Shown piece after piece: positions 1-64,000 of a stretch of DNA of 64,000 nt (position 1 is the stretch's first letter; each line of letters begins with the position of its first letter). A program made the translations under genes and the position numbers. The stretch is from Candidatus Parvarchaeum sp. (GTDB lineage Archaea; Nanobdellota; Nanobdellia; Pacearchaeales; GW2011-AR1). Below the pieces are notes generated by a model. The model made no database searches. It had not been told where the DNA came from and worked only from the letters and a program-made list of their open reading frames with translations. The stretch spans positions 28,864 through 92,863 of the forward strand of contig DYFY01000002.1 in the NCBI GenBank assembly GCA_020724955.1, given 5' to 3'.

Positions 1-34
1 TGATTTTCGCGTTTTCTCCCTCGAGAAAACCCGT

Positions 35-73
35 AGGACATAGTGTGATTACGCTTAATTATTCTTTTCTAAG
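35..73 (+). repeat. Left copy of an imperfect inverted repeat (blocks AGGACATAG / GCTTAA / TTTCTAAG); partner at 2423-2465
   Basis: The three blocks recur in the same order in the reverse complement of 2423-2465. Confidence 0.4.
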
Positions 74-136
74 CATGCTTCCAAAGACAATTTTAGCAAA
101 AGAACATTTAAAATAAAGAAATACTTATTTTCCTAT

Positions 137-430
137 ATGAACATATTATTTGAAGTAACAGATAAAACTGGAAGGAAAATAAGACTGACTAAAGAGCAAT
201 GGTCGAAGATTAGAAAAAAGCATCCAGAAGTTGAACACGAAGATTTGCTAAAAGAAACAATAGAAAAGCCAACAAAAATTACACATCACAGTTTTGATGA
301 AACCATGTATAAGTTCTACAAACACTACAAAAATAAACCTTATCCAGAAAAATTCCTTATGGTTCTCGTTAAGTATTTAAATGGAGACGGCTTTGTAGTC
401 ACGTCTTATTACATGGACAAAATAGGCTAA
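137..430 (+). CDS. Small toxin-like protein (DUF4258-like, RNase-fold candidate)
   Basis: 97-aa ORF; N-terminal I.LT.EQW..I..KHPEV pattern typical of small toxin families; 1-nt gap to the next ORF. Confidence 0.5.
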   Translation: MNILFEVTDKTGRKIRLTKEQWSKIRKKHPEVEHEDLLKETIEKPTKITHHSFDETMYKFYKHYKNKPYPEKFLMVLVKYLNGDGFVVTSYYMDKIG

Positions 431-431
431 A

Positions 432-674
432 ATGGAAGAATCATACGAAGTTCATTATGAAAAAGAATCCGACTTCTTAGAGGTCTTATTTGGAGAACCA
501 TCCAAATCCATAACTACTGAAGTTCAAGAAGGTGTTTTTGTAAGAAAAGACATCAAAACTGGAGAAATAAAAAGTGTTGGAATTGTAGGATTTGGAAAGA
601 GAGTTCAACTTCTGAAGAAAATACTGGCCTCCTACAATAAAAAATTTCCGCTGGAAATAAGTATTTCTAATTAA
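432..674 (+). CDS. DUF2283-like small protein (putative antitoxin partner)
   Basis: 80-aa ORF; YEKESDFLEV...G.IVGF pattern resembles DUF2283 (YD.E.D.LYI...G.I.GIE); tightly coupled to 137-430. Confidence 0.5.
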   Translation: MEESYEVHYEKESDFLEVLFGEPSKSITTEVQEGVFVRKDIKTGEIKSVGIVGFGKRVQLLKKILASYNKKFPLEISISN

Positions 675-880
675 ATCTTTGAAAGTTAGACTAAAAATCT
701 GTTCGAACGAAGAGAACAATTACAGAGTATTTGAGAGATTTATTTTTTGGATATTGAGCGTCCATTTAATGGCTCGAGTGAGGCATGAAGACTCCTCGAG
801 GGGTAGAATTACTTGAAGAGCTTTTTGGAGCGTAATTGCGAAGCTATTGGTCGGTTTAAGGAAGAGCGCTCTTTTTTGTT

Positions 881-900
881 TCTTTTTTTGAAAAAAAGAA
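881..900. terminator. T7/A7 palindrome between convergent genes (oligo-T on both strands)
   Basis: tctttttttg aaaaaaagaa lies between the stop of 432-674 (+) and the stop of 903-1649 (-). Confidence 0.3.
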
Positions 901-902
901 GA

Positions 903-1649
903 CTATTTTTTGGCTTGTTTCCACATCGTTTCAAAGTATTTAAGATAAGATCTTGCAACATTTTTATCTTTGATTAAAAACAAAACAGGCTCTTCAGTCC
1001 AAACAATAATAGCGACCTTATCATCCTGTATGTGAGTTTCAGTCAGTGGCTCAAAATCTCTCTCAAAATACCTTATTTCTGTATATCTTCCACCTATCCT
1101 TCTTCCGAAACCTCTTATTGATGGATTAAAAATCATCTTAGTTTTCACTTTATTTTTTACTCTTTTCAAAGTATAATTCTCCCAGAATATATCTCCCATT
1201 ATTTCTATAGACTCTTGCGGAGCTCCAAAAACATAAAAATTCTTGCTTAACGTATCATTATAAAAGGATTTGATAGCCTTAACACCTCTATAAACCTGAG
1301 CTTCCTGCTCATATGGTTCCTTCTTCTTTATTCTTTTAATTTCCTCCGTCAGTTTACTTGCCAATTCCTTTTTCTCATCTAATTCTTTCTGTTCTTGGCT
1401 AAAAAGTTCCTGAAAGGCTCTTGGCGGAGCTATTTGGAACACCCTTCTATTGCCCTCTAGAACAAATGTTACTAGACCTTTATCGATCAGTTTTTCGAGA
1501 TTATCATAAACAATATTTTTATGAAATTTCGTTTCCTTTATTAATCGACCTGCGTCTGCCTTTCCGAATTTTGCCAAAGCCAGATAAACTTTAGACTCGT
1601 TTTTATTAAATCCCATTTTAATCAAATCTCCTAGTTCCATAGTAGTCAT
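903..1649 (-). CDS. TrmB-family transcriptional regulator
   Basis: 248 aa; N-terminal winged-helix segment (NESKVYLALAKFGKADAGRLIKETKFHKNIVYDNLEKLIDKGLV) followed by a coiled-coil linker, as in TrmB. Confidence 0.75.
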   Translation of the reverse strand: MTTMELGDLIKMGFNKNESKVYLALAKFGKADAGRLIKETKFHKNIVYDNLEKLIDKGLVTFVLEGNRRVFQIAPPRAFQELFSQEQKELDEKKELASKLTEEIKRIKKKEPYEQEAQVYRGVKAIKSFYNDTLSKNFYVFGAPQESIEIMGDIFWENYTLKRVKNKVKTKMIFNPSIRGFGRRIGGRYTEIRYFERDFEPLTETHIQDDKVAIIVWTEEPVLFLIKDKNVARSYLKYFETMWKQAKK

Positions 1650-1696
1650 ATACTATGACTACCTATTTTTAAAAGTTGTTATTTGAGTAATTTTAA

Positions 1697-2044
1697 ATGC
1701 AAAAAACAAAATTGTCTATTATGAATAGAGGAATGTGGCGTCCAATTTCGTTAATCGGAGCAGTGGGTGCGTTTCTATCAGGAGGATACGCGTTATTTCA
1801 AGAGTATCAATCAAGTAAAATGATTAGCTCTGCTATAGAAAGACTTCCAGAAACGGAAAGACTATTCGAATCTCATGTGCGTTTCGAATTACCTCAAGAG
1901 GAAAGAGAACAAATAGAAAATTGTTGGGAAAGAGCTACTTATGGAGTAGGTGGAATGATTTTTGGTGGTGTTTTGTTTGGTCTAGGGATGCTCAAATATA
2001 CTAAAATAAGAGAAATTGAGTGTAAAAATGAAACAAGAAATTAA
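1697..2044 (+). CDS. Hypothetical membrane protein
   Basis: 115-aa ORF with two hydrophobic segments; ATG start. Confidence 0.45.
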   Translation: MQKTKLSIMNRGMWRPISLIGAVGAFLSGGYALFQEYQSSKMISSAIERLPETERLFESHVRFELPQEEREQIENCWERATYGVGGMIFGGVLFGLGMLKYTKIREIECKNETRN

Positions 2045-2297
2045 ACTGACTAGGAAATATTTTCAAAGGGTTGTCGAAGAGACAAAAGAAAAAGGAATTG
2101 GCAATGTAATTGTTTATGATTTAAGCAGGACATTTAGAGATTTGATTATGTTAGCAAGAATCGGTTTTGCCACATTGGATAAAAATATGGCTAGGAATGA
2201 TTATGAAAAAGTCGCATTTAAGCATGGTAAGGATTGGTGGTCCACTCAAACAGATAGATATCAGACCTATCTATGGAAAGACACCTCAAAAGATTAA
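2028..2297 (+). CDS. Hypothetical protein
   Basis: ORF-track 2016 start is TTG; first ATG is at 2028 and overlaps the upstream stop. Confidence 0.4.
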   Translation: MKQEIKLTRKYFQRVVEETKEKGIGNVIVYDLSRTFRDLIMLARIGFATLDKNMARNDYEKVAFKHGKDWWSTQTDRYQTYLWKDTSKD

Positions 2298-2422
2298 AAA
2301 TGGAAAGAACCAGAGAGCTCCTATCATAAGCCCTGTAAGATTCTATCATTTCTAAATAAACTCTTGACTCTGGCAAGACAATTTGTTTTCCGAAGGAAAC
2401 CCGAACCAGCTCGTTTTAACCT

Positions 2423-2465
2423 CTTAGAAATTTCGCTTAAGCATAATTAAACTTGTCTATGTCCT
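2423..2465 (-). repeat. Right (inverted) copy of the 35-73 repeat
   Basis: Reverse complement reads AGGACATAG...GCTTAAGCG...TTTCTAAG. Confidence 0.4.
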
Positions 2466-2535
2466 CAAGTATTTTCCTGTGTTCGAGATCCTTACCCGAG
2501 CGGTATTTTCGTAAGAAAATTGCGTTTAAATGAAA

Positions 2536-2853
2536 TTAAACCCCAAACCAAGGGGGTCGAGCTTCTTCCTGTCTGGCCATACCTGCAACTTCTTGGGCCC
2601 TATCAACATCTCCTACCTGTTGGTATGCCCATTGAGCAAGGCGAAGTTTGCAATGCTCACTAGAAGAAGAAGAATAAAAATCAGCAGCCTGTCTCAGCAC
2701 TTCTTGAGGTAGTGAGATCTCATAAAATTTAACTTTTTCTAATGTTCCTCTAAATCTTCCTTAAGCTATACGTTCAGCCACCCAATCAATAGCCTTGGCT
2801 TTCCTTCTCTCATCCGGCTTTTTCTTTTCGATCATTTCAAGTGTAATATCCAT
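2536..2853 (-). pseudogene. 105-codon reading frame interrupted by one in-frame TAA (codon 31)
   Basis: ATG at 2853, TAA at 2763-2761, then 74 more sense codons in the same frame with no start of their own, ending at TAA 2538-2536. Confidence 0.35.
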
Positions 2854-3101
2854 AACAATTCAATAAATTGGCTATTTAAAAGTCTTTCGTCAATGTGTTT
2901 AAAAGTAGCTCGGGGATGTAGGATTGAGAATTTTTTCTGTTAAAAAAATCCGCAAAGATAAACTTCTTTTAATCTCCCTTACCCGCACTTTTTCGAAGAA
3001 AAAAGGTTAAGCACCGGGCGCATTCGGCGCTTCGCGCCTCATTAAATAATTAATGCAATTTTTTCTTTGAATTCAAGCCCGACCAAATTTCCCGAATTTA
3101 A

Positions 3102-3422
3102 TCAAAACTTAAAAATCTCTCCAACAAAATCCTCTATCTCTTTCTTTTTCTTGACATTAAGAGAAACTTCCAATCCATAATTAGTTGGCTTTGACAGCAA
3201 AAAATTATTTTTCAACAATTCATCTATAGACTTTTTTACTTCTTTCCTGCTCCTCAAATTATCAGGCAATCCCTTGGCAAGATTATGAATACTGGTATGT
3301 TTGTGCATCCAAAATCTATGTCTCAACATTTTCCTAAGAATAAACCTCTTTATCTCTTTTTTGATTTCCTCATCCACCTGCCAATAAATCCCATAAGTTT
3401 TATATACTTTTTGGAGCTCCAA
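3102..3422 (-). CDS. Hypothetical protein
   Basis: 106-aa ORF, basic, no recognised motif. Confidence 0.45.
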   Translation of the reverse strand: MELQKVYKTYGIYWQVDEEIKKEIKRFILRKMLRHRFWMHKHTSIHNLAKGLPDNLRSRKEVKKSIDELLKNNFLLSKPTNYGLEVSLNVKKKKEIEDFVGEIFKF

Positions 3423-3497
3423 TTTAGCAATTACTTTTTCACTATCCTTGTCTATTAAAATAGAAATGCTTAAATATTCTCATTGCACAAACCACTT

Positions 3498-3827
3498 ATG
3501 GAAAACGAAGAAGTTAGTATATTTGTCGAGTACTTTGGAGGGTCTGCTTACATAAAAGTATTAGACTTTCTGATAAGTGGGTATGGTTTCGATTACAGCA
3601 TGACTGAAATAGCCCGTGGAGCAAATGTCGGATGGAGTTCATTCACAAATGTTTGGGCCAAACTGCTGGAAAAAAAAATCATAGTAAAAACCAGAAATGT
3701 TGGAAACGCAAAACTTTTCACATTGAACAAAGAGAGTGAATTCGTCAAGAAAATCGTTAAGCTAGACTGGGAATTGACAAAACTAGCCACAGATAGTTTT
3801 CTAAGTGAAAAAGAAATTAAAGCCTAA
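3498..3827 (+). CDS. Winged-helix DNA-binding protein (putative regulator)
   Basis: DYSMTEIARGANVGWSSFTNVWAKLLEKKIIVKTRNVGNAKLF resembles an HTH plus wing; first ATG at 3498 (track start is TTG). Confidence 0.5.
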   Translation: MENEEVSIFVEYFGGSAYIKVLDFLISGYGFDYSMTEIARGANVGWSSFTNVWAKLLEKKIIVKTRNVGNAKLFTLNKESEFVKKIVKLDWELTKLATDSFLSEKEIKA

Positions 3828-3847
3828 CATGCCAATCTCAAGCCTAA

Positions 3848-4191
3848 ATGGAATTAAAAAACCTAAACAATAGGGTATGCAAATTTGATTATATTAATAG
3901 CGATATTCTATTAGGAGATGGAGGATTATTTTCAATAAAAAAAGAAATACAAAGCACATAAAATAACAGGTTATAAAAAACTTCCCGATTGATCAGTTCA
4001 AATAATATTTAGCAAAAAGAGGATTATTACTTCTGAAAGTTATTGGGCTCAAATATGGGTTAAAAAGTTAGATGAAACCATTGATTATTTCACAAAACTG
4101 AAAAAAATATTGAACAAGTTAGGAATTTCAACATCGTCCAGAAAAAAACATAATAAACCTACAGGAAAAATAAAAATCAGCTCCCCAAACT
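3848..4191 (+). pseudogene. Possible decayed LAGLIDADG-type homing endonuclease remnant
   Basis: 37-aa ORF with ILLGDGGL (LAGLIDADG-like), then a start-less fragment in another frame ending ...LKKILNKLGISTS... Confidence 0.25.
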
Positions 4192-5070
4192 AGTCACAAT
4201 CTTCTCGCCTTCTCTAATAAGAACTGTGTGTTCAGCCTGTGCAACTTTCCCTCCAGAGACTTCAACTAACTGTGGATACTGATGCAACAAACCAGCTTGT
4301 TCCATCTGCCTCAAAGCCAGCAATCCACGGCTTCCAAACTTCTTAACTATCCAGCGCACGCAGAATGGAAGCCCGCGATATTCAGAATCAATAAAAGCCA
4401 AAACTTCTCTGGCAAAATTATCTCTCACATTTCCAGAACCGGAAAGCTGATAAATTCCAGAAGGCTTTCCATCCCTAACTTTTCCATTCCCGTTTGTAGC
4501 AAATGGCTCAACTGCATAAACTCCTTCATCCAGAGTAAAACTGCTGCCGTTATCATAATTAGGAATATTCAACCCGGCATGCAAATCATATCTCTTAATC
4601 TCATGTCCTGACAAATTCTGCACAGGAGAAAACCCTTCCTTAATAATAGCATTCTGAATCGCAAGCCCGACATCTCTAATTCTAATTCCATATCCAATAG
4701 TATTCAGCGCATGTCTCAAAGCTTCTTCAGCAGCGCTAATCAGCCTCCTATTCTCTTCGCTGTTTTCTAAGTCAACAGAAAAAGCAGTGTCAGCAACATA
4801 TCCATCTATCTGTATACCAATGTCAACTTTTAACAGCCCTCTGGCAATCTCCCCACTTTCAGGAGCAGGAGTTGAATGCGCTGCAACTTCATCAATACTT
4901 AAATTAACCGGGAAAGCAGGTTTGGCTCCAAGCTCTGCGATCTTAACATCAATCTTTTCGGCAATCTCAAACAATAGCGCTCCGGGCTTTACAATTTCCC
5001 TGGCATAAGCTACAACTTCCCGTGCGATTCTGCCAGCCTCAATACTCTTCTCTCTCTCTTCGACATTCAT
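4177..5070 (-). CDS. map: Methionine aminopeptidase, type 2 (archaeal)
   Basis: Pita-bread fold pattern (IDEVAAHSTP, D..ADTAF, SGHEI, EHT); first ATG at 5070. Confidence 0.9.
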   Translation of the reverse strand: MNVEEREKSIEAGRIAREVVAYAREIVKPGALLFEIAEKIDVKIAELGAKPAFPVNLSIDEVAAHSTPAPESGEIARGLLKVDIGIQIDGYVADTAFSVDLENSEENRRLISAAEEALRHALNTIGYGIRIRDVGLAIQNAIIKEGFSPVQNLSGHEIKRYDLHAGLNIPNYDNGSSFTLDEGVYAVEPFATNGNGKVRDGKPSGIYQLSGSGNVRDNFAREVLAFIDSEYRGLPFCVRWIVKKFGSRGLLALRQMEQAGLLHQYPQLVEVSGGKVAQAEHTVLIREGEKIVTSLGS

Positions 5071-5174
5071 TTTTCCACTCAAACTCAATTGTATTTATAC
5101 TTAATTATTCTTATAACTATTATCTAATAACAACAAATAGAAAAGTTTAAATACCTCCAAGAAGCTGAGATTGT

Positions 5175-5468
5175 ATGAACAGAGAAAGATCGATACCTCC
5201 AAGGATTAAGATAACTTTTTTAGATAATGGGAATAGAAAAATAGCTACCTATGACACTGACATGGAAGGAAGCTTGGAAAGAACATATGGGTGCTTGGTT
5301 GTAGCCTACGAAGGAGGTCAACTTTCCGAAGGAAGATTTCTTCAGTATAGAAGAGATCTAATTAAGTTAGGCATGGAACCAACACAAGAAGACAGAGCAA
5401 AATTTGCTCCTGTTGAACAATTGATAAACGAAATAACTCGCCAGTCGAAAGAAGAAAATCCAAGATGA
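5175..5468 (+). CDS. Hypothetical protein
   Basis: 97-aa ORF, ATG start. Confidence 0.4.
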   Translation: MNRERSIPPRIKITFLDNGNRKIATYDTDMEGSLERTYGCLVVAYEGGQLSEGRFLQYRRDLIKLGMEPTQEDRAKFAPVEQLINEITRQSKEENPR

Positions 5469-5794
5469 TTTTAAAAAAATCATCTTTACTGCAAATAATA
5501 ATAAACAACAAATTTGGAGAAAGACTAACGGCATAAAAAGTCACAAATAGTAATAAGAGGTCAAAATAGCAAATTAAGCATAATTTACGACCCATCAGCA
5601 AAGGGTGGAAGCCAAGACAGAGAAACTTTCGAGTACTGTGTAAAACAAATAGAGCAAGCTTTCGCCGAGGGAATCATAGATCATGAAGAGAGAGATTCAC
5701 TAAGAGACAAGCTTAATGAAAGAACACATGATTATCTTATGGAAATCTATCCTAGACAAGATATGACTGGAAACTCGGATTTATTCTGGAAATT

Positions 5795-6280
5795 CTAACT
5801 TCTCCTAATACGCCTTTCTTTTGGAACATAATTAAAAATTTTTTCGCCGTTTGAAAGCCCGCACCCGATAAAATCACTTTCATGCTTCAGGATAACAACT
5901 CCCCCAAAATCTCCAGGATTCTTAGGCTTAAACTCCAAATCTCCAATAACTAAATCAGCTCCACTCATCCAGCTCTCCAATTCAGATTCATTAAGCTCAA
6001 TAATTCCCTTATCAATCTGATCAGCAAAAAAATGCGTTCCATCCAAGCTCAGCCTAAACCCGGCTTCTTCAATCTTGAACAAATAAAGCCCGACTATTTC
6101 AACATTTGCAATTTCACCAAGTTCTTTAATTTCTTCTCGGGTCATGCTGCCGGAAAATCCCCGCATTTTTTCCTTTCCGGTTTCAATTAATATCCCTGGG
6201 ATTTCGGAAATCCCAAAACTCTCTTTAAGTCTCTCAACAATTCTCCGCTTCTCATTTGATTTTATGAATTTAACTTTCAT
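5795..6280 (-). CDS. PUA-domain protein (Nip7-like), coupled to the RNA methyltransferase
   Basis: 161 aa; C-terminal GCGLSNGEKIFNYVPKERRIR resembles Nip7/PUA; 4-nt overlap with the upstream gene. Confidence 0.55.
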   Translation of the reverse strand: MKVKFIKSNEKRRIVERLKESFGISEIPGILIETGKEKMRGFSGSMTREEIKELGEIANVEIVGLYLFKIEEAGFRLSLDGTHFFADQIDKGIIELNESELESWMSGADLVIGDLEFKPKNPGDFGGVVILKHESDFIGCGLSNGEKIFNYVPKERRIRRS

Positions 6281-7236
6281 CTCACTTCCTCCTTCAATCT
6301 CAATTTAGTAACAAAAAAACCTTCACTATCATTATCCTGAGGGTAAATCCTGCAAGCTTTTTCGGCACCTTCATTAAATTTCCTCCCCTCCCACGTTTTT
6401 AAACCTGGGCGGCATTTTAACGGCAGTTTCGCCCTTTGAATCTCAACAGGAAAATTCTTCAAAGCAAAATCAATAACCTCTTCATTTTCCTCAGGAGCAT
6501 GTGTGCAGGTGCTGTAAACCATCTCGCCTCCGACTTTCAAACATTTAATCGCGCTGGCAAACAGTTTTTTCTGTTCTCTTGCCAGCTTGTTAACAACTTT
6601 GAAATTCCACATTAAAAAAGTCTTGGGGGAACTCCTTAAAGTTCCCTCTCCAGAACAAGGAACATCAAGCAGAATTTTATCAAACTTCCAACCCTTCTTG
6701 GCAAACTTTTCACAAAGCTGAACTCCATCATTCCTGGTCACAATAGCATTGCTAACCCCGGCTCTCTCCAAGTTAGCAGCCAAGATTTTAACTCTGTTCA
6801 AATCTTTGTCGTTGGCAATTATGGTGCCTTTATTTTTCATCCTGGCAGAAATTTGTGTCGTCTTGCTTCCAGGAGAAGCACACAAATCCAAAACAAACTC
6901 CCCTGGCTTCGGATCTAAAGCAAGTACAGACATCATGCTTGAAACTTCCTGCACATAAAAATACCCAAGCAAATGCTCAATCGCATTTCCCAGCTCTCCA
7001 GGACCTAAATCCGTGAGAACCAGCATAATCTCCGGAAAATCCTTAAACAGTTGTTCAACGTCCCAGCGCTTTCTCAATTTCCCAAGCAGTTTTTTAGGAC
7101 TTATTTTGAGAGTATTGCACCTTATAAAATTTCTTGGCCCTGTGTGCACTATTTTTCTAAAAGATTCAAAATCCTCCTCTCTACCAAGAAGTTTTTTCAT
7201 GCGCTCCTCAAAAAGAGGCTTCATTTGATACACCAT
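6277..7236 (-). CDS. NOL1/NOP2/Sun-family RNA cytosine-C5 methyltransferase
   Basis: DLCASPGSKT (SAM site), DVPCSGEGT and YSTCT catalytic cysteine motifs. Confidence 0.9.
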   Translation of the reverse strand: MVYQMKPLFEERMKKLLGREEDFESFRKIVHTGPRNFIRCNTLKISPKKLLGKLRKRWDVEQLFKDFPEIMLVLTDLGPGELGNAIEHLLGYFYVQEVSSMMSVLALDPKPGEFVLDLCASPGSKTTQISARMKNKGTIIANDKDLNRVKILAANLERAGVSNAIVTRNDGVQLCEKFAKKGWKFDKILLDVPCSGEGTLRSSPKTFLMWNFKVVNKLAREQKKLFASAIKCLKVGGEMVYSTCTHAPEENEEVIDFALKNFPVEIQRAKLPLKCRPGLKTWEGRKFNEGAEKACRIYPQDNDSEGFFVTKLRLKEEVR

Positions 7237-7260
7237 AGCTCCTCTAGAAAAACAAGGGTT

Positions 7261-7725
7261 TTAAGCTTTCTCCAGGTCAGCGCTTCCAAATAAGACACTA
7301 AATTGCTCACACCATATCAAAACCTTATCATACATCTCAAAATCTACCTCACTCGGTAGTTCATAATTCTGATCTCCAATATTACCCTTTAAATCGCCAA
7401 GACTAATATAACTTTCAGCTTCCAAATCCTCAGACAAATAAACTTTCAAGTCAGGTCCATTGATGCTTTCAAAATCCTCAAGCCTCAGATATCTAACCCC
7501 AGAATCTTCAATAATTTTCGCATCTCCGGAAACTTTATGAAAAGAGTCTGCTCCGATAAAGCTTCCAGAGTAAATCTCTTCCACGCCGAGATTAGTTGAT
7601 CCAATAGAAGTCACAGGACTTGGTTCATCGACTGGGCTGTCTATAAATAGAGGAGATGCTAAATACCACAAAATAAACAAAACAGCAATTCCAACAACAA
7701 CTCCGACAATAATTTTTTTGTTCAT
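7261..7725 (-). CDS. Membrane-anchored DM13-domain protein
   Basis: N-terminal TM helix; H.VSGDAKII......YLRLEDFESINGPDLKVYL matches the DM13 pattern. Confidence 0.6.
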   Translation of the reverse strand: MNKKIIVGVVVGIAVLFILWYLASPLFIDSPVDEPSPVTSIGSTNLGVEEIYSGSFIGADSFHKVSGDAKIIEDSGVRYLRLEDFESINGPDLKVYLSEDLEAESYISLGDLKGNIGDQNYELPSEVDFEMYDKVLIWCEQFSVLFGSADLEKA

Positions 7726-7775
7726 GTTAAAAAAAGCAAGAGGTTGTTTAAATAGCTTTAGTCAGCTTTAGAAAA

Positions 7776-8286
7776 CTAGCGATTAAACAAGCCGTAGGGC
7801 TCGGGCAAGTAAGAAAGAATATCTTGAATACAAACATCTAATGGTCTGTTTATGTCTATGACAGTTCCATAATCAAATTCTGTTGATTTCTTATATACGG
7901 CTCGTGCGGCGTCTGCACCATGTGTTTTACCTCGTTCTTCATCTCTTGCTATGCAGACTTCCAACGGGGCTTTTAGAGTAAAAACATGATGCGGAAAATC
8001 CAATCTTTTGATTAAATCATCAATTTGAGATTTCCAGTAAAAATTGCCATCAAACACAACAGGTCTTTTGCTATCCAAAATCCGCTTTGCTTCAGGAGCA
8101 ATAATTTCATTTGCCTTGATGAAACTCTTCTGGGAAATGTATCCCTCTTCTTTTTCTTCCGTAAGATTGTGTTCATCAAGGATTCTACTACGGCAAAGTA
8201 TTTTGCGTTTAAATTTTGGATAGCTTTTCAGCTATTGTGGATTTTCCGCATCCTAATGGTCCACGAATGATAATGTAAAAGCCCAT
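7776..8286 (-). pseudogene. P-loop kinase/ATPase gene with a frameshift
   Basis: ATG at 8286 gives MGFYIIIRGPLGCGKSTIAEKLSKI then TAA; the rest (..RILDEHNL...VVFDGNFYW...) continues in another frame after an A/T run. Confidence 0.6.
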
Positions 8287-8528
8287 AGAATGTTGTAAAC
8301 GATAGCCGTATATAAGTTTTGCCGAAGCCCTCTAAATAAAAAGGCCAAAGCAGTTTTAACTCACCTTTTTTGAAAAATTCCATTTTGTTCCCTCTTAAAC
8401 TTATAACAATTTTAACACTTATTAACTTATCTTAAAAGCTGTGACTTGCCGAAAGTTATTTAAACGACAACTCCCTAAATAATTATATACAAGCCCCAGG
8501 CTTGCCCTGCAAACCTGGGTTTTTCAAA

Positions 8529-9074
8529 ATGATAAAAGTAGCTATTTTTATTGATGGTAATAATTTCTATTTTGGATTAAAAAAGTTATATGGCGATGAT
8601 TTTAAGGCAATGAAATTCAATTTTGAGAAGTTCTGTAATTTTATAGCTAATAAAAGAGAAATAGCTAATATATTCTATTACAACGCCCCCTTAGATATCA
8701 CCAAGGATATTGAAAAATATAAACTCCAACAAAGGTTCTTTGATAAGATTAGTAGAATTCCAAAATTTAATCTTGTTTTGTGTAAAATGGTTAAAAGGAG
8801 AATTAAAGGAACAAATGAATTTTATTATGTCCTCAAAGAAGACGATATTCATATGGCAGTTGATTTAGTTAAGGGGGCTTTCAAAAATACATATGATGAA
8901 GCGATTCTCGTTTCTGGAGATGGCGATTTTGTGCCAGCTGTTAAAGTTGCAAGAGAAGAGAAGAAAAAAGTTGAGAATATCTATTTCAAGAAAAGTGCCT
9001 CCACAAATTTAAAACAAAATTGTGACAAGTCTTTTCTGTTAAGAAAAGAGCTTCTTGATAAATTTTTTGATTGA
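8529..9074 (+). CDS. NYN-domain (LabA/DUF88-like) putative ribonuclease
   Basis: VAIFIDGNNFYFG..., ...EDDIHMAVDL..., ILVSGDGDFVPAV acidic motifs; first ATG at 8529 (track start is TTG). Confidence 0.8.
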   Translation: MIKVAIFIDGNNFYFGLKKLYGDDFKAMKFNFEKFCNFIANKREIANIFYYNAPLDITKDIEKYKLQQRFFDKISRIPKFNLVLCKMVKRRIKGTNEFYYVLKEDDIHMAVDLVKGAFKNTYDEAILVSGDGDFVPAVKVAREEKKKVENIYFKKSASTNLKQNCDKSFLLRKELLDKFFD

Positions 9075-9194
9075 AAAGTGCCCAATTAAATTCTCTGCGA
9101 AGCAGGCTATTTGTGCCGAAGGCACCGAGGCGATTCACATTTGACAACAATTTCTCCTATTGGATGGGAGAGAATTCTTAATTTGGACGCAATC

Positions 9195-9358
9195 TGGGAA
9201 CATCGCGATTAAGCGACCTGAAAGGCTCGAGGTGGAGAAATTTTTCCCTCGACGAAGTCAGAGCTGGAAAAATTGCGGAACGCTCGAGTGTTTTTGCGTA
9301 GCAAAAATATGGGTGGATGAGCCTGCAAGGCGAAGTAACCGCTTAATCGCTGTTAGTT
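9195..9358. repeat. Hairpin site S1 (R2 type): TGGGAAC...GTTAGTT
   Basis: AACA 9199-9202 pairs with TGTT 9351-9354; GCGATTAAGCG 9205-9215 pairs with CGCTTAATCGC 9340-9350; near-identical copy at 11149-11313. Confidence 0.7.
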
Positions 9359-9555
9359 TCGTCTGACCAACGGGAAGACCTGATTTTTAATGCAATGGTC
9401 GGCGAAGCCGAAAAAATCAGAGTTTGAGAGCCCGAGCTTTTTGTCAATAATCTGCTTTAGCAGACAATAGTTTAGGGGTGCCCGCCATTCTATTACTAAT
9501 TTAGAAGTGGTTACACAAGCGAAAGGTTTATAAATGATTTCGAATTAGCTAAATT

Positions 9556-9921
9556 ATGAAAAATACAACAAGTATTGAAGGTGTAGTGGACTCTGTTAAT
9601 ATTGACAACAGAAGCAATAATTATTGTTATTTAAATCTAGCCGTAGTTATAGGTGACGGTTCTACAAAAGAAATAAAATTTCCAATTCTCAAGAGAGGAA
9701 CAAATCCTAGATTGAATGGGATTGAAGAGAATGGAACATTTTTAAGAGAAGCTATCTCTTCTTCTCTATTAAATCAAAGGGTAGCATATAAGCTAGAATC
9801 AGACGTTGATGCTGGCAGTTCTGGGTTTTCCTATTCATCACATGAAAGGCATCAACTTGATATCTTGAGTGGTCCATTAGAAGGTAGAAGTTGTTTAGCA
9901 GACGAATACGATCCTCTTTAA
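9556..9921 (+). CDS. Hypothetical protein (cassette ORF)
   Basis: 121-aa ORF with ATG start, enclosed by three nested inverted repeats. Confidence 0.5.
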   Translation: MKNTTSIEGVVDSVNIDNRSNNYCYLNLAVVIGDGSTKEIKFPILKRGTNPRLNGIEENGTFLREAISSSLLNQRVAYKLESDVDAGSSGFSYSSHERHQLDILSGPLEGRSCLADEYDPL

Positions 9922-10007
9922 ATTTCTATTTTTTTGACGATAAAGTCAAGACTATCTGTTGCGAAGCAACTGCGGGCACCCCGTTTTTGCGAGGGCTCTC
10001 AAATTGA

Positions 10008-10100
10008 AACCAACATCCCATATTAAAGAAAGTTTTCTGTTAAGAAAATTTGGGAGAGCAACGTTTAGGGTACCTGTGAACTCTTTAATATATGTTCTGT
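10008..10100. repeat. Hairpin site S2 (R1 type): AACCAAC...GTTCTGT
   Basis: AACA 10012-10015 pairs with TGTT 10093-10096; ATATTAAAGA 10020-10029 pairs with TCTTTAATAT 10082-10091. Confidence 0.65.
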
Positions 10101-10223
10101 GCCTTTTTTCCTCAATCATTAGAGTGGAAAAAGCGAGCAATGATAATTGCTAAGAGTTTTGCTCCTAATCAGGGCTGGATGGTTGGGGTTGTGGATGGGT
10201 AGAAAAAGGAGCAAAATTGCATA
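10011..10223. repeat. 213-bp unit, copy 1 (same as 13634-13846 and 13847-14059)
   Basis: No differences seen by eye; ORF-track antisense peptides from the copies are identical over the shared part. Confidence 0.85.
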
Positions 10224-10357
10224 GAACATCGCGATTAAGAGAAGTTGTTTGCAGTAATTTTAATTCGTCCATAGGCAAACAATTTGGGCTAATTTCTGGT
10301 CGGCACGAAGCAGATTTGCGAAGCAAAAAGAAATTACCTCTTAATCGGCTGTTGGGA
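10221..10357. repeat. Hairpin site S3 (R3 type): ATAGAAC...GTTGGGA
   Basis: AACA 10225-10228 pairs with TGTT 10350-10353; CGATTAAGAG 10232-10241 pairs with CTCTTAATCG 10338-10347; internal stems TTGTTTGC/GCAAACAA and TAATTTCT/AGAAATTA. Confidence 0.65.
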
Positions 10358-10535
10358 GATTTTTCTCGTAGAGAAAAACACGAGCTGACGCACTAAGCGT
10401 CCTCGTGAGTAAAAAATTATCTTTGGGCGGGGGCGGAGGTGGAAGCTCCGCAATTAAATAGGAAAAATTATCGTGCTATTTTGAAAAATTAGGGTTGGGC
10501 GAAAGTTTTAAAAAAAGATAAAAAGCTACTAACTT

Positions 10536-10961
10536 ATGGAATCGAATGTATTAGAACAAAAAATTGATGAAATTTTAGACTTGAATAAAAGAGATAAGTC
10601 CAATAGATTCAATAGATTTAGAGGAGAACTTTTCATACTGGAAGAAGCTTATGAAGAAAATCCAGACAATTTAACAAACGAACAAAAGAAAAAATTATCA
10701 AAACTTGAAATGAAATTGGGACATTTGAGATTAGGAATGGCTGGATTTTTTGCTGGAGCCGCCGTTGGTTGTGGCATAGCAACTTACGCTAATGTTCACG
10801 ACATTGTTGAGAATGGAGTAACTGCTGCAAATTTATTAAACTCAACATTTTGGGGTGTAGAAACATTACTAACAACTGCGGGCTCTGCCATATGGGCTTA
10901 TCTCTCTTCGATTCCATATAGAAAAGGAAGAGATATTAATTATTCTGAAGCCCAAACCTAA
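10536..10961 (+). CDS. Hypothetical membrane protein (cassette ORF)
   Basis: 141 aa; charged N-terminal part, Gly/Ala-rich hydrophobic C-terminal part. Confidence 0.5.
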   Translation: MESNVLEQKIDEILDLNKRDKSNRFNRFRGELFILEEAYEENPDNLTNEQKKKLSKLEMKLGHLRLGMAGFFAGAAVGCGIATYANVHDIVENGVTAANLLNSTFWGVETLLTTAGSAIWAYLSSIPYRKGRDINYSEAQT

Positions 10962-11148
10962 GAAAAATTTGGGTGAGTGAAACGAACTGCTTAACCTTTG
11001 TTATAAGAAGTTTCAATTTCTTTCCGTTTTCGTTTATGGGTCAAGCAAAGTTTTTCTATTAATTTTCACGATAATTTTTCAGTATCTGGGTGGGAAGAAA
11101 GATAATTTTTTATTTCCCCGAGCCGAAGAATGAGGCGAGTGGTGTCAA

Positions 11149-11313
11149 TCCCAACATCGCGATTAAGCGACCTGAAAGGCTCGAGGTGTAGAAATTTTTC
11201 CCTCGACAAAGTCAGAGCTGGAAAAATTGCGGAACGCTCGAGTGTTTTTGCGTAGCAAAAATATGGGGGGATGAGCCTGCAAGGCGAAGTAACCGCTTAA
11301 TCTGCTGTTCATT
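11149..11313. repeat. Hairpin site S4 (R2 type, second copy): TCCCAAC...GTTCATT
   Basis: 4 substitutions and one 1-nt indel versus S1; identity starts at AAC and stops at GTT. Confidence 0.7.
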
Positions 11314-11515
11314 TCTCCCGAATACTTGCAGGGATTACATTTTAGTGCAACGATGCCGAAGGCAAAAATGTAAAGTTAAATCGGACTTTGGGATGGTGGG
11401 AACACCATTGGTTTTTATGTATTAGAGGATTCGCCGTCTTTTTGCTTCTTTTTTCTAAAAAGAAGATGGGGCACTTTTAGGAATCTTTATAAGTTTGTTA
11501 TTGATTTATTTAATT

Positions 11516-12010
11516 ATGAAGCCAAGGCATTTAGGAATATCAATAATAATTGTTAGCATAATTGTAATTGGTATGCTTTTTTATTTCAATTCTATCTTAA
11601 ATAAACAAAATTTAGAAATCTGTTCTGAAAGTTGCGGAACACAAGAAGGAGCTTCTTGTTCTATTGAATCGTGTCCTTTTAATGCAGAACATAATAACAG
11701 CGAGGGTTTTATTTTTATTATGGGCTTGCTCGTTGCATTTTTAGGAGGAATTGGTTTTTATCTCACTCTGACAAAAGCGGAAAAACTAATTGAACAAAAA
11801 GAATATGATTTAACCAAATTAAATAATGAAGAAAAGGATATTTTCCTGTTTATCAAAGAAAATAAAGATAAGGGAGTTTATCAGAGTAATATCGTTGAAA
11901 AATTCAATATTCCAAAATCAAAAGTTTCAAGAATATTGGATAAAATGGAAAGATTAGAAATTATTGAGAAGAAAAGAAGGGGAATGACAAATATTATTCT
12001 TTTGAAATAG
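11516..12010 (+). CDS. Membrane-anchored winged-helix regulator with an extracytoplasmic Cys cluster
   Basis: TM, then CSESCGTQEGASCSIESC, then TM, then C-terminal HTH (VYQSNIVEKFNIPKSKVSRILDKMERLEIIEKKRRG); first ATG at 11516. Confidence 0.55.
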   Translation: MKPRHLGISIIIVSIIVIGMLFYFNSILNKQNLEICSESCGTQEGASCSIESCPFNAEHNNSEGFIFIMGLLVAFLGGIGFYLTLTKAEKLIEQKEYDLTKLNNEEKDIFLFIKENKDKGVYQSNIVEKFNIPKSKVSRILDKMERLEIIEKKRRGMTNIILLK

Positions 12011-12079
12011 GACTAGTTTCAGCCAGTAGAACTAGTTTCACGTTACACTTATAAGCTGTAATTTTAACTTATTTTAATC

Positions 12080-12607
12080 ATGAGTCAGGAAATTAAGATA
12101 AAAAAGAGAACTTTATTCATTTCATTGGCAATAGTCTTTAAATTTGCTGTTTTGAGTAAAGCAAATACAAATTCTTGTGGCGGAACATTTAATTATGTTG
12201 ATTCAAAATCGCCGGACCAGAGAATCCAAGGTTCGTGTTGCGGACCTATGAATTTTCATAGATATACTGAACAAATAGAAGCACTGAAGGAATATTCAAA
12301 ATACAAGAAAATTCCTTCTGACCCTTATGATGTATCTGTTGCATTAGCCCAAGAATTATTAGATTATCAGAAAGAAATAATTTTAACAAATGAAAAACAA
12401 TTAATTTATGATGAAGCAATGGACATTTCTCATGAAGGCGGACCTTGTTGCTGTAAATGCTGGCATTGGTATGCTTACGAGGGCTTGGCAAAATATTTGA
12501 TAGTTGAAGAAGACTTTACTGCTGAACAAATAGCGGAAGTCTGGGATATTTCTGATGCTTGTGGAGGAAGCGGACATGTTGAAGGGGGAGGACATGGTCA
12601 TACATAG
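12080..12607 (+). CDS. Secreted or anchored Cys- and His-rich protein
   Basis: N-terminal hydrophobic segment; SCCGP, GGPCCCKCWHW, CGGSGHVEGGGHGHT motifs. Confidence 0.5.
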   Translation: MSQEIKIKKRTLFISLAIVFKFAVLSKANTNSCGGTFNYVDSKSPDQRIQGSCCGPMNFHRYTEQIEALKEYSKYKKIPSDPYDVSVALAQELLDYQKEIILTNEKQLIYDEAMDISHEGGPCCCKCWHWYAYEGLAKYLIVEEDFTAEQIAEVWDISDACGGSGHVEGGGHGHT

Positions 12608-12628
12608 ACAAATGAAAGGAGGTAAAAA

Positions 12629-13369
12629 ATGAGTGAAGCAACTTTAACAATAAGGAAAGACGCATTATGGAAATATAGCACTTTTTTACTTTTGGCTATA
12701 TTAGTAATTGGAGCTTTTTTTGTTTTCACAGGAAATAATAGCGGAACAACTGGAAACAATGTTGTTGCTCCAACACAACAACCAACACAGCCATCACAAG
12801 TTGAGGCAAGTGCGGACGATGATGCGTTTTTGGGAGATAAAAATGCTCCTGTTGAAATAATTGAGTTTTCTGATTATCAGTGTCCATTCTGTAGGAAATT
12901 CTGGACAGAAACTTTGCCACAAATAAAATCCGAATACATTGATACAGGAAAAGTTAAATTTGTGTATAGAGATTTTCCTTTAGATAGTATTCACCCCGGA
13001 GCTACACCTGCGGCTGAAGCTGCCGAATGTGTAAGGGATCAAGGTGGAGATGAAGCCTATTTTGAAATGCATGATAAGATTTTCTCAGAACAGAATATTC
13101 TTGATGGTGGAGACCCAATTTCTGGACCTGTAAGAGGAACAGCCCAGTTTGGAACAACTGAATTGAAAAAATGGGCTCAAGATATTGGCTATGACATTGG
13201 AAGCTGTCTTGATTCTGGAAAATTCAGAAGTGAAGTGCAAAATGATTTATCAGATGCGCAATCTGCTGGCGGAAGAGGAACTCCGTATTTTGTAATTAAT
13301 GGGAAGCCCTTAAGTGGAGCACAGCCTTTCAGTGCATTTAAACAGGTCATTGACGCAGAATTAGCTTAA
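12629..13369 (+). CDS. DsbA-like thiol:disulfide oxidoreductase, membrane-anchored
   Basis: TM anchor, thioredoxin-fold active site FSDYQCPFCRKFW, C-terminal GTPYFVINGK. Confidence 0.8.
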   Translation: MSEATLTIRKDALWKYSTFLLLAILVIGAFFVFTGNNSGTTGNNVVAPTQQPTQPSQVEASADDDAFLGDKNAPVEIIEFSDYQCPFCRKFWTETLPQIKSEYIDTGKVKFVYRDFPLDSIHPGATPAAEAAECVRDQGGDEAYFEMHDKIFSEQNILDGGDPISGPVRGTAQFGTTELKKWAQDIGYDIGSCLDSGKFRSEVQNDLSDAQSAGGRGTPYFVINGKPLSGAQPFSAFKQVIDAELA

Positions 13370-13630
13370 TTTTATTTTTTCTTTTTTATTTATTTTTTCT
13401 AAAAGTGCCCCAATAAAAAACTGAAAAATATTTGGATGTAACGAAGTGAAATCTTTTATCGTTTGTTAGGCGAAATTTTAACAAATTTCATTGGTTTTTT
13501 CTAGGTCCGATAAAAGAAGTATTTTTCTGTTTTTATCCTCGCTGAAAGCGACTATTTGTCCGAAGGACGACGGCGAATCCTCATCTTTAGGGGCGGGTGG
13601 TCGGGGGATTTCAAAGTCCGATTTAATTGA

Positions 13631-13723
13631 AATGAACATCCCATATTAAAGAAAGTTTTCTGTTAAGAAAATTTGGGAGAGCAACGTTTAGGGTACCTGT
13701 GAACTCTTTAATATATGTTCTGT
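13631..13723. repeat. Hairpin site S5 (R1 type): AATGAAC...GTTCTGT
   Basis: Same hairpin as S2; only the 4 nt 5' of AAC differ. Confidence 0.65.
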
Positions 13724-14059
13724 GCCTTTTTTCCTCAATCATTAGAGTGGAAAAAGCGAGCAATGATAATTGCTAAGAGTTTTGCTCCTAATCAGGGCTG
13801 GATGGTTGGGGTTGTGGATGGGTAGAAAAAGGAGCAAAATTGCATAGAACATCCCATATTAAAGAAAGTTTTCTGTTAAGAAAATTTGGGAGAGCAACGT
13901 TTAGGGTACCTGTGAACTCTTTAATATATGTTCTGTGCCTTTTTTCCTCAATCATTAGAGTGGAAAAAGCGAGCAATGATAATTGCTAAGAGTTTTGCTC
14001 CTAATCAGGGCTGGATGGTTGGGGTTGTGGATGGGTAGAAAAAGGAGCAAAATTGCATA
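13634..14059. repeat. Two exact tandem copies of the 213-bp unit
   Basis: GAACATCCC recurs at 13634 and 13847, and GAACA again at 14060; period 213. Confidence 0.9.
13844..13936. repeat. Hairpin site S6 (R1 type): ATAGAAC...GTTCTGT
   Basis: Second tandem copy of the R1 hairpin. Confidence 0.65.
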
Positions 14060-14116
14060 GAACAAAACGGATATTAACCTTTTAGAGGTTATATATCCGT
14101 TTAAAGGATGTTTAGT
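14057..14116. promoter_or_regulatory. Terminal site S7: ATAGAAC, 15/16-nt inverted arms around a 7-nt spacer, GTTTAGT (candidate recombinase core site)
   Basis: AAACGGATATTAACC (14065-14079), TTTTAGA, GGTTATATATCCGTTT (14087-14102); about 50 nt upstream of the recombinase ATG. Confidence 0.45.
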
Positions 14117-14150
14117 AACCTTTTTATATTTTAACCGGCTTTTGCATTTA

Positions 14151-14987
14151 ATGGAAAAAGAAGAGCAGCTTCAAAGATTAACTGAACATCTACAGCTGAA
14201 AAATTATTCCAGAGAAACACAAAAAACATATTTATTTCATGTTAAAAAATACATTGAATTTCTTGGCGGGGAAAAGCCGTCTATTGAAAATGCAAAAAGA
14301 TACGTCCTGAAAAAACTTGAGACAAAAGATCCTTCATCTGTCCATCATCTCATATTCGCAATAGAATATTTCTTCAAAAACATTCTCTCTCAAAAAATAT
14401 ATATTCCAAAACCCAAAAGAAACAAGACTCTTCCAGCAATACTCACAAAGGAAGAAATAGCTTTAATCGTTAAATCAACAACAAACATAAAACACAGATT
14501 GATAATAAAGCTTCTCTATGGATGCGGGCTGAGAGTCTCTGAAATAATAAGTCTGAAAAAAGAAGATATTAATTTTGAAGAAAACCTAATCCATATAAAA
14601 TTGGCAAAGGGTAAAAAAGACAGGTTTGTAAAAATACCTGACTCTCTTACACAAGAACTCATGGCATTTTGTAATCTAACCGGCACAGAGATACTCTTTC
14701 CCTCTGCCAGGAGCGGGAAGCTGACAAAAAAGACAATCACAAAAATAGTCCAAAATTCTGCAAAAAAAGCCGGAATTAAAAAAAGAGTTTACCCTCATTT
14801 GCTCAGACACAGCTTCGCCACGCATTTGCTCGAACAAGGCACTGATTTGAGAATAATTCAAAAACTCCTTGGACACAGCGATATAAAAACCACTCAGATT
14901 TACACACAAATATCTCAGGCTTCAATAAAAAATATTAAAAGCCCTCTCGACAGCATTAATCTTTATGGAACCGAAGCTAACAATTGA
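14151..14987 (+). CDS. xerA: Tyrosine recombinase, XerA/XerC/XerD-like
   Basis: N-terminal SAM-like core-binding domain; GLRVSE (Arg), KGKKDR (Lys), HLLRHSFATHL (H..R), LGHSDIKTTQIYT (His, Tyr); first ATG at 14151. Confidence 0.85.
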   Translation: MEKEEQLQRLTEHLQLKNYSRETQKTYLFHVKKYIEFLGGEKPSIENAKRYVLKKLETKDPSSVHHLIFAIEYFFKNILSQKIYIPKPKRNKTLPAILTKEEIALIVKSTTNIKHRLIIKLLYGCGLRVSEIISLKKEDINFEENLIHIKLAKGKKDRFVKIPDSLTQELMAFCNLTGTEILFPSARSGKLTKKTITKIVQNSAKKAGIKKRVYPHLLRHSFATHLLEQGTDLRIIQKLLGHSDIKTTQIYTQISQASIKNIKSPLDSINLYGTEANN

Positions 14988-17166
14988 AAAGCCTGTAAAG
15001 CAAAAACCAAAACTTTCAGAACTGACAAAAATAGAGGTTCCTGGCAAGCCGATTCCTGCAGAAAATCTCGAAAATGATGTGGTAGAGAAAAAAAGAAAAA
15101 AACCAGGAAAAAGGAGTCCAAAGTCCTCAAGTTTGGCTACTTCTATAAAACAGCCTGAAAAAGATTCAGTCCTGATAATAACTGAAAAACCACAGGCAGC
15201 CGAAAAAATCGCCAACTCCTTAGGGCAGGCCAGAAAATATGTTGAAAACCGGGTTCCATTCTACGAAGTCTCTATTAATGGGGAAAACATAATAGTTGCT
15301 TCTGCAGTTGGGCATTTATTTAATCTTACTTATGCCTCTGGAGAAAGGGGCTGGCCGGTCTTCAAAATGCTTTGGGAGCCAAGTTTTAAGAAAGCAAGTT
15401 TTACAAAAAACTATTATGACTTGCTAAAAAAACTCTCAAAAAGAGCAAAATCATTTGTTGTGGCTACTGATTATGACATCGAGGGAGAGGTAATTGGATG
15501 GAATGTTTTAAGATTTATAGCCCGACAGCAAGACGCTAAAAGAATGAAATATTCTACTTTGACAAAACCAGAGCTTTTGAAATCATACCAAAATGCACTC
15601 CCTACGCTAGACTGGGGGCAGGCTTACGCTGGCGAAACAAGGCACCGAATAGACTGGCTTTATGGAATAAACCTTTCTCGCGCACTAATGTCTGCAATAA
15701 AAACCTCCGGCTCTTTCAAAATTCTTTCAATTGGGAGAGTGCAAGGGCCTGCCTTGAAAATTATAGTAGACAGAGAGAGAGAAATCTCCGGTTTCAGGCC
15801 TGTTCCATATTGGCAGGTCATAGCTTTGGTGAAGGGTGTTGAACTAAAACACTCCAAAGATATTTTTGACAAAAAAGAACTAGATGATTTCAAGAACTTA
15901 AAATCAGGCTCATGCACTACAAAAATCTCGGAGGAAATTTTACATCCTCCTCACCCTTTTGATTTGACAAGTTTGCAGAGAGAATCATACAATCTTCACG
16001 GAATTTCTCCTTCCAACACACTCCGCATCGCACAGTCGCTCTACCTCTCAGGACTTATTTCATATCCGAGAACATCTTCTCAAAAAATACCAAAAGAAAT
16101 AAATCCCAAATTAATTCTCGAAAATTTAAAGAAGAAGTTTCCGGAACTAACAAAACACATTTCAAGATCAGAGCCGATAGAGGGGCAAAAATCAGATCCT
16201 GCGCATCCATCTATATTTCCCACTGGAGAATTCAAAAAACTTGAAGGTGATGAGAAAAAGATATATGAATTAGTTGTTAGAAGATTTATATCCTGCTTTT
16301 CCGCAGATGCAAAATTAGACAGAAAGCGCATAACTCTCAATGCAGAAGAAAAAAAATTCACTGCATCCGGAGTGAAAATAAAATTTCCCGGATGGCTTTC
16401 AGTTTATCCTGCAAAAATAGAAGAATCAGAACTCCCGACTCTTGAAGGAAAACAAAAAATAGACGAGATAAAATTTCTGGAAAAAGAAACGCAGCCTCCA
16501 AAACGCTACACTCCTGCGTCTTTGGTAACCTTGCTTGAAAAAAAAGGCCTCGGAACCAAGACAACAAGATCAATGATAGTTGACACTTTATTCAACAGAG
16601 GTTATTTAGAAGGAAAATCCATTCAGGCCACACCACTGGGAATCAGGCTGATAGAAGCTCTTGAGAAATACTCTCCTATAATAATAGACGAAAACTTGAC
16701 AAGAGATTTGGAAAAGAAAATGGAGGAAATCCAAAACTCAAAATCTGGCTTTGAAGAAAAGGAAAAAGCAATAATAGAAAGTGTAGAGCGCCTGATAACA
16801 GATATTTCAAAAGAATTCAAAATTCATGAGAAAAACATTGGGGTCTCATTGCAGGAGGGCACCCAAGAACTCCGCGAACAGCAAAACGAGCAAAACACAA
16901 TAGCTAAATGTCCTGTCTGCAATCTTGGACAACTGGCAATAAAATATTCTAAAAAAACAAACAAATATTTTGTTGCATGCAACAGGTATCCTGAATGCAC
17001 AGCAACATACAATCTCCCTCCAAACGCACTAATAAAAAACACAGGAAAACTCAACGAAGATGGGCTTCCGATTTTAGTTGCAATCAGAAAAGGAAGACGC
17101 CCATGGGAATTTCCATTTGATCCGCACTGGAAAGAAAAACAAAACCAGGATAAAAAGCAAAGTTAA
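14965..17166 (+). CDS. topA: DNA topoisomerase I, type IA (archaeal TopA) with a Lys-rich N-terminal extension
   Basis: Toprim VLIITEKP...DYDIEGE, active-site ISYPRTSS, C-terminal zinc ribbon CPVC...CNRYPEC; overlaps the xer 3' end by 23 nt. Confidence 0.9.
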   Translation: MEPKLTIEKPVKQKPKLSELTKIEVPGKPIPAENLENDVVEKKRKKPGKRSPKSSSLATSIKQPEKDSVLIITEKPQAAEKIANSLGQARKYVENRVPFYEVSINGENIIVASAVGHLFNLTYASGERGWPVFKMLWEPSFKKASFTKNYYDLLKKLSKRAKSFVVATDYDIEGEVIGWNVLRFIARQQDAKRMKYSTLTKPELLKSYQNALPTLDWGQAYAGETRHRIDWLYGINLSRALMSAIKTSGSFKILSIGRVQGPALKIIVDREREISGFRPVPYWQVIALVKGVELKHSKDIFDKKELDDFKNLKSGSCTTKISEEILHPPHPFDLTSLQRESYNLHGISPSNTLRIAQSLYLSGLISYPRTSSQKIPKEINPKLILENLKKKFPELTKHISRSEPIEGQKSDPAHPSIFPTGEFKKLEGDEKKIYELVVRRFISCFSADAKLDRKRITLNAEEKKFTASGVKIKFPGWLSVYPAKIEESELPTLEGKQKIDEIKFLEKETQPPKRYTPASLVTLLEKKGLGTKTTRSMIVDTLFNRGYLEGKSIQATPLGIRLIEALEKYSPIIIDENLTRDLEKKMEEIQNSKSGFEEKEKAIIESVERLITDISKEFKIHEKNIGVSLQEGTQELREQQNEQNTIAKCPVCNLGQLAIKYSKKTNKYFVACNRYPECTATYNLPPNALIKNTGKLNEDGLPILVAIRKGRRPWEFPFDPHWKEKQNQDKKQS

Positions 17167-17465
17167 GCCGCAATTCTTCCGGGAATTCCATACCTGGAAT
17201 CTTCTGGACCACAGCCAAGATTCCTAGAGCCATAACCTCTCTGTCCTTCAGAATAACTCGGAACCGCCCTATAGGGCAAAGAACTTTGAGCTTCTCTTCC
17301 TAAAACTCCCTGAAAATACCTCACCTCTGGACTCAAAATTCTGTCAGGATCAGAATATATGTCTTTCCTAGCATGTGGCCCTCTTTCTATAGAAAGAGAA
17401 CTTCCGGCATTTTCAGTTTCCTTCCTAATTCGTCTAAAAATAGGATTGGAGTCATATTCTGTCAT
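17163..17465 (-). CDS. Hypothetical low-complexity protein downstream of rpl15e
   Basis: 100-aa ORF starting 1 nt after the L15e stop; no motif recognised and coding status uncertain. Confidence 0.3.
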   Translation of the reverse strand: MTEYDSNPIFRRIRKETENAGSSLSIERGPHARKDIYSDPDRILSPEVRYFQGVLGREAQSSLPYRAVPSYSEGQRGYGSRNLGCGPEDSRYGIPGRIAA

Positions 17466-17466
17466 C

Positions 17467-18042
17467 TTATTTCCCCCTTCTGTCCCACGCTCTCAGGCTC
17501 GGCCTGACTTTTTTATTAGGGCCCTTGCCTCGCAGTCCTCTGGATTTTTTAGCAGAGCTGGTTAATCCGCGCTCGGCTCTTTTTCTGTTCGCTCCTTTTG
17601 TTATCCATTTGATAGTCCTGTCGTTCTTTATTTCAGGTTTTGAAGGATCAACCATAATAACTTCATAAAAATAATACATTCCATCCTGCCCTATCCAATA
17701 AGAATTCAGCACCTCCAAATTTTTGTATTTTCTGGCGGCTCTGATCTCAGCCACCCATTTATAATTCATTTTCAAAGTTTTTCTTATTGTCTGCTTTCTT
17801 GACTTTCTCCCTTTAACCTGAGCTCTCTCCCTTTTCCTTCCGCCCCTTCTCACCCTGACTCTTACAACGACAAATCCTCTCTTTGCTTTGTATCCAAGCC
17901 CTCTCGCTCTGTCCAATCTTGAAGGTTTCTCAACTACAACCGCTGCCTCGCTTTTTCTCCACTCAATCATCCTGCTATGAACATCCTTAGCGTCGGGCTT
18001 TTTCCATGCCTCCCGCAGATAATAATACAATCCCTTTGTCAT
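17467..18042 (-). CDS. rpl15e: 50S ribosomal protein L15e
   Basis: YYYLREAWKKP..., RLDRARGLGYKAK.GFVVVRVRVRRGG; first ATG at 18042. Confidence 0.9.
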   Translation of the reverse strand: MTKGLYYYLREAWKKPDAKDVHSRMIEWRKSEAAVVVEKPSRLDRARGLGYKAKRGFVVVRVRVRRGGRKRERAQVKGRKSRKQTIRKTLKMNYKWVAEIRAARKYKNLEVLNSYWIGQDGMYYFYEVIMVDPSKPEIKNDRTIKWITKGANRKRAERGLTSSAKKSRGLRGKGPNKKVRPSLRAWDRRGK

Positions 18043-18212
18043 CTTCAAACATGATAAATTTGGTTTTTAAATCTTCTTATAACATTAAATGCAGTTCGTA
18101 GCTCAGCACAAAATTTCAGTTTTCATGTTGTTTCATAAAATGCTTTTAATAAAGCAATATTTTTAGTGTGCGCGTTTTAAGTCAAATTATAAGTTTCTTC
18201 ATACATAAAAAA

Positions 18213-18287
18213 TGATCGCGCCAAGATTTGAACTTGGGACCCCTGCCTTATCAGAGCAGTGCTCTAACCAGACTGAGCTACGCGATC
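18213..18287 (-). tRNA. tRNA-Ile (GAU)
   Basis: Manual cloverleaf: acceptor GAUCGCG/CGCGAUC, D arm GCUC..GAGC, anticodon loop CUGAUAA, T arm CCAAG-UUCAAAU-CUUGG; no encoded CCA. Confidence 0.9.
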
Positions 18288-18506
18288 ATACACTAACTAA
18301 AAAATAATTCGTTTTTAAGTCTTCTGTCTATTCAGGCTTTGCGCAAAAAGCAACTCTTGCACAAAAAGCGATTTAGCTGTCGTGCAAAGCATAAAACATC
18401 TTTCACTATAGATACATTTTATTCATCAAATCAATTTATTTTCTGTCAATTAAATAAAACTACCTGATATTTACCTAGTTAGCTTCAATTTAAAATTCTG
18501 TCTAAT

Positions 18507-18794
18507 CTATTTTTCAGAATTCTCTGGAAGCCCATAGTTATGGATAGCAGCTCCAAGTTTTGCCCCAGGATAAGTCCAAGCCGCCAAAGCATATGCACCG
18601 ATTCCTTCGCCATATTGTTCTTTGCTCTGTTCCAAATAGGCCATAAAAGATGTGTCCTGAATTCTCACTCTGTTGAATGGTTGAATATTTGATTCTAGTC
18701 CAAGAACAGAGCCAAATACTCCCAATCCTCCCAATCCCAAAGCCATAGCTAAAACAACTTCCAATGTTTTTGGAGCTTTCTTTTTCTCTTCCAC
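18507..18794 (-). CDS. Hypothetical small membrane protein
   Basis: 95-aa ORF with a GTG start and a Gly-rich TM segment. Confidence 0.35.
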   Translation of the reverse strand: MEEKKKAPKTLEVVLAMALGLGGLGVFGSVLGLESNIQPFNRVRIQDTSFMAYLEQSKEQYGEGIGAYALAAWTYPGAKLGAAIHNYGLPENSEK

Positions 18795-19115
18795 AACTTT
18801 CTTGGGATTCTAAATTTTATAAGTTTTTCTACCGCCTGAACCTCAAACTTTGGATTTTTCAGTTTTGGCAAAAGATACACTAAAATCCAGCCTCTATCGA
18901 AAGAAACTAACAGAAATTTAACGAAGTTTATTCCGACCTAAAAAAATAAATTTGGATAGAAAAACCTGCAAATATTTAGGAACCGTTAAATTCCAACGCT
19001 AGTTAGAACTATCTCCAGCTGCTGCTAACTTGATATTTAGTGAACTAAAAAACCAACTATTTTATATCCAGCCACGAGCTGAAGAAGGATAAATTTCTTA
19101 CACGTTCAGTTAAAA

Positions 19116-19742
19116 TCAATACAGCCCGAACTCAACACTCAAAGTTTTCCCGTCAATTCTGATTCCCTTCAGGGGCAGATCAACAGGAAGTGAATTAACA
19201 TAAACTTTCTTCTTCCCAATAGCCTTCACTTCATAGCCACTTTCAAGCTTTGAAATAAAAACATCTTCAGGAGACTCAATTCCGCTGGCTCCAAGCTCAT
19301 AAACAATCTTGTCGCTTAATCTCCTCACACTTGATTTTGCCTCAACCCTTGGAAGTCCTTCCATTCGTTTAATCTGCTCAGGAGTTATCCCTTTCCTAAC
19401 AGCTTTCTGCTGTTGCTTTTGTTGCGGAACTCCAAACTGAATTCTTATGCCATTAGGAAGATTCTGGACATTTGCCCCATCCATTTGGGAATTCTTCATT
19501 TGTTTTTCAAGGCTTTTCATCAGGCTGTTGAAAATAGAACTAATCATCTTATCACTAATTCCGAGCCCGCCGAGCCCGCCGACAAGCGGCGCCCCGCTAA
19601 CAAAATTGTTTTTTCCAAGCGCTCCAAAATTTCTCATATCTTCTTCGGGATTCCTCAAGTCAAGCCCGCAATAAGGACAAAAGTCAAAACTATCCTTGAC
19701 CTTGCTTTTGCACTTCATGCACTTCATTTTTTCTCCAAACAT
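19116..19742 (-). CDS. Zinc-ribbon protein with a C-terminal beta-sandwich (HSP20-like) region
   Basis: CMKCKSK...CPYCG at the N-terminus; C-terminal pattern resembles the alpha-crystallin fold. Confidence 0.45.
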   Translation of the reverse strand: MFGEKMKCMKCKSKVKDSFDFCPYCGLDLRNPEEDMRNFGALGKNNFVSGAPLVGGLGGLGISDKMISSIFNSLMKSLEKQMKNSQMDGANVQNLPNGIRIQFGVPQQKQQQKAVRKGITPEQIKRMEGLPRVEAKSSVRRLSDKIVYELGASGIESPEDVFISKLESGYEVKAIGKKKVYVNSLPVDLPLKGIRIDGKTLSVEFGLY

Positions 19743-19835
19743 TCCAATTCCTATTCATTCCTACTTTTAAAACTTGCGGAAGATAATTCCATCAAAAAAA
19801 GCTAATTTTATATACCTGTCAATCCTTGAGCCTTA

Positions 19836-20024
19836 ATGAATGCAGAAATAATAATATCAATAATTGCAGTCCTAATAGTATTAGAAGGAGCCATTATAGC
19901 GTTCAACCCAAACTGGACAAGAAGAGTCTTTCAGAAACTCGCAAGAAAAAACTCCTCAGTTAGAACTCTTGGTATAATCGAAATAATTATCGGGATTTTG
20001 CTGTTTCTGATTTCTGTTTACTAA
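19836..20024 (+). CDS. Small two-TM protein (DUF2065-like)
   Basis: 62 aa; LEGAIIAFNPNWTRRVF...LGIIEIIIG pattern. Confidence 0.45.
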   Translation: MNAEIIISIIAVLIVLEGAIIAFNPNWTRRVFQKLARKNSSVRTLGIIEIIIGILLFLISVY

Positions 20025-20037
20025 AATCAAACGTTTT

Positions 20038-20508
20038 CTAGGTTCTTATCCTATAATACGAGAAAATAATTTTACCCAAGATTAATATCAAAAATGGGAT
20101 TGTTAGAACGACTATCTTGATATTGTTATTATTTAACTTACGATAAATCTTTGATCCTATAGATATAATCAATAAAGAAATAAACATAAATGGAATTTGA
20201 ATATAAACGATACCTATACCTCCCCAATCATCAGACATCCCTAAAAAAAATTGAATAACTAACAACAAACCAGCAAATAAGAATGGTCTTAAAAGTCCAT
20301 AAGAACATAAAATTAAAAACAAGGTCATTAACATTACAAAAATAAGGCTAATAAAAAAAATATGGAAACTGCCTCCTGAAAAAAATCCTTTCCAAAATAT
20401 CATTCCTGCCAATAAGAAAGATAAAACAGCAAAGTATCCAACACCTTTTAAAAAATGATTTACACTATATTCCTCTTTAACTCCAAAAACCTCTCTCCAC
20501 CAAATCAT
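20038..20508 (-). CDS. Hypothetical polytopic membrane protein
   Basis: 156 aa with four to five hydrophobic helices. Confidence 0.45.
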   Translation of the reverse strand: MIWWREVFGVKEEYSVNHFLKGVGYFAVLSFLLAGMIFWKGFFSGGSFHIFFISLIFVMLMTLFLILCSYGLLRPFLFAGLLLVIQFFLGMSDDWGGIGIVYIQIPFMFISLLIISIGSKIYRKLNNNNIKIVVLTIPFLILILGKIIFSYYRIRT

Positions 20509-20541
20509 CTTACACGCAAGAAATCCTTATATATAAAAATA

Positions 20542-20613
20542 TGCGCCGGCCGGGAATTGAACCCGGATCGCCAGCTTGGGAAGCTAGAATCATAACCATT
20601 AGACCACCGGCGC
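20542..20613 (-). tRNA. tRNA-Gly (CCC)
   Basis: Manual cloverleaf: acceptor GCGCCGG/CCGGCGC, anticodon stem CUAGC/GCUGG, loop UUCCCAA, T arm CCGGG-UUCAAUU-CCCGG. Confidence 0.85.
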
Positions 20614-20656
20614 GCACAACCCTCACAATACCAGAATAAATAAACTTTACCAATAA

Positions 20657-21181
20657 TTATTGCAATTCTCCCTCTAATAACATGGGAACAAGACTTTCTA
20701 GAAATCTTTTATCCGTTTCATCAAAAGCATTTTTATATGCTGCATCAACATCAAAAACTCCTATCACCCTCCCTGCCTTGTCCTTTATTGGCACTACAAT
20801 TTCTGAAACAGCTCTGGCATCGCAAACTATATGTCCTGGAAAATCATTCACATCAGGAACTATCAAAGTCTCCCCTCTCTTGGCAGCTGTCCCGCAAACT
20901 CCTGTGTAAGCAATATTTGGACAAGCAATCACTCCTTGATACGGCCCGACAACAAGCTCCTTCTCCTCTGCAAAATAAAAACCGCACCACAAATAATGAG
21001 GCATATATTGCTTTAAAACCGCAGTAACTGTGGCCATTCTTGGAACAATCATCCCGCCCTCAAGAGTCGCAAGCTGTGATTTTATTTCTTCCAATGCCCT
21101 ATCATACAGCCTCTGCTTCTCTTCGGCAGCAACCCCTACAAATTTATCAGAAGCAGTGTTTTTGTTTTCCGTCATTCCCAT
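20657..21181 (-). CDS. GAF-domain free methionine-(R)-sulfoxide reductase-like protein
   Basis: WCGFY...GPYQG..AC..I..G.GVCG.AA...VPDV..FPGHI.CD..S.SEIVVPI...G.VIGVFDVD matches the fRMsr pattern; probable ATG at 21181. Confidence 0.75.
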   Translation of the reverse strand: MGMTENKNTASDKFVGVAAEEKQRLYDRALEEIKSQLATLEGGMIVPRMATVTAVLKQYMPHYLWCGFYFAEEKELVVGPYQGVIACPNIAYTGVCGTAAKRGETLIVPDVNDFPGHIVCDARAVSEIVVPIKDKAGRVIGVFDVDAAYKNAFDETDKRFLESLVPMLLEGELQ

Positions 21182-21301
21182 GACCCCAATAATACGCTGA
21201 AACAATGCTTTAAATAATTTTCTAAACCTCCAAAATAACAGCAATAGGAGGCTTATGCCCGACGGCAGAAGATTTAAAAACTATTTTCCACTGAAATTTT
21301 T

Positions 21302-22072
21302 ATGAATAGAATGATTAGAAAAATACCAAAAGACGTCAAAGATAAAATTCTTAGCTCTCTGGACCGCAAGCTAAGAGAAGAAATTAATCCAAATAAAGAC
21401 CCAAATGAGATAGCTGAAGATTTTAACAGAATATTCAAAATAGAGTTTGAGGAAAAACGCAGAACAAGTGTAGAAGGCGGAAGGCATAATATGCCTGTTG
21501 TATTTATAGGACAATACAAAATAAATCCGGCCAGTATAGGTGCGAAGAAAGAACCAGAGGTTGTACTTTACAAATCAATCGGTTTTGGTTGTTCTCCAAT
21601 ACCTATCGATCCTACAAAAAGCATTATAGCAAGAGCTGTGATAAATGGCACACACCAACATATTCCAGATGTTAGCAGGGATCCAAGCCACTGGGAATGT
21701 AGCGGCGAAGCAAGTCACGAAGAAGTATACCCTATTTTTTCATGGGGATATACTTCAGGAAATTTAAAAGGATATCAAGCAGTTGTTGGGGTTCATGACA
21801 TAGATTTCGCAGACAGAAATGCCTTAACTTTAAGAGAATCTAGATTGCTAGGAAATATAATTTATCCAATAGGAGAATTAATATTCCCAGGACAACCGGA
21901 ATTTCAGTTAGATCATAAAAGTTTAATATATAGAAGGCCAGTTATGCAAAGAGAGAGCGCAAGGAATCTTAGCGAAGGAAACTCAATTCCAGGCAGATAC
22001 GCAGATTCTGTAAACTCCAGAAATATGGAAAAATGGAAAAATCCTAGTAAATCGCAAAGATTAGAAAGATAA
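21302..22072 (+). CDS. Divergent fRMsr/GAF-like paralogue with N- and C-terminal extensions
   Basis: C.PIP...IIARAV..G....IPDV..DPSHWEC......EEVYPIF...AVVGVHDIDF aligns by eye with the neighbouring GAF protein. Confidence 0.4.
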   Translation: MNRMIRKIPKDVKDKILSSLDRKLREEINPNKDPNEIAEDFNRIFKIEFEEKRRTSVEGGRHNMPVVFIGQYKINPASIGAKKEPEVVLYKSIGFGCSPIPIDPTKSIIARAVINGTHQHIPDVSRDPSHWECSGEASHEEVYPIFSWGYTSGNLKGYQAVVGVHDIDFADRNALTLRESRLLGNIIYPIGELIFPGQPEFQLDHKSLIYRRPVMQRESARNLSEGNSIPGRYADSVNSRNMEKWKNPSKSQRLER

Positions 22073-22108
22073 CACTATATTTTTATATTCAAAATTTTCT
22101 GACAATCA

Positions 22109-23158
22109 ATGGCAAAAAAATCATTTTTTAAAGAAAAATCTGAAAAAGAAATAAGAGAACTGAATCTCAGAACAGTTTTCTCAAAAAAAGGTTTGGTGGA
22201 AAAAATTTTAGAGTTAAATCCAGCGTCTGAAGGATTGGAAATAAGAGTTCAGCTTCTTCCGGGGCAATTTTACCGCAACACACAATCTTGGAAGCAAGCG
22301 TCAAACAAAGCTCTTAAACACGGAGGTTATATCCCATTAAGCCAGCCGACGACAATAACTGAAGCCTTAAAAAGCAGAAGATTGCCTCACCAAATAAGAA
22401 AAGCCGACTTTGGACAATTAGATAGTATCCATGAAGATGAAATTAACTTAATAGGTTATAGCTTCAAACCAATACAAGGAGTAGACAGAAGAAAAAGACT
22501 TGTGCCTTTCTCATGGATAATGGAAGGGGCTAGAATATTTGCTTATTCTGAAAGACTAAAAAAAGGAATAGAAGTAAAGCCATATGATGATGCGGCAAAA
22601 GTAGAGCAAGAGGGGGCTGACGTAATAGTTATAGTGCCCTCAAGAAAAAAAAGACAAAGAAGATACACAATAAGATTCAAACATGTCCCTATAATAGACA
22701 ATCAAAGAAAAAGAGCGATTTGCTGGAGCTTAGACACAAACTTTGAAAGAGGAGAAGAGCCGAGGCACAAAACTTTCAATATAAGGTATAGATTTGAACA
22801 CGACAGAGAAGGAAGCGACGTGAAAGTATTCTACCCTCATGAAATAGCAGGATATTTAGCGATCGCGAAACACTATGCAGCTAAAGAAGGAAACAGAGTG
22901 CCCTGGGATATGAACCCCTTTGCAAAACCTTCGCAGAAATTGGTAGACTTTTACAAAAGAATAACTAACAATGTGGTAATTTACGACCCAACTCTAGGTA
23001 AGAGTGGTGGAACAAGGAAGATTCATATAGCAGAAGAATGTCTTCTGTTGGGAAGAGCAGTAAGAGCTCTCGGACATGACAAAACTCTATTCTGGAATCC
23101 CGAAAGAGACCCAAAAACTCTCGCTGACTACGATTGGACAATTCCGCAAGTAGCCTAG
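22109..23158 (+). CDS. Hypothetical protein, 349 aa
   Basis: Long ORF with ATG start, basic, no recognised motif. Confidence 0.5.
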   Translation: MAKKSFFKEKSEKEIRELNLRTVFSKKGLVEKILELNPASEGLEIRVQLLPGQFYRNTQSWKQASNKALKHGGYIPLSQPTTITEALKSRRLPHQIRKADFGQLDSIHEDEINLIGYSFKPIQGVDRRKRLVPFSWIMEGARIFAYSERLKKGIEVKPYDDAAKVEQEGADVIVIVPSRKKRQRRYTIRFKHVPIIDNQRKRAICWSLDTNFERGEEPRHKTFNIRYRFEHDREGSDVKVFYPHEIAGYLAIAKHYAAKEGNRVPWDMNPFAKPSQKLVDFYKRITNNVVIYDPTLGKSGGTRKIHIAEECLLLGRAVRALGHDKTLFWNPERDPKTLADYDWTIPQVA

Positions 23159-23192
23159 TTAGCTTTTTATACAATCTTTCCCTGTTTCTTGA

Positions 23193-24632
23193 ATGGCAAA
23201 AAAATTTTATATAACAACCCCGATATATTATCCAAATGACCTTCCTCATTTGGGGCACGCATACACAACAATAGCGGCAGATGTCTTGGCCCGCTGGAAC
23301 AAGCTCCGGGGAAAATCTGTATTTTTCGTAACAGGAACAGACGAACACGGAAAAAAAATAGCCCTCTCAGCAGAAAAAGCAAATAAAAGCCCGAAGCAAT
23401 TCGTGGACTCTGTGGTTCCGAAATTCGAAGAAGCCTGGAAAAAACTTAACATTCAATACGATAGATTTATTAGAACAACAGACAAAGACCACGAAATTAT
23501 CGTTTCCAAAATCCTGAATAAAGTTCACAAATCAGGGGACATTTATCTTGGAAATTACGAGGGCCTCTACTGCACCAGTTGTGAAGCTTATTATACTAAA
23601 AAAGATGCCCCAGATTCAGTCTGCCCAATACACAAAAAGCCTCTTGATTTATTAAAAGAAAAATCCTATTTCTTCAGGCTCTCAAAATACCAAAAATTCC
23701 TGCTGGATTTATACAAAAAAAACCCTGATTTTATTTCTCCCAAGAGCAGAAGAAAAGAAATAATAAATCGCGTAAAAGCTGGATTGACAGATTTTAGCAT
23801 TTCCAGAAGCTCTTTTTCATGGGGTATCCCTATTCCGTTTGACAAAAACCATGTAACTTATGTTTGGTTTGACGCTCTATTAAATTATTACTCTGCAACT
23901 CAAAGCCAGAAAAAACTAAAAAAATTCTGGCCTCCAAACACGCAAATTGTAGGAAAAGACATTCTTTGGTTTCACGCAGTCTATTGGCCCGCAATGCTAA
24001 AATCAGCAGGACTAAAATTGCCTGAAAAAATATTTGCTCATGGCTGGTGGACAATAAGCGGGGAAAAAATGGGCAAATCGGCAGGAAATGCAATTTCTAT
24101 AGACTCACTGGTCAGCATAGCCGGCTCGGACTCAGCAAGATATTTCCTGCTCAGAGAAGCTTCTTTCGGAGATGATGGAGATTTTAGTGAAAAAATGCTT
24201 GTAGAACGCCATAATTCAGAGCTGGCAAATAAGCTGGGCAACTTAGTCTCCAGAGTTTCAACGCTAGCTGAAAAATACGGCTTAGACAAAAAAGCAGGAA
24301 TTTCCCCGCTAGCTCTTAAATTCAAAAACCAAATAGCGAAGCACCTTGATTCATTAGAATTCGACAAGGCTCTGCAAATAATAATAAGATACACAGATAA
24401 ATGCAATGAATACATACAGGATAAAAAGCCGTGGGAAACTCACGATAAGCAAGTATTATATGAGCTGGCAAACGCAATAAAAAACATTTCTATCCTGCTC
24501 TCTCCTTTCATTCCCGAAACCGCAGAAAAAATAGCAAAAACCTTCAACTTTAAAATCTCTTTGTCTGAACTAGACAAACCTCTGAAAATCAGCAAAATTA
24601 AAAAGTCAGAGATTTTGTTTAGGAAAATATGA
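23193..24632 (+). CDS. metG: Methionyl-tRNA synthetase, catalytic core and anticodon-binding part
   Basis: HIGH-type PHLGHAYT, CxxC knuckles, KMGKSAGN (KMSKS). Confidence 0.9.
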   Translation: MAKKFYITTPIYYPNDLPHLGHAYTTIAADVLARWNKLRGKSVFFVTGTDEHGKKIALSAEKANKSPKQFVDSVVPKFEEAWKKLNIQYDRFIRTTDKDHEIIVSKILNKVHKSGDIYLGNYEGLYCTSCEAYYTKKDAPDSVCPIHKKPLDLLKEKSYFFRLSKYQKFLLDLYKKNPDFISPKSRRKEIINRVKAGLTDFSISRSSFSWGIPIPFDKNHVTYVWFDALLNYYSATQSQKKLKKFWPPNTQIVGKDILWFHAVYWPAMLKSAGLKLPEKIFAHGWWTISGEKMGKSAGNAISIDSLVSIAGSDSARYFLLREASFGDDGDFSEKMLVERHNSELANKLGNLVSRVSTLAEKYGLDKKAGISPLALKFKNQIAKHLDSLEFDKALQIIIRYTDKCNEYIQDKKPWETHDKQVLYELANAIKNISILLSPFIPETAEKIAKTFNFKISLSELDKPLKISKIKKSEILFRKI

Positions 24633-24976
24633 CATCAGAAATATCAATCTCTTTAGAAGACTTCCAAAAACTAGACATACGAATAGGTAAAATAGTCAAA
24701 GTAGAAGACCATCCGAATGCAGACAAGCTTTATGTCCTGCAGGTAGACTTCGGCAATGAGATAGGAGTCAAAACAATAGTAGCCGGCTTAAAGCAATATA
24801 TAAGAAAAAAGGAGTTGGAAAACAAAAAAGCAGCATTTATCATAAACCTAAAACCGGCAATTATCAGAGGAATAGAAAGCCAGGGCATGTGTTTGGCAGC
24901 AGGAGATAAAAGCTCTGGTGTATTCTCCCTTCTTTCCCCAGACAAAAACATAGAAGAAGGAACGAGAGTTAGTTAA
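24629..24976 (+). CDS. Stand-alone tRNA-binding domain (Trbp111/EMAP-II-like; MetRS C-terminal domain as a separate gene)
   Basis: DIRIGKIVKVEDHPNADKLYVLQVDFG...IVAGLK...NLKPA.IRGIESQGM; ATGA overlap with the metG stop. Confidence 0.85.
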   Translation: MTSEISISLEDFQKLDIRIGKIVKVEDHPNADKLYVLQVDFGNEIGVKTIVAGLKQYIRKKELENKKAAFIINLKPAIIRGIESQGMCLAAGDKSSGVFSLLSPDKNIEEGTRVS

Positions 24977-25470
24977 TCTTTCAGGCTGTTTAAAAATTCA
25001 TCAACAGATTTATCAGTTTTTAGAACAATAAACTTTCCTTTATTCTTCTTGGAAAATTCTTCAAATTTCAAATATCTGTTTAAATCATGCCTTCCCGCAA
25101 ATTTCAAACACGCAAATAAGCTACTGAAAGTTCCATAAGCGCTTTTTTCTCTCATCCCCTGCCTGAACCTATTAAAAACTCTCTTAAACAATACTCTCTT
25201 CTTAAAATCTAAAATTATAATTAACTCAACTTTTTTCAAAACAGGCAAAACCCATTCATCTGCATACTGCCCTTCCACAACCCATTCATTCTTTTTTGCA
25301 ACCTTCTTCAATAAATCATTTCTCATCTGCATAGAACGCTTCTCCCAATTTTCATCAAAAACCATAAAATCTAATGAATAAAAAGGAATTTTCAAAATCC
25401 TGGATATCCTTTTCCCCAATGCAGTTTTTCCAGCTCCGGTTCCACCAAGAATAAGAATTCTTTTGTGCAT
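24973..25470 (-). CDS. P-loop NTPase, adenylate-kinase/FlaR-like
   Basis: ILILGGTGAGKTALGKRIS Walker A; 165 aa. Confidence 0.65.
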   Translation of the reverse strand: MHKRILILGGTGAGKTALGKRISRILKIPFYSLDFMVFDENWEKRSMQMRNDLLKKVAKKNEWVVEGQYADEWVLPVLKKVELIIILDFKKRVLFKRVFNRFRQGMREKSAYGTFSSLFACLKFAGRHDLNRYLKFEEFSKKNKGKFIVLKTDKSVDEFLNSLKD

Positions 25471-25500
25471 GAAGAAGAAAAATCAGCTTAAAATATAAAC

Positions 25501-25839
25501 CTAACTAACGCTGCCTATAAGCAAACTCTCCTCAAGTTCATTTGCCAACTCTCTTTCTGTAAAAGAGTCCGCAACTGATAATGTTAACATTGTAATATCA
25601 TCTTCATTGAGAGGCAATAAAGGAATTTCTTCTCCGTCTTCTCCTATTTGCAATTTCAAACTTTCTTTTTGTTGGGTAAGATAGTTTCTCGGAAAATCCT
25701 TTCCGCGATTATTATAAATAAGGTCTGACATACTATCATAAACTCGGATGCTCTGTTTTTCTCCCACACTAACTTCCCATAAAGCATAAACTTCCAAACC
25801 TCTTATAACAGAACGACAAATAATTCTTCTATCCAACAT
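25501..25839 (-). CDS. Hypothetical protein
   Basis: 112-aa ORF. Confidence 0.35.
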   Translation of the reverse strand: MLDRRIICRSVIRGLEVYALWEVSVGEKQSIRVYDSMSDLIYNNRGKDFPRNYLTQQKESLKLQIGEDGEEIPLLPLNEDDITMLTLSVADSFTERELANELEESLLIGSVS

Positions 25840-25847
25840 TTTGGCAG

Positions 25848-26597
25848 TTATCTTCCAAACATTCTGGCGAAAAACCCCGGCTCTTTGTAATCCATTCCAG
25901 CTATTTTCGCTGCAATTCTTCTGTAAGCTCTGGACGCTTTGGAATTGGGATATTCATGCAACAAAGGGTTTTTATTTGCCAGCGCGCTTTGAACATTTTT
26001 ATCCTCGTAAACAATTCCTAAGATCGGAAGATCGAGCATGTCTCTGATATTTTCTATCTCCATCTCCCCCTTGCCTCCTCTAACTCTTGTAACTACAACT
26101 CCCTTCACATTTTTCCCCATTTCCTCGGCAAGTTTGGCTGTCTTTAAAGCATCGGTCACCGCAGGAATTTCAGGATTAGTGACAATAATCAATTCGTCCG
26201 CAGCCTCCATGCTAGCCATAGCTTCCTGTCCTAATCCTGCAGCAGAATCACAAATGACAAAATCAACAGTCCTCTTCAAACTTCTTGCAACATCCTTAAG
26301 TCTGGAGTAATTAAGTCTTCTCAACTCCTTCACAGATAAAGAACTCGGGATTATTCTTGTTCCGGAATCGTGCTCGTAAATAGCGTCGCTTATTTTTGCC
26401 TTCCCAGAGAGAACATGATTTAAGCTTATAGGAACAATAGGAGCTCCTAAATGAAGTCCTACATTTGGAGTAGTAAGATTGGCATCTACAACAACAACAT
26501 CCTTCCCGAGTTCTGTCAATGCAGCCCCCAAATTTATAGAAGTAGTCGTTTTTCCAACCCCTCCTTTGCCTGAAATTATAGTAATTACCTTCGACAT
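25848..26597 (-). CDS. minD: MinD/ParA-family ATPase
   Basis: Deviant Walker A SGKGGVGKTT; first ATG at 26597. Confidence 0.85.
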   Translation of the reverse strand: MSKVITIISGKGGVGKTTTSINLGAALTELGKDVVVVDANLTTPNVGLHLGAPIVPISLNHVLSGKAKISDAIYEHDSGTRIIPSSLSVKELRRLNYSRLKDVARSLKRTVDFVICDSAAGLGQEAMASMEAADELIIVTNPEIPAVTDALKTAKLAEEMGKNVKGVVVTRVRGGKGEMEIENIRDMLDLPILGIVYEDKNVQSALANKNPLLHEYPNSKASRAYRRIAAKIAGMDYKEPGFFARMFGR

Positions 26598-26634
26598 TTT
26601 AATAAACAACCAAAAGTTGTCAAGTAAAATAGTC

Positions 26635-27063
26635 CTATTTCAGGTAGCTTATAAACCTTTCTAGCAGATCAGAGTATTCTTTCAGCTTGTCAAGATTAAC
26701 GTTGATAATCTCTCCTCTATAAGTCACTTTCAAATTCACACCTTTCCTAAATTCATTTTCACGGACTTTGTCCAATTTCTCTATGTCCCTGAAGAACTCA
26801 TACAACTCCAGCGTCTTGGCCACAACCTCTTCATTAGAGTAGATTTTCTTCAATTGCACAAGTTTGGCGAGCGGGGCATCCGGAACCGGCTTCCATTTTT
26901 TCTTCTTTTTAGCCTTCTCAGCAAGAACATCCAAAGCCATCTCAATCATGACCTTCCATCTAAGAAGCAAATTAATAATCACATCGCAAGTTTTAGTGTA
27001 TTTCAAACTCACATAAAGCAAGTGGTCTGCACTGATTTTTTCCTTTATAATGTTGTCCATCAC
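26635..27063 (-). CDS. Hypothetical protein
   Basis: 142-aa ORF, helical, Lys-rich centre. Confidence 0.45.
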   Translation of the reverse strand: MMDNIIKEKISADHLLYVSLKYTKTCDVIINLLLRWKVMIEMALDVLAEKAKKKKKWKPVPDAPLAKLVQLKKIYSNEEVVAKTLELYEFFRDIEKLDKVRENEFRKGVNLKVTYRGEIINVNLDKLKEYSDLLERFISYLK

Positions 27064-27173
27064 GCCAAACTACTCTCCGCAGAAGCATAAATCTACAGGG
27101 GTCAGAGCTTTTTATATCTTTCTGATAAAAATTCTTATTTTTCCTGTGAGTATCTCAGAGTAGATTCTAACCT

Positions 27174-27377
27174 TCAAAGCTGACTCTGCTCCCTAGAACC
27201 ATAAAACGCCCTTTCAAGCGCGCTCGAAACCATGCCAAAAAACCTGCCAAAAACACTAGCCTCTTCTCCCCCTCCATATTCAACATACCTTCCATCAGTC
27301 CTTTCAAGCCCCCCGCCTTCTTCTTCAGTTTGATTAGGATGCACAATCTCCGGATGCAAGTTATAATTTAAACTCAT
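27174..27377 (-). CDS. Hypothetical small protein
   Basis: 67-aa ORF immediately downstream of nac. Confidence 0.3.
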   Translation of the reverse strand: MSLNYNLHPEIVHPNQTEEEGGGLERTDGRYVEYGGGEEASVFGRFFGMVSSALERAFYGSREQSQL

Positions 27378-27378
27378 T

Positions 27379-27714
27379 TTACCCTCTCAACTTCAAAATA
27401 GCCTCGGCAACCTCTCCGTTGGATTCTTCTAAGGCTGCTCTGGCTTCTTCAGCGCTTCTCCCTGTCTTTTCAGCCACTAGCTCAACATCTGCTTCTGAAA
27501 AACTTTCTGCGCTCTCAGAAACATCCCCTACTATCTGCCAGCTGACCTTCCCTTGCAGGGTAATCTTGGCAACACTCGGATTTTCAATAATTATGTTCCC
27601 ATCAACTCTCTCAATAACAACTCTGTCTGCTTCAATTTCTTCCTGATTAATTCCAAGCTGTTTCATCATTCCAGCCATCTTCTTAGGATTCATCCCGCCG
27701 AGCCCCGGTATCAT
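27379..27714 (-). CDS. nac: Nascent polypeptide-associated complex protein (NAC plus UBA)
   Basis: MNPKKMAGMMKQLGI..., NAC beta-barrel, C-terminal UBA-like EEARAALEESNGEVAEAI. Confidence 0.85.
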   Translation of the reverse strand: MIPGLGGMNPKKMAGMMKQLGINQEEIEADRVVIERVDGNIIIENPSVAKITLQGKVSWQIVGDVSESAESFSEADVELVAEKTGRSAEEARAALEESNGEVAEAILKLRG

Positions 27715-27914
27715 ATCTTTCTCACAAATTTAGGTTATTTATAGTTTTCCTCCAATAGAAAATAGTTATATTTCATTAAGATTACACACTTTGTTTAAAT
27801 TTCAATCAATAATCAAACTAAAAGCTCAACAATTAACCCTTCCCTTTTACATTCTTCCCAAAAAACCAAAGAAAGCTTCAAAACTCACTTTGCCCAATAT
27901 CTCTCATTATAAAA

Positions 27915-28082
27915 TCATCCACTGACAGGCAAAAATATCCTTAAAGCAAACACGAGAACAATAATAGCCACAACAAACACTATAACAGCTGTTGGGGAAA
28001 TCATAAATTTACTCTTATACTCTTCATCATGCCTCATCAGCCCGCCAAACATGCCAGGCATCTGTATTTTATTGTCCGCCAT
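27915..28082 (-). CDS. secG: Preprotein translocase Sec61-beta (SecG) homologue, 55 aa (below the ORF-track cut-off)
   Basis: Hand translation MADNKIQMPGMFGGLMRHDEEYKSKFMISPTAVIVFVVAIIVLVFALRIF...; G.GL.R...E plus a C-terminal TM anchor is typical. Confidence 0.65.
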   Translation of the reverse strand: MADNKIQMPGMFGGLMRHDEEYKSKFMISPTAVIVFVVAIIVLVFALRIFLPVSG

Positions 28083-28130
28083 TTTATCCAATATTATTAA
28101 AACATAAAAATACGAGTATAAAAACTTTCC

Positions 28131-29330
28131 CTAAATGCAAAATTTTCCATCTTTGTAAATCACTAAACTCTCTTCATTAGCCAGAAAGGCCTCAACTTTT
28201 CTATTTTCGGTGGAAACGATATCCGTATGAACTACAGAATCATTATATCCCATTTCCTTCCAATCCTCTTTGCTGACTCCCGCAGGATTTCCTGTGTAAG
28301 AATCCTGATAGGCTTTCCCAAGAGCAATATGCATATTACCATATTTCCCACCCGCATTTTCATCAAACAAAGTTTCAGCCATAAACTTCGTTATTCTGGA
28401 AAGCCTGGAATCTGTCAAAGAAAATTCTCCAATTTTATCCGCTCCCTCAACAGCAATCATCTCTCTTAAAACCTCCTGGCCCTTTTCAGCACTGGCTTCA
28501 ACAACCTTCCCTTTCTCAAATCTTAAGAAGACACCTTCAATTAAATTTCCATAAACATACAAAGGTTTATCAAATCTCACACTTCCCTCTGCAATTCTGC
28601 AATCAGGAGAAATAAAAACCTCGAAACTGGGAATGTTTCTTCCGCTTCCCCCAAGCCACTTCCTGTTTTTGCCAATTCCGACAATTAAATCAACATTCTC
28701 ACCTTTAACATGCAACTTCTCAATTTCTAAAGAATTCAGCTTTTCTTTCACTCTCTCAACTTCACTAATAATTTCTTTCCATTTCTCTTTAGGATTATCA
28801 AAATCAAGATAACAGGCCTTTATTATTTCCTGCCAATATTCCTCCAGAGAGAGCCCTGCTTCTTTGGCCATCGCTTCAGTCCCGTACAAAGCCAAAGTCC
28901 AGCTGAACTTTCCCGCATTCTCCTTCTCGTTTTTCCAGTCAAAATACTTCTTGAAAGCCTCTCCATTCATCATTATCTTTTTTGCATCTACTCCTTCCAA
29001 TTCTCTTGGGTTTGAAGAGGCAATTATATTGACAGAATGATCTATTACATCAACTCTCCCCTTCAGATATTTTTCTGGAAAAAACTTTAATTGCTCCTCG
29101 TTAGCCAGCTCGAAAAACTCTCTTCTCATATCATCAGGAACAAACTGAACAATTGGATGCCCGCCAGATTTTAATACAGCCCTCCTTAGCGCCAGAAGCA
29201 TCGGTTTAGCGCACTCAGGCACTTGCAAAAACACTACATCTCCTCTTCTGATTCCCTGGCAGTCATTTAAGGCAAAATTAATCAAAACATCTGCATATTT
29301 GTCCAGTATGTCTTCAGAAATTTCGCTCAT
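28131..29330 (-). CDS. M29-family aminopeptidase (AmpS/PepS-like)
   Basis: 399 aa; EIGEFSLTD, FDENAGGKYGNMHIALG, HTDIV motifs. Confidence 0.8.
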   Translation of the reverse strand: MSEISEDILDKYADVLINFALNDCQGIRRGDVVFLQVPECAKPMLLALRRAVLKSGGHPIVQFVPDDMRREFFELANEEQLKFFPEKYLKGRVDVIDHSVNIIASSNPRELEGVDAKKIMMNGEAFKKYFDWKNEKENAGKFSWTLALYGTEAMAKEAGLSLEEYWQEIIKACYLDFDNPKEKWKEIISEVERVKEKLNSLEIEKLHVKGENVDLIVGIGKNRKWLGGSGRNIPSFEVFISPDCRIAEGSVRFDKPLYVYGNLIEGVFLRFEKGKVVEASAEKGQEVLREMIAVEGADKIGEFSLTDSRLSRITKFMAETLFDENAGGKYGNMHIALGKAYQDSYTGNPAGVSKEDWKEMGYNDSVVHTDIVSTENRKVEAFLANEESLVIYKDGKFCI

Positions 29331-29446
29331 TTAAATCAAAAAGATAAGGGTTATAAAAAGCTTTCTTTCACATTTACACCAGAGGAAAAATTTACTGATT
29401 TGTCGTCAGTTATCAGAGAAAACTTATGTCTTTAACTATAAAAAAT

Positions 29447-30829
29447 CTAAACAGGAGCGCAAGAACACGGAACAGGTTTTACATTTTCAAGATAGCCTTT
29501 AAGGTATCCATCCCTATCACTCCCAAACCAATAAAGAATTTTTTCTCCAGGGCGAAGATACTCCTGCAAAATCTTATGCTGTAATTTAGCGACTTCAGGA
29601 GGTATCTCTGGAGGAGAGTAGAAATTAATTACATCTATAGACAACAAAGGAGCAATAGGTATCTGCTCGCCATTTGTTTTATTCAGCCTTCTTGTATGTT
29701 CAACACCTGTTAAAGTCATATTGCCGACAAATAAATAGTTAAGGTTCTGATCGCTTGCGGTAATGTAAATTATAGGAGTTAAATAATCCAAATCATCATA
29801 CATTCCCAAAGCGCTTGCCGTCAAATAACCTTTCATGCTTTCTTCAAAGTTGCTGGTTAAATCTCCTTTTGTAGGAGGTCTGATAGTGGCGGTTATTGCA
29901 ACTTTTGCGTTTGGAAAATACTCTTTCACCGCAGCAAGCCTCATTTTTGTGGCGTTCACATATAAACTGAAATTCTTCATTCCCTGTTCAGAGAGCAAAT
30001 CATCAAGCCTTCCTTGTGGAATGGGATTTTCAATATGGGCTAAAAGCAAGTCAGTTGTGTCTTTGTTGACATTGTTAAGCCTCGCAAAGTTATCCAGACT
30101 TTTCAAAACATCCTCTTTAGTGGTATTAAAATACTCATCGTAGCTCGCCACATTCTTTCCAGCAGAAAGTGAAGTTCCGCTGAGGGTTAAAGAGCTATAA
30201 TTAACTCCATAAACGCTGTACAATTCATTTAAGCTTGGCGCAGATTGAGCACTAGGATAATCCGAATATCCATTCTGCCTTGCAATTCTATGATCGCAGA
30301 TATTTTCTATTGAATAATTTGAGCAGTAACTCCAGTTTAAATTCACTGGAGGATTCCCGACTCCAGGGTCTTCAATTTCCCCTGCCACGCATTTGACAGG
30401 GCTTCCCGTCGCCCTGCATAAATTTCCGTCAATAACTCCGAGAAGGTCAACTGCCTCGGCCTCCAGCAACTCCTGAGCATCATTTCCGGTATAAGTAAAA
30501 ACTTTTGCCCCTAACGGGCTTAACGAAACATTTTCTTCCCGGACTTTAAGCCCTTCCGGAGTATCAAACAATATTTTAATCATGCTTAGCTCTCCCTCTC
30601 CAGTTCCCCTAACAACCTTTACCCGCACACTTTTATCTTCTTCTGTTATGTCAATAACACAACTCTCAGCTCTCGTATTCAGAGTCAAACACTGCTGAAC
30701 AACAGGCACAGAGCTTGTCTGCTGGCTGACTTCCCTGACAGAAACAAAGACAGCGCTAATCCCGACAATCACAAGCAAAATCATAAGCACTGTCGCGACT
30801 ATTGGACTGATACCTCTTTTATTCATCAT
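29447..30829 (-). CDS. Large secreted/surface protein with an archaeal class III (type IV pilin-like) signal peptide
   Basis: MMNKRGISPIVATVLMILLVIVGISAVF N-terminus; ATG at 30829 (track start is TTG). Confidence 0.65.
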   Translation of the reverse strand: MMNKRGISPIVATVLMILLVIVGISAVFVSVREVSQQTSSVPVVQQCLTLNTRAESCVIDITEEDKSVRVKVVRGTGEGELSMIKILFDTPEGLKVREENVSLSPLGAKVFTYTGNDAQELLEAEAVDLLGVIDGNLCRATGSPVKCVAGEIEDPGVGNPPVNLNWSYCSNYSIENICDHRIARQNGYSDYPSAQSAPSLNELYSVYGVNYSSLTLSGTSLSAGKNVASYDEYFNTTKEDVLKSLDNFARLNNVNKDTTDLLLAHIENPIPQGRLDDLLSEQGMKNFSLYVNATKMRLAAVKEYFPNAKVAITATIRPPTKGDLTSNFEESMKGYLTASALGMYDDLDYLTPIIYITASDQNLNYLFVGNMTLTGVEHTRRLNKTNGEQIPIAPLLSIDVINFYSPPEIPPEVAKLQHKILQEYLRPGEKILYWFGSDRDGYLKGYLENVKPVPCSCAPV

Positions 30830-31016
30830 CAAAAAGAGCAAAAAAGGCTATTTAATTTTTGCCTATATAAAAACTGCTTTGATGTGACATAAAGATTATT
30901 TAAAAAATCTCTAATTGTAATCGCGCTAATAAAAGAGTTTCTTTGCATTATAGCAGAAGACATGTAAAATTCCTCAATTTATCGTCTGCTATTCAGGAAA
31001 AGACTTATGTCTCTAA

Positions 31017-31595
31017 CTATAGCTTGGAAAATTCCTCTAAGACTTCTGGCAATTTATAACATCCGTCATCCTGGCTAAAATGACCCCTATCATGCAAAAC
31101 TTTTGTTTCTGCTCCAAGCATTTCCCTAAAAATATCCTTATCACCCATCGGCACAAATGAGTCATTATCAGAAAATATACAAATAAATCTTTCAGCTCTC
31201 TCCCTAACCTTGGAAAAATCAATTTCTGTCTCTATCCAAGGCCTTGCAATTTCAGCAACTTCAGGACCTTCTTCAGCAATTGTAGCTTCAATCAAATGTA
31301 TCCACGGAGCAACAAACACAGCTCCTCCGGCCTTGCCGCTCTCCACTCCAGCTAAATAACGAAGAATTGTCTGACACCCAACGCTATGTCCAACAAAATA
31401 ACTCTCTCTGTCCAAATCCCCGACAATCTCTTTAAGTTTCGCAACCCAGCTATCAATTTTAGGATTTTCGCTGTCAGGCATTTCCGGCACAACCACATCA
31501 AATCCTAAGCTCTCCAGCTCATCCCTCAAATAAGGATACCAGTCACTTTCAGGATTTCCTCCCCAACGATGAACAATAAAAACTCTTCCAGACAT
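31017..31595 (-). CDS. Alpha/beta serine hydrolase (YdeN/RBBP9-like)
   Basis: VFIVHRWGG..., nucleophile elbow GHSVG, C-terminal D and H. Confidence 0.7.
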   Translation of the reverse strand: MSGRVFIVHRWGGNPESDWYPYLRDELESLGFDVVVPEMPDSENPKIDSWVAKLKEIVGDLDRESYFVGHSVGCQTILRYLAGVESGKAGGAVFVAPWIHLIEATIAEEGPEVAEIARPWIETEIDFSKVRERAERFICIFSDNDSFVPMGDKDIFREMLGAETKVLHDRGHFSQDDGCYKLPEVLEEFSKL

Positions 31596-31654
31596 GAAAA
31601 GTAAATAACAAAATCATATATAAAACTTTAGAAAATGTTAAATCAATTCCCAAA

Positions 31655-32263
31655 TTATAAACCAATTCTAGCCAAAATCCTTTCCCTGCTTCTCCCCCTC
31701 ACGTCTTTCCCCCATAAAACAAAGACTCTATTCACTTTGCCCCACAATCTCCTGGGCACAATCTTTTCTAACTCTCTCTCTGTTTGTTCCGGAGTTTTTG
31801 TTTTGACAAATCCTAAAACATTACTTATCCTGTGAACATGCGTATCTACACAAATCCCATGCTCTCCGAAAGCCTCCCACCTTACCAAATTGGCAGTTTT
31901 CCTTCCAACCCCGGGAATTTTTATAAGCTCGTCAATTTCTTCCGGGACTCTCCCTTTATTTCTGATATATTTGGCTGCAGCAATGACATTCTTAGCTTTC
32001 GTCAGATTATAATTAAGGCTTTTGAATATTTTTAAAACATCTTCATATTTCGCATCTGCCAATTTCTCCAAACTCCCGTATTTTCTGAACAATTCCTCCG
32101 CAACAGGGATTGTGGTTTCATCCCGCGACTGGGCAGACATTATGGTGGCAACAAGGATTTTCCAGGCAGCCCCCCAACCCTCCCCAGCAAGCCTCTTTTC
32201 CGCTTTCCCATATTTTCTCTCAGCCTTTCTGAAAATCTCCAGAAAATATTTTTTCTTGTCCAT
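31655..32263 (-). CDS. nth: HhH-GPD base-excision glycosylase (endonuclease III-like, no C-terminal Cys cluster)
   Basis: IPGVGRKTANLV hairpin-helix-hairpin, VDTHVHR; no cysteines in the C-terminus. Confidence 0.75.
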   Translation of the reverse strand: MDKKKYFLEIFRKAERKYGKAEKRLAGEGWGAAWKILVATIMSAQSRDETTIPVAEELFRKYGSLEKLADAKYEDVLKIFKSLNYNLTKAKNVIAAAKYIRNKGRVPEEIDELIKIPGVGRKTANLVRWEAFGEHGICVDTHVHRISNVLGFVKTKTPEQTERELEKIVPRRLWGKVNRVFVLWGKDVRGRSRERILARIGL

Positions 32264-32356
32264 AGAAACATAAAATCCTAAACCTTAAAATACCTTGTCC
32301 TCTTCTCACAAGAACAACCGTAAAATATTTAAACACTCGTTAAATAAATATAACAA

Positions 32357-32884
32357 ATGTTAAATAAATATAACAGATACAAAATCCTGAAAGTCTTTCT
32401 TTATAATCCAACAGAGAGTTTCAGGCTTCGGGAGTTAAGTAGGCTATCCAAATTAGCCCCATTATCTGTTATGAATTATCTCAAAGAATTTGAAAAAGAA
32501 AATCTGATAAAAAGATTCGAAAAAAGAGGCGTTCCATTTTATCAAGCAGAAAGAGACCACGAAGATTTCAAAATGCTACAAAAAATAAGCATCCAATTCG
32601 AACTTCATAATTCAGGTCTAATAAACTATCTCTGGGAAAACCTCTCCCCAGAGGCAATAATATTGTATGGAAGTTTTTCAAAAGGAGATGCAATTGAAAG
32701 TTCAGACATAGACTTATTTGTAATAACTAAAGGCAAAGAAATCAACTTGGAAAGCTTTGAAAAAAAACTCGGGAAAAAAACCCATCTAATAACAAGTAAT
32801 TCATTAAAAAATCAAAGCAAAGAATTCAAAAACAATCTTGCAAATGGAATTATACTCAAAGGGTACTTAAAAATAATACAATGA
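32357..32884 (+). CDS. Minimal nucleotidyltransferase (MNT) with an N-terminal winged helix
   Basis: LYGSFSKGDAIESSDIDLFV (G[SG]...D.D). Confidence 0.75.
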   Translation: MLNKYNRYKILKVFLYNPTESFRLRELSRLSKLAPLSVMNYLKEFEKENLIKRFEKRGVPFYQAERDHEDFKMLQKISIQFELHNSGLINYLWENLSPEAIILYGSFSKGDAIESSDIDLFVITKGKEINLESFEKKLGKKTHLITSNSLKNQSKEFKNNLANGIILKGYLKIIQ

Positions 32885-33282
32885 TAATAAAAATAACTCC
32901 TGATAAAGAAAAAGCTCTCTCTTTACTGGAAGCCGCTTCAGACAGAGAAGAAATCTCAAAACAACTGAACGAAAGCAAATTCCCAAGTAACTTTCTAGAA
33001 AATATGTATGAAACCTGCAGAGAGCTAGTTTCCTCAATAATGCTATCCGATGGTTTTAGAACAATAGGAGATAGTGCACATAAAGAAGCCATAGAATACT
33101 TAAAGAATTATAAAGAATTCAAAACAGAAGAAATCTCTCTTTTAGACGACTTAAGAGTAAAAAGAAACAAATTTATGTATGAAGGCAAGAAAATGACTTT
33201 TCTTTACCTCAAAACAAACAAATCCAAAATAAAAGAAATTATAAAGAAACTAAAAGTGATAGCTACAAACAAGTTAAAATGA
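32881..33282 (+). CDS. HEPN-domain protein (partner of the MNT)
   Basis: Helical, 133 aa, LRVKRNKFMYEG (R...N...Y/H HEPN-type motif); ATGA overlap with the MNT gene. Confidence 0.6.
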   Translation: MIIKITPDKEKALSLLEAASDREEISKQLNESKFPSNFLENMYETCRELVSSIMLSDGFRTIGDSAHKEAIEYLKNYKEFKTEEISLLDDLRVKRNKFMYEGKKMTFLYLKTNKSKIKEIIKKLKVIATNKLK

Positions 33283-35660
33283 ATTCAATGCCAAAACTAT
33301 CAGAAATAAAATCGTGGAATCCGGAAATAGAGAAGCAAATCACAGGCTCATGGAGAAACTCCAACAATTGGAAATTCAATCCAAACACAAAGAAAAAAAT
33401 ATATTCAATAGACACTCCTCCTCCATACGTTAACGCTCCAGTCCATATAGGGCATGCAATAACTTATTGCTATATGGATTTTTTCGCCAGATACAGGCGC
33501 CTAAAGGGGTTTGAAGTTCTTTTTCCCATTGGCCTTGACAGAAATGGCCTCCCAATAGAACTGGCAGCAGAAAAAAAGTTTAACATTTCTCCATTCAAGA
33601 TAAGCAGAGACGAATTCATAAATTATTGCAAAAAAATTCTGGAGCAGACATCTTCAGAATCCCTTGAAACATTTGCATCTCTCGGAATATCTTTTAACTC
33701 TTACAGGACAGGGAAAAACCTGGGAGATGTCTATTACACAGACTCTGAATCTTACCGGGCTTTGACACAAAGCACTTTCGCAACCCTGTTCAGAGCCGGC
33801 TTGATATATGAAGATAAAAGAATAAACAATTTTGACACAAAGCTTCAAACAACCGTTGCAGACTCTGAAATAGAATATAATGAAATTCCGACGACATTTA
33901 ATTTTGTAAAATGGAAGGTAAAAGAAACTGGTGAAACAATAATAATAGCAACAACCCGTCCAGAACTGATTTGCTCTGCAGGAGCAGTCATATTCAACCC
34001 AGAGGACGAAAGGTATCAGAATCTCAACGGAAAGACAGCCATTTCCCCTATCTATGGAAAAGAAATTCCAATAATGGAGCATCCTTTTGCTAAAAAAGAT
34101 AAAGGCACCGGAGCAGTAATGATGTGCGCAGGCGGGGATCTCACGGACAACCAATTCTTCAGAGAAAAAAATATTCCAGCAGTAATATCAATAAACAAAG
34201 AAGGCAGAATGAATGAAAATTCCGGCTTTCTCCAAGGATTAAAAGTCAAAGAAGCAAGAGAGCGCATTATCAAAGAGCTAAAATCTTTGGGGCTCTTGGA
34301 AAAGCAGGAAAAAATAATGCATAAAACTCCGGTATCAGAACGCTCCGGAGCAGAAATAGAATTTATTGAAATGCCGGAGTTTTACTTAAAACAAATTGAC
34401 TTCAAAAACGAGCTGATAAAAATTTCAAACTCTCTGTCTTTCTTCCCTGAAGAATCAAAAAACATTTTGTTGAACTGGATAGATTCCGTCTCAATAGACT
34501 GGCCTATCTCGCGTCGCAGATTCTATGCAACTCCGATTCCCCTCTGGCACTCAGAGCCAAGTGGGCTTATTGCACTTCCTGTGAAATACGGATATTATGA
34601 GCCCTGGAAAGAGCCGCCTCCGAAAGACTCTGAGGTTTTTCAAAACGGAAAATTCATCGGGAAATTAAAAGACTTTTCCAAAACAAAATGGAATGGCGAG
34701 ACCCGTGTTTTTGACACTTGGTTTGATTCATCAATTTCAGAGCTTAATCTGATAAATTATCCTTCAGAATTCTCCAAAAAAGCATTTCCTGTTTCTCTCC
34801 GTCCCCAGGGAAAAGAAATAATCAGGACCTGGCTTTATTACACTCTCCTGCGGGGATATCTGGAAACGACTAAGCCTGTATTCAAAGACATATGGATTCA
34901 TCAGCACATCTTGGATGAAAAAGGCAGAAAAATGTCAAAATCTCTCGGAAATACAATAAACCCGCAAGAGATAATAAAATCAGAAGGTTCAGAAGCCCTC
35001 CGTTTATGGGCTGCAACAGAAGGAGATTTATCAAAGTCAGACTTGTCATGCTCAAGAGAAAAAATAAAGGCTGAGCAAAAAACATTAAACAAGCTCCTAA
35101 ACATTGCCCGCTTCATCCTCCAGTTCAAAAAACCAAAGACAAAACCAAAAAATCTGGCAAAAACAGACAAGCTGTTTATAGATTGTATAGAAAGCCTGAC
35201 AGAGTTCTGCGATAAAAGCTATCAAGCCTATGACTTCTACAATCCTGCAGTAAAGCTAAGGCACTTTCTCTGGAACATTTTGGCATCCAACTATCTGGAA
35301 CTAATAAAAAACCGCGCCTACAACGAGCAAAATGCCTTTGCCAAACAAGAAAGCGCATCTGCTGTTTACACACTTTATTTTCTTCTGGAGCGTCTGACTT
35401 TTTTGCTGCATCCGATAATACCTCAACTAACCTCGATAATAGCTTCTGAATTAAAAATTTCTCTAAAAGAGCTCCCAAAAGCAAAAAGAATTTCCTCAAA
35501 TCTTTCTGAAATAGAAAAAATCATGCAGTTCAATTCAAAAATCTGGAAAAAAAAGAAGGAATCTGGCTTATCATTGCGCTCAGAAATCACAGGAATAAAA
35601 ATTCCAAAGAGCCTAAAGCCATATGAAAAAGACCTAAAAGCCTGCCACAATCTGAAGTAG
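33279..35660 (+). CDS. valS: Valyl-tRNA synthetase (class Ia)
   Basis: PPPYVNAPVHIGHA, ATTRPELI editing-domain motif, KMSKSLGN; the 793-aa length fits archaeal ValRS better than IleRS or LeuRS. Confidence 0.75.
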   Translation: MNSMPKLSEIKSWNPEIEKQITGSWRNSNNWKFNPNTKKKIYSIDTPPPYVNAPVHIGHAITYCYMDFFARYRRLKGFEVLFPIGLDRNGLPIELAAEKKFNISPFKISRDEFINYCKKILEQTSSESLETFASLGISFNSYRTGKNLGDVYYTDSESYRALTQSTFATLFRAGLIYEDKRINNFDTKLQTTVADSEIEYNEIPTTFNFVKWKVKETGETIIIATTRPELICSAGAVIFNPEDERYQNLNGKTAISPIYGKEIPIMEHPFAKKDKGTGAVMMCAGGDLTDNQFFREKNIPAVISINKEGRMNENSGFLQGLKVKEARERIIKELKSLGLLEKQEKIMHKTPVSERSGAEIEFIEMPEFYLKQIDFKNELIKISNSLSFFPEESKNILLNWIDSVSIDWPISRRRFYATPIPLWHSEPSGLIALPVKYGYYEPWKEPPPKDSEVFQNGKFIGKLKDFSKTKWNGETRVFDTWFDSSISELNLINYPSEFSKKAFPVSLRPQGKEIIRTWLYYTLLRGYLETTKPVFKDIWIHQHILDEKGRKMSKSLGNTINPQEIIKSEGSEALRLWAATEGDLSKSDLSCSREKIKAEQKTLNKLLNIARFILQFKKPKTKPKNLAKTDKLFIDCIESLTEFCDKSYQAYDFYNPAVKLRHFLWNILASNYLELIKNRAYNEQNAFAKQESASAVYTLYFLLERLTFLLHPIIPQLTSIIASELKISLKELPKAKRISSNLSEIEKIMQFNSKIWKKKKESGLSLRSEITGIKIPKSLKPYEKDLKACHNLK

Positions 35661-35730
35661 ATAGTTCTATATAACTTAAAGTATAACAAAATATAACCAG
35701 AAATATAACATCGAGCAAGAATTAAAGTCC

Positions 35731-35919
35731 TTGGCAAAAACCAGAAAAATTGGAGGATCATTAGTGATAACCATACCTAGAGAAATAGTTGAATTTGAAC
35801 AGCTTGATGAAAACCAGATTGTGGAAATAAAAATAAAGAAAAAAAGAAAAGATTACTTTGGAGCGCTCAAAGGAATTGGAGAATTCACAGAAAAAGACAA
35901 AATGGAAGACCGACGCTAA
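35731..35919 (+). CDS. AbrB/SpoVT-type antitoxin (VapB-like)
   Basis: RKIGGSLVITIPREIV swapped-hairpin motif; TTG start. Confidence 0.55.
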   Translation: MAKTRKIGGSLVITIPREIVEFEQLDENQIVEIKIKKKRKDYFGALKGIGEFTEKDKMEDRR

Positions 35920-36191
35920 ATGAAATATTTTTTAGATTCTTCGGCATGGATATCTTATCTTGAGGGTCAAGAAAGGGGAGTGAAAGTTCACAATGTACTA
36001 AGCAAAAACAATGAGATATTTATTATTTCAGTAAATATAGCTGAGGTAGTAAGCAAAGTCAAAAGAAAACTCTGAAAAACTTCTCTTTGGCAAATGCACT
36101 AATAATAAAATCAGCTCAATCCGTTTCAGCAAAAATCCTGACTTCAGATTCCCGCTTCAAGAAATTCAAAGAAGTAGAGTTTCTCGAATAG
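35920..36191 (+). pseudogene. Decayed PIN-domain (VapC) toxin gene
   Basis: MKYFLDSSAWISYLEG... stops after 51 codons; the C-terminal PIN part (..ALIIKSAQSVSAKILTSDSRFKKF) is in another frame and the middle is missing. Confidence 0.55.
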
Positions 36192-36243
36192 TCGGGCTTT
36201 TCCATACGCTAACTTTATTAATACTCGTCTTTTTTTCTATTAA

Positions 36244-37338
36244 ATGGATCAGCATCAAAAAACAAAACTTGAAGACTTAATAGCAGAGCTTGAGAACATC
36301 AGAGGACGCCATACAGAACTGGTGACTGTAATGATACCATCTGGATTCAACATAAATCAGGTTGTGAAACAACTGGAATCCGAAAAATCAACAGCCTCAA
36401 ACATAAAATCCAAGGCGACAAGATCTGCCGTCACAGAATCCCTTGAAAAAATAATCCGCGAACTAAAAACATTCAAGCAGACACCTCCAAACGGCCTGGC
36501 AGCATTTGCAGGAAACGTTTCTGAAAAAGAGGGAACTCAAGATATACAATTCTGGGCTGTGGAACCGCCGAAACCGCTGAAAGTAAGAATGTATCGTTGT
36601 GACCAAACATTTGTTTTAGAGCCATTAAAAGAAATGCTCCAAGTAGATGAAGTTTACGGCCTTCTAGCTATCGACAGACAAGAAGCTACTATCGGCTTGT
36701 TAGAAGGAAAAAAAATTGAGGTCATTCGAAAACTAACTTCAGGGGTTCCCGGAAAAGTGAGGGCTGGAGGCCAGAGCAGTCAAAGATTCCACAGAATAAC
36801 AGAAGGGTTGGCAAAAGAATTTTTCAGGCGTGTTGCAGAAGAGATGAAAGATATTTTTTTCGAAATGCCGAGATTGAAGGGCATTCTAGTCGGTGGACCA
36901 ATCCCTACCAAAGAAGAGTTCCTTGAGGAAGGGCATTTGGCAACCAAACTGAAAGAAAAAGTAATAGCTGTAAAAGACATAGGCTACGTAGATGAACACG
37001 GACTGAAACTTCTCGTTGAAGCCTCACAGGAAAATATAGCAGAACAGGAAATAATCAAAGAAAAAAAAATAGTTGAAAAGTTTTTTGATACTTTGGGAAA
37101 AAATCCTGACAAAGCGGTATATGGAGAGGAGAAAGTGATGCTGGCTCTTGAACGCGGTGCAGCAGACATCGTCTTGGTTTCAAAATCACTGGACAGAAAA
37201 AAAATAGACGAAGTAGAGAAAAAAGCAGAGGGCATTTCGGCAGAGATGATAATAATATCAATAGAAACTCCTGAAGGAGAGCAATTTTTTAACATGACAA
37301 AAGGTCTCGGAGCAATTCTAAGATTCGCCTTAGAATAA
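36244..37338 (+). CDS. prf1: Peptide chain release factor aRF1
   Basis: NIKS (TASNIKSK) and GGQ (AGGQSSQRF) motifs. Confidence 0.9.
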   Translation: MDQHQKTKLEDLIAELENIRGRHTELVTVMIPSGFNINQVVKQLESEKSTASNIKSKATRSAVTESLEKIIRELKTFKQTPPNGLAAFAGNVSEKEGTQDIQFWAVEPPKPLKVRMYRCDQTFVLEPLKEMLQVDEVYGLLAIDRQEATIGLLEGKKIEVIRKLTSGVPGKVRAGGQSSQRFHRITEGLAKEFFRRVAEEMKDIFFEMPRLKGILVGGPIPTKEEFLEEGHLATKLKEKVIAVKDIGYVDEHGLKLLVEASQENIAEQEIIKEKKIVEKFFDTLGKNPDKAVYGEEKVMLALERGAADIVLVSKSLDRKKIDEVEKKAEGISAEMIIISIETPEGEQFFNMTKGLGAILRFALE

Positions 37339-37498
37339 GAAACAAGGCAATTTTGCGCTTCCACATTGTAACAAACTGCTTGCAAAATCCACCGGCTTGT
37401 CAATTAAGTCAATTTATGGCTCCTTCGCTACCAACTCAGAAACTAACCAATCATGGCAAAACAACAATCCATATAAATCTCCCATATCTAGCTTTCCA

Positions 37499-39505
37499 AT
37501 GCAGCCCAAAAAACAGGATGAGTTAGTTCAAGAAGCAAAAAATTTCTTTGAAGCCAATAAAAAAGAGATAGGCAAATCTATAAGAGAAAGAGAAAACATA
37601 GTCCTCCTGCCATTTTCAAAGCTGTCTCAATTCTCTCCGATCCTTTCAGAAAAAACCATAGAAGCCCCCGAAGAAACTCTTGCATTGATAGAAAACGCCT
37701 TGGAAGAAATAGGTATAATAAAAAATCCGAGAATAAGGTTCACAGAGCTTCCCCAATCTGTCAGTATTCAGGTCAGAAACATACGTGCAAAACACATAAA
37801 CAACTTGATATGGATAGAGGGAATAGTGAGGCAGGCATCAGATGTCCGTCCTCAGGTTGTAAATGCGAGATTTGAGTGCCCTTCTTGCGGAGCGATCCTG
37901 TCAGTATTGCAGATTGACAAAAAATTCCGAGAGCCTGCGAGATGCTCTTGCGGAAGAAAGGGACAGTTTAACCTTCTCTCAAAAGAAATGGTGGACGCAC
38001 AAAGACTCGTGATAGAAGAAGCCCCTGATTCTCTTGATGGAGGAGAACAGCCAAGAAGAATAAGCGTCTTCCTGAAAGAAGATTTAGTTGAGCCAAAAAT
38101 GGAAGAGCGCACGACTCCCGGAAGCCGCGTCCGTATATTCGGAGTGCTGAAAGAAGTTCCGGTTCCGCTTCCTACAGGAATTTCTACTCGCTTTGACCTG
38201 GCAATCGAAGCCAACAACATAATTCCCCTTGAAGAAACATTTCAAGATTTGGAAATAAGCGAAGAGGATGAGAGGCAGATTACAGAGCTTGCCAACAGCC
38301 CGGAAGTCTATAAACGCCTTTCCAACAGCATCTCTCCGAGCGTCTATGGCTTTGAAAAAATAAAAGAAGCCCTCTTGCTTCAGCTATTTTCTGGCGTGAA
38401 AAAAATAAAATCCGACGGCGGAAAATCAAGAGGAAACATTCATGTTCTTCTCGTCGGAGATCCTGGAGTGGCAAAATCAGTGACACTGAAATTCATATCG
38501 ACAATCGCCCCAAAGGGGCGTTATGTTTCAGGAAAAGCCACAACAGGGGCAGGGCTGACAGCCTCAGTCATAAAAGACGAATTTTTAAAAGGATGGTCTT
38601 TAGAGGCAGGAGCGATGGTTCTAGCCAACAAAGGAACTGTTTGTATAGATGAAATTGAAAAAATGGACGAGCACGACAGAAGTACAATGCACGAGGCTAT
38701 GGAACAACAGACAGTTACAATTTCCAAAGCAAACGTTCAGGCCACTCTACGTTCAGAAACCTCAGTCCTTGCAGCAGGAAATCCTAAATTTGGAAGATTT
38801 GACCCATACTCGCCTATACCTCAGCAAATCAATATCTCTCCGGCACTGCTAAGCAGATTTGATGTTATTTTCATCCTGAGGGATATGCCTAACAAAGCGC
38901 AGGACGAAGCGATAGCATCCCATGTGTTAGACGAACACAAACAAGAAGTGATAAGAGATGTTGTAGATCCCAAACTTCTCAGGAAATACATAGCTTATGC
39001 TCAAAAGCTTTCTCCAAAATTGACAGAAGAAGCTGCCGAAGAAATAAAAAACTTTTATGTATCTCTTAGAAACCAGTCAATTTCCTCAGATTCAGACATA
39101 AAGCCAATACCAATAACTGCAAGACAGCTGGAAGCGATAATAAGGCTCTCAGAAGCTTGTGCAAGAGTGAGACTAAGCGACAAGGTGACTCCTGAAGATA
39201 CAAAAAGAGCAATAGACCTGCTGAAATACTCTCTTACCCAGGTAGGCTACGATGAAGAGACCAAATCCTTCGATATAGACAAAATAACTACTGGAATTTC
39301 AAGTTCAAAAAGAGGAAAAATAGTTTCGCTGAAAGACACGATATCTTCCCTTGAATCAAGATATGGTAAACTAATTCCCTTGGAAGACCTCCAAAAAGAA
39401 GTTGAAGATAAAATGACAGAAGCAGAGCTGGAAGAAGCCATAGACCAGCTCACGCGCTCTGGAGACATTTTCCGTCCCAAAAAAGGCTACATACAAAAGC
39501 TCTGA
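37499..39505 (+). CDS. mcm: MCM replicative helicase
   Basis: Zn finger CPSCG...CSCG, Walker A GDPGVAKS, Walker B CIDEIEKM, SRFD arginine finger; start assumed at ATG 37499 (track TTG at 37397). Confidence 0.9.
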   Translation: MQPKKQDELVQEAKNFFEANKKEIGKSIRERENIVLLPFSKLSQFSPILSEKTIEAPEETLALIENALEEIGIIKNPRIRFTELPQSVSIQVRNIRAKHINNLIWIEGIVRQASDVRPQVVNARFECPSCGAILSVLQIDKKFREPARCSCGRKGQFNLLSKEMVDAQRLVIEEAPDSLDGGEQPRRISVFLKEDLVEPKMEERTTPGSRVRIFGVLKEVPVPLPTGISTRFDLAIEANNIIPLEETFQDLEISEEDERQITELANSPEVYKRLSNSISPSVYGFEKIKEALLLQLFSGVKKIKSDGGKSRGNIHVLLVGDPGVAKSVTLKFISTIAPKGRYVSGKATTGAGLTASVIKDEFLKGWSLEAGAMVLANKGTVCIDEIEKMDEHDRSTMHEAMEQQTVTISKANVQATLRSETSVLAAGNPKFGRFDPYSPIPQQINISPALLSRFDVIFILRDMPNKAQDEAIASHVLDEHKQEVIRDVVDPKLLRKYIAYAQKLSPKLTEEAAEEIKNFYVSLRNQSISSDSDIKPIPITARQLEAIIRLSEACARVRLSDKVTPEDTKRAIDLLKYSLTQVGYDEETKSFDIDKITTGISSSKRGKIVSLKDTISSLESRYGKLIPLEDLQKEVEDKMTEAELEEAIDQLTRSGDIFRPKKGYIQKL

Positions 39506-39864
39506 TGGAATTTAAACAAACACAAAAAATAAAATCCTTGGCTTTGCAAGCCCGCGAAGACTTTGAAAATAAAAAAATAAATGATAAAACTTTAGCTAAA
39601 CTCTATAATTCTTACAATAAGTTAGATAATGTAAGTAAATTCATTTCTTCATCCAAAAAGCTGTTTCCGAAATTGAACTGCGGTCTTGCTTCAGTTTACC
39701 TAAAGCATAAACTAAAATCCGGAAGAATTATTCATGGATATTACAAAAACAACAAACACACTTTTCTTTCTCTGTCAAATAACTTTATTATAGATATAAC
39801 TGCTGACCAGTTTGGTGGTCCCAGAATATATCTAGGCCCTTTACAATCTCCCTGGAAGCTATGA
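39505..39864 (+). CDS. Hypothetical protein coupled to mcm
   Basis: 119-aa ORF; its ATG overlaps the mcm TGA. Confidence 0.4.
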   Translation: MEFKQTQKIKSLALQAREDFENKKINDKTLAKLYNSYNKLDNVSKFISSSKKLFPKLNCGLASVYLKHKLKSGRIIHGYYKNNKHTFLSLSNNFIIDITADQFGGPRIYLGPLQSPWKL

Positions 39865-40416
39865 TTTATTCTTATTCAAAACCATCAAAGGATACCCTCT
39901 TGCCTCAGCGGGTATTTTTTCCCAAACAACTCCCAGCTCATCCAAGATTAAATAACATCTATCTCTGATTTCCTCAATACTGCCAAGAACCTTCTTGGCT
40001 TCAACCTCAATAAAATATCCTAATTCTTCAATAAAGTCTATTGAAATCTCAAAGTCTTTATATTCAAAACTCTTTCTGTGTTTAGTCACGCTCACTTTTT
40101 CAGTCATATCCAGCTTTTTCAATATCTCAAGCATCATATCAGCATCATTAATCTCAACCTCATATTCATCATTTTTCAACATATCTTTATTTTCATCTAA
40201 ATACAAATATTTGTAATGTAGTCCTGCCTTTCCATCCTCAATTCTAACTCTTAAATACTCTACTGGAGGTTTTAAATCAAAAAAATCTTCATGTTTGGGA
40301 GTGAAATAAACATCTTTCTGCTCCCTGCTTTTAATAAATGTGGCAATTTCAAACAGCTTCTTCTCTACTTCTTCTGGGTTCTTAAGAACAACCTTTATCT
40401 CAACTTCCTCATTCAC
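39859..40416 (-). CDS. CYTH-domain protein (CyaB-like class IV cyclase / triphosphatase)
   Basis: EVEIKVVL N-terminal EXEXK motif, beta-barrel pattern; GTG start. Confidence 0.7.
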   Translation of the reverse strand: MNEEVEIKVVLKNPEEVEKKLFEIATFIKSREQKDVYFTPKHEDFFDLKPPVEYLRVRIEDGKAGLHYKYLYLDENKDMLKNDEYEVEINDADMMLEILKKLDMTEKVSVTKHRKSFEYKDFEISIDFIEELGYFIEVEAKKVLGSIEEIRDRCYLILDELGVVWEKIPAEARGYPLMVLNKNKS

Positions 40417-40466
40417 AGCACCTGAATCACAAAAATCCTTATAAAACCTCCCTTCCAGAAACTGAA

Positions 40467-41081
40467 ATGCCTGAGCAAGAATTCAAAAGGTATGTTGCCT
40501 ACAAAATGCTGATAAGTGATATTTTAGCAGGCAGAATAGTGTTTGACGCTGATAGATTCAAATTTCTTGAATTCCGGAACAAACAAATAATCCGTGTGAA
40601 TGTAATAGCAAACATAACAGACAAATACATACAAGATGATGAAAAAAAATTTGCATCTCTAACCCTTGATGACGGATCCGGACAAATAAAGCTCAAAGCT
40701 TTCGGAGAAGATATAGACAAATTCAAAAACTACACTCAGGGAGACACCGTTCAGGTTATCGGCCTTCTTCGTACATGGAATGACGAGATTTACATAACCC
40801 CTGAAATAATAAAAAAAAGGGAGCCTCCGTACCTTCTCCTAAGAAAGCTAGAGACCGATCTTGAAAAGCCAAAGATTCTTGAAAGATCAGAGCTTAGCCA
40901 GCTAAGAGAGCAAATTCTTGATTCTGTAAAAAAAGCAGAGGAATCCGGAGGCATAGAGATTGAAACAATGATTCTCCAGTTAAAACAGCCCCCACAGACA
41001 ATAAATTCAGAAATAAAAAAACTCCTGGAAGAAGGCATGGTTTACGAACCACGTCCAGGGAAATTAAGATATCTCGGATAG
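40467..41081 (+). CDS. OB-fold protein with a C-terminal winged helix (RPA32-like single-strand-binding candidate)
   Basis: V.ANITDKY....KKFASLTLDDGSGQIKLKAFGE OB pattern; C-terminal ...KLLEEGMVYEPRPGKLRY. Confidence 0.5.
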   Translation: MPEQEFKRYVAYKMLISDILAGRIVFDADRFKFLEFRNKQIIRVNVIANITDKYIQDDEKKFASLTLDDGSGQIKLKAFGEDIDKFKNYTQGDTVQVIGLLRTWNDEIYITPEIIKKREPPYLLLRKLETDLEKPKILERSELSQLREQILDSVKKAEESGGIEIETMILQLKQPPQTINSEIKKLLEEGMVYEPRPGKLRYLG

Positions 41082-41111
41082 TTTTTTAAACTCCCCGCTA
41101 GCTGAATTGTT

Positions 41112-41798
41112 ATGGCTAATAGAAACGCTTCAGTCTGGATTAAAAAAGCAAAAAAAGCAGGATTAGATGTTGATTTTCTGCATCAAGATAAGGGAGAAAT
41201 TTATAGGATGATGACTGAATTAAATCTTCCAATGACTCCAGTACATATTCTAAATCCCTCAGAATTAGATCTCGAAAAGTTGGAGAGAATATTTAAGAGG
41301 TCATGGTGTTTTTCCAGGTTAATACCAAGAGATGGAGGAATAAGACCTTATAAATTTCCAGTAAAATCCGTAAAAGAATTTCTGGGATTTATAGAAAAAT
41401 ACGATCTGGCTGGATATTCATCAGTGCATTTAGTAGAAAAGGGTGATGGAAAATTAACTCACACCGGTTGTATTATAGCAAGAGACGAGTCTCCAGGCAT
41501 TCCTGGCAGATGCTTGGTCGAATTAGTTGAAGGAAACGGAGAAGATTTGTTCCATGGATTGAAAACCCCGATAAGAGCCGATATTGACTGCCCCGGGATA
41601 AACTGGTTTAGAACAATAAAGTATAACAGAGAAGTGCCTGCTTCAGAAGAAGAAAGAAAGATAGTTCTTCTGGCGCTAAAATTTATTGGAGGACCTAAAC
41701 ACCCGTTTCCAGGGTATTGGGAATTCGACGTTATGGATAGAAAGAAAATAATGTTCAGAAACTATCAGGATCAAGAAACAGCATATGCTAAAATATAA
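41112..41798 (+). CDS. Hypothetical protein
   Basis: 228-aa ORF. Confidence 0.45.
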   Translation: MANRNASVWIKKAKKAGLDVDFLHQDKGEIYRMMTELNLPMTPVHILNPSELDLEKLERIFKRSWCFSRLIPRDGGIRPYKFPVKSVKEFLGFIEKYDLAGYSSVHLVEKGDGKLTHTGCIIARDESPGIPGRCLVELVEGNGEDLFHGLKTPIRADIDCPGINWFRTIKYNREVPASEEERKIVLLALKFIGGPKHPFPGYWEFDVMDRKKIMFRNYQDQETAYAKI

Positions 41799-41843
41799 CT
41801 CAGTAAAATAAATTTATTTAAAAGAAAGCACTTAAGAAGATAA

Positions 41844-42266
41844 ATGGAAGAGGTGTCAAAGCTTTTTGTAGCCACAAAGGCGTTTATTAAACATAATGGA
41901 AAAGTTTTAATCCTAAAAGAGTCTTCTAAATACAGTGAAGGCGCCAATATCGGAAAATACGATGTTGCCGGAGGAAGAGTTGAACCGGGACAACATTTTC
42001 AGGAGAGTTTAGCCAGAGAAATAAAAGAAGAAACAGGACTTAATGTAAAAATTGGCAAACCATTTCATGTAGGAGAATGGAGACCTTTTGTCAAAGGGGA
42101 AAAGTGGCAAATTGTAGGAACCTTTTTTGAATGTGAAGCAGAATCTAACCAAGTAAAGCTTGGACAAGACCATGAAGAATTTCTCTGGATAAATCCAGAA
42201 GATTACCACAAATATAATTTAATAGAAACCGTTAAGCCTGCCTTTGAATCCTATCTAAACAAATAA
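41844..42266 (+). CDS. NUDIX hydrolase
   Basis: Nudix box GGRVEPGQHFQESLAREIKEETGL. Confidence 0.85.
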   Translation: MEEVSKLFVATKAFIKHNGKVLILKESSKYSEGANIGKYDVAGGRVEPGQHFQESLAREIKEETGLNVKIGKPFHVGEWRPFVKGEKWQIVGTFFECEAESNQVKLGQDHEEFLWINPEDYHKYNLIETVKPAFESYLNK

Positions 42267-42268
42267 AC

Positions 42269-42847
42269 TTATTTCCTACCAATACCAATCCCGAAGAAAA
42301 AACCTTTCTTTTTCTGTCTATTCAAGCGGACAGCAATCCAAATCAAAGCCAGCAAAACTAAAAGTAATATCCCAAATCTTAACCCGTTCCCGAAATTTCT
42401 CCAATTCCAGACGGTTCCATAGAACACAGCCCAAAGCCCCGAAGCCAGCAATGCGCTTCCAACAGGCTCAGATTTCAGAACAAAAAATCCTGCGACAAAA
42501 GTCAAAATTCCTGCAATTAAAGAAATTACAAACACATTCCTTGAATATCCGTCCTGTGCCTCGTTATATTTAATGCTGCACTCATCGCAGTATCCTCCGG
42601 AAATGCATCCGCTGGAGTCATATTCATATCTGAATTCTCCCCCAATTTTGTAACATGCGTTCTGCACATCTTCAAAACCTGCCGGAAGAGTGCAATCAGC
42701 CTGGTCTTTAGCAATAGGAGTCCTGTAAATATAGTCACAATATTCATCATACTCAGGAGCAGGATAAAAGGCCTGAATTCCCTGCCATAATACAAGAGCA
42801 TAAACTATGAAAATTCCCAGACCTAAAATAAAATTCTTAAAATTCAT
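42269..42847 (-). CDS. Membrane protein with a Cys-rich extracytoplasmic loop
   Basis: TM, eight-Cys segment, then three TM. Confidence 0.45.
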   Translation of the reverse strand: MNFKNFILGLGIFIVYALVLWQGIQAFYPAPEYDEYCDYIYRTPIAKDQADCTLPAGFEDVQNACYKIGGEFRYEYDSSGCISGGYCDECSIKYNEAQDGYSRNVFVISLIAGILTFVAGFFVLKSEPVGSALLASGLWAVFYGTVWNWRNFGNGLRFGILLLVLLALIWIAVRLNRQKKKGFFFGIGIGRK

Positions 42848-43180
42848 TCAAAAGTCTAGTCGGCTATCTTTATAAATGCTTTTTATGATAGAATTTTATG
42901 CACTTTTCAAGAATATTAAAAAATCGGGTAAAGTCTGCAGAAATACAATCATAAACCTACAAACTGGAAATAGCTAAAAGATACTTTAATAGTTCTATGT
43001 GGTGTTTTTTGGAACAGCTTGTTCAAAAAATTAAACCTGTAAAGTAAAACCCTTTAATTGCATTCCTTTACGCTTATAGCAGACGGCATGCGAAAATGTT
43101 ATTAATTGAATTTATGTACAATTTGGAAGCCGACTTAACAAAACCCTCATCTTTAAAAACTCTGCGTCAATTATACAAAC

Positions 43181-43591
43181 ATGTCAGAATATGAAAAGCT
43201 TTTGGAAAGGGCATATAAAGAAATCAAAGTTGTAGAGGGCACGGGAGAAAGGTTTGAAATACCCAAAGTAAAAGGACAGGTTTCTGGAAAAAACACAATA
43301 ATTACAAACATGCAGGAAATTGCTGACAAAATAAGACGCCCAATTGAAAATATCGCAAAATTTTTAATGAAAGAACTCGCCGCCCCCGGAGTGCTTGAAA
43401 AAGACAGACTAATTTTAAAAACCAGGCTGAATTCAGCCAGAGTAAATGAAAAGCTGGAGCTTTACGTCAAGGAATTTGTGCTTTGCAATGAGTGCAAAAA
43501 ACCAGACACGGAAATTATAACAGAAAAAGGAATAAAGTTCAAACATTGCCTTGCCTGCGGTGCAAAGTCCCCGATTAAAAGAAAATTCTGA
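43181..43591 (+). CDS. eif2b: Translation initiation factor aIF2 beta
   Basis: Typical aIF2-beta core and C-terminal C..C...C..C zinc ribbon (CNECKKPDT...CLACGA). Confidence 0.9.
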   Translation: MSEYEKLLERAYKEIKVVEGTGERFEIPKVKGQVSGKNTIITNMQEIADKIRRPIENIAKFLMKELAAPGVLEKDRLILKTRLNSARVNEKLELYVKEFVLCNECKKPDTEIITEKGIKFKHCLACGAKSPIKRKF

Positions 43592-43768
43592 TTGCCTTCA
43601 AACACCAAGTCCTAAACGTCTTTCTGATTAACAAAATTTTAAAACTAGAAGCTTAGTATATAGTTACAAGGGGCATTTTCAGACACACTCTGCCCAAATT
43701 GAATAGTTTTCGCACACAGAAACCTTTATAACCACTTAAAACAAATAAAAATATACAGGAGGTTTTAA

Positions 43769-43912
43769 ATGGGAACACAAGGATATTGCGTCAAATGCAA
43801 GAAAAAAGTTGAAATCCAGAACCCTAAAGTGTCCACAACAAAACGTGGAACAAAGATTGCCAAGGGTAAATGCCCTAACTGTGGAACAACTGTTTGCAGA
43901 ATGGGTGGCTAG
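43769..43912 (+). CDS. 47-aa zinc-ribbon protein (below the ORF-track cut-off)
   Basis: Hand translation MGTQGYCVKCKKKVEIQNPKVSTTKRGTKIAKGKCPNCGTTVCRMGG; AGGAGG 7 nt upstream. Confidence 0.6.
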   Translation: MGTQGYCVKCKKKVEIQNPKVSTTKRGTKIAKGKCPNCGTTVCRMGG

Positions 43913-43941
43913 AGATAAAAAAAATTATTTTTATTTTGTAA

Positions 43942-44241
43942 ATGATATATGTGAAAATCCATAGATCTTATAGAAACGTCGTTGCTGTCTGCGACTCCGA
44001 TTTAATCGGAAAAAAATTTAAAGAAGGCATAAAACAGCTGGATCTGCGGGAGAGTTTCTACAAAGACAAAATTTTGGGAGAAGAAGAAGCAATTTCCTTA
44101 ATGCAGATTCAAAGCAAAGAAGACTCAACTTTTAACATCATCGGCCCAAAATCAATAAGTTGCGCAGTTGAAGCAGGCATAATATCAGAAAATTCTATCG
44201 GAAGAATAATGGGGATTCCATACGCGCTTGTTCTTCTATAA
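43942..44241 (+). CDS. DUF424-like small protein
   Basis: 99 aa; V.VCD.DL.GK.F.EG pattern; located between translation-factor genes. Confidence 0.5.
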   Translation: MIYVKIHRSYRNVVAVCDSDLIGKKFKEGIKQLDLRESFYKDKILGEEEAISLMQIQSKEDSTFNIIGPKSISCAVEAGIISENSIGRIMGIPYALVLL

Positions 44242-44292
44242 CCAAAATTCCTTCACAGAACCATTTAAAAACCCTCTTTTACAATTATTGGA

Positions 44293-53678: not shown

Positions 53679-54416
53679 TCATTCATGCGAATAGAAGTTA
53701 AGACCTGGCCAGTAAAAGAGTTTATTCATAAAATAGATAGTGTCTCTAATAGCCTCTTCTAAGTTAAAATAAAGGTTATCATAGAATAATTTTACAATTA
53801 GTTCCATTTTCTTATCATTAAATTTTTCACTTACAAAACTCAATATCTTCTCCTTATTAGAAGGCATTCTGCCCTTGCAATAAATAGCCGAAGCAACTGT
53901 TCTGAAGAAGTAAGATTTAAGCATCCCAATTCTGAGTTCTTCTGATAAATCATCTTTTAAATAAATATAGTTTACAACAAAAAGATGATATGCTACCTTT
54001 GAAAAGTCTATCCAATCGTACCTTCTGGCAGTGATGTGTTGCGTAAAATCTTTTCCAGAAACAACTTCTTTCTTTATTAAAGGAGGAATCTCCCACAAAT
54101 TCCCTTCTGTCATGCTTGAAAATGGAACAATATTAAGTAGGATATTTTTGTTCTTGGCCTCGCCATGCCAATACTCTAAGGCTTTCTGCCTCCCAGCACA
54201 TATAATAAGGTTATAATCAGAATAAATTTCTTCCACGATTTCTCTAATCTTGAGAATCTTATCTATTGACAATTTAGACATATCAACAATAATATTTATC
54301 CTCCAAATATTTTTAGAAAACTCCTCAAAATAATAATCATAACCGGGGCTACAAGCAAGAATGATGTTTCCTCCTATTTTTGCCAATTCTTTTCTAAGCT
54401 TCTGAAATTCTTTCAT
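53679..54416 (-). CDS. Hypothetical protein, possibly a degenerate nucleotidyltransferase-fold paralogue
   Basis: 245 aa; overlaps the upstream NTase gene by 23 nt; no intact G[SG]...D.D motif seen. Confidence 0.4.
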   Translation of the reverse strand: MKEFQKLRKELAKIGGNIILACSPGYDYYFEEFSKNIWRINIIVDMSKLSIDKILKIREIVEEIYSDYNLIICAGRQKALEYWHGEAKNKNILLNIVPFSSMTEGNLWEIPPLIKKEVVSGKDFTQHITARRYDWIDFSKVAYHLFVVNYIYLKDDLSEELRIGMLKSYFFRTVASAIYCKGRMPSNKEKILSFVSEKFNDKKMELIVKLFYDNLYFNLEEAIRDTIYFMNKLFYWPGLNFYSHE

Positions 54417-55200
54417 TTATCTTCTCCCTAACAAAAGAGTTAAATTTCTGAATTTCGGACAAATAAAAAAAGATAGATTTTCTCGGTTTATCTCCATTTC
54501 TAAGTCTCCGAGTCTCTTCAAGCACATATTTATATTTCCTGGCATCGGGGAATAATTTGTTAAACATTTCAATAAATTCATCCTTGCGAGCTTCCTTGAT
54601 ATTGTAAAGGCTAAAAATGATTCTCAGCAGATTAAAAACAGCCTCCTGCCCTGAGTCAAAAAGTATTTTCTCATTAAAGCCAAACTCCAAGATAGAACAA
54701 TAAGTCCACTGAAGTTTATCAAATTCACTGACTACATTTCTCTTAACCTCCATCTCTCCAGAGTACTCAACTAGCTTGCCAACATCCTCACCAACCAATA
54801 TTCTATAATTTTGCGCCAGCCTCCTAGGAAAAGGATTATTGCTTTTCCAGTCCGCGAGAATAACATCTTTTGAACTCACAAAAATCTCAAGTCTAAAAAT
54901 TTGCTCTTTTTCAAAATCAGGCTTTTCTATGGACATACGACCAGAGCCAGCTATGGAATAATAGACAAGATTTTTTTCGTTAGTTTGCTCATTGCAAAAA
55001 GAAATTAATATCTTCTTGAACTTCTTCAGAGCATCAAAATTACTTTCCTTAAAAATAAACAAAATGTCAATATCTTGATGCGACTTCAAACTTGGTGAAT
55101 AAACGCTGCTTCCGTGAATTACGACAGAAAAGATATCGTGTTTAAGAGGCTTGAGCTTATCGGAAAATTCTCCAAGCAAAACCTTAAGCTTTTTGTGCAT
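54394..55200 (-). CDS. Pol-beta-superfamily nucleotidyltransferase with a helical C-terminal domain
   Basis: VVIHGSSVYSPSLKSHQDIDILFIF. Confidence 0.65.
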   Translation of the reverse strand: MHKKLKVLLGEFSDKLKPLKHDIFSVVIHGSSVYSPSLKSHQDIDILFIFKESNFDALKKFKKILISFCNEQTNEKNLVYYSIAGSGRMSIEKPDFEKEQIFRLEIFVSSKDVILADWKSNNPFPRRLAQNYRILVGEDVGKLVEYSGEMEVKRNVVSEFDKLQWTYCSILEFGFNEKILFDSGQEAVFNLLRIIFSLYNIKEARKDEFIEMFNKLFPDARKYKYVLEETRRLRNGDKPRKSIFFYLSEIQKFNSFVREKINERISEA

Positions 55201-55217
55201 GCCTTTTCAAAGTATTG

Positions 55218-56081
55218 TTATTTAATAAATCTAACTCCAATTTTTCCATTATCTTCAATTTTTATAATTGCTGCCTCTCCATCATGTGCACCTCCAGTAT
55301 TAATACACAAGGTTTTTCCGAGTTTGCTTTTCCCCTGTCTTTCATGTATATGTCCTCCAATATGCAAAGCTGGCTGATATTTTTCAATAATCCTCCTGAC
55401 AAGTTTAGAGCCATAGTGTTTTCCTCTTGCCTTTTTATGAGATTTTTTATCAGTTATTAAATCCAGTTTAGTATTATAGGGAACATTATGCGAAATAAAA
55501 ATAACCTTGCCTTTTCTATTTTGCTTACTGAATTCCCTGAAGAGTTTATCCAATTTGCTCTTCAGCTTTTTATAGTTCTTACTTTTTACTCTTCCGGGAA
55601 AACTGCTAGGTCCTCCTCCAATTAACACATAATCACCGAGCCTTTTATAAGAATAATTAATATCATGAATATTAGAATATTTTTTAACCAATGGTGTGAA
55701 AAAATCTTGATACGGCCACTTCCATCTTTTCTTTCCTTCTTTGACAAAAAACTGCTCATCTATCGCCTCAGGCCATTTACTCCAGTCATTGTTTCCAAAG
55801 ACAGTAAAAACTGGAACTTCAAGCCTTTGCATTTTTCTCAAAACAGATTCAGCAGCTCGCATGTCTTTCAAATGAAGTTCCTTGAACTTTTTTCTTCCTA
55901 TAAAGTCCCAAAGCTCTTTATCCTGGTTCTTTTTATAAATTTTCTCAAAAAAAAGCTTCTTCATGGAAAATGGTTTAAAATCACCAACACTAACAACCAA
56001 ACCAATCTTCTCTTTCTTAATCAGTCTTTCCCATTTCTTTTGAAACTTCCCGTGAAAATCTCCCATCGCTAAAATTCTCAT
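55218..56081 (-). CDS. Calcineurin-like metallophosphoesterase
   Basis: MGDFHG, GDF, GNNDW, SHNVP, GGHIHE; ATG at 56081. Confidence 0.85.
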   Translation of the reverse strand: MRILAMGDFHGKFQKKWERLIKKEKIGLVVSVGDFKPFSMKKLFFEKIYKKNQDKELWDFIGRKKFKELHLKDMRAAESVLRKMQRLEVPVFTVFGNNDWSKWPEAIDEQFFVKEGKKRWKWPYQDFFTPLVKKYSNIHDINYSYKRLGDYVLIGGGPSSFPGRVKSKNYKKLKSKLDKLFREFSKQNRKGKVIFISHNVPYNTKLDLITDKKSHKKARGKHYGSKLVRRIIEKYQPALHIGGHIHERQGKSKLGKTLCINTGGAHDGEAAIIKIEDNGKIGVRFIK

Positions 56082-56111
56082 AAGCAATTCTAGAAAAAAT
56101 AATTAATAAAG

Positions 56112-57260
56112 CTACTCTTTAACTAAAACATACAAATACAAAATAATAGATAATAGAGCAAGCCCTGCTTTCATATAAAATGGCCCAAGTATTCCAAATG
56201 TAACAGCAACCCATCCACCAGCCAAAGGCCCTAACGACTTAACAAACCCCATAGTTCCCCCATAAAAACCAGAAACTTTCTCTCTTAAGGCAGGCTTAGT
56301 CATTTTCCAATACTGAGCATTATGTGAAGGCAACCAAATCCCTGCGCCAATTCCCTCTAGAATCATAGAAACCAAAACAAGATAAATACTATCAGAAACT
56401 ATAATAATTACCGCGCTTAGCAATAGCAAGAACATTCCAAATATGGCTGTTTTAATCCAGTTTATTTTATCAAGAAGTTTTCTGGTTATGTAAGTTGTAA
56501 GGCTTATAGAAACATACAATATAACAAAAAGAAAAGCAATCCACTCTATTCCTTGTCCAAATAAATCGGTAACTAAAAAAGTGATAATCAAGGCAAAACT
56601 AGCACTAAGGGCAAACTCGTAAATGATTCTCGATAACAAAAAAACCTTAAGTCTTCTCTCTATTTTAGGAAACTTATATCCTTTCCTTACTTTGAAACGA
56701 GTATCATCTTTAACATTAAAGTAAAAAATTATTGCGGGAATGCTGAACAAAGCAAATATAATAAAAGATAATCTAAAATCTGCAACTTTAATAAGCACAA
56801 CTGCAAGTATAAGTCCTATCGCAAAAGCTAATGTTTCAACAAGCAAATGAATAGAGCCTATAGTTCTTTTATTTTGAGTGTTTGTATTGTGTTGTAAAGC
56901 GACATCTGAAGAAACGCCATGGAAAACTTTCTGTAGTATATGAAAAGTGTTCGCGCCTAACGCTCCTAGCCTCGTAGGAAAGACAAACACAAAGGCAGAA
57001 GCAAGAAAATCAAAAAACCCTCCTAACAACAATCCAGTTCTAATCTTTATTTTTCTTTGAAGATAGCCAAAGCCCGCGCTTAAAACAAGAGTTCCAAAAG
57101 CAAGACCGAGAGTTATTAAAAATCCTATTTCAAGAATACTCAATCCCTGCTCCTTGAGAAAAAAAGGAATAAAAAAGGAAACCATTATCCCTGACAAAAC
57201 GCTAAAGAAAACTCCTAAAAACAAAAATGTAAGATTTCTCTTCTTCAAATCTTTAGACAT
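56112..57260 (-). CDS. MFS-type transporter
   Basis: 382 aa, about 12 hydrophobic helices. Confidence 0.7.
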   Translation of the reverse strand: MSKDLKKRNLTFLFLGVFFSVLSGIMVSFFIPFFLKEQGLSILEIGFLITLGLAFGTLVLSAGFGYLQRKIKIRTGLLLGGFFDFLASAFVFVFPTRLGALGANTFHILQKVFHGVSSDVALQHNTNTQNKRTIGSIHLLVETLAFAIGLILAVVLIKVADFRLSFIIFALFSIPAIIFYFNVKDDTRFKVRKGYKFPKIERRLKVFLLSRIIYEFALSASFALIITFLVTDLFGQGIEWIAFLFVILYVSISLTTYITRKLLDKINWIKTAIFGMFLLLLSAVIIIVSDSIYLVLVSMILEGIGAGIWLPSHNAQYWKMTKPALREKVSGFYGGTMGFVKSLGPLAGGWVAVTFGILGPFYMKAGLALLSIILYLYVLVKE

Positions 57261-57290
57261 TTATTCAAAAAGAGAAATCAATTAATAAAC

Positions 57291-58589
57291 CTAAGGCTTC
57301 CAGCGGGTCATCGTTCTTGGAAATGCAATCGCGTCCTTTATCGTATCAAGTCCGCAAATCCACGCAATAAGCCTTTCAACTCCCATTCCATACCCTCCGT
57401 GGGGAACGCTTCCATATCTTCTGGTATCAAAATAAAACTCATACTTCTTTGGGTCCTCTCCCTGTGCCTTCAGGTTCTCTTTCAGCTTCTCAATATCCTC
57501 TTCCCTTTGAGATGCCCCGACAATTTCTCCATATCCTTCAGGAGCAATCATATCAAATCCCAATACAACTTTTGCATCTTCAGGAGATTCTTTCATGTAA
57601 AATGCTTTAACAGCTTTGGGATATTTTGTGACAATCACAGGCGTGTCATATAACTCGCTTAACTTGTCCTCTTCAATTGTCCTCAAATCTTTTCCCCAAG
57701 GAATATGAATCTTCTTCTTTTCCTTCAAAATTTTCAAAACTTCATCATAGCTGATTCTGGGAAATTTCTTCCTTACGCAAATTTCCAATTTCTTGACATC
57801 TCTCTCTAAAATTTCAAGCTCTTTGATGTTTTTCTTCAAAACCACAGAAATAACATGTTTGACAATCTGCTCTGCATCGTCCTGAAGATAATCAAAATCC
57901 TCCCATGCGACTTCCATTTCAGCATGCCAGTATTCTGTTAAATGCCTGCTGGTTTTGCTCTTCTCTGCTCTAAAGCTGGGCTGTATCGTAAATATTTTTT
58001 CAAGCCCGAAAATTCCCGGCTCTGCATGCAACTGCCAGGTCTGCGCCAAAAACAAAGGTTTGCCAAAATAATTTACTTTGAAAACTGTCGCCCCGCCTTC
58101 CGCCTGCATCCCTATCAATGTAGGGCTATGATATTCGTAAAATCCTTTTCTTCTCCAGTGCTCTCTAATAGCTTCTAAAACACTATCTCTAATTTTTAAG
58201 ATAGATGTCATCTTTCTGCTTCTAATCCATAAATGCCTTCTATCCCCAAGCAACTCTTCATTCAGGCTCTTATTTATGGGAAATTTCTCGCTTCTCCCGA
58301 CAATTTCAATTTCCCTTGCTTTTATCTCAAATCCGGTCGGCGCTCTCTTATCGGCATAGATCTCTCCTGTAACTTGCAGGCTTGCCTCAACCTGCAGCTT
58401 GTCTATCTCATCCCACTGCTTTTCAAATTTCTCCCTGGAAAAAACAATCTGAATTATGTCGCTTGCGTCTCTTAAAACAACAAACTTCATTTTGTTGCTC
58501 CCCCTCTCTCTGTAAACCCATCCCCGCACAGCTACCTCGCCCCTGCCCTGCCCGATAGCTTCTGCAATTGAAATGAATTTTGCTTTCAT
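57291..58589 (-). CDS. asnS: Asparaginyl-tRNA synthetase
   Basis: Class IIb motifs FRAEKS.TSRHL.E, GASQRE, YEFYFDTRRYGSVPHGGYGMGVERL (AsnRS-type motif 3 region). Confidence 0.8.
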   Translation of the reverse strand: MKAKFISIAEAIGQGRGEVAVRGWVYRERGSNKMKFVVLRDASDIIQIVFSREKFEKQWDEIDKLQVEASLQVTGEIYADKRAPTGFEIKAREIEIVGRSEKFPINKSLNEELLGDRRHLWIRSRKMTSILKIRDSVLEAIREHWRRKGFYEYHSPTLIGMQAEGGATVFKVNYFGKPLFLAQTWQLHAEPGIFGLEKIFTIQPSFRAEKSKTSRHLTEYWHAEMEVAWEDFDYLQDDAEQIVKHVISVVLKKNIKELEILERDVKKLEICVRKKFPRISYDEVLKILKEKKKIHIPWGKDLRTIEEDKLSELYDTPVIVTKYPKAVKAFYMKESPEDAKVVLGFDMIAPEGYGEIVGASQREEDIEKLKENLKAQGEDPKKYEFYFDTRRYGSVPHGGYGMGVERLIAWICGLDTIKDAIAFPRTMTRWKP

Positions 58590-58590
58590 G

Positions 58591-58926
58591 TTATATTAGT
58601 CTACTAAACTCTTTTTTAACCTTTTCAAACGTTGACTTATTTATTCTACCAACACTTTTCCTAATAATTCTCTTCTCCAAAGTAAAAAGCTTGTTTACTT
58701 TTATCCTGCTTTTCTTCGGAATAGACCCTTCTTCTAAATCTTTATTGTCTATTAAAATCGAGTACTTTGCATTCTTCAAGTTGGAAGTTATACCGCAGGT
58801 AACAAGATCATCAGAAATTTTGTTATCTTGGCTTTTAGACAAAACAAGAACAGGTCTTTGTCTAAAATCGCTCAAATCTGTAAAAGGAAATGGAACAAGC
58901 ACTATTTCTCCTTGATTATACATCAT
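58591..58926 (-). CDS. mazF: MazF/PemK-type toxin
   Basis: GEIVLVPFPFTDLS..RQRPVLVLS; probable ATG at 58926. Confidence 0.8.
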   Translation of the reverse strand: MMYNQGEIVLVPFPFTDLSDFRQRPVLVLSKSQDNKISDDLVTCGITSNLKNAKYSILIDNKDLEEGSIPKKSRIKVNKLFTLEKRIIRKSVGRINKSTFEKVKKEFSRLI

Positions 58927-59149
58927 TCCATGCCTCATCCTCTTTATTATCCCACAATTTTCTCGCAACCTTCTCAGAATGTTTCAATAAATCCGAAAAA
59001 TCTTCTTTTTTTACCTTTTTTATCAAGATATAATCACCAGATTTAGTCAAAAGAAGCTCGTCTCCTTGCATTATGTTCAAACTTCTCCTAACACTTGCTG
59101 GCAAAGAAACTTGTCCTTTATCTGTCACCTTGATAATCCTGACTTCCAT
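58916..59149 (-). CDS. AbrB/SpoVT-type antitoxin (MazE-like)
   Basis: KVTDKGQVSLPASVRRSLNIMQGDELLL. Confidence 0.7.
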   Translation of the reverse strand: MEVRIIKVTDKGQVSLPASVRRSLNIMQGDELLLTKSGDYILIKKVKKEDFSDLLKHSEKVARKLWDNKEDEAWNDV

Positions 59150-59189
59150 AGTTTAGTAAGAATTTCCTTACTTTTAAATATTTCTATAA

Positions 59190-60494
59190 CTAAGGCGTTA
59201 GCCTCTGCGGATCCCTCGGAAACAAGACAGCTTCCCTGACATTGTCTATCCCTAAAAGCATCATAGTTATTCTCTCAATCCCAATAGCAAACCCTCCGTG
59301 AGTCGGAACTCCGTATTTAAAAAATTTAGTAAACCATTCAACTGACTTAAGAGGCATATCCTTTTCTTTGACATTTTTAATCAGTTTTCCATATCTGTTC
59401 TCCCTTTGCCCTCCGGAAGACATTTCCATTCCCTTGTAATATAAATCAGTGCTTCTTGCATATTTGCTGTTTTCATCACAATAAACATAAAATGGTTTTT
59501 TGGCAAATGGAAATCTATTGACAAAATAAAATTCAGCTCCTGGATATTTTTTCTGCACATACTCCCATAATATCTTTTCAGCTTCAGAATCCAGGTCCTC
59601 TCCTTCTTTCAATTTTTTTCCAAATTTGCTTAAAATATCATAAACCTCTGGAAATTCTATAACCGGAAAAGGAGATTTTGGAATTTTAAGCTTTGCCCCA
59701 AAAATTTCAAGTTCTTTTTTGCACTCCTTATTTACCCTCTCAAAAGCAGAAATTATAACCTGCTCCTCAAGCCTCATGATGTCTTTCTCAGAATTAATAA
59801 ATGCCATTTCAACAGCGCAAGTCCTATGCTCGGTCAAATGCCTGATGGTATTGCTCTTCTCCGCTCGCCAGCTAGGGCCTATATCATATATCCTTTCAAA
59901 ACCTCCAACAACAGTTAATTGCCTATGCAGCTGGGGGTCTTGTCTCAAATAAGCCTTTCCTTCAAAATATTTGACCTCAAAGACCTCGCTTCCTGATTCA
60001 GAAGCCACACCCATTAAACAAGGAGTGAAAACCTGAATAAAACCATTTTTGTTAAGATACTCCTGCATGCCTACAATAATTTGTGACTGCACTCTAAATG
60101 TAGCTTGCGCTTTCGCCTGTCTTAAACTCAACGCTCTCCAATCAAGCTTGGTTGGAAGCTCAGCCTTCACCGTTTTTTCATTAACCTGTATTGGCAGACT
60201 TTCCGCTTCGCTCAGAATATTTATTCTGGAAACCTCCACTTCAGCATCTTTTCTGGCAAATTCAGCATTCACGCTGGCCTTCTTAACTTTTCCAGTAATT
60301 TCAACAACACTCTCCAAACTCAAATCCTCTATTTTTTTCAGCAATTCCTGAGATTTTACAATACATTGAATCATTCCAGTCATATCTCTTAAAACAACAA
60401 ACTTCAGCTTCCTCAAGTCCCGAATCTCAAAAACCCAGCCGCATAATAAAACTTCCTGTCCAACTTTTATTTCTCTGATGTACTTCCTTTCCAT
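59190..60494 (-). CDS. aspS: Aspartyl-tRNA synthetase (archaeal type)
   Basis: WRAEKSNTIRHL.E, SSGGQRE, FKYGVPTHGGFAIGIERI, FPRDPQRLTP. Confidence 0.85.
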   Translation of the reverse strand: MERKYIREIKVGQEVLLCGWVFEIRDLRKLKFVVLRDMTGMIQCIVKSQELLKKIEDLSLESVVEITGKVKKASVNAEFARKDAEVEVSRINILSEAESLPIQVNEKTVKAELPTKLDWRALSLRQAKAQATFRVQSQIIVGMQEYLNKNGFIQVFTPCLMGVASESGSEVFEVKYFEGKAYLRQDPQLHRQLTVVGGFERIYDIGPSWRAEKSNTIRHLTEHRTCAVEMAFINSEKDIMRLEEQVIISAFERVNKECKKELEIFGAKLKIPKSPFPVIEFPEVYDILSKFGKKLKEGEDLDSEAEKILWEYVQKKYPGAEFYFVNRFPFAKKPFYVYCDENSKYARSTDLYYKGMEMSSGGQRENRYGKLIKNVKEKDMPLKSVEWFTKFFKYGVPTHGGFAIGIERITMMLLGIDNVREAVLFPRDPQRLTP

Positions 60495-60537
60495 CTTCCA
60501 ACAAACAAACTCTTATTTTTAATCCTTTCCAAACAAA

Positions 60538-60936
60538 CTAATTCCAAACTTCAACTTTAACACCAGTATTCTCAAAATGTCTTTTATCTTTTGTTATCAA
60601 AATCAAGTCGCATGCTTTTGCAATAGCTGCAATCATTATATCAAATTCAGGAATCATCTTGCCTTTCTTCTTCAGATTCTTAAATATCATTCCGAAAGCT
60701 TCACAACTCGCCTCATCAAAGCCAATTATCTCAAAGTAACTAATAAAATCTTTAACTTCCAAGGATTTTTCTTTACTATCTGAATGCAAATAGGCTCCCT
60801 TAAACAATTCACAAACAGTTATACAGCTTAGATAAATGTCATTGCTTTCTCTTATTTTATCTACTTTTCTAGTGATAGAAACATCGCCTCTAAAAATATC
60901 GACAACAATACTTGTGTCTAAACAATAGCCAGCCAT
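60538..60936 (-). CDS. vapC: PIN-domain toxin VapC
   Basis: CLDTSIVVD..., ...CELF.G, DIMIAAIA...LITKDKRHF; ATG at 60936. Confidence 0.8.
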   Translation of the reverse strand: MAGYCLDTSIVVDIFRGDVSITRKVDKIRESNDIYLSCITVCELFKGAYLHSDSKEKSLEVKDFISYFEIIGFDEASCEAFGMIFKNLKKKGKMIPEFDIMIAAIAKACDLILITKDKRHFENTGVKVEVWN

Positions 60937-60937
60937 A

Positions 60938-61162
60938 TCACCAGCTAACACCCCTTAGTTTAGCCTTTTTCCTACTTTCTTTCAACTCCCTCACAATTTC
61001 ATCCCACTCCTCTCTTTTCCAAATGCCGCAGAATTTCATGATGTCTCCTCTTTTTCTTTTTCCATCAAGGCTATCTCTTATAGTTTCAGAAAAAGACCTA
61101 TCTCCCTTCAGAGCTTTCAGCTTCTTATACACTTCGTCCGACAATGAAATTACCTTAACCAT
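60938..61162 (-). CDS. VapB-type antitoxin (archaeal SDEVYKKLKALKGDRSFSE family)
   Basis: ISLSDEVYKKLKALKGDRSFSETI pattern; its stop lies 1 nt before the vapC ATG. Confidence 0.65.
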   Translation of the reverse strand: MVKVISLSDEVYKKLKALKGDRSFSETIRDSLDGKRKRGDIMKFCGIWKREEWDEIVRELKESRKKAKLRGVSW

Positions 61163-61283
61163 ATATGTGTATGCGCATACACCTATAAAAATCTTTCCTT
61201 TCCAAACAAAATTAATTAAATATATAATATAAAATATATATTGAAGTAGATAAGTTTAAATATCACATCTTTTACAAGACACC

Positions 61284-61688
61284 ATGAAGGCAATAGCGCA
61301 AGAACACTTAATGGGTTGCGGAATAGCTTGTTGCGCTAGTCTATTAAATATAAAATATTCCAAAGCTTTAAGCTTGTTCAACAAATCCAATGTTAGTTCA
61401 AAAGGATTTTTCTGCAAAGATTTAGTATCAGCTCTATCAGAAAAAGGTTTAACTTGCACATACTCAAAGCTCAACAATAAAAACAAAAACATTTTAGCAG
61501 TTCCTGGCACAATAGTCTTCATTAAAAAATCGAAAAAATATCCTGCAGGACACTATCTGTTAAAAACAAGAAAGGGTTGGATGGATCCCTGGATTAACTA
61601 TCCTAAAATAAGCAAACTAAAAGCAGGTTTTAGAAACAAACTTCCAGATAGAGCAGAATGGATCATTTATCTCCAACAACTCTCTTGA
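61284..61688 (+). CDS. Peptidase C39-like / papain-fold cysteine peptidase domain protein
   Basis: Q....CGIAC (Gln and Cys) and a later GHYLL (His). Confidence 0.5.
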   Translation: MKAIAQEHLMGCGIACCASLLNIKYSKALSLFNKSNVSSKGFFCKDLVSALSEKGLTCTYSKLNNKNKNILAVPGTIVFIKKSKKYPAGHYLLKTRKGWMDPWINYPKISKLKAGFRNKLPDRAEWIIYLQQLS

Positions 61689-63117
61689 TAATCTCCATAG
61701 CCCTCTTGGCGTCAGCTTTTCCGCCGAACTTTTTCATGACAAGCCCCATGTAAGCATTCTCTCTTAACCCTGGCTTTTCCTTCACAATTTTTCTGATTTC
61801 TTCTTCAATCTCATCATCTCCGGCCTTCTCAACTTTCAAGGCGTTTTCAAGCTTCTCCCCTCCAGTAATCCTGGCTAAAACTTCCTTGACATGTCCTTTG
61901 TTCAGCTCTCCGGATTTAACTTTTAAAAGAATTTTCTCATAAACCCTTTCACTTAATATTTCAAAAATCTCTTCAAAACTTTTTTTCGTCTTTCTTGCAA
62001 GCTCCGCTCTCCATAAAGAAACCATCTTCCCGACAAGATTAGCATCTTTATTGTAAACTCTGATAAGCGCAAGAAACTCATCCAAAGCGCTGGAATTAGA
62101 AAGCACCAGCTCAATCAACTCGTCATTTAAGCCAGTTTTCTTCAGCTCCGAACGAATATCGCTTTTGAGTTTAGGCAGATTCTTCTTTAGCCTGTCAATT
62201 CTTTTTTTCTCAATTTTCAGAAGAGGCAGGTCAGTTTCAGGATACATTCTCGCTCTTCCCGGAAGAGGTCTTAAAAACTCAGTCTCTCCGGAAGGAAGTG
62301 CGTTTCTCACTTCGCCTTTCTTTTTTCCATTTTTTATTTCCTTCAATTGCCTTTCAATTTCCATATCAATTGTCTTTACAAACATTCTAGGATCTTGAAA
62401 TCCTTTTATCTCAACTCTGTCGTGTCCTTTAATGCTGATATTGACATCCTGCCTGATAGTTCCGATGCCTCTTTTAACTCTGCACGCTCTTAATATTTCT
62501 CCAATCTTCAAAGCAGCTTCTTTAACTTCCTCAGGACTTTCCATTTCAGGAGCAGTGGCAATTTCAACCAACGGAATTCCAAGTCTGTCAAGTCTGTAAA
62601 CTGCCTTATCCTTCTCCCTCTTGATTATTCTTGCAGAATCTTCCTCTAAAGCAACGCTGTCTATCTTAACTTTGCCAAAGCTTGTTTTCACAAATCCAGA
62701 GTGTGCAATCAGCGCGGTTCTTTGAAACCCTGACGTATTGCTTCCGTCAATAACTGTTTTTCTCATAACCTGTGAAACAGGATAAAATTCACAATTAAGC
62801 AACAAAGCAATCTGCAAAGCAACATCCAAAGCCTCATCGTTAATCTGTCTTGGAGGCGATTCATCAAGTTCAACTAAACTAATCGTGTCATCATATCCTT
62901 CGTAATAAAACTCTTTCCCCAAAGCCGCTTCATGTTCGACAGCCACATCAACCTCCCCGCCCTCACCCGCAACAGCATGCAACTTTCGCCTAACAACATA
63001 ATCAGGCTCGTCATTTCTTAAATAACTAGGCGCTCCTGAAAACAGCTTTGGAGTATCCAGCTGCTGATGTATTTCAAGCCCGCATTTCAATCCAATCTGT
63101 TTATAATCCCTTCTCAT
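61663..63117 (-). CDS. gatE: GatE-like Glu-tRNA(Gln) amidotransferase subunit (short form, 484 aa)
   Basis: GLKCGLEIHQQLDT.KLF, VIDGSNTSGFQRTALIA, C-terminal YqeY/GatB-like helical tail. Confidence 0.75.
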   Translation of the reverse strand: MRRDYKQIGLKCGLEIHQQLDTPKLFSGAPSYLRNDEPDYVVRRKLHAVAGEGGEVDVAVEHEAALGKEFYYEGYDDTISLVELDESPPRQINDEALDVALQIALLLNCEFYPVSQVMRKTVIDGSNTSGFQRTALIAHSGFVKTSFGKVKIDSVALEEDSARIIKREKDKAVYRLDRLGIPLVEIATAPEMESPEEVKEAALKIGEILRACRVKRGIGTIRQDVNISIKGHDRVEIKGFQDPRMFVKTIDMEIERQLKEIKNGKKKGEVRNALPSGETEFLRPLPGRARMYPETDLPLLKIEKKRIDRLKKNLPKLKSDIRSELKKTGLNDELIELVLSNSSALDEFLALIRVYNKDANLVGKMVSLWRAELARKTKKSFEEIFEILSERVYEKILLKVKSGELNKGHVKEVLARITGGEKLENALKVEKAGDDEIEEEIRKIVKEKPGLRENAYMGLVMKKFGGKADAKRAMEIIKRVVGDK

Positions 63118-63151
63118 GAAATCACAACACGAAGATAGTTATTAAAAGTTA

Positions 63152-63997
63152 CTAAGAAGATAAATCTATTTTATACTTAATATCATATTTTTCCCTGGCA
63201 CTCCGCATCGTTCTTTCTACATCCGAAGTTCCAATATCCCCAATAACTAAAAGCCTTCCAGCTTTTTTACCAGTGCGTTCTCTTTCAATTTTAACAGTTA
63301 ATCCTTTTTTTCTTGGATCTCTGCCAAGCCCTCTCAAATTTTTGGCTATAGAATGTAAAACCCCTGGCTGGTCCAAATTAGTCACAATAACTGAGTAAGC
63401 CCTTCTTTCTCTAAGTTCCTTTTCTAATCTTTCAGCAGAAGATAAAATTTTGGAGCTAACATACTCAATAAAAAGATTTTCTGAATCACTAGGAGAATAA
63501 ACAGAGCTCTTACTTCTATATCTGTCCCCTAAAACCTTCCTCATGAGGCTTCTATAAACTATAGACTCTTGAGCAGGAATTATTCCGGGAGGATAGTTAT
63601 TAGATTCAAGATGAAAATTTTGTAATAGCCTTGCGGCTCTTCCGTTACCATCTTCATACGGATGTATCCTAACTAGGTCTATATGGGAGTTTATAGCTCT
63701 TAAAACCGGGTGCAATTTAATATCTTCCAGCACTTCAATCATATTCTCCATCTGAGTTAAAACTTCTCTAGGATCAATTGCAGCAAATCCGCCAAACTGC
63801 AATTCTATTGTTCTATAGCCTTCTGATTTATTACAAGGTTCAATCAACTTGCCAATTTTTGAAAGATTAAAAACACCTACTCCATTTCTAGCCAAAAAAT
63901 CCCACGCTCGGTTTAAACCCTCTAGGGTTATCGCTGCTTCTTTGTGGCTTCCCCTGCTTTCTTCATACCCTCCACTCATAACTCTATTAAACTCCAA
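63152..63997 (-). CDS. Fic-domain protein; N-terminus may extend past the window edge
   Basis: HPYEDGNGRAARLL (Fic motif HxFx[DE]GNGRxxR with Y for F); ORF open to the window end (TTG at 63997, ATG at 63979). Confidence 0.75.
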   Translation of the reverse strand: MEFNRVMSGGYEESRGSHKEAAITLEGLNRAWDFLARNGVGVFNLSKIGKLIEPCNKSEGYRTIELQFGGFAAIDPREVLTQMENMIEVLEDIKLHPVLRAINSHIDLVRIHPYEDGNGRAARLLQNFHLESNNYPPGIIPAQESIVYRSLMRKVLGDRYRSKSSVYSPSDSENLFIEYVSSKILSSAERLEKELRERRAYSVIVTNLDQPGVLHSIAKNLRGLGRDPRKKGLTVKIERERTGKKAGRLLVIGDIGTSDVERTMRSAREKYDIKYKIDLSS

Positions 63998-64000
63998 TTC

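What the first reader, a model, noticed from the sequence alone, without database searches (positions are those of the whole stretch)
8386..14150. Candidate integron-like / dif-module-like gene-cassette array beside a Xer-type recombinase
There are seven hairpin-forming sites: S1 9195-9358, S2 10008-10100, S3 10221-10357, S4 11149-11313, S5 13631-13723, S6 13844-13936 and S7 14057-14116. Each begins ...AAC(A) and ends (T)GTT..., and these can pair. In S1-S6 a short unpaired spacer then leads inward to a perfectly paired second box: GCGATTAAGCG/CGCTTAATCGC in S1 and S4, CGATTAAGAG/CTCTTAATCG in S3, ATATTAAAGA/TCTTTAATAT in S2, S5 and S6. S7 instead has the AAACGGATAT/ATATCCGTTT palindrome described separately. 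S1 and S4 differ by only 4 substitutions and one indel, and their identity starts exactly at AAC and stops exactly at GTT, with unrelated DNA outside. The DNA between sites behaves as discrete cassettes, because the bases after each GTT are the reverse complement of the bases before the next AAC. Examples are TGTTGGGA (10350-10357) / TCCCAACA (11149-11156), 8 of 8; TGTTCATTTC (11306-11315) / GAAATGAACA (13629-13638), 10 of 10; TGTTAGTTTC (9351-9360) / GAAACCAACA (10006-10015), 9 of 10; and TGTTCTGTGC (10093-10102) / GCATAGAACA (10219-10228), 9 of 10 with the tenth a G-T pair. A weaker pair is TGTTCCC (8386-8392) / GGGAACA (9196-9202). This is what circularisable cassettes joined at a crossover inside a conserved AAC/GTT triplet would leave behind. 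That architecture (R box, spacer, L box, variable loop, with only AAC/GTT conserved) is established for integron attC sites, and modular gene units bounded by Xer sites are known from bacterial pdif modules. The cassettes are either ORF-less or carry 1-3 small unrelated ORFs. A tyrosine recombinase gene starts about 35 nt beyond S7. That recombinase is only about 279 aa and looks Xer-like, with about 60 residues between the catalytic Lys and the H..R box. This leaves no obvious room for the IntI-specific insertion, so this would not be a classical integron.
Basis: partly seen in the sequence, partly recalled or inferred. Interest (0 to 1): 0.9.

Follow-up and report, generated by a model that had tools for sequence, protein, structure and literature searches.

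The report
XerA-linked integron-like gene cassette array
A tiny (DPANN) archaeon keeps a row of swappable gene cassettes, each headed by a conserved foldable DNA site, next to its XerA recombinase gene; this works like an integron but lacks the integron integrase, and the literature I could search does not describe it.

Summary
S1-S6 are six members of one conserved family of structured sites, about 76-165 nt long. The family recurs in at least 100 metagenomic and MAG loci of Pacearchaeota/Woesearchaeota-type archaea. The sites are always co-oriented and, wherever xerA is on the contig, always upstream of it on the same strand. S7 is a different, resident site that sits 75-120 nt upstream of xerA in nearly all relatives.

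Comparative breakpoints fall at AA|C on the 5' side of each site. They come from another sample of the same strain, from a cassette shared with another species, and from contigs that start at AACAT. The mobile unit is therefore a site plus the DNA that follows it.

The 6 nt after a site's GTT pair with the 6 nt before the next AAC. All six pair in 37% of 79 non-redundant junctions, against 3.8% for random pairings.

The 11 nt before the crossover (ATTGnAnnTAA|C) have the outline of an archaeal dif arm, with its known cleavage point. The recombinase is XerA-type and lacks the IntI insertion.

Strand-specific G.T pairs, DNA-type GNA triloops and self-complementary cassette ends point to plus-strand single-stranded DNA as the substrate.

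Verdict: a XerA-associated, integron-like cassette platform. It is a new variant of a known kind. The mechanism is inferred, not shown.

The parts
7776..8383 (-). P-loop kinase-like gene, apparently split over more than one frame. It may be part of the oldest, now fixed cassette, so the array's left border is uncertain.
   Evidence: ORFs 7776-8078, 8012-8179 and 8228-8383 lie in different frames. A 73%-identical homologue is a cassette gene lying between two S sites in metagenome locus L139.
8386..8392 (+). Doubtful.
   Evidence: It pairs with GGGAACA at 9196-9202 over 7 nt only. No S site lies to its left. The region is 100% identical in other samples.
8529..9074 (+). NYN-domain gene. It is the distal, stable part of the array, or flanking DNA.
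   Evidence: Pfam NYN, E = 2e-26. Homologues lie in other contexts in L007, L022 and L029.
9199..9354 (+). S1, a 156-nt S site. It heads cassette 9201-10013, which carries a 121-aa ORF at 9556-9921.
   Evidence: Covariance model 46.7 bits, E = 4e-9. Folds as ssDNA at -31.7 kcal/mol. 98% identical to S4, with unrelated flanks.
10012..10096 (+). S2, an 85-nt minimal S site. It heads the ORF-less cassette 10014-10226.
   Evidence: Covariance model 61.9 bits. The unit S2 + 120 nt is repeated at 13625 and 13838.
10225..10353 (+). S3, a 129-nt S site. It heads cassette 10227-11154, which carries a 141-aa membrane ORF at 10536-10961.
   Evidence: Covariance model 51.6 bits. An S3-like site plus the start of its body is found in L029 at 2951-3139, in a different position of that array.
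11153..11309 (+). S4, a 157-nt S site. It heads cassette 11155-13636, which carries a MarR/DUF7343 gene (11516-12010), a Cys-rich ORF (12080-12607) and a DsbA-like thioredoxin gene (12629-13369).
   Evidence: Covariance model 36.1 bits; Pfam. The whole unit 11150-13640 is 81-88% identical to L029 290-2864. The homology runs from AAC to the next AAC and the neighbours differ. The reconstructed circular junction folds as one long hairpin, z = -11.2.
13635..13719 (+). S5, a copy of S2. It heads the ORF-less cassette 13637-13849.
13848..13932 (+). S6, a copy of S2. It heads the ORF-less cassette 13850-14062.
14052..14112 (+). S7, the resident (attI-like) site. It consists of a dif-arm-like ATTGCATAGAA (14052-14062), the crossover AA|C (14062/14063), and the palindrome AAACGGATAT...ATATCCGTTT (14065-14102).
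   Evidence: Sample SRR6488410 (L001) is 100% identical from 14061 rightwards for 10.9 kb and unrelated to the left of it. An equivalent site lies upstream of xerA in almost all of 23 relatives. Contigs L015 and L024 start exactly at its AACAT. In 12 of the 19 loci for which a palindrome was called, the palindrome spacer starts 18 nt after the first A of AAC; 3 more are at 19 nt.
14113..14135 (+). Conserved TAGTAACC-TTTATATA box, the probable xerA promoter.
   Evidence: Conserved in several relatives between the resident site and the xerA start, for example L029, L010, L014, L009, L006 and L007. The promoter role is an inference.
14151..14987 (+). xerA, the only tyrosine recombinase gene in the window.
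   Evidence: NCBIfam XerA_Arch 230 bits (cut-off 220); the integron-integrase model scores below its cut-off and matches in two pieces. Colinear with P. abyssi XerA 4A8E, E = 4e-52. About 44 residues of the IntI-specific insertion are missing relative to VchIntIA 2A3V. No paralogue in the window.
14965..17166 (+). Type IA topoisomerase gene overlapping the end of xerA. A possible partner; not shown to be part of the system.
   Evidence: Pfam. It directly follows xerA in 12 of the related loci.
18909..19000 (+). Solitary, decayed S-like element outside the array. It lacks the 3' TGTT.
   Evidence: Covariance model 35.8 bits, E = 2e-6, model positions 7-78.

Best explanation
This is a chromosomal gene-cassette platform that works like an integron but is built on the archaeal Xer system.

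**Parts.** Each cassette has two parts. The first is an S site: a 76-165 nt three-way junction of the form AACAT-bulge-P1-[AAGT..P2..ATTT]-GGG-P3-P1'-TGTT. The second is a body, which may be empty or carry 1-3 genes in either orientation. The body ends in an 11-nt arm, ATTGnAnnTAA.

**Proposed reaction.** XerA, encoded next to the array, binds that arm and cuts the + strand at its inner border (AA|C). It exchanges this strand between two sites: an S site and the resident site S7 for insertion, or two S sites for excision. The junction is then completed by replication. This is the route of integron attC x attI recombination and of CTX-phage/dif integration.

**Why folding matters.** The substrate is the folded + strand. 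In an excised circle the arm pairs with the 6 nt that follow the site's GTT. The rest of the cassette's two non-coding ends also pair. Together they rebuild a duplex 'R box' next to the P1 'L box'. New cassettes enter at S7 and push older ones away from xerA.

**Shown here by computation:** the site family and its structure, its linkage and polarity relative to xerA, the breakpoints at AAC, the flank-pairing rule, cassette reshuffling between genomes, and XerA membership without the IntI domain.

**Inferred:** that XerA is the catalyst, the exact phosphodiester cut, single-strand exchange, the single-stranded DNA substrate, and the existence of circular intermediates.
For: **Site family**
- Covariance-model hits are S1-S6 in the window.
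- Across 1.02 Mb of xerA-containing loci there are 27 hits at E <= 1e-3. All 27 are on the xerA strand and upstream of xerA.
Arrays hold up to 9 co-oriented sites. 116 hallmark sites lie on the array strand against 1 on the opposite strand.

**Structure**
- P1 and P2 covary: 18 of 26 predicted pairs show double compensatory changes.
- AACAT, AAGT, ATTTGG and TGTT are invariant or nearly so.

**Strand and chemistry**
- The G.T pair in P2 is invariant in 49 of 49 sequences.
- Among non-Watson-Crick pairs in P1, G.T outnumbers A.C by 50 to 13.
- The bulge is on the 5' arm, with 2 unpaired nt versus 0, in 82 of 116 sites.
- GNA-triloop mini-hairpins number 13 on the + strand against 1 on the - strand in the array: 2.25 per kb on the + strand, against about 0.2-0.6 per kb in the rest of the window.

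**Crossover at AAC**
- L001 and the window diverge exactly there.
- The three copies of the S2 unit are followed by S3, S6 and S7 respectively, and their identity ends at AACA.
- The cassette shared by the window and L029 runs from one AAC to the next AAC.
- Contigs L015 and L024 begin at AACAT.

**Chain rule:** 37% of junctions pair 6 of 6, against 3.8% for random pairings.

**Cassette ends**
- Cognate 5' and 3' ends have a mean duplex energy of -31.5 kcal/mol, against -17.6 for non-cognate pairs (p = 3e-24, n = 52).
- A reconstructed circular junction folds with z = -11.2.

**dif-arm likeness**
- Position matrices built from sets that were not selected for ATTG give A-T-T-(G/T)-n-A-n-n-T-A-A|C.
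- P. abyssi dif is ATTGGATATAA|TCGGCC|TTATATCTAAA (PMC2958812 and PMC4640148).
- P. abyssi XerA cleaves at the spacer borders (PMC3646895).

**Recombinase:** XerA-type, with no IntI insertion.
Against: - There is no direct evidence that XerA acts here. The link is positional only.
- No circle-junction or deletion-junction reads could be examined.
- The arm's middle five positions vary, which is odd for a sequence-specific arm. The conserved ATT would also stay unpaired in the folded form.
- The second 'arm' (P1) is not an inverted copy of the first.
- S7's palindrome has dif-like geometry (9-16-nt arms, usually a 6-nt spacer), but the crossover lies 16 nt outside its spacer. The palindrome's role is therefore unexplained.
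- Some junctions break the chain rule, for example L009 7394/8224 and L026 996/2507.
- S1 and S4 are near-identical yet have different flanks on both sides. That needs an extra exchange, or a second crossover point at GTT.
- GC skew does not switch at the array, so S7 is not obviously at a replication terminus.
- An RNA role for S cannot be excluded from sequence alone.
Confidence: 0.6

Rival explanations
1. A pile-up of selfish IMEX-like elements. Each S + cargo unit is an autonomous hitch-hiker that integrates at the chromosomal dif site (S7) by hijacking the housekeeping XerA, as CTX, VGJ and TLC phages do with XerCD. The array is then a graveyard, not a host 'platform'.
For: - xerA here is the ordinary archaeal XerA family, and it is the only tyrosine recombinase in the window.
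- S7 contains a palindrome of dif geometry.
- xerA/dif modules are known in archaea (PMC5357621).
- The arm before the crossover resembles a dif arm.
- Cassettes have long conserved non-coding ends of their own.
Against: - The crossover is not in the palindrome's spacer.
- The units carry no replication, packaging or transfer genes.
- No S site was found in 2.9 million viral contigs.
- Many units are ORF-less.
- The chemistry is the same as in the best explanation, so this differs mainly in who benefits.
Confidence: 0.2
2. The same cassettes, but recombination takes place in ordinary double-stranded DNA. XerA acts at the half-dif arm plus spacer (ATTGnAnnTAA|CATnnn). The hairpins and complementary ends serve something else, such as termination, replication priming or nucleoid structure.
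For: - The arm and cleavage position match a canonical ds dif half-site.
- XerA is known to act on duplex dif (PMC2958812, PMC3646895).
Against: - It does not explain why the variable part of the arm is complementary to the start of the same cassette.
- It does not explain why P1 and P2 covary.
- It does not explain why G.T pairs and GNA triloops are confined to one strand.
- A right arm that is an inverted copy of the left arm is missing.
Confidence: 0.12
3. The cassettes are moved by another enzyme encoded elsewhere (for example an HUH or other single-strand nuclease/transposase), and the position next to xerA is incidental or only a target preference.
For: - Hairpin-adjacent cleavage of one strand at a short conserved motif recalls IS200/IS605-type and REP/RAYT systems (my own knowledge).
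- In L183, 5 kb downstream of the last S site holds no xerA.
Against: - No such gene lies in or beside any array examined.
- All 27 covariance-model hits lie upstream of xerA on its strand.
- The resident site sits 74-122 nt from the xerA start in almost all relatives.
- The dif-arm-like motif sits exactly at the crossover.
Confidence: 0.08
4. The S elements are structured RNAs (processing signals, cis-regulators or small RNAs) of a long transcript, and the complementary cassette ends are RNA processing stems. The DNA variation would be ordinary indel turnover.
For: - The folded strand is the strand of xerA and of all ORFs in this window.
- An invariant G.U and covarying helices are typical of RNAs.
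Against: - No Rfam family matches.
- Cargo genes in 91 cassettes with an ORF of at least 50 aa point either way, 41 + and 50 -.
- The loops are DNA-type GNA triloops.
- By reading the sequence, the 5' complementary block of the S4 cassette lies upstream of that cassette's TATA-like box, so it would not be in its mRNA.
- Breakpoints fall at AAC and cassettes are reshuffled between genomes.
- There is no bulge-helix-bulge geometry; only one bulge is present.
Confidence: 0.05

Closest known systems
Integrons (IntI integrase, attI, attC cassette arrays)
   Same: - A resident site lies next to a divergently oriented tyrosine recombinase gene (minus-strand reading).
- The array consists of short cassettes, median 966 bp.
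- Each cassette carries one imperfect-palindrome site with conserved AAC...GTT, an R box, an unpaired or bulged spacer, an L box and a variable tip.
- The crossover is at AA|C of one (the 'bottom') strand.
- The start of a cassette is complementary to the bases before its own site's AAC.
- Cargo is accessory: DsbA-like, MarR, NYN, MFS transporter, methyltransferase, toxin-antitoxin-like.
   Different: - The recombinase is XerA-type and lacks the IntI-specific domain, about 44 residues.
- The extra bases are a 2-3-nt bulge on the 5' arm next to the cut, not extrahelical bases on the other arm.
- The L box is 10-11 bp.
- The 'variable' tip is a conserved three-way junction with invariant AAGT / ATTTGG(G).
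- An 11-nt dif-arm-like motif precedes the cut.
- Cassette ends are complementary over about 200 nt.
- Genes face either way and have their own upstream regions.
Archaeal integrons / CALINs (Ghaly et al. 2022, PMC9668308)
   Same: That paper reports clusters of attC-like sites without an integrase in archaeal MAGs. They include a few Pacearchaeales and Woesearchaeales genomes with 2-8 attCs and 0 IntI. Some of those may be S arrays.
   Different: - The paper treats them as classical attCs whose IntI is missing or acts in trans.
- Its six archaeal IntIs carry the IntI domain.
- Linkage to xerA, the resident site, the dif-arm motif and the three-way-junction family are not described there.
- I could not fetch those contigs to check identity.
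IMEX elements using Xer at dif, especially CTX phage (folded + strand attP, one-strand exchange by XerC)
   Same: - A host Xer recombinase is used.
- A folded single strand mimics a two-arm site with a bulged centre.
- One strand is exchanged and the junction is completed by replication.
- Successive integrations stack up next to the resident site.

(My own knowledge, plus PMC5357621.)
   Different: - The units here are not phages or plasmids.
- The crossover lies outside the palindrome's spacer.
- The sites form one conserved family of their own.
- The system is archaeal, with a single XerA.
Archaeal XerA/dif chromosome-dimer resolution
   Same: - The recombinase is a family member.
- An 11-nt arm has the outline of P. 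abyssi/Thermococcales dif arms, with the cut at the arm/spacer border.
- The xerA-adjacent palindrome has a 6-nt spacer.
- xerA/dif modules are known.
   Different: - dif is a single 11-6-11 site. Here there are many sites, each with one good arm, followed by hairpins.
- A dimer-resolution role for S7 is untested.
- There is no skew switch at the locus.
pdif modules of Acinetobacter plasmids
   Same: Gene modules are bounded by Xer-related sites.
   Different: pdif sites are 28-bp XerC/XerD sites in alternating (inverted) orientation. S sites are 76-165-nt hairpins, all in direct orientation.

Membership tests
Integron | Integrase of the IntI clade, with the IntI-specific additional domain around patch III | tested here: not met
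   TIGR02249 scores 210 bits, below its cut-off of 265, and matches in two pieces. The alignment to VchIntIA 2A3V is split: query 9-167 and 191-267 against chain 8-174 and 242-318. About 44 residues are missing.
Integron | attC sites: R''(..AAC)-spacer-L''...L'-spacer-R'(GTT..) hairpins recognised by the attC covariance model, with extrahelical bases | tested here: inconclusive
   AAC/GTT, the R and L boxes and hairpin folding are present. The geometry differs: a 2-3-nt bulge on the 5' arm, 0-2 nt on the 3' arm, and an L box of 10-11 bp. The IntegronFinder/HattCI models are not available here, so the formal test could not be run.
Integron | Start of a cassette (after G|TT) is complementary to the inverse core before its own attC | tested here: met
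   29 of 79 non-redundant junctions pair 6 of 6, against 3.8% for random pairings. The two flanks of the same site pair at null level.
Integron | Resident attI next to intI, where cassettes enter | tested here: met
   S7-type site conserved upstream of xerA. Strain-level cassette difference exactly at its AAC. Insertion itself is inferred.
Integron | Cassettes mostly promoterless and co-oriented, expressed from Pc | tested here: not met
   The longest ORF is on + in 41 cassettes and on - in 50. The ORFs in this window point towards xerA, opposite to the integron convention.
Archaeal XerA | Sequence membership, with the full catalytic and N-terminal domains | tested here: met
   NF040815 scores 230 bits, above its cut-off of 220. 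Colinear with P. abyssi XerA 4A8E at E = 4e-52 and with T. acidophilum XerA 5HXY at 7e-40.
dif site | Two 11-nt inverted arms separated by a 6-nt spacer; single copy; at the replication terminus; the crossover lies in the spacer | tested here: inconclusive
   The S7 palindromes have 9-16-nt arms and usually a 6-nt spacer. The observed crossover is 16 nt to the left of the spacer. There is no GC-skew switch. A canonical two-arm pattern is not enriched in the window: 3 matches against 1.9 expected. Copy number cannot be tested with 64 kb.
IMEX (integrative elements exploiting Xer) | A self-contained mobile element (phage, plasmid or island) whose attP resembles dif and which integrates into the dif central region | tested here: not met
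   The units have no replication or transfer genes. No real S site was found in viral contigs. The crossover is outside the palindrome spacer. The use of a host Xer is shared, by inference.
pdif modules | Modules bounded by 28-bp XerC/XerD sites in alternating orientation | tested here: not met
   All S sites are in direct orientation: 116 on the array strand against 1 on the opposite strand.
Known RNA families (Rfam 15) | Match to a curated covariance model | tested here: not met
   No hit on any S site at the gathering threshold or at E <= 5.

The most novel reading that the evidence does not exclude
DPANN archaea of the Pacearchaeota/Woesearchaeota type have an independently evolved 'Xer-integron'. 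The single housekeeping XerA, without any IntI-like domain, captures, stacks and releases gene cassettes. It does so by one-strand exchange at a half-dif arm next to a conserved three-way-junction DNA hairpin. The cassettes are built as self-folding single-stranded modules. If so, many archaeal 'CALINs' are not orphan integron arrays but complete systems. It would also show a concrete route from Xer/dif to integron-type recombination, the long-assumed ancestry of IntI.
Probability: 0.45. Interest if true: 0.92.

Novelty: new variant of a known kind. Interest (0 to 1): 0.85.

Why it matters
1. **Origin of integrons.** Integron integrases are thought to derive from Xer recombinases. A working cassette system run by a plain XerA, with a dif-like arm at the crossover, would be a living example of that transition, or a convergent solution.
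2. **Orphan archaeal arrays.** It would explain why most archaeal 'integrons' have no IntI (PMC9668308).
3. **Gene exchange in DPANN.** DPANN archaea have tiny genomes and depend on hosts. A dedicated gene-capture locus would be a main route for their accessory genes. It also causes the assembly breaks seen upstream of xerA in many MAGs.
4. **Testability.** The site family is short (about 80 nt) and sharply defined, and the enzyme is small. Binding, cleavage mapping and plasmid recombination assays are directly feasible.
5. **Possible tool.** A structure-specific recombination system with a 278-aa recombinase could be useful.

Tried and rejected
- **Rfam, gathering and E-value modes:** nothing on the S sites.
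- **Viral contigs:** 51 pattern matches in IMG/VR, about the number I estimate by chance. None has the closing P1/TGTT in the S geometry. So there is no evidence for a viral or plasmid source.
- **Bulge-helix-bulge RNA splicing motif:** rejected. There is only one bulge, and the flanks pair without a second one (sequence reading).
- **Shufflon or invertible segments:** rejected. No inverted copies were found.
- **MITE with target-site duplication:** rejected. The flanks of one site are neither direct repeats nor complementary to each other.
- **'Cassette = body + downstream site':** rejected in favour of 'site + downstream body'. The same ORF-less body follows S2-type sites three times but precedes three different sites. 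The window/L029 homology runs from AAC to AAC.
- **Canonical two-arm dif in the window:** not enriched.
- **Circular cassette contigs:** only L153 has a terminal repeat (125 nt), and it is ambiguous.
- **Look-ups of five window proteins for alternative contexts:** the only variant found is L001. The other contigs are colinear and simply break at the repeated sites.
- **Ghaly et al. Pacearchaeales CALIN contigs:** I could not retrieve them to test whether their attCs are S sites.
- **Literature searches** for a XerA-linked cassette system: nothing found.

Full report
**1. What is in the window**

The region 8.4-14.1 kb lies between housekeeping genes: an RsmB-like methyltransferase and a DM13 gene on the left, and xerA, a type IA topoisomerase, ribosomal protein L15e and tRNA genes on the right. 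The closest relatives of the recombinase are MAGs labelled Pacearchaeota/Woesearchaeota (DPANN), at 53-79% identity.

A mechanical scan for AAC...GTT hairpins with a perfect inner box of at least 10 bp finds six in 64 kb, all in the array. Block shuffles give about 0.1. S1 and S4 differ by 3 substitutions and 1 indel, and their flanks are unrelated. [S2 + 120 nt] is a 213-nt unit present three times.

The cassette genes are:
- an NYN-domain protein
- two proteins with no Pfam match (121 aa; 141 aa, which reads as a membrane protein)
- a MarR/DUF7343 protein
- a Cys-rich protein
- a DsbA-like thioredoxin

**2. The sites are one conserved, structured family**

The same elements occur upstream of xerA in related MAG contigs.

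An alignment of 49 short members (74-92 nt) shows invariant AACAT, AAGT, ATTTGG and TGTT. It gives a three-way junction:
- P2, which begins A-T, A-T, G.T
- a GGG linker
- P3

Eighteen of 26 predicted pairs carry double compensatory changes. The G.T pair is kept in 49 of 49 sequences. P1 pairing was a selection criterion, so it is not independent evidence. P2 pairing was not selected for.

A covariance model built from this alignment recovers S1, S3 and S4, which were not in the training set. Across 1.02 Mb of 80 xerA-bearing loci it gives 27 hits. All are on the xerA strand, all are upstream of xerA, and none is in a bacterial locus. Rfam has no matching family.

**3. Polarity and the folded strand**

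Within loci the sites are co-oriented: 116 on the array strand against 1 on the opposite strand. The extra bases sit on the 5' arm, typically 2 nt against 0.

Among non-Watson-Crick pairs in P1, G.T outnumbers A.C by 50 to 13. The non-coding DNA of the array holds 13 GNA-triloop mini-hairpins (C-GAA-G, C-GTA-G, T-GCA-A) on the + strand and 1 on the - strand. That is 2.25 per kb on the + strand, against 0.2-0.6 per kb in the rest of the window. To my knowledge d(GCGAAGC)-type triloops are a DNA motif rather than an RNA one.

Cargo genes face either way relative to the sites, 41 + and 50 -. A 5'-UTR role therefore does not fit. The folded + strand of DNA is the most economical reading.

**4. Where the DNA is exchanged**

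Four independent observations place the crossover in AAC(A) at the 5' end of a site.

(a) A contig from another sample (L001, SRR6488410) encodes the identical XerA and is 100% identical to the window for 10.9 kb from position 14061. It is unrelated to the left of that position. Both sequences read ...AACAAAACGG there.

(b) The three copies of the ORF-less unit are followed by S3, S6 and S7. Their identity ends at AACA.

(c) Window 11150-13640 (S4 plus the MarR/Cys-rich/DsbA body) is 81-88% identical to L029 290-2864. L029 comes from a different species, with XerA 66% identical. The homology starts at the AAC of the site and ends at the next AAC, and the neighbouring cassettes differ.

(d) MAG contigs L015 and L024 begin exactly at AACAT of the xerA-proximal site. 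Many other relatives' contigs end just upstream of xerA.

Hence a cassette is a site plus the DNA that follows it. Read on the minus strand, the locus has the classical integron layout: a divergent recombinase gene, a resident site, and cassettes each ending in a site ...G|TT.

**5. The flank rule**

The 6 nt after a site's GTT pair with the 6 nt before the next AAC. The pairing is 6 of 6 in 29 of 79 non-redundant junctions (3.8% expected) and at least 5 of 6 in 57% (16% expected). The two flanks of one site pair only at the null level. The rule also holds into the resident site in the window and in L009, L010, L021, L022, L025 and L029.

This is the known integron signature, in which the core site is complementary to the inverse core site of the same cassette. 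Here the sequences are much more variable.

The complementarity goes further than the flanks. With the terminal 8 nt excluded, the first and last 200 nt of a cassette body form much stronger duplexes with each other than with other cassettes' ends: -31.5 against -17.6 kcal/mol (p = 3e-24, n = 52). The reconstructed circular junction of the S4 cassette folds as single-stranded DNA into one long multi-block hairpin with S4 at its tip (-117.8 kcal/mol, z = -11.2).

**6. The recombinase and the arm**

The 278-aa protein passes the NCBIfam XerA_Arch cut-off. It is colinear with P. abyssi XerA (4A8E). It lacks about 44 residues of the IntI-specific insertion relative to VchIntIA. It is the only tyrosine recombinase in the window.

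The 11 nt before the crossover are A-T-T-(G/T)-n-A-n-n-T-A-A. This holds in site sets that were not selected for the motif. P. abyssi dif is ATTGGATATAA|TCGGCC|TTATATCTAAA, and P. abyssi XerA cuts at the spacer borders. Each site therefore carries what looks like one dif arm, with the cut predicted exactly where the comparative breakpoints fall.

**7. The resident site S7**

The resident site has the form ATTG-N5-AA|CAT, followed by a palindrome with 9-16-nt arms and usually a 6-nt spacer. In 12 of the 19 loci where a palindrome was called, the spacer begins exactly 18 nt after the first A of AAC; 3 more are at 19 nt. Further right, in several relatives, lies a conserved TAGTAACC-TTTATATA box, and then xerA.

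The palindrome has dif geometry, and xerA/dif modules are known in archaea. But the crossover is outside its spacer. GC skew does not switch at the locus. Whether S7 also serves chromosome-dimer resolution is open.

**8. Interpretation**

The best-supported model is a XerA-dependent, integron-like platform. XerA exchanges one strand at AA|C between folded + strand sites and the resident site, and replication completes the junction.

- I give about 0.85 to 'site-specific cassette mobility at AAC'.
- I give about 0.6 to the full model, with XerA as the enzyme and single-stranded substrates.

The rivals are a selfish IMEX-like pile-up at dif, purely double-stranded recombination, another enzyme, and RNA elements. 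They are weighed in their own sections of this report.

Unexplained points:
- the variable middle of the arm
- the role of the S7 palindrome and of the invariant AAGT / ATTTGGG
- junctions that break the chain rule (L009, L026)
- how S1 and S4 came to share a site but not flanks

**9. Relation to what is known**

Ghaly et al. 2022 (PMC9668308) reported integrons in Archaea: 539 attCs and only six IntIs, all with the IntI domain. Most arrays were CALINs, and they include a few Pacearchaeales and Woesearchaeales MAGs with 2-8 attCs and no IntI. Some of these may be S arrays. I could not fetch the contigs or run the attC model.

I found no paper that links such arrays to xerA, or that describes the resident site, the dif-like arm, the three-way-junction family or the self-complementary cassettes. 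I therefore file this as a new variant of a known kind. It works like an integron, and like CTX-type Xer hijacking. It fails the defining membership test for integrons (IntI) and is not a pdif system.

Noticed in passing
window 18909-19000 (+): A solitary, decayed S-like element about 4 kb downstream of xerA. It scores 35.8 bits on the covariance model, with P1, AAGT and ATTTGG present but no 3' TGTT and no ATTG arm. It may be a fossil of a former array or of an off-site insertion.
   Followed up: partly
window 14965-17166 (+), and L007, L008, L011-L013, L015, L016, L018, L019, L021, L022, L024: A type IA topoisomerase gene overlaps the 3' end of xerA by 23 nt. It directly follows xerA in 12 related loci, but not in L009, L010, L025, L026 or L029. 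Type IA enzymes act on single-stranded DNA, so a functional link is conceivable.
   Followed up: partly
window 13590-13607, 9161-9172, 11086-11094 and 10168-10198; L001 642-659: G-rich + strand motifs lie 30-90 nt before the arm at the 3' end of many cassette bodies. They are of the type GGGGCGGGTGGTCGGGGG or TTGGGTGGGA, and recur in L006, L010, L011, L022 and L026. They may form G-quadruplexes or be protein sites.
   Followed up: no
L153 (FLOH01001630.1, 10,040 nt): This contig carries seven S sites and accessory genes (MFS transporter, methyltransferase, DUF4395, a toxin-antitoxin-like pair) but no recombinase or replication gene. It has a 125-nt terminal direct repeat that ends at AACATCGG. 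It is either a circular multi-cassette molecule or a duplicated cassette that stopped the assembler.
   Followed up: partly
window 7776-8383 (-): The P-loop kinase-like gene next to the array is split over at least two frames, so it is probably a pseudogene. Its homologue in L139 is intact and is a cassette gene in minus orientation.
   Followed up: partly
L029 about 9185-9216 (- strand), and the end of contig L026: An identical 32-nt S-type 5' half (ATTGTCGCATAACATCGCTGATTAAACGAAAT) sits on the opposite strand, with no 3' partner. It lies just upstream of a normal S site.
   Followed up: no
L058 848-931; L061 about 9487-9640: These S sites are chimeric: the 5' and 3' halves of P1 do not match each other. 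In L058 the 3' half equals that of the neighbouring site at 139-222. This suggests exchanges inside sites, or decay.
   Followed up: no
window 8001-14000: GC skew is positive only across the array (+0.08 to +0.22) and negative on both sides. This reflects the G-rich + strand of the cassettes, not a replication switch.
   Followed up: no
L009 8224 and 9858; L026 875 and 2507: In two relatives the DNA before an internal S site is identical to the DNA before the resident site, over 14-44 nt. The cassette between them breaks the pairing rule. This looks like a duplication of the arm region on insertion, or a different kind of event.
   Followed up: partly

What the first reader, a model, noticed from the sequence alone, without database searches (positions are those of the whole stretch)
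9351..13638. Each cassette ORF sits in the loop of three to four nested long-range helices
The inverted repeats flanking the ORFs are strictly nested. Cassette with ORF 9556-9921: TGTTAGTTTC 9351-9360 / GAAACCAACA 10006-10015; TTTGAGAGCCC 9423-9433 / GGGCTCTCAAA 9993-10003; GGGGTGCCCGC 9475-9485 / GCGGGCACCCC 9972-9982. Cassette with ORF 10536-10961: TGTTGGGA / TCCCAACA; AAAAAATTATCTTT 10411-10424 / AAAGATAATTTTTT 11098-11111; GAAAAATTATCGTG 10462-10475 / CACGATAATTTTTC 11067-11080. Three-gene cassette 11516-13369: TGTTCATTTC / GAAATGAACA; AAATCGGACTTTG 11378-11390 / CAAAGTCCGATTT 13612-13624; GAGGATTCGCCGTC 11425-11438 / GACGGCGAATCCTC 13569-13582; TGGGGCACTTTTAG 11467-11480 / CTAAAAGTGCCCCA 13399-13412. 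These are perfect 11-14-bp matches spanning 0.5-2.1 kb, different in sequence but equal in layout in every cassette, so chance is very unlikely. In RNA this would pair each 5' leader with its 3' trailer, giving a closed-loop or processing-stem arrangement like archaeal pre-rRNA stems. In ssDNA the whole cassette would fold into one long imperfect hairpin. Ordinary integron cassettes do not show this.
Basis: seen in the sequence. Interest (0 to 1): 0.8.

Follow-up and report, generated by a model that had tools for sequence, protein, structure and literature searches.

The report
Split DNA hairpin sites flanking archaeal cassettes
In this small archaeon (DPANN group), each mobile gene cassette beside a Xer-type recombinase gene is closed by several cassette-specific DNA helices that pair its two ends. 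This looks like an integron-like gene-capture system built differently from bacterial integrons, and I could not find it described.

Summary
Minor corrections: one mismatch in the outer C1 helix, and the C2 outer helix lies at 10350-10357/11149-11156.

The same layout recurs in about 20 cassettes from other DPANN genomes and in an independent metagenome set:
- a 10-bp terminal helix TGTT+6 / 6+AACA;
- a 2-nt 'TT' spacer on the 3' side;
- a second helix of 10-16 bp, 50-90 nt in from the 5' end;
- then one or two further helices.

Controls are near zero, and homologous leaders and trailers show compensatory changes.

The region is a cassette array (about 8386-14112). Conserved hairpins (AACA-TC-GCGATTAAG...CTTAATCGC-TGTT) alternate with variable bodies. 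The array ends at a short palindromic site directly upstream of a XerA-type recombinase (14151-14987). This recombinase lacks the domain specific to integron integrases.

The evidence favours folded single-stranded DNA over RNA:
- genes lie in either orientation, each with its own TATA box inside the innermost helix;
- hairpin tips are GNA triloops on one strand only;
- G·T pairs are almost absent.

Best reading: the helices are the split outer stem of an attC-like recombination site, which zips a cassette's ends together to build the recombinase's R arm. I rate it a new variant of a known kind. The mechanism is inferred, not shown.

The parts
8386..9202 (+). Leftmost cassette (NYN-domain gene 8502-9074). 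The trailer has typical CGAAG mini-hairpins and ends in GGGAACA, but no matching 5' arms were found. Probably the eroded oldest unit.
9199..9354 (+). Conserved junction hairpin H (type A, copy 1): AACA-TC-GCGATTAAGCG...CGCTTAATCGC-TGTT, with a branched tip bearing GNA triloops. It is the attC-like site.
9351..9485 (+). Cassette C1 leader carrying the 5' arms: R 9351-9360, helix 2 9423-9433, helix 3 9475-9485. A local mini-hairpin module (9361-9422) bulges out between R and helix 2.
9527..9921 (+). C1 expression unit: TATA-like box 9527-9534 and an orphan 121-aa ORF 9556-9921. Both lie inside the innermost helix.
9972..10015 (+). Cassette C1 trailer carrying the 3' arms: helix 3 9972-9982, helix 2 9993-10003, the 'TT' spacer, and R 10006-10015 ending in AACA.
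10012..10096 (+). Junction hairpin H (type Bh): AACA-TCCC-ATATTAAAGA...TCTTTAATAT-A-TGTT.
10093..10228 (+). ORF-less 136-nt cassette Cb: R 10093-10102/10219-10228 and helix 2 10157-10166/10207-10216. Together with Bh it forms the 213-nt B unit.
10225..10353 (+). Junction hairpin H (type A').
10350..10475 (+). Cassette C2 leader with 5' arms: R 10350-10357, helix 2 10410-10424, helix 3 10462-10475.
10506..10961 (+). C2 expression unit: TATA-like box 10506-10517 and a 141-aa ORF 10536-10961.
11067..11156 (+). Cassette C2 trailer with 3' arms: helix 3 11067-11080, helix 2 11098-11112, R 11149-11156.
11153..11309 (+). Junction hairpin H (type A, copy 2; 98% identical to copy 1).
11306..11483 (+). 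Cassette C3 leader with 5' arms: R 11306-11315, helix 2 11376-11390, helix 3 11425-11438, helix 4 11467-11483.
11485..13369 (+). C3 cargo: TATA-like box 11485-11493 and three genes. These are a membrane MarR/DUF7343 protein (11516-12010), a Cys-rich 175-aa protein (12080-12607) and a DsbA-like thioredoxin (12629-13369).
13396..13638 (+). Cassette C3 trailer with 3' arms: helix 4 13396-13412, helix 3 13569-13582, helix 2 13612-13626, R 13629-13638.
13639..14064 (+). Two tandem copies of the B unit (Bh hairpin plus Cb cassette; 213-nt period), lying next to the terminal site.
14061..14112 (+). Terminal site T: AACA-AAACGGATATTAACC-TTTTAGA-GGTTATATATCCGTTT. No cassette follows it. It is an attI-like or dif-like site and the inferred insertion point.
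14151..14987 (+). XerA-family tyrosine recombinase (278 aa), without the domain specific to integron integrases. Its stop overlaps the start of topA (14965-17166).

Best explanation
The region is an integron-like cassette array of a DPANN archaeon, served by the adjacent XerA-type tyrosine recombinase.

Each mobile unit is a conserved hairpin H plus the variable body that follows it. H reads AACA-TC-[11-bp 'ATTAAG' stem]-branched tip-TGTT. Strand exchange occurs at or next to the conserved AACA on the left of H (by analogy, AA|CA on the + strand). New units enter at the terminal site T next to xerA.

The nested helices act in single-stranded DNA of the + strand. They are the outer part of the unit's folded recombination site. 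When the unit is a circle, they continue the H stem outwards as a 10-bp R helix followed by helices 2-4. Integration splits this stem, so in the array its two strands lie on either side of the gene.

Proposed function (inferred). The local hairpin H alone offers only 4 bp (AACA/TGTT) where the recombinase needs a duplex arm of about 10 bp. The full R arm can form only by pairing a body's 3' end with its own 5' start. Helices 2-4 would then act as a cassette-specific zipper, or address code, that holds this short helix together across a loop of 0.1-2.3 kb. Each unit's ends would find each other and not those of a neighbouring unit.

Status of each step:
- Shown here: the anatomy, its generality, the covariation, the strand bias, the polar linkage to xerA, and the linkage of H to the downstream leader.
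- Inferred: single-stranded DNA as the substrate, XerA as the catalyst, the exact cleavage point, and the zipper function.
For: 1. The helices are real, nested and general.

2. There is covariation. In eight cassettes with homologous leader modules, aligned by their conserved flanks, 16 of 26 pairs change on both sides. 91% of cells are paired, against 37-54% when partners are slid by 1-3 columns. No shuffle out of 500 reaches the observed values.

3. The system is linked to the recombinase. XerA homologues (34-75% identical) lie downstream on the same strand as the array in 19 of 20 informative loci from two collections.

4. The terminal site shows cassette turnover. A sample encoding the identical XerA protein carries a different last cassette, joined to the same T site at AACA|AAACGG.

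5. The unit is H plus the downstream body.
- Bh is followed by Cb in all three copies.
- Among 147 pairs of near-identical H interiors from different contigs, 37 share only the downstream leader and 0 share only the upstream trailer.

6. Several lines point to a DNA signature specific to the + strand.
- GNA triloops: 61 against 10.
- CGNAG 87 against CTNCG 15; in the window, CGAAG occurs 14 times against 1 for CTTCG.
- G·T pairs are nearly absent.
- d(GCGNAGC) mini-hairpins are known to be extraordinarily stable (PMC13037366, abstract listed).
- The bottom strand of bacterial attCaadA1 also carries a GAA tip that matters for IntI1 binding (PMC2727003).

7. The layout parallels integrons. The triplets AAC/GTT are conserved at the hairpin base in 23/23 cassettes. 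The cassette ends are complementary over 10 nt, as in bacterial cassettes (9-11 nt).

8. Reconstituted circular junctions (trailer + H + leader) fold into one long rod, with H at the tip and the R helix stacked next to the L helix.

9. The T-proximal unit is tandemly duplicated in the window and in L057, as expected if integration happens at T.
Against: - There is no experimental evidence of recombination, of single-stranded intermediates, or of XerA acting on these sites.
- XerA may simply be the housekeeping chromosome-dimer resolvase whose dif site attracts elements.
- Folding energies do not distinguish DNA from RNA, or one strand from the other.
- The extra bases in H lie on the opposite arm to the extrahelical bases of bacterial attC sites.
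- About a third of the trailers with at least 1.5 kb of upstream sequence show no partner (19 of 56), and one trailer has none within 5.5 kb. The helices are therefore not universal or not always intact.
- Some junctions lack an H hairpin altogether.
- No circular-junction contig was found among 97 H sites.
- Perfect complementarity could be kept by a copying or repair process in hairpins rather than by selection for function.
Confidence: 0.55

Rival explanations
1. IMEX reading. T is the chromosome's dif site and XerA is the ordinary dimer resolvase. The units are selfish elements that exploit Xer, as CTX-phi and other IMEXs do in bacteria, and pile up in tandem at dif. The helices would still be part of a folded single-stranded attP-like site, but the system would be parasitic and not a dedicated host gene-capture platform.
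For: - The recombinase scores as XerA above the curated cut-off (230 against 220 bits), and its best solved relative is P. abyssi XerA.
- In relatives, T is a short palindrome with 11-12-bp arms and a 5-7-nt spacer. Archaeal dif has the layout 11-6-11 (PMC8371274).
- Only one Xer homologue is found in the 64-kb window.
- Tandem duplication occurs next to T.
- CTX-phi integrating as a folded single strand through XerCD is established knowledge, recalled from memory and not read here.
Against: - The units carry no replication or structural genes. They hold single small cargo genes or none, like integron cassettes.
- The window's own T site has imperfect 15/16-nt arms.
- The junction lies at AACA, outside the palindrome, and not in its spacer.
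- Whether T works as dif is untested.
Confidence: 0.25
2. RNA reading. The array or each cassette is transcribed across both arms. The helices would form processing stems, closed-loop mRNAs or circular-RNA precursors.
For: RNA folding also recovers the three nested helices. Read-through transcription of the array cannot be excluded.
Against: - Gene orientation is 9 sense against 11 antisense, with the same helix geometry in both.
- Each cassette's own TATA box lies inside the innermost helix.
- There is a one-strand GNA triloop bias, typical of DNA mini-hairpins.
- Only 1 G·U among 208 paired cells.
- There is no Rfam match.
- There is no bulge-helix-bulge geometry.
- The layout is polarly linked to a recombinase gene.
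Confidence: 0.05
3. By-product reading. The inverted repeats are footprints of how the cassettes were made or repaired. Possible sources are fold-back synthesis, insertion of genes into the tips of pre-existing long hairpins, or mismatch correction within hairpins. They would have no role of their own.
For: - The arms are perfect over 11-16 bp, which a copying process would give.
- Leaders and trailers are mosaics of shared modules.
- Some trailers lack partners.
Against: - The geometry is conserved across lineages whose XerA proteins are only 34-75% identical (3' offset of exactly 12 nt, 'A-TT' junction, 5' offset of 50-90 nt).
- Compensatory change occurs within homologous scaffolds.
- The ORF-less 136-nt cassette keeps the layout.
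Confidence: 0.1
4. Transposon reading. The repeats are terminal inverted repeats of MITE-like elements moved by a transposase.
For: The cassettes have inverted ends.
Against: - Apart from TGTT/AACA, the repeats differ in sequence between cassettes, so no protein could read them by sequence.
- No transposase gene and no target-site duplication were seen.
- The units are strictly arrayed next to one recombinase gene.
Confidence: 0.03

Closest known systems
Bacterial integrons (IntI, attI, attC cassettes)
   Same: - An array of small cassettes lies next to a tyrosine recombinase gene.
- Hairpin sites between cassettes have conserved AAC/GTT at the stem base, an inner L stem and a variable branched tip.
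- Cassette ends are complementary over about 10 nt.
- Insertion is inferred at the recombinase-proximal site.
- One strand appears to be the folded substrate. When the locus is flipped so that the recombinase gene points away from the array, the + strand corresponds to the integron 'bottom strand'.
   Different: - The recombinase lacks the domain specific to integron integrases.
- Genes lie in either orientation with their own promoters, instead of being promoterless and read from Pc.
- The hairpin sits on the promoter side of sense-oriented genes.
- The stem continues 30-50 bp beyond the R box as helices 2-4, split across the gene.
- GNA mini-hairpin modules fill the leaders and trailers.
- The extra bases lie on the other arm of the hairpin.
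Archaeal integrons and CALINs (Ghaly et al. 2022, PMC9668308)
   Same: These are archaeal cassette arrays with attC-type hairpins. A few Woesearchaeales and Pacearchaeales MAGs are listed there with 2-4 attCs and no IntI, so some arrays of this kind may already have been counted as CALINs.
   Different: - That paper defines archaeal integrons by IntI carrying the extra domain.
- In the results and discussion text I read (parts 1-2 of 3), I found no link to XerA and no pairing beyond the attC.
- The conserved GCGATTAAG arm does not occur in the supplementary text held.
Xer/dif and elements that exploit Xer (IMEX; CTX-phi single-strand integration)
   Same: - A Xer-family recombinase sits next to a short palindromic site.
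- Tandem elements lie on one side of that site.
- A folded single strand as the integrating substrate has a precedent in CTX-phi (established knowledge, recalled from memory).
   Different: - The units are tiny cargo cassettes, not phages or plasmids.
- The sites are long branched hairpins whose outer stem is split by integration.
- The system is archaeal.
pdif modules of Acinetobacter plasmids
   Same: These are discrete gene modules bounded by Xer-type sites (established knowledge, recalled from memory).
   Different: pdif sites are ordinary 28-bp double-stranded sites in alternating orientation. They involve no hairpin sites and no long-range pairing across the module.
Archaeal pre-rRNA bulge-helix-bulge processing stems
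   Same: Long-range pairing of the sequences flanking a gene.
   Different: This is an RNA-level mechanism with a defined 3-4-3 bulge-helix-bulge motif. That motif is not present here, and the other evidence points to DNA.

Membership tests
Integron (IntI-defined) | A tyrosine recombinase carrying the IntI-specific additional domain near patch III | tested here: not met
   - Against VchIntIA (2A3V), the match splits in two. Query residues 167-191 face IntI residues 174-242, so about 44 residues are missing.
- TIGR02249 scores 210 bits against a cut-off of 265, in two stretches.
Integron (IntI-defined) | attC sites: imperfect hairpins with R''/R' boxes (conserved AAC/GTT), L''/L' boxes and a variable tip | tested here: inconclusive
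   - AACA/TGTT is invariant in 23/23 cassettes. An 11-bp L stem and branched tips are present.
- The bulged bases lie on the other arm compared with bacterial extrahelical bases.
- The IntegronFinder attC model could not be run.
Integron (IntI-defined) | Promoterless cassettes in one orientation, expressed from Pc | tested here: not met
   9 sense and 11 antisense cargo orientations, each with its own TATA-like box about 25 nt upstream of the ATG.
Integron (IntI-defined) | Recombination of the folded bottom strand, resolved by replication | not testable with these tools
   Only indirect evidence is available: the one-strand GNA triloop bias and the near absence of G·T pairs.
Xer/dif system | A Xer-family recombinase | tested here: met
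   - NF040815 recomb_XerA_Arch scores 230.3 bits against a cut-off of 220.
- P. abyssi XerA (4A8E) matches at E = 3.7e-52 in one stretch.
Xer/dif system | A dif site made of two 11-nt inverted arms and a 6-nt spacer, in single copy | tested here: inconclusive
   - In relatives, T has 11-12-nt arms and a 5-7-nt spacer (L057, L032).
- The window's T has 15/16-nt arms with an indel and a 7-nt spacer.
- Copy number and function were not tested.
IMEX (elements exploiting Xer) | The element is integrated at dif, is flanked by dif-like hybrid sites, and has no recombinase of its own | tested here: inconclusive
   - H shares AACA-N-ATTAA with T, and the units encode no recombinase.
- Whether T is dif is unknown.
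Archaeal bulge-helix-bulge RNA processing or circular RNA | Two 3-nt bulges on opposite strands separated by a 4-bp helix, with both strands on one transcript | tested here: not met
   - The helix junctions show a 2-nt 'TT' bulge opposite a module of 50-90 nt.
- The promoters lie inside the innermost helix.
MITE or transposon with terminal inverted repeats | Terminal repeats conserved among copies, a target-site duplication, and dispersed copies | tested here: not met
   - The arms differ between cassettes except for TGTT/AACA.
- The copies are arrayed next to xerA.

The most novel reading that the evidence does not exclude
DPANN archaea have a gene-capture system that has not been described. 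It would be run by a plain XerA recombinase acting on folded single-stranded DNA. Each mobile unit would carry a self-addressed, split recombination site. Cassette-specific long-range helices would assemble the recombinase's binding arm across the cargo gene and so define which two ends belong together. Such a system would be either an independent invention or a living model of the step between Xer/dif and integrons.
Probability: 0.4. Interest if true: 0.85.

Novelty: new variant of a known kind. Interest (0 to 1): 0.75.

Why it matters
Integron integrases are thought to derive from Xer-like recombinases by gaining a domain that reads folded attC sites. How a recombinase made that step, and how cassettes acquire their sites, are open questions.

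Here a Xer-type enzyme without that domain sits next to cassette arrays in many DPANN lineages. The sites appear to solve the recognition problem differently, through long cassette-specific DNA helices that rebuild a duplex arm. If this is confirmed, three things follow:
- It gives a testable model for the Xer-to-integron transition.
- It offers a route of gene exchange for archaea with very small genomes.
- It suggests a design principle for structure-specific recombination sites, namely a site split around its cargo and addressed by base pairing.

Tried and rejected
- **Homologous cassettes:** the C1 protein is an orphan (only itself in 5.8 billion proteins). Exact-protein look-ups for C1 and C2 returned only fragments carrying the same cassette sequences. 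Covariation was therefore tested on homologous leader and trailer scaffolds that carry different cargo.
- **Rfam:** the gathering-threshold scan of the whole window gave only three tRNAs, and the E <= 1 scan of the array gave nothing.
- **Viral contigs:** no match to the 21-nt H arm, so no evidence for a viral carrier.
- **Literature:** searches for Xer-linked or integron-like archaeal cassette arrays found nothing beyond Ghaly 2022.
- **Circular or tandem junctions:** none found among 97 A-type H sites.
- **Shared whole units between L038 and L089:** only the last 64 nt or so of a trailer is shared.
- **G-tract (possible G-quadruplex) module:** present in only 6 of 153 trailers, so it is not a general part of the system.
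- **Synteny:** topA lies next to xerA only in this genome, so the conserved neighbour of xerA is the array.
- **Folding energies:** they cannot tell DNA from RNA or separate the strands.
- **Rejected explanations:** chance, low complexity and assembly artefact are ruled out, because the layout recurs in many independent assemblies.

Full report
**1. The observation**

- Cassette C1 (9351-10015) has helices at 9351-9360/10006-10015, 9423-9433/9993-10003 and 9475-9485/9972-9982.
- Cassette C2 runs from TGTT at 10350 to AACA at 11156. Its helices are 10350-10357/11149-11156, 10410-10424/11098-11112 (15 bp) and 10462-10475/11067-11080.
- Cassette C3 (11306-13638) has four: 11306-11315/13629-13638, 11376-11390/13612-13626 (15 bp), 11425-11438/13569-13582 and 11467-11483/13396-13412.

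There are two corrections.

The helices are strictly nested. They appear in the minimum-free-energy and centroid folds of C1 (both strands with DNA parameters, + strand with RNA parameters), with z-scores of -4.5 to -5.9.

**2. The surroundings**

The window is archaeal: it encodes ribosomal protein L15e and an archaeal-type topoisomerase I, and it has about 36% G+C.

From about 8386 to 14112, variable cassette bodies alternate with conserved hairpins. Each hairpin is bounded by AACA on the left and TGTT on the right.

- Type A (9199-9354 and 11153-11309, 98% identical; variant A' at 10225-10353) reads AACA-TC-GCGATTAAG...CTTAATCGC-TGTT.
- Type Bh (10012-10096) is shorter.
- Bh plus a 136-nt ORF-less cassette forms a 213-nt unit. 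It occurs once after C1 and twice in tandem at the end of the array.

The array ends at a short palindromic site T (14061-14112). Directly downstream, on the same strand, lies a 278-aa tyrosine recombinase (14151-14987) whose stop overlaps topA.

**3. The recombinase is XerA, not an integron integrase**

- It passes the curated XerA model (230 bits against a cut-off of 220) and fails the integron-integrase model (210 against 265, in two stretches).
- Its best solved relative is Pyrococcus abyssi XerA, at E = 3.7e-52 in one stretch.
- Against Vibrio IntIA the match breaks. Query residues 167-191 face IntI residues 174-242, so the roughly 44-residue IntI-specific domain is absent.

**4. Generality**

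A scan of one genome per species with the 15-nt left arm of hairpin A returned many chance hits. It also returned 24 loci holding the complete hairpin AACATCGCGATTAAGAGAAGTT[hairpin]AATTTGG[hairpin]CCTCTTAATCGCTGTT. Most are from Woese-, Pace-, Nano- and Aenigmarchaeota MAGs.

Cassettes in these loci show the same layout with different sequences:

- a terminal helix TGTT+6 / 6+AACA;
- an 'A-TT' junction on the 3' side;
- a second perfect helix of 10-16 bp starting 12 nt from the 3' end and 50-90 nt from the 5' end;
- usually a third helix and sometimes a fourth.

The signature scan gave about 50 hits against 3 in shuffled sequence. The fixed 10-mer at 12-21 nt from the 3' end has an exact inverted copy in its own leader in 18 of 23 cassettes. 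It has none in 506 comparisons with other cassettes' leaders. That cassette set had partly been chosen for having such a helix.

An independent metagenome scan gave:

- 33 of 96 trailers with an exact partner, against 2 of 96 for a reversed-only control;
- 37 of 56 against 6 of 56 with a relaxed test.

**5. Covariation**

The 50-90 nt between the terminal helix and helix 2 is a family of conserved modules made of small hairpins. Eight cassettes that share one module family were aligned by their conserved flanks, and the alignment was then scored for three helices.

- 16 of 26 pairs change on both sides.
- 91% of cells pair, against 37-54% when partners are slid by 1-3 columns.
- No shuffle out of 500 reaches the observed values.
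- Only one G·U pair occurs among 208 cells.

The window's C3 and locus L032 share leader and trailer modules. They differ in every helix, and each arm matches its own partner. The C1 protein itself has no homologue anywhere, so the test could not be run on cassettes with the same cargo.

**6. DNA, not RNA**

- In 20 cassettes with the same asymmetric geometry, the cargo lies on the array-sense strand in 9 and on the other strand in 11. A TATA-like box sits about 22-30 nt upstream of the first ATG, inside the innermost helix (window boxes at 9527-9534, 10506-10517 and 11485-11493). The predicted leaderless transcripts therefore begin downstream of the 5' arms.
- Hairpin tips are overwhelmingly GNA triloops closed by C-G (GCGAAGC, GCGTAGC, CCGAAGG, CTGCAAG). 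There are 61 on the sense strand against 10 of the complementary type. CGNAG occurs 87 times against 15 for CTNCG. In the window's array, CGAAG occurs 14 times against 1 for CTTCG.
- d(GCGNAGC) is the classic extraordinarily stable DNA mini-hairpin (PMC13037366, abstract listed).
- The bottom strand of the bacterial attCaadA1 site carries a GAA tip whose change to TTC reduces IntI1 binding (PMC2727003).
- No Rfam family matches, and no bulge-helix-bulge geometry is present.

Folding energies alone cannot separate the options.

**7. What moves, and where**

- XerA homologues (34-75% identical) lie downstream of the hairpin motif on the same strand in 10 of 11 informative genome loci and in 9 of 9 metagenome loci. 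Their other neighbour is not conserved, since topA follows xerA only in this genome.
- A sample that encodes the identical XerA protein carries a different last cassette, joined to the same T site at AACA|AAACGG.
- Bh is followed by Cb in all three copies.
- Among 147 pairs of near-identical hairpin interiors from different contigs, 37 share only the downstream leader and none shares only the upstream trailer.

The mobile unit is therefore the hairpin plus the body that follows it, and the exchange point is at or next to the AACA on the hairpin's left.

Flip the locus so that the recombinase gene points away from the array. The layout then reads recombinase, attI-like site, then (cassette-attC)n. 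The + strand takes the role of the integron 'bottom strand', which in bacteria is cut between A and C of AAC.

In relatives, T is a short palindrome with 11-12-nt arms and a 5-7-nt spacer. This is close to the 11-6-11 layout of archaeal dif (PMC8371274).

**8. How it most likely works (inferred)**

In a circular unit, the trailer, AACA, the hairpin, TGTT and the leader are contiguous. They fold into one long rod with the hairpin at the tip, the 10-bp R helix next to the 11-bp L helix, and helices 2-4 continuing outwards. Integration at AACA splits this stem, which is why the gene appears to sit in the loop of nested helices.

In the array, the local hairpin offers only AACA/TGTT as an R arm. 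A full duplex arm can form only if a body's 3' end pairs with its own 5' start, across 0.1-2.3 kb. Helices 2-4 would stabilise that contact. Because they differ between units, they would also make each unit's ends find each other and not those of a neighbour.

The R arm (TGTTA...) and the L arm (GATTAAG...) share a TTA core in inverted orientation around the bulged centre CA-TC-GCGA. This is the arrangement expected for two recombinase monomers, but it is my reading of the sequence and not a tested result.

**9. Comparison with known systems**

- **Bacterial integrons:** in bacterial cassettes, self-pairing of the ends extends to 9-11 nt (PMC2727003). That equals the outermost helix here, and helices 2-4 are additional.
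- **Ghaly et al. 2022:** this paper reported archaeal integrons defined by IntI carrying the extra domain. It listed a few Woesearchaeales and Pacearchaeales MAGs with 2-4 attCs and no IntI. Some arrays of this kind may thus have been counted as CALINs. In the sections of the text I read, I found no link to XerA and no extended pairing.
- **IMEX:** the IMEX reading (elements exploiting Xer at dif, as CTX-phi does in single-stranded form) remains a live alternative for classification. It does not change the proposed role of the helices.
- **Membership:** the defining feature of integrons, the IntI domain, was tested and not met. I therefore do not file this system as an integron, but as an integron-like system with a Xer-type recombinase.

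**10. Limits**

Nothing here shows recombination, single-stranded intermediates or XerA activity on these sites. About a third of the trailers with at least 1.5 kb of upstream sequence have no detectable partner (19 of 56). Some junctions lack a hairpin. No circular junction was found among 97 hairpin sites. The leftmost cassette of the window has no 5' arms.

**Verdict:** It belongs to DNA and not RNA. It is best placed as a new variant of the integron/IMEX kind, and I could not find it in the literature available to me.

Noticed in passing
window 9955-9971 and 13543-13568; also L032, L073, L001: A conserved trailer module, 'GACTATYTGT' followed by a CGNAG mini-hairpin, sits just 5' of the 3' arm of helix 3 in several unrelated cassettes. 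In L073 a copy also sits before the 5' arm of helix 3.
   Followed up: partly
window 13591-13608; L001 about 640-657; L053; L038: The G-tract GGGGCGGGTGGTCGGGGG lies on the sense strand between the 3' arms of helix 3 and helix 2, and could form a G-quadruplex. Such G-tracts occur in only 6 of 153 trailers, so this is a sub-family module.
   Followed up: partly
window 13639-14064; L057 1-960: The unit next to the terminal site is tandemly duplicated in the window (Bh+Cb twice). In L057 the same trailer end lies on both sides of the first hairpin. Both are as expected for repeated integration at the terminal site.
   Followed up: partly
L012 (AACATCGGCGCTGTT); L114 (AACATCGGAAGTTCCTGTT; L054 begins the same way at the contig end); L089 about 2262-2285 (GAATATAAGCTCTGTT): In some cassette junctions the long hairpin is reduced to a few bases between AACA and TGTT. 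These may be deletion derivatives or minimal sites.
   Followed up: no
L038 (reverse strand) 5469-5551 and L089 3992-4074: Two genomes share only the last 64 nt or so of a trailer (97.6% identical), joined to different hairpins and leaders. In L038 this trailer has no partner leader within 5.5 kb. This points to mosaicism below the level of whole cassettes.
   Followed up: partly
window 7776-8285 (- strand) and 8386-9202: At the left edge of the array, a P-loop kinase gene (AAA_33) appears frameshifted. The NYN-domain cassette has typical trailer mini-hairpins but no 5' arms. This may be the eroded oldest end of the array.
   Followed up: no
window 14965-14987: The xerA stop overlaps the start of the archaeal topoisomerase I gene, which suggests co-transcription. 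This neighbourhood is not conserved in the other loci.
   Followed up: partly
L004, L026, L031, L079 (Thermoplasmatales and Methanosarcinales bins); L046, L077, L081 (bacterial bins): Complete A-type hairpins occur on contigs binned as non-DPANN archaea or as bacteria. This could be mis-binning or real spread beyond DPANN. It was not resolved.
   Followed up: no

What the first reader, a model, noticed from the sequence alone, without database searches (positions are those of the whole stretch)
10011..14059. Exact 213-bp ORF-less unit present three times, twice in tandem, with identity bounded by AACA
The unit occurs at 10011-10223, 13634-13846 and 13847-14059, and I saw no differences by eye. 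Identity among all three begins at AACATCCC and ends at ...GCATAGAACA, so both edges fall in the shared AACA motif. That is the signature of duplication by site-specific crossover at this motif rather than by slippage. Each unit contains one hairpin site (S2, S5 or S6) plus a 120-nt non-coding segment. The central TGTTC can pair either with the GAACA at the unit start or, as TGTTCTGTGC / GCATAGAACA, with the unit end, giving two mutually exclusive folds. Because the hairpin always travels with the segment to its right, the cassette definition favours reading the array from the recombinase side leftwards.
Basis: seen in the sequence. Interest (0 to 1): 0.65.

Follow-up and report, generated by a model that had tools for sequence, protein, structure and literature searches.

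The report
Empty cassette repeated beside archaeal xerA
A 213-bp mobile cassette with no gene occurs three times in an integron-like cassette array that a DPANN archaeon keeps directly upstream of its Xer-type recombinase gene, so the array behaves like a bacterial integron but sits beside a recombinase of a different kind.

Summary

The unit is the smallest cassette of a six-cassette array (9199-14064). Each cassette starts with a structured hairpin site (AACA, bulge, stem ... stem, TGTT). The array abuts a dif-like palindrome and a tyrosine recombinase gene (14151-14987). That recombinase is an archaeal XerA type and lacks the integron-integrase-specific domain.

Three comparisons place the crossover in AACA and show that the hairpin travels with the DNA to its right:
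- the triple repeat itself;
- a homologous three-gene cassette in another Pacearchaeota genome, whose homology starts and stops at AACA;
- a second metagenome assembly, 100% identical from the xerA-proximal AACA onward for 10.9 kb, with a different cassette to its left.

The same sites, in the same orientation, lie upstream of xerA in all nine related genomes with enough flank, and their stems covary.

The "two exclusive folds" are one recombination box split by integration. The tandem copy number could not be verified independently. I judge this a new variant of the integron kind.

The parts
9199..9354 (+). Hairpin site S1 (type T1, 156 nt): AACA-TC-GCGATTAAGCG ... CGCTTAATCGC-TGTT. It is the distal end of the array and starts cassette a6 (9201-10013, ORF 9556-9921).
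   Evidence: It is 98% identical to S4 over 150 nt. The R1 model gives only a weak partial hit.
10012..10228 (+). Unit copy 1: hairpin S2 (type T2, 10012-10096) plus a 128-nt tail and the terminal AACA. With the AA|C cut convention, the cassette is 10014-10226 (213 bp, no ORF).
   Evidence: Exact identity, stops in all frames, R1 model 70.5 bits. The left junction is confirmed by L086 and the right junction by L083 and L084.
10225..10353 (+). Hairpin site S3 (type T3, 129 nt). It starts cassette a4 (10227-11154, ORF 10536-10961, 141 aa, no family match).
   Evidence: fold -22.3 kcal/mol, z -3.1; R1 36.6 bits; no Pfam or NCBIfam match.
11153..11309 (+). Hairpin site S4 (type T1). It starts cassette a3 (11155-13636), which carries three + strand ORFs: 11495-12010 (MarR/DUF7343-like), 12080-12607 (unknown) and 12629-13369 (DsbA/thioredoxin-like).
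   Evidence: A homologous cassette in L025 has homology limits at AACA on both ends.
13635..13851 (+). Unit copy 2 (hairpin S5 at 13635-13719 plus tail). Cassette 13637-13849.
   Evidence: R1 71.1 bits. The left junction is confirmed by L083 and L085.
13848..14064 (+). Unit copy 3 (hairpin S6 at 13848-13932 plus tail). Cassette 13850-14062. It is the recombinase-proximal cassette and ends in the AACA that abuts the palindrome.
   Evidence: R1 68.7 bits. At this tandem junction the site folds with an 11-bp R stem, a CCC bulge and a 10-bp L stem, -17 kcal/mol.
14061..14102 (+). Proposed insertion point (attI equivalent): AACA (14061-14064) followed by a palindrome, AAACGGATATTAACC / TTTTAGA / GGTTATATATCCGTTT (14065-14102). 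It is dif-like: arms of 11 nt or more with a spacer of about 6 nt.
   Evidence: Fold -13.7 kcal/mol, z -7.2. The same layout is found in about 17 related genomes: ATTGnAnnTAACA, then 2-4 nt, then a palindrome whose sequence differs between genomes, then a TATA-like box, then xerA. The window and L082 diverge exactly at this AACA.
14151..14987 (+). xerA-type tyrosine recombinase (278 aa from ATG 14151; the ORF listing gives a TTG start at 14142). It overlaps the start of archaeal topA (14965-17166).
   Evidence: NCBIfam recomb_XerA_Arch 230 bits (cutoff 220); integron-integrase model 210 bits (cutoff 265), matched in two pieces. It aligns end to end with P. abyssi XerA (4a8e). Against VchIntIA (2a3v), query residues 170-194 face chain residues 174-242, so about 44 residues are missing. 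RHRHY catalytic motifs are visible in the alignment. This exact protein is on record in 4 contigs.
18903..18999 (+). Solitary degenerate copy of the hairpin site, 3.9 kb downstream of xerA. It has no bulge and no TGTT box, and is probably a relic.
   Evidence: R1 35.8 bits; alignment shown.

Best explanation
The 213-bp unit is an empty (cargo-less) mobile cassette of an integron-like cassette array that a DPANN (Pacearchaeota/Woesearchaeota-type) archaeon keeps immediately upstream of its xerA-type recombinase gene.

A cassette runs from the AA|CA of one hairpin site to the AA|CA of the next. It consists of a structured site of about 80-160 nt (AACA, a 2-4 nt bulge, a 10-11 bp stem, an inner three-way junction, the return stem, TGTT plus 6 nt), then cargo, then a conserved non-coding tail ending in ATTG-N6-AAC. 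The last 6 nt before AAC are complementary to the 6 nt after TGTT, so excision as a circle rebuilds a complete hairpin: an R stem of 10-11 bp, a bulge, and an L stem.

Proposed cycle (inferred, not shown):
1. The XerA-type recombinase excises a cassette by crossover between two AACA boxes.
2. It re-inserts the folded circle at the AACA that abuts the dif-like palindrome next to xerA.
3. This is probably a single-strand exchange completed by replication, as in integrons and CTX phage.

The unit contains only the site and the tail. The copy at 10014-10226 would be the older one, and the two copies at 13637-14062 would be successive re-insertions at the recombinase-proximal site.
For: Shown:
1. 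Three letter-identical copies, with identity ending inside or at AACA.
2. All six hairpin sites and the xerA-proximal palindrome begin with AACA. The scanner finds 6 sites against 0.25 in shuffles.
3. Split box: the bases after TGTT of site n are the reverse complement of the bases before AACA of site n+1, not of its own flank. This holds in the window and in half of 24 adjacent pairs across 9 arrays, against 4.6% of non-adjacent pairs.
4. The L025 homologue of the S4-plus-three-gene cassette (84-88% nt) has homology limits at AACA on both sides.
5. L082 is identical to the window over 10,927 bp from AACA 14061 rightward and carries a different cassette to its left. That is cassette turnover at the recombinase-proximal position in a population with the same backbone.
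6. The recombinase is XerA-type with catalytic motifs and no IntI insertion. It is the only tyrosine recombinase in the window.
7. Family level: covariance model R1 finds more than 30 sites, all on the xerA-sense strand. All lie upstream of xerA except one relic. Every one of the 9 related loci with at least 2.5 kb of upstream flank has one or more.
8. 14 of 25 consensus pairs show compensatory changes, so intrastrand folding is under selection.
9. The T2 site folds far better at the tandem or circular junction than in the single-copy context.

From the literature: P. abyssi XerA also binds stem-loop structures of unrelated att sites (PMC8371274), and Sulfolobus dif sites lie close to xerA with a 13-bp conserved flank on one side (PMC2958812).
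Against: - No experiment or read-level data links XerA to these sites. An integron integrase elsewhere in the genome cannot be excluded from 64 kb.
- The bulge lies on the arm next to the crossover box. In classical attC sites the extrahelical bases lie on the arm away from it, so the integron mechanism cannot be transferred unchanged.
- The stem of the hairpin sites (ATTAAG type) is conserved between species while the xerA-proximal palindrome differs between species. One recombinase recognising both by sequence is therefore not obvious.
- One cassette in L004 and two in L025 do not obey the split-box rule.
- An invariant G·T pair in the inner hairpin would fit RNA better than DNA.
- The tandem junction is not confirmed by an independent assembly, and a tandem copy could also arise by slippage between GAACA repeats.
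- S1 and S4 share a 98% identical site but carry different cargo. This needs either exchange at the TGTT box as well, or gene conversion.
Confidence: 0.7

Rival explanations
1. This is a classical integron array without its integrase (a CALIN). The cassettes are moved by a true IntI encoded elsewhere in the genome or in a co-resident organism, and the position next to xerA is incidental.
For: Ghaly et al. 2022 list Pacearchaeales and Woesearchaeales genomes with 3-5 attC sites and no IntI. The site layout (AAC box, spacer, inverted stems, GTT box, asymmetric bulge) resembles the attC layout. Only 64 kb of the genome is visible.
Against: The array abuts xerA, in the same orientation, in all 9 related loci with enough flank, and the last AACA always sits 2-4 nt from the xerA-proximal palindrome. 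Cassette turnover maps to exactly that AACA. The archaeal attC sequences printed in that paper are of the classical bacterial type and unlike these sites. The bulge is on the opposite arm relative to the crossover.
Confidence: 0.1
2. These are Xer-exploiting integrative elements (IMEX-like) stacked at the chromosomal dif site by ordinary duplex recombination. The hairpins are not folded substrates but pairs of inverted degenerate dif-like sites.
For: The palindrome upstream of xerA has the dif layout, two arms of 11 nt or more with a spacer of about 6 nt (PMC8371274). More distant Woesearchaeota carry a conserved palindrome, GTTCGTATAA-TAYACC-TTATACGAAC, upstream of xerA. Each half of a hairpin site can be written as arm, 6-8 nt, arm.
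Against: Breakpoints lie in AACA, 4-6 nt outside the palindrome, not at its spacer. The spacing between AAC and the stem varies from 4 to 8 nt among partner sites, which duplex exchange with a fixed overlap would not tolerate. Strong covariation holds between stem halves 60-140 nt apart and in the inner hairpins. GC skew gives no terminus signal at this locus.
Confidence: 0.1
3. The tandem pair, and possibly the copy number in general, is an assembly artefact. The unit is a repeat at which the assembler looped or mis-joined.
For: Every independent short-read contig breaks inside a unit copy. The unit-to-unit junction was not found elsewhere. A 213-bp period is hard to count with short reads, and a circular excised cassette would give the same junction reads.
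Against: Three different left neighbours and at least two different right neighbours of the unit are confirmed by independent contigs from two sources. At least two genomic copies, or one copy plus rearranged subpopulations, must therefore exist. The junction sequence is exactly what site-specific insertion predicts.
Confidence: 0.12
4. The hairpin elements are genes for a family of structured non-coding RNAs, or miniature transposable repeats, unrelated to the recombinase. The unit is such a gene, duplicated.
For: There is a conserved three-way junction with invariant loop motifs (GAAGT, ATTTGGGTGGAG, GGAACC) and an invariant G·U-type pair, with 14 covarying pairs. The unit's fold has z -4.1.
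Against: There is no Rfam match even at E <= 1. The elements mark the exact limits of DNA segments that differ between genomes. Strict orientation and position relative to xerA are not expected for RNA genes or MITEs. There are no target-site duplications, and no terminal repeats other than the shared boxes.
Confidence: 0.05

Closest known systems
Integrons (IntI integrase, attI, attC gene cassettes), including sedentary chromosomal integrons with duplicated and ORF-less cassettes
   Same: Arrays of small cassettes (0.2-2.5 kb here, 0.6-1.2 kb in relatives) lie next to a tyrosine recombinase gene and upstream of its 5' end. Each cassette carries an imperfect hairpin site with AAC/GTT boxes, an asymmetric bulge and a variable-length centre. 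The box is split by integration and rebuilt in the circle. The newest cassettes are at the recombinase-proximal site. [quoted passage not shown] Cassette duplication and ORF-less cassettes in chromosomal integrons are stated from my own knowledge.
   Different: The recombinase lacks the IntI-specific domain and scores as XerA. The bulge is on the arm beside the crossover box. The site centre is a conserved three-way junction with invariant motifs rather than a free variable region. The insertion point abuts a perfect, species-specific palindrome. The ORFs in this array point towards the recombinase gene and appear to carry their own TATA-like boxes (seen in the sequence). There is no evidence of a common Pc promoter.
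Archaeal integrons and CALINs (Ghaly et al. 2022, Sci Adv, PMC9668308)
   Same: The host groups are the same: Pacearchaeales and Woesearchaeales genomes are listed with 3-5 attC sites and no IntI.
   Different: That paper defines archaeal IntIs by the additional domain and treats integrase-less arrays as fragments. The attC sequences it prints are of the classical type. It mentions Xer proteins only as outgroups. I could not check whether its Pacearchaeales CALIN is of the present type.
Xer-exploiting integrative elements, especially CTX phage (folded single-stranded attP recombined with dif by XerCD)
   Same: A Xer-family recombinase, a folded hairpin substrate and stacking of elements beside a dif-like site. 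The CTX mechanism is stated from my own knowledge.
   Different: The crossover here is outside the palindrome, the elements are tiny cassettes rather than phages or islands, and the sites form a conserved structured family.
Archaeal XerA/dif chromosome dimer resolution
   Same: The protein family is the same. The palindrome upstream of xerA has the 11-6-11 dif layout. In Sulfolobus, dif lies close to xerA and has a 13-bp conserved flank on one side only (PMC2958812). Here a conserved motif of about 13 nt, ATTGnAnnTAACA, flanks one side.
   Different: dif is a single-copy duplex site. No cassette array has been described next to it in the papers I could search.

Membership tests
Integron (sensu IntegronFinder / Mazel) | Integrase of the IntI type: a tyrosine recombinase with the IntI-specific additional domain around patch III | tested here: not met
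   TIGR02249 scores 210.5 bits, below the 265 cutoff, and matches in two pieces. NF040815 XerA scores 230 bits, above its 220 cutoff. About 44 residues are missing relative to VchIntIA residues 174-242, and the alignment to XerA 4a8e is gapless.
Integron (sensu IntegronFinder / Mazel) | attC sites: imperfect inverted repeats R''-L''...L'-R' with AAC/GTT boxes, folding as a hairpin with unpaired bases | tested here: inconclusive
   The general layout is met. However, the bulge is on the crossover-side arm and the centre is conserved. The attC covariance model of IntegronFinder was not available.
Integron (sensu IntegronFinder / Mazel) | Cassettes inserted at an attI site adjacent to the integrase gene, with the crossover in the AAC/GTT box | tested here: met
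   Breakpoints lie in AACA. The window and L082 diverge at the xerA-proximal AACA.
Integron (sensu IntegronFinder / Mazel) | Common promoter Pc driving promoterless cassettes oriented away from intI | tested here: not met
   All five ORFs of the array point towards xerA. In L025 orientations are mixed. Promoter function itself was not testable.
Archaeal XerA | Sequence membership in the XerA equivalog, with catalytic residues | tested here: met
Archaeal XerA | Acts at a single dif site (11-6-11 inverted repeat) in the replication terminus to resolve chromosome dimers | tested here: inconclusive
   A palindrome with the dif layout is present upstream of xerA. The GC skew of the 64-kb window shows no terminus signal. 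Activity is not testable here.
IMEX (elements integrating at dif by host Xer) | Crossover within the central region of dif, with the element flanked by dif and a dif-like site | tested here: not met
   Breakpoints are 4-6 nt outside the palindrome.
Known RNA families / IS or MITE repeats | Match to a curated RNA model, or a transposase, terminal inverted repeats and target duplications | tested here: not met
   There is no Rfam hit at the gathering threshold or at E <= 1. There is no second recombinase in the window, and no repeats beyond the shared boxes.

The most novel reading that the evidence does not exclude
A housekeeping-type XerA recombinase, without the domain thought to define integron integrases, runs a true cassette capture-and-shuffle platform in DPANN archaea. 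It would use a conserved three-way-junction DNA hairpin as the cassette site and the flank of its own dif-like palindrome as the insertion point. This would be either an independent invention of the integron principle or a living relative of the Xer-like ancestor of integrons. The many archaeal 'integrase-less' attC clusters might then have their recombinase right beside them.
Probability: 0.5. Interest if true: 0.85.

Novelty: new variant of a known kind. Interest (0 to 1): 0.72.

Why it matters
Integron integrases are defined by an extra domain that reads the extrahelical bases of folded attC sites. The origin of that system from Xer-like recombinases is an open question.

An array that shows the genetic signatures of integron activity but sits beside a plain XerA gives a concrete system in which to ask what is minimally needed for hairpin-cassette recombination. 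Those signatures are box-bounded cassettes, a split box, turnover at the recombinase-proximal site, sharing between species, and a duplicated empty cassette.

The 213-bp unit is a natural minimal substrate, consisting of site and tail only. The protein is small and related to two XerA proteins with solved structures. The claim is therefore directly testable in vitro.

It also suggests how genome-reduced DPANN archaea exchange small accessory genes. It further suggests that integrase-less attC clusters in archaeal MAGs may have been mis-scored because the neighbouring recombinase fails the IntI test.

Tried and rejected
- A metagenome-wide scan for a 22-mer of the unit's tail returned only an unrelated high-GC contig, a chance match. 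The same pattern found nothing in viral contigs.
- A gapped site motif in viral contigs gave 15 loci, none confirmed by the covariance model, so these were chance matches.
- A look-up of the recombinase with the TTG start found nothing. The ATG start at 14151 was needed.
- Look-ups of the spurious ORF spanning the tandem junction found nothing.
- Rfam at the gathering threshold and at E <= 1 found only three tRNAs, all outside the array.
- A repeat protein across the tandem copies (213 = 71 codons) is rejected by stops in every frame.
- The opposite cassette definition (cargo plus the hairpin to its right, crossover at TGTT) would be predicted from ORF orientation and bulge position by analogy with attC. 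It is rejected because all three independent breakpoint sets lie at AACA.
- The idea that the hairpin stem mimics a half-site of the local palindrome is rejected. The stems are conserved across genomes while the palindromes are not.
- A gapless alignment of the arms alone (A1) was not in register for a formal pair count and was replaced by A2.
- G-quadruplex-type runs were counted, but I could not interpret the counts.
- GC skew was uninformative about a terminus.
- The sigma-70 promoter and terminator scan was not used, because the host is an archaeon.

Full report
OBSERVATION

The stretch AACATCCC...GCATAGAACA (217 bp) is letter-identical at 10012-10228, 13635-13851 and 13848-14064. The repeat period is 213 bp, and the two tandem copies share the AACA at 13848-13851. 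Sequence diverges immediately outside AACA on both sides of every copy. There is no fourth copy in the window. All six frames of the unit carry stop codons, so the divisibility of 213 by 3 is a coincidence.

SURROUNDINGS

The unit lies in a 4.9-kb array (9199-14064) of six hairpin sites, all on the + strand. Each has the form AACA, 2-4 unpaired nt, a 10-11 bp stem, a centre of variable length, the return stem, then TGTT.

| Site | Coordinates |
|---|---|
| S1 | 9199-9354 |
| S2 | 10012-10096 |
| S3 | 10225-10353 |
| S4 | 11153-11309 |
| S5 | 13635-13719 |
| S6 | 13848-13932 |

A simple scanner finds these six sites and no others in 64 kb, against a mean of 0.25 in shuffles. S1 and S4 are 98% identical over 150 nt.

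Between the sites lie five + strand ORFs:
- 9556-9921, unknown;
- 10536-10961, unknown;
- 11495-12010, MarR/DUF7343-like;
- 12080-12607, unknown;
- 12629-13369, DsbA/thioredoxin-like.

The last AACA (14061-14064) is followed by a palindrome, AAACGGATATTAACC / TTTTAGA / GGTTATATATCCGTTT (fold z -7.2). Then come a TATA-like box and a tyrosine recombinase gene (ATG 14151 to 14987), which overlaps the start of an archaeal topoisomerase I gene.

THE RECOMBINASE

It passes NCBIfam's archaeal XerA equivalog (230 bits against a cutoff of 220) and fails the integron-integrase model (210 against 265, matched in two pieces). It aligns end to end with P. abyssi XerA (4a8e, E 3.5e-52). Against V. cholerae IntIA (2a3v) its residues 170-194 face chain residues 174-242, so roughly 44 residues are absent where the IntI-specific domain lies. 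The catalytic R, H-x-x-R, H and Y motifs are present in the alignment. tblastn finds no other tyrosine recombinase in the window. The closest relatives (53-79% aa) are in Pacearchaeota, Woesearchaeota and Nanoarchaeota MAGs, so the host is a DPANN archaeon.

WHERE THE CROSSOVER IS, AND WHAT MOVES

Three independent sets of breakpoints agree.

1. The triple repeat is bounded by AACA.
2. L025, a Pacearchaeota MAG from another study with a XerA 65% identical, carries a homologue (84-88% nt) of S4 plus the three-gene block. Homology begins exactly at AACA of the hairpin and ends at AACAT of the next site. The flanks are unrelated, and the next site is of a different type than in the window.
3. L082, a Logan assembly of SRR6488410, is 100% identical to the window from AACA 14061 to 24987 (10,927 bp, no mismatch) but carries a wholly different cassette to the left of that AACA.

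The mobile unit is therefore the hairpin plus the DNA to its right. The crossover is in AACA, and the recombinase-proximal AACA is a site of turnover.

The opposite definition (cargo plus the following hairpin, crossover at TGTT) is what ORF orientation and bulge position would suggest by analogy with attC. It is incompatible with all three breakpoint sets.

THE SPLIT BOX

In the window, the bases after TGTT of each site are the reverse complement of the bases before AACA of the next site, not of its own left flank. Examples: S4 GTTCATTTC against GAAATGAAC before S5, and S2 GTTCTGTGC against GCATAGAAC before S3. Across nine arrays, 12 of 24 adjacent pairs match at 6 or more of 10 positions, against 4.6% of 744 non-adjacent pairs.

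The two ends of a linear cassette therefore carry the two halves of one stem, which is rebuilt when the cassette is circular or tandem. The T2 site at the tandem junction folds with an 11-bp R stem, a CCC bulge and a 10-bp L stem at -17 kcal/mol (z -3.5). In the single-copy context at 10005-10105 it reaches only -9.9 kcal/mol (z -1.4).

FAMILY-WIDE EVIDENCE

In about 17 related genomes the 100 nt upstream of xerA have the same plan:
- ATTGnAnnTAACA;
- 2-4 nt;
- a near-perfect palindrome with arms of 11-15 nt and a 6-nt spacer, whose sequence differs between genomes but stays palindromic;
- a TATA-like box;
- xerA.

Hairpin sites of the same kind lie further upstream. A 12-sequence alignment of the short sites from nine genomes gives a consensus three-way junction with 25 pairs. 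Of these, 14 show compensatory double changes, and the motifs AACAT, ATT(T)AA, GAAGT, ATTTGGG(TGGAG), GGAACC and TGTT are invariant or nearly so.

A covariance model built from this alignment finds more than 30 sites in the window and 49 loci. All are on the xerA-sense strand, and all lie upstream of xerA except one degenerate relic at window 18903-18999. All nine close relatives with at least 2.5 kb of upstream flank have at least one site. Cassette sizes in relatives are mostly 0.6-1.2 kb.

A 100-nt cassette tail is 94% identical between L082 and L006, whose XerA proteins are only 64% identical and whose palindromes differ. Tails, or whole cassettes, therefore move between species.

WHAT THE UNIT IS

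Every cassette ends in a non-coding tail with small GAA-loop hairpins (GCGAAGC and CCGAAGG types), a G-rich motif (TTGGGTGGG-like, GGGGCGGGTGGTCGGGGG) and ATTG-N6-AAC. The unit consists of a T2 site (85 nt) plus such a tail (128 nt) and nothing else. It is an empty cassette, the minimal mobile substrate of the system. Its presence once inside the array and twice at the recombinase-proximal end fits excision after replication followed by re-insertion at the entry site. This last step is inference. For the tandem pair alone, slippage between the GAACA repeats cannot be excluded.

RELIABILITY OF THE ASSEMBLY

Independent contigs match the window at 100% and all end 28-77 nt inside a repeat copy, which is the usual behaviour of short-read assemblers at repeats.

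| Contig | Source | Window coordinates |
|---|---|---|
| L083 | JGI 3300029893 | 10154-13711 |
| L086 | JGI 3300029893 | ends at 10088 |
| L084 | Logan SRR5011275 | 10201-11182 |
| L085 | Logan SRR5011275 | 11273-13663 |

They confirm three junctions and therefore at least two genomic contexts of the unit. The unit-to-unit junction and the unit-to-palindrome junction were not recovered elsewhere, so the tandem copy number is unverified. A circular excised cassette would produce the same junction reads.

MECHANISM AND ITS LIMITS

The best-supported model is an integron-like cycle run by the adjacent XerA-type enzyme: excision between two AACA boxes, a folded circular intermediate, and insertion at the AACA beside the palindrome.

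Shown:
- the anatomy;
- the breakpoints;
- turnover at the recombinase-proximal site;
- covariation in the site stems;
- the linkage to xerA.

Inferred:
- the enzyme;
- the single-stranded substrate;
- the strand that is exchanged;
- resolution by replication.

Points that do not fit a simple transfer of the integron mechanism:
- The bulge sits on the crossover-side arm.
- The site centre is conserved rather than free.
- The site stems are conserved across species while the palindromes are not.
- An invariant G·T pair occurs in the inner hairpin.
- S1 and S4 share a site but carry different cargo.

Whether the palindrome is the chromosomal dif is open. Its layout fits the published 11-6-11 rule (PMC8371274). 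Sulfolobus dif lies near xerA with a one-sided conserved flank (PMC2958812). GC skew in the window gives no terminus signal.

COMPARISON WITH WHAT IS KNOWN

The array works like an integron but fails the defining integrase test, so I do not file it as an integron. It is not a typical Xer-exploiting element, because the crossover is outside the palindrome.

Ghaly et al. 2022 reported attC clusters without integrase in Pacearchaeales and Woesearchaeales. However, the attC sequences they print are of the classical type, and they mention Xer proteins only as outgroups. Five full-text searches found no description of XerA-linked cassette arrays. The library does not hold most subscription journals, so prior description cannot be ruled out.

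VERDICT

- The unit itself behaves as integron cassettes are known to behave.
- The platform it belongs to is, as far as I can tell, a new variant of the integron kind.
- Interest is 0.72.

Noticed in passing
window 18903-18999: A solitary degenerate copy of the hairpin site lies 3.9 kb downstream of xerA in an intergenic region (R1 35.8 bits). It has no bulge, and the TGTT box is replaced. It is also present in L082. It is the only family site not upstream of xerA.
   Followed up: partly
L082 1-726 versus window 13339-14064; L006 9820-9918: A second population (SRR6488410) with an identical backbone has a different first cassette (58-aa ORF). Its 100-nt tail is 94% identical to the tail next to xerA in L006, a different species with a different palindrome.
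   Followed up: partly
window 9075-9198, 9922-10011, 10962-11152, 13370-13634, and the unit tail 10097-10224: Every cassette ends in a non-coding tail. It carries GAA-loop mini-hairpins (GCGAAGC and CCGAAGG; d(GCGAAGC) is known to me as an unusually stable DNA hairpin), a G-rich motif (TTGGGTGGG-like, GGGGCGGGTGGTCGGGGG) and ATTG-N6-AACA. The same motifs recur in relatives. Their function is unknown.
   Followed up: partly
window 9199-9348 versus 11153-11302: S1 and S4 are 98% identical within this genome. The corresponding site in L025 is 92% identical to S1 (over 163 nt), and the S4-containing stretch 11150-12138 is about 88% identical to L025. The two sites carry different cargo. This suggests homogenisation of sites within a genome, or exchange at the TGTT box as well.
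   Followed up: no
window 8529-9198: The NYN-domain gene left of S1 is followed by a typical cassette tail but has no detectable hairpin site upstream. Homologues lie downstream of xerA in L017 and inside the array region, on the other strand, in L025. It may be an old cassette or the array boundary.
   Followed up: no
window 14965-14987; L003, L082: xerA overlaps the start of archaeal topA by 23 nt, and the xerA-topA pair is conserved in relatives. The recombinase therefore sits in a housekeeping neighbourhood.
   Followed up: no
L033 and L074, upstream of xerA: More distant Woesearchaeota (about 40% XerA identity) carry a shared palindrome, GTTCGTATAA-TAYACC-TTATACGAAC, just upstream of xerA. 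It resembles the Thermococcales dif layout. No hairpin-site array was seen in these two loci.
   Followed up: no
alignment A2, columns 27 and 49: A G·T (G·U) pair at the base of the inner hairpin is invariant in 12 of 12 sites from nine genomes. This is unusual for a DNA-only structure.
   Followed up: no
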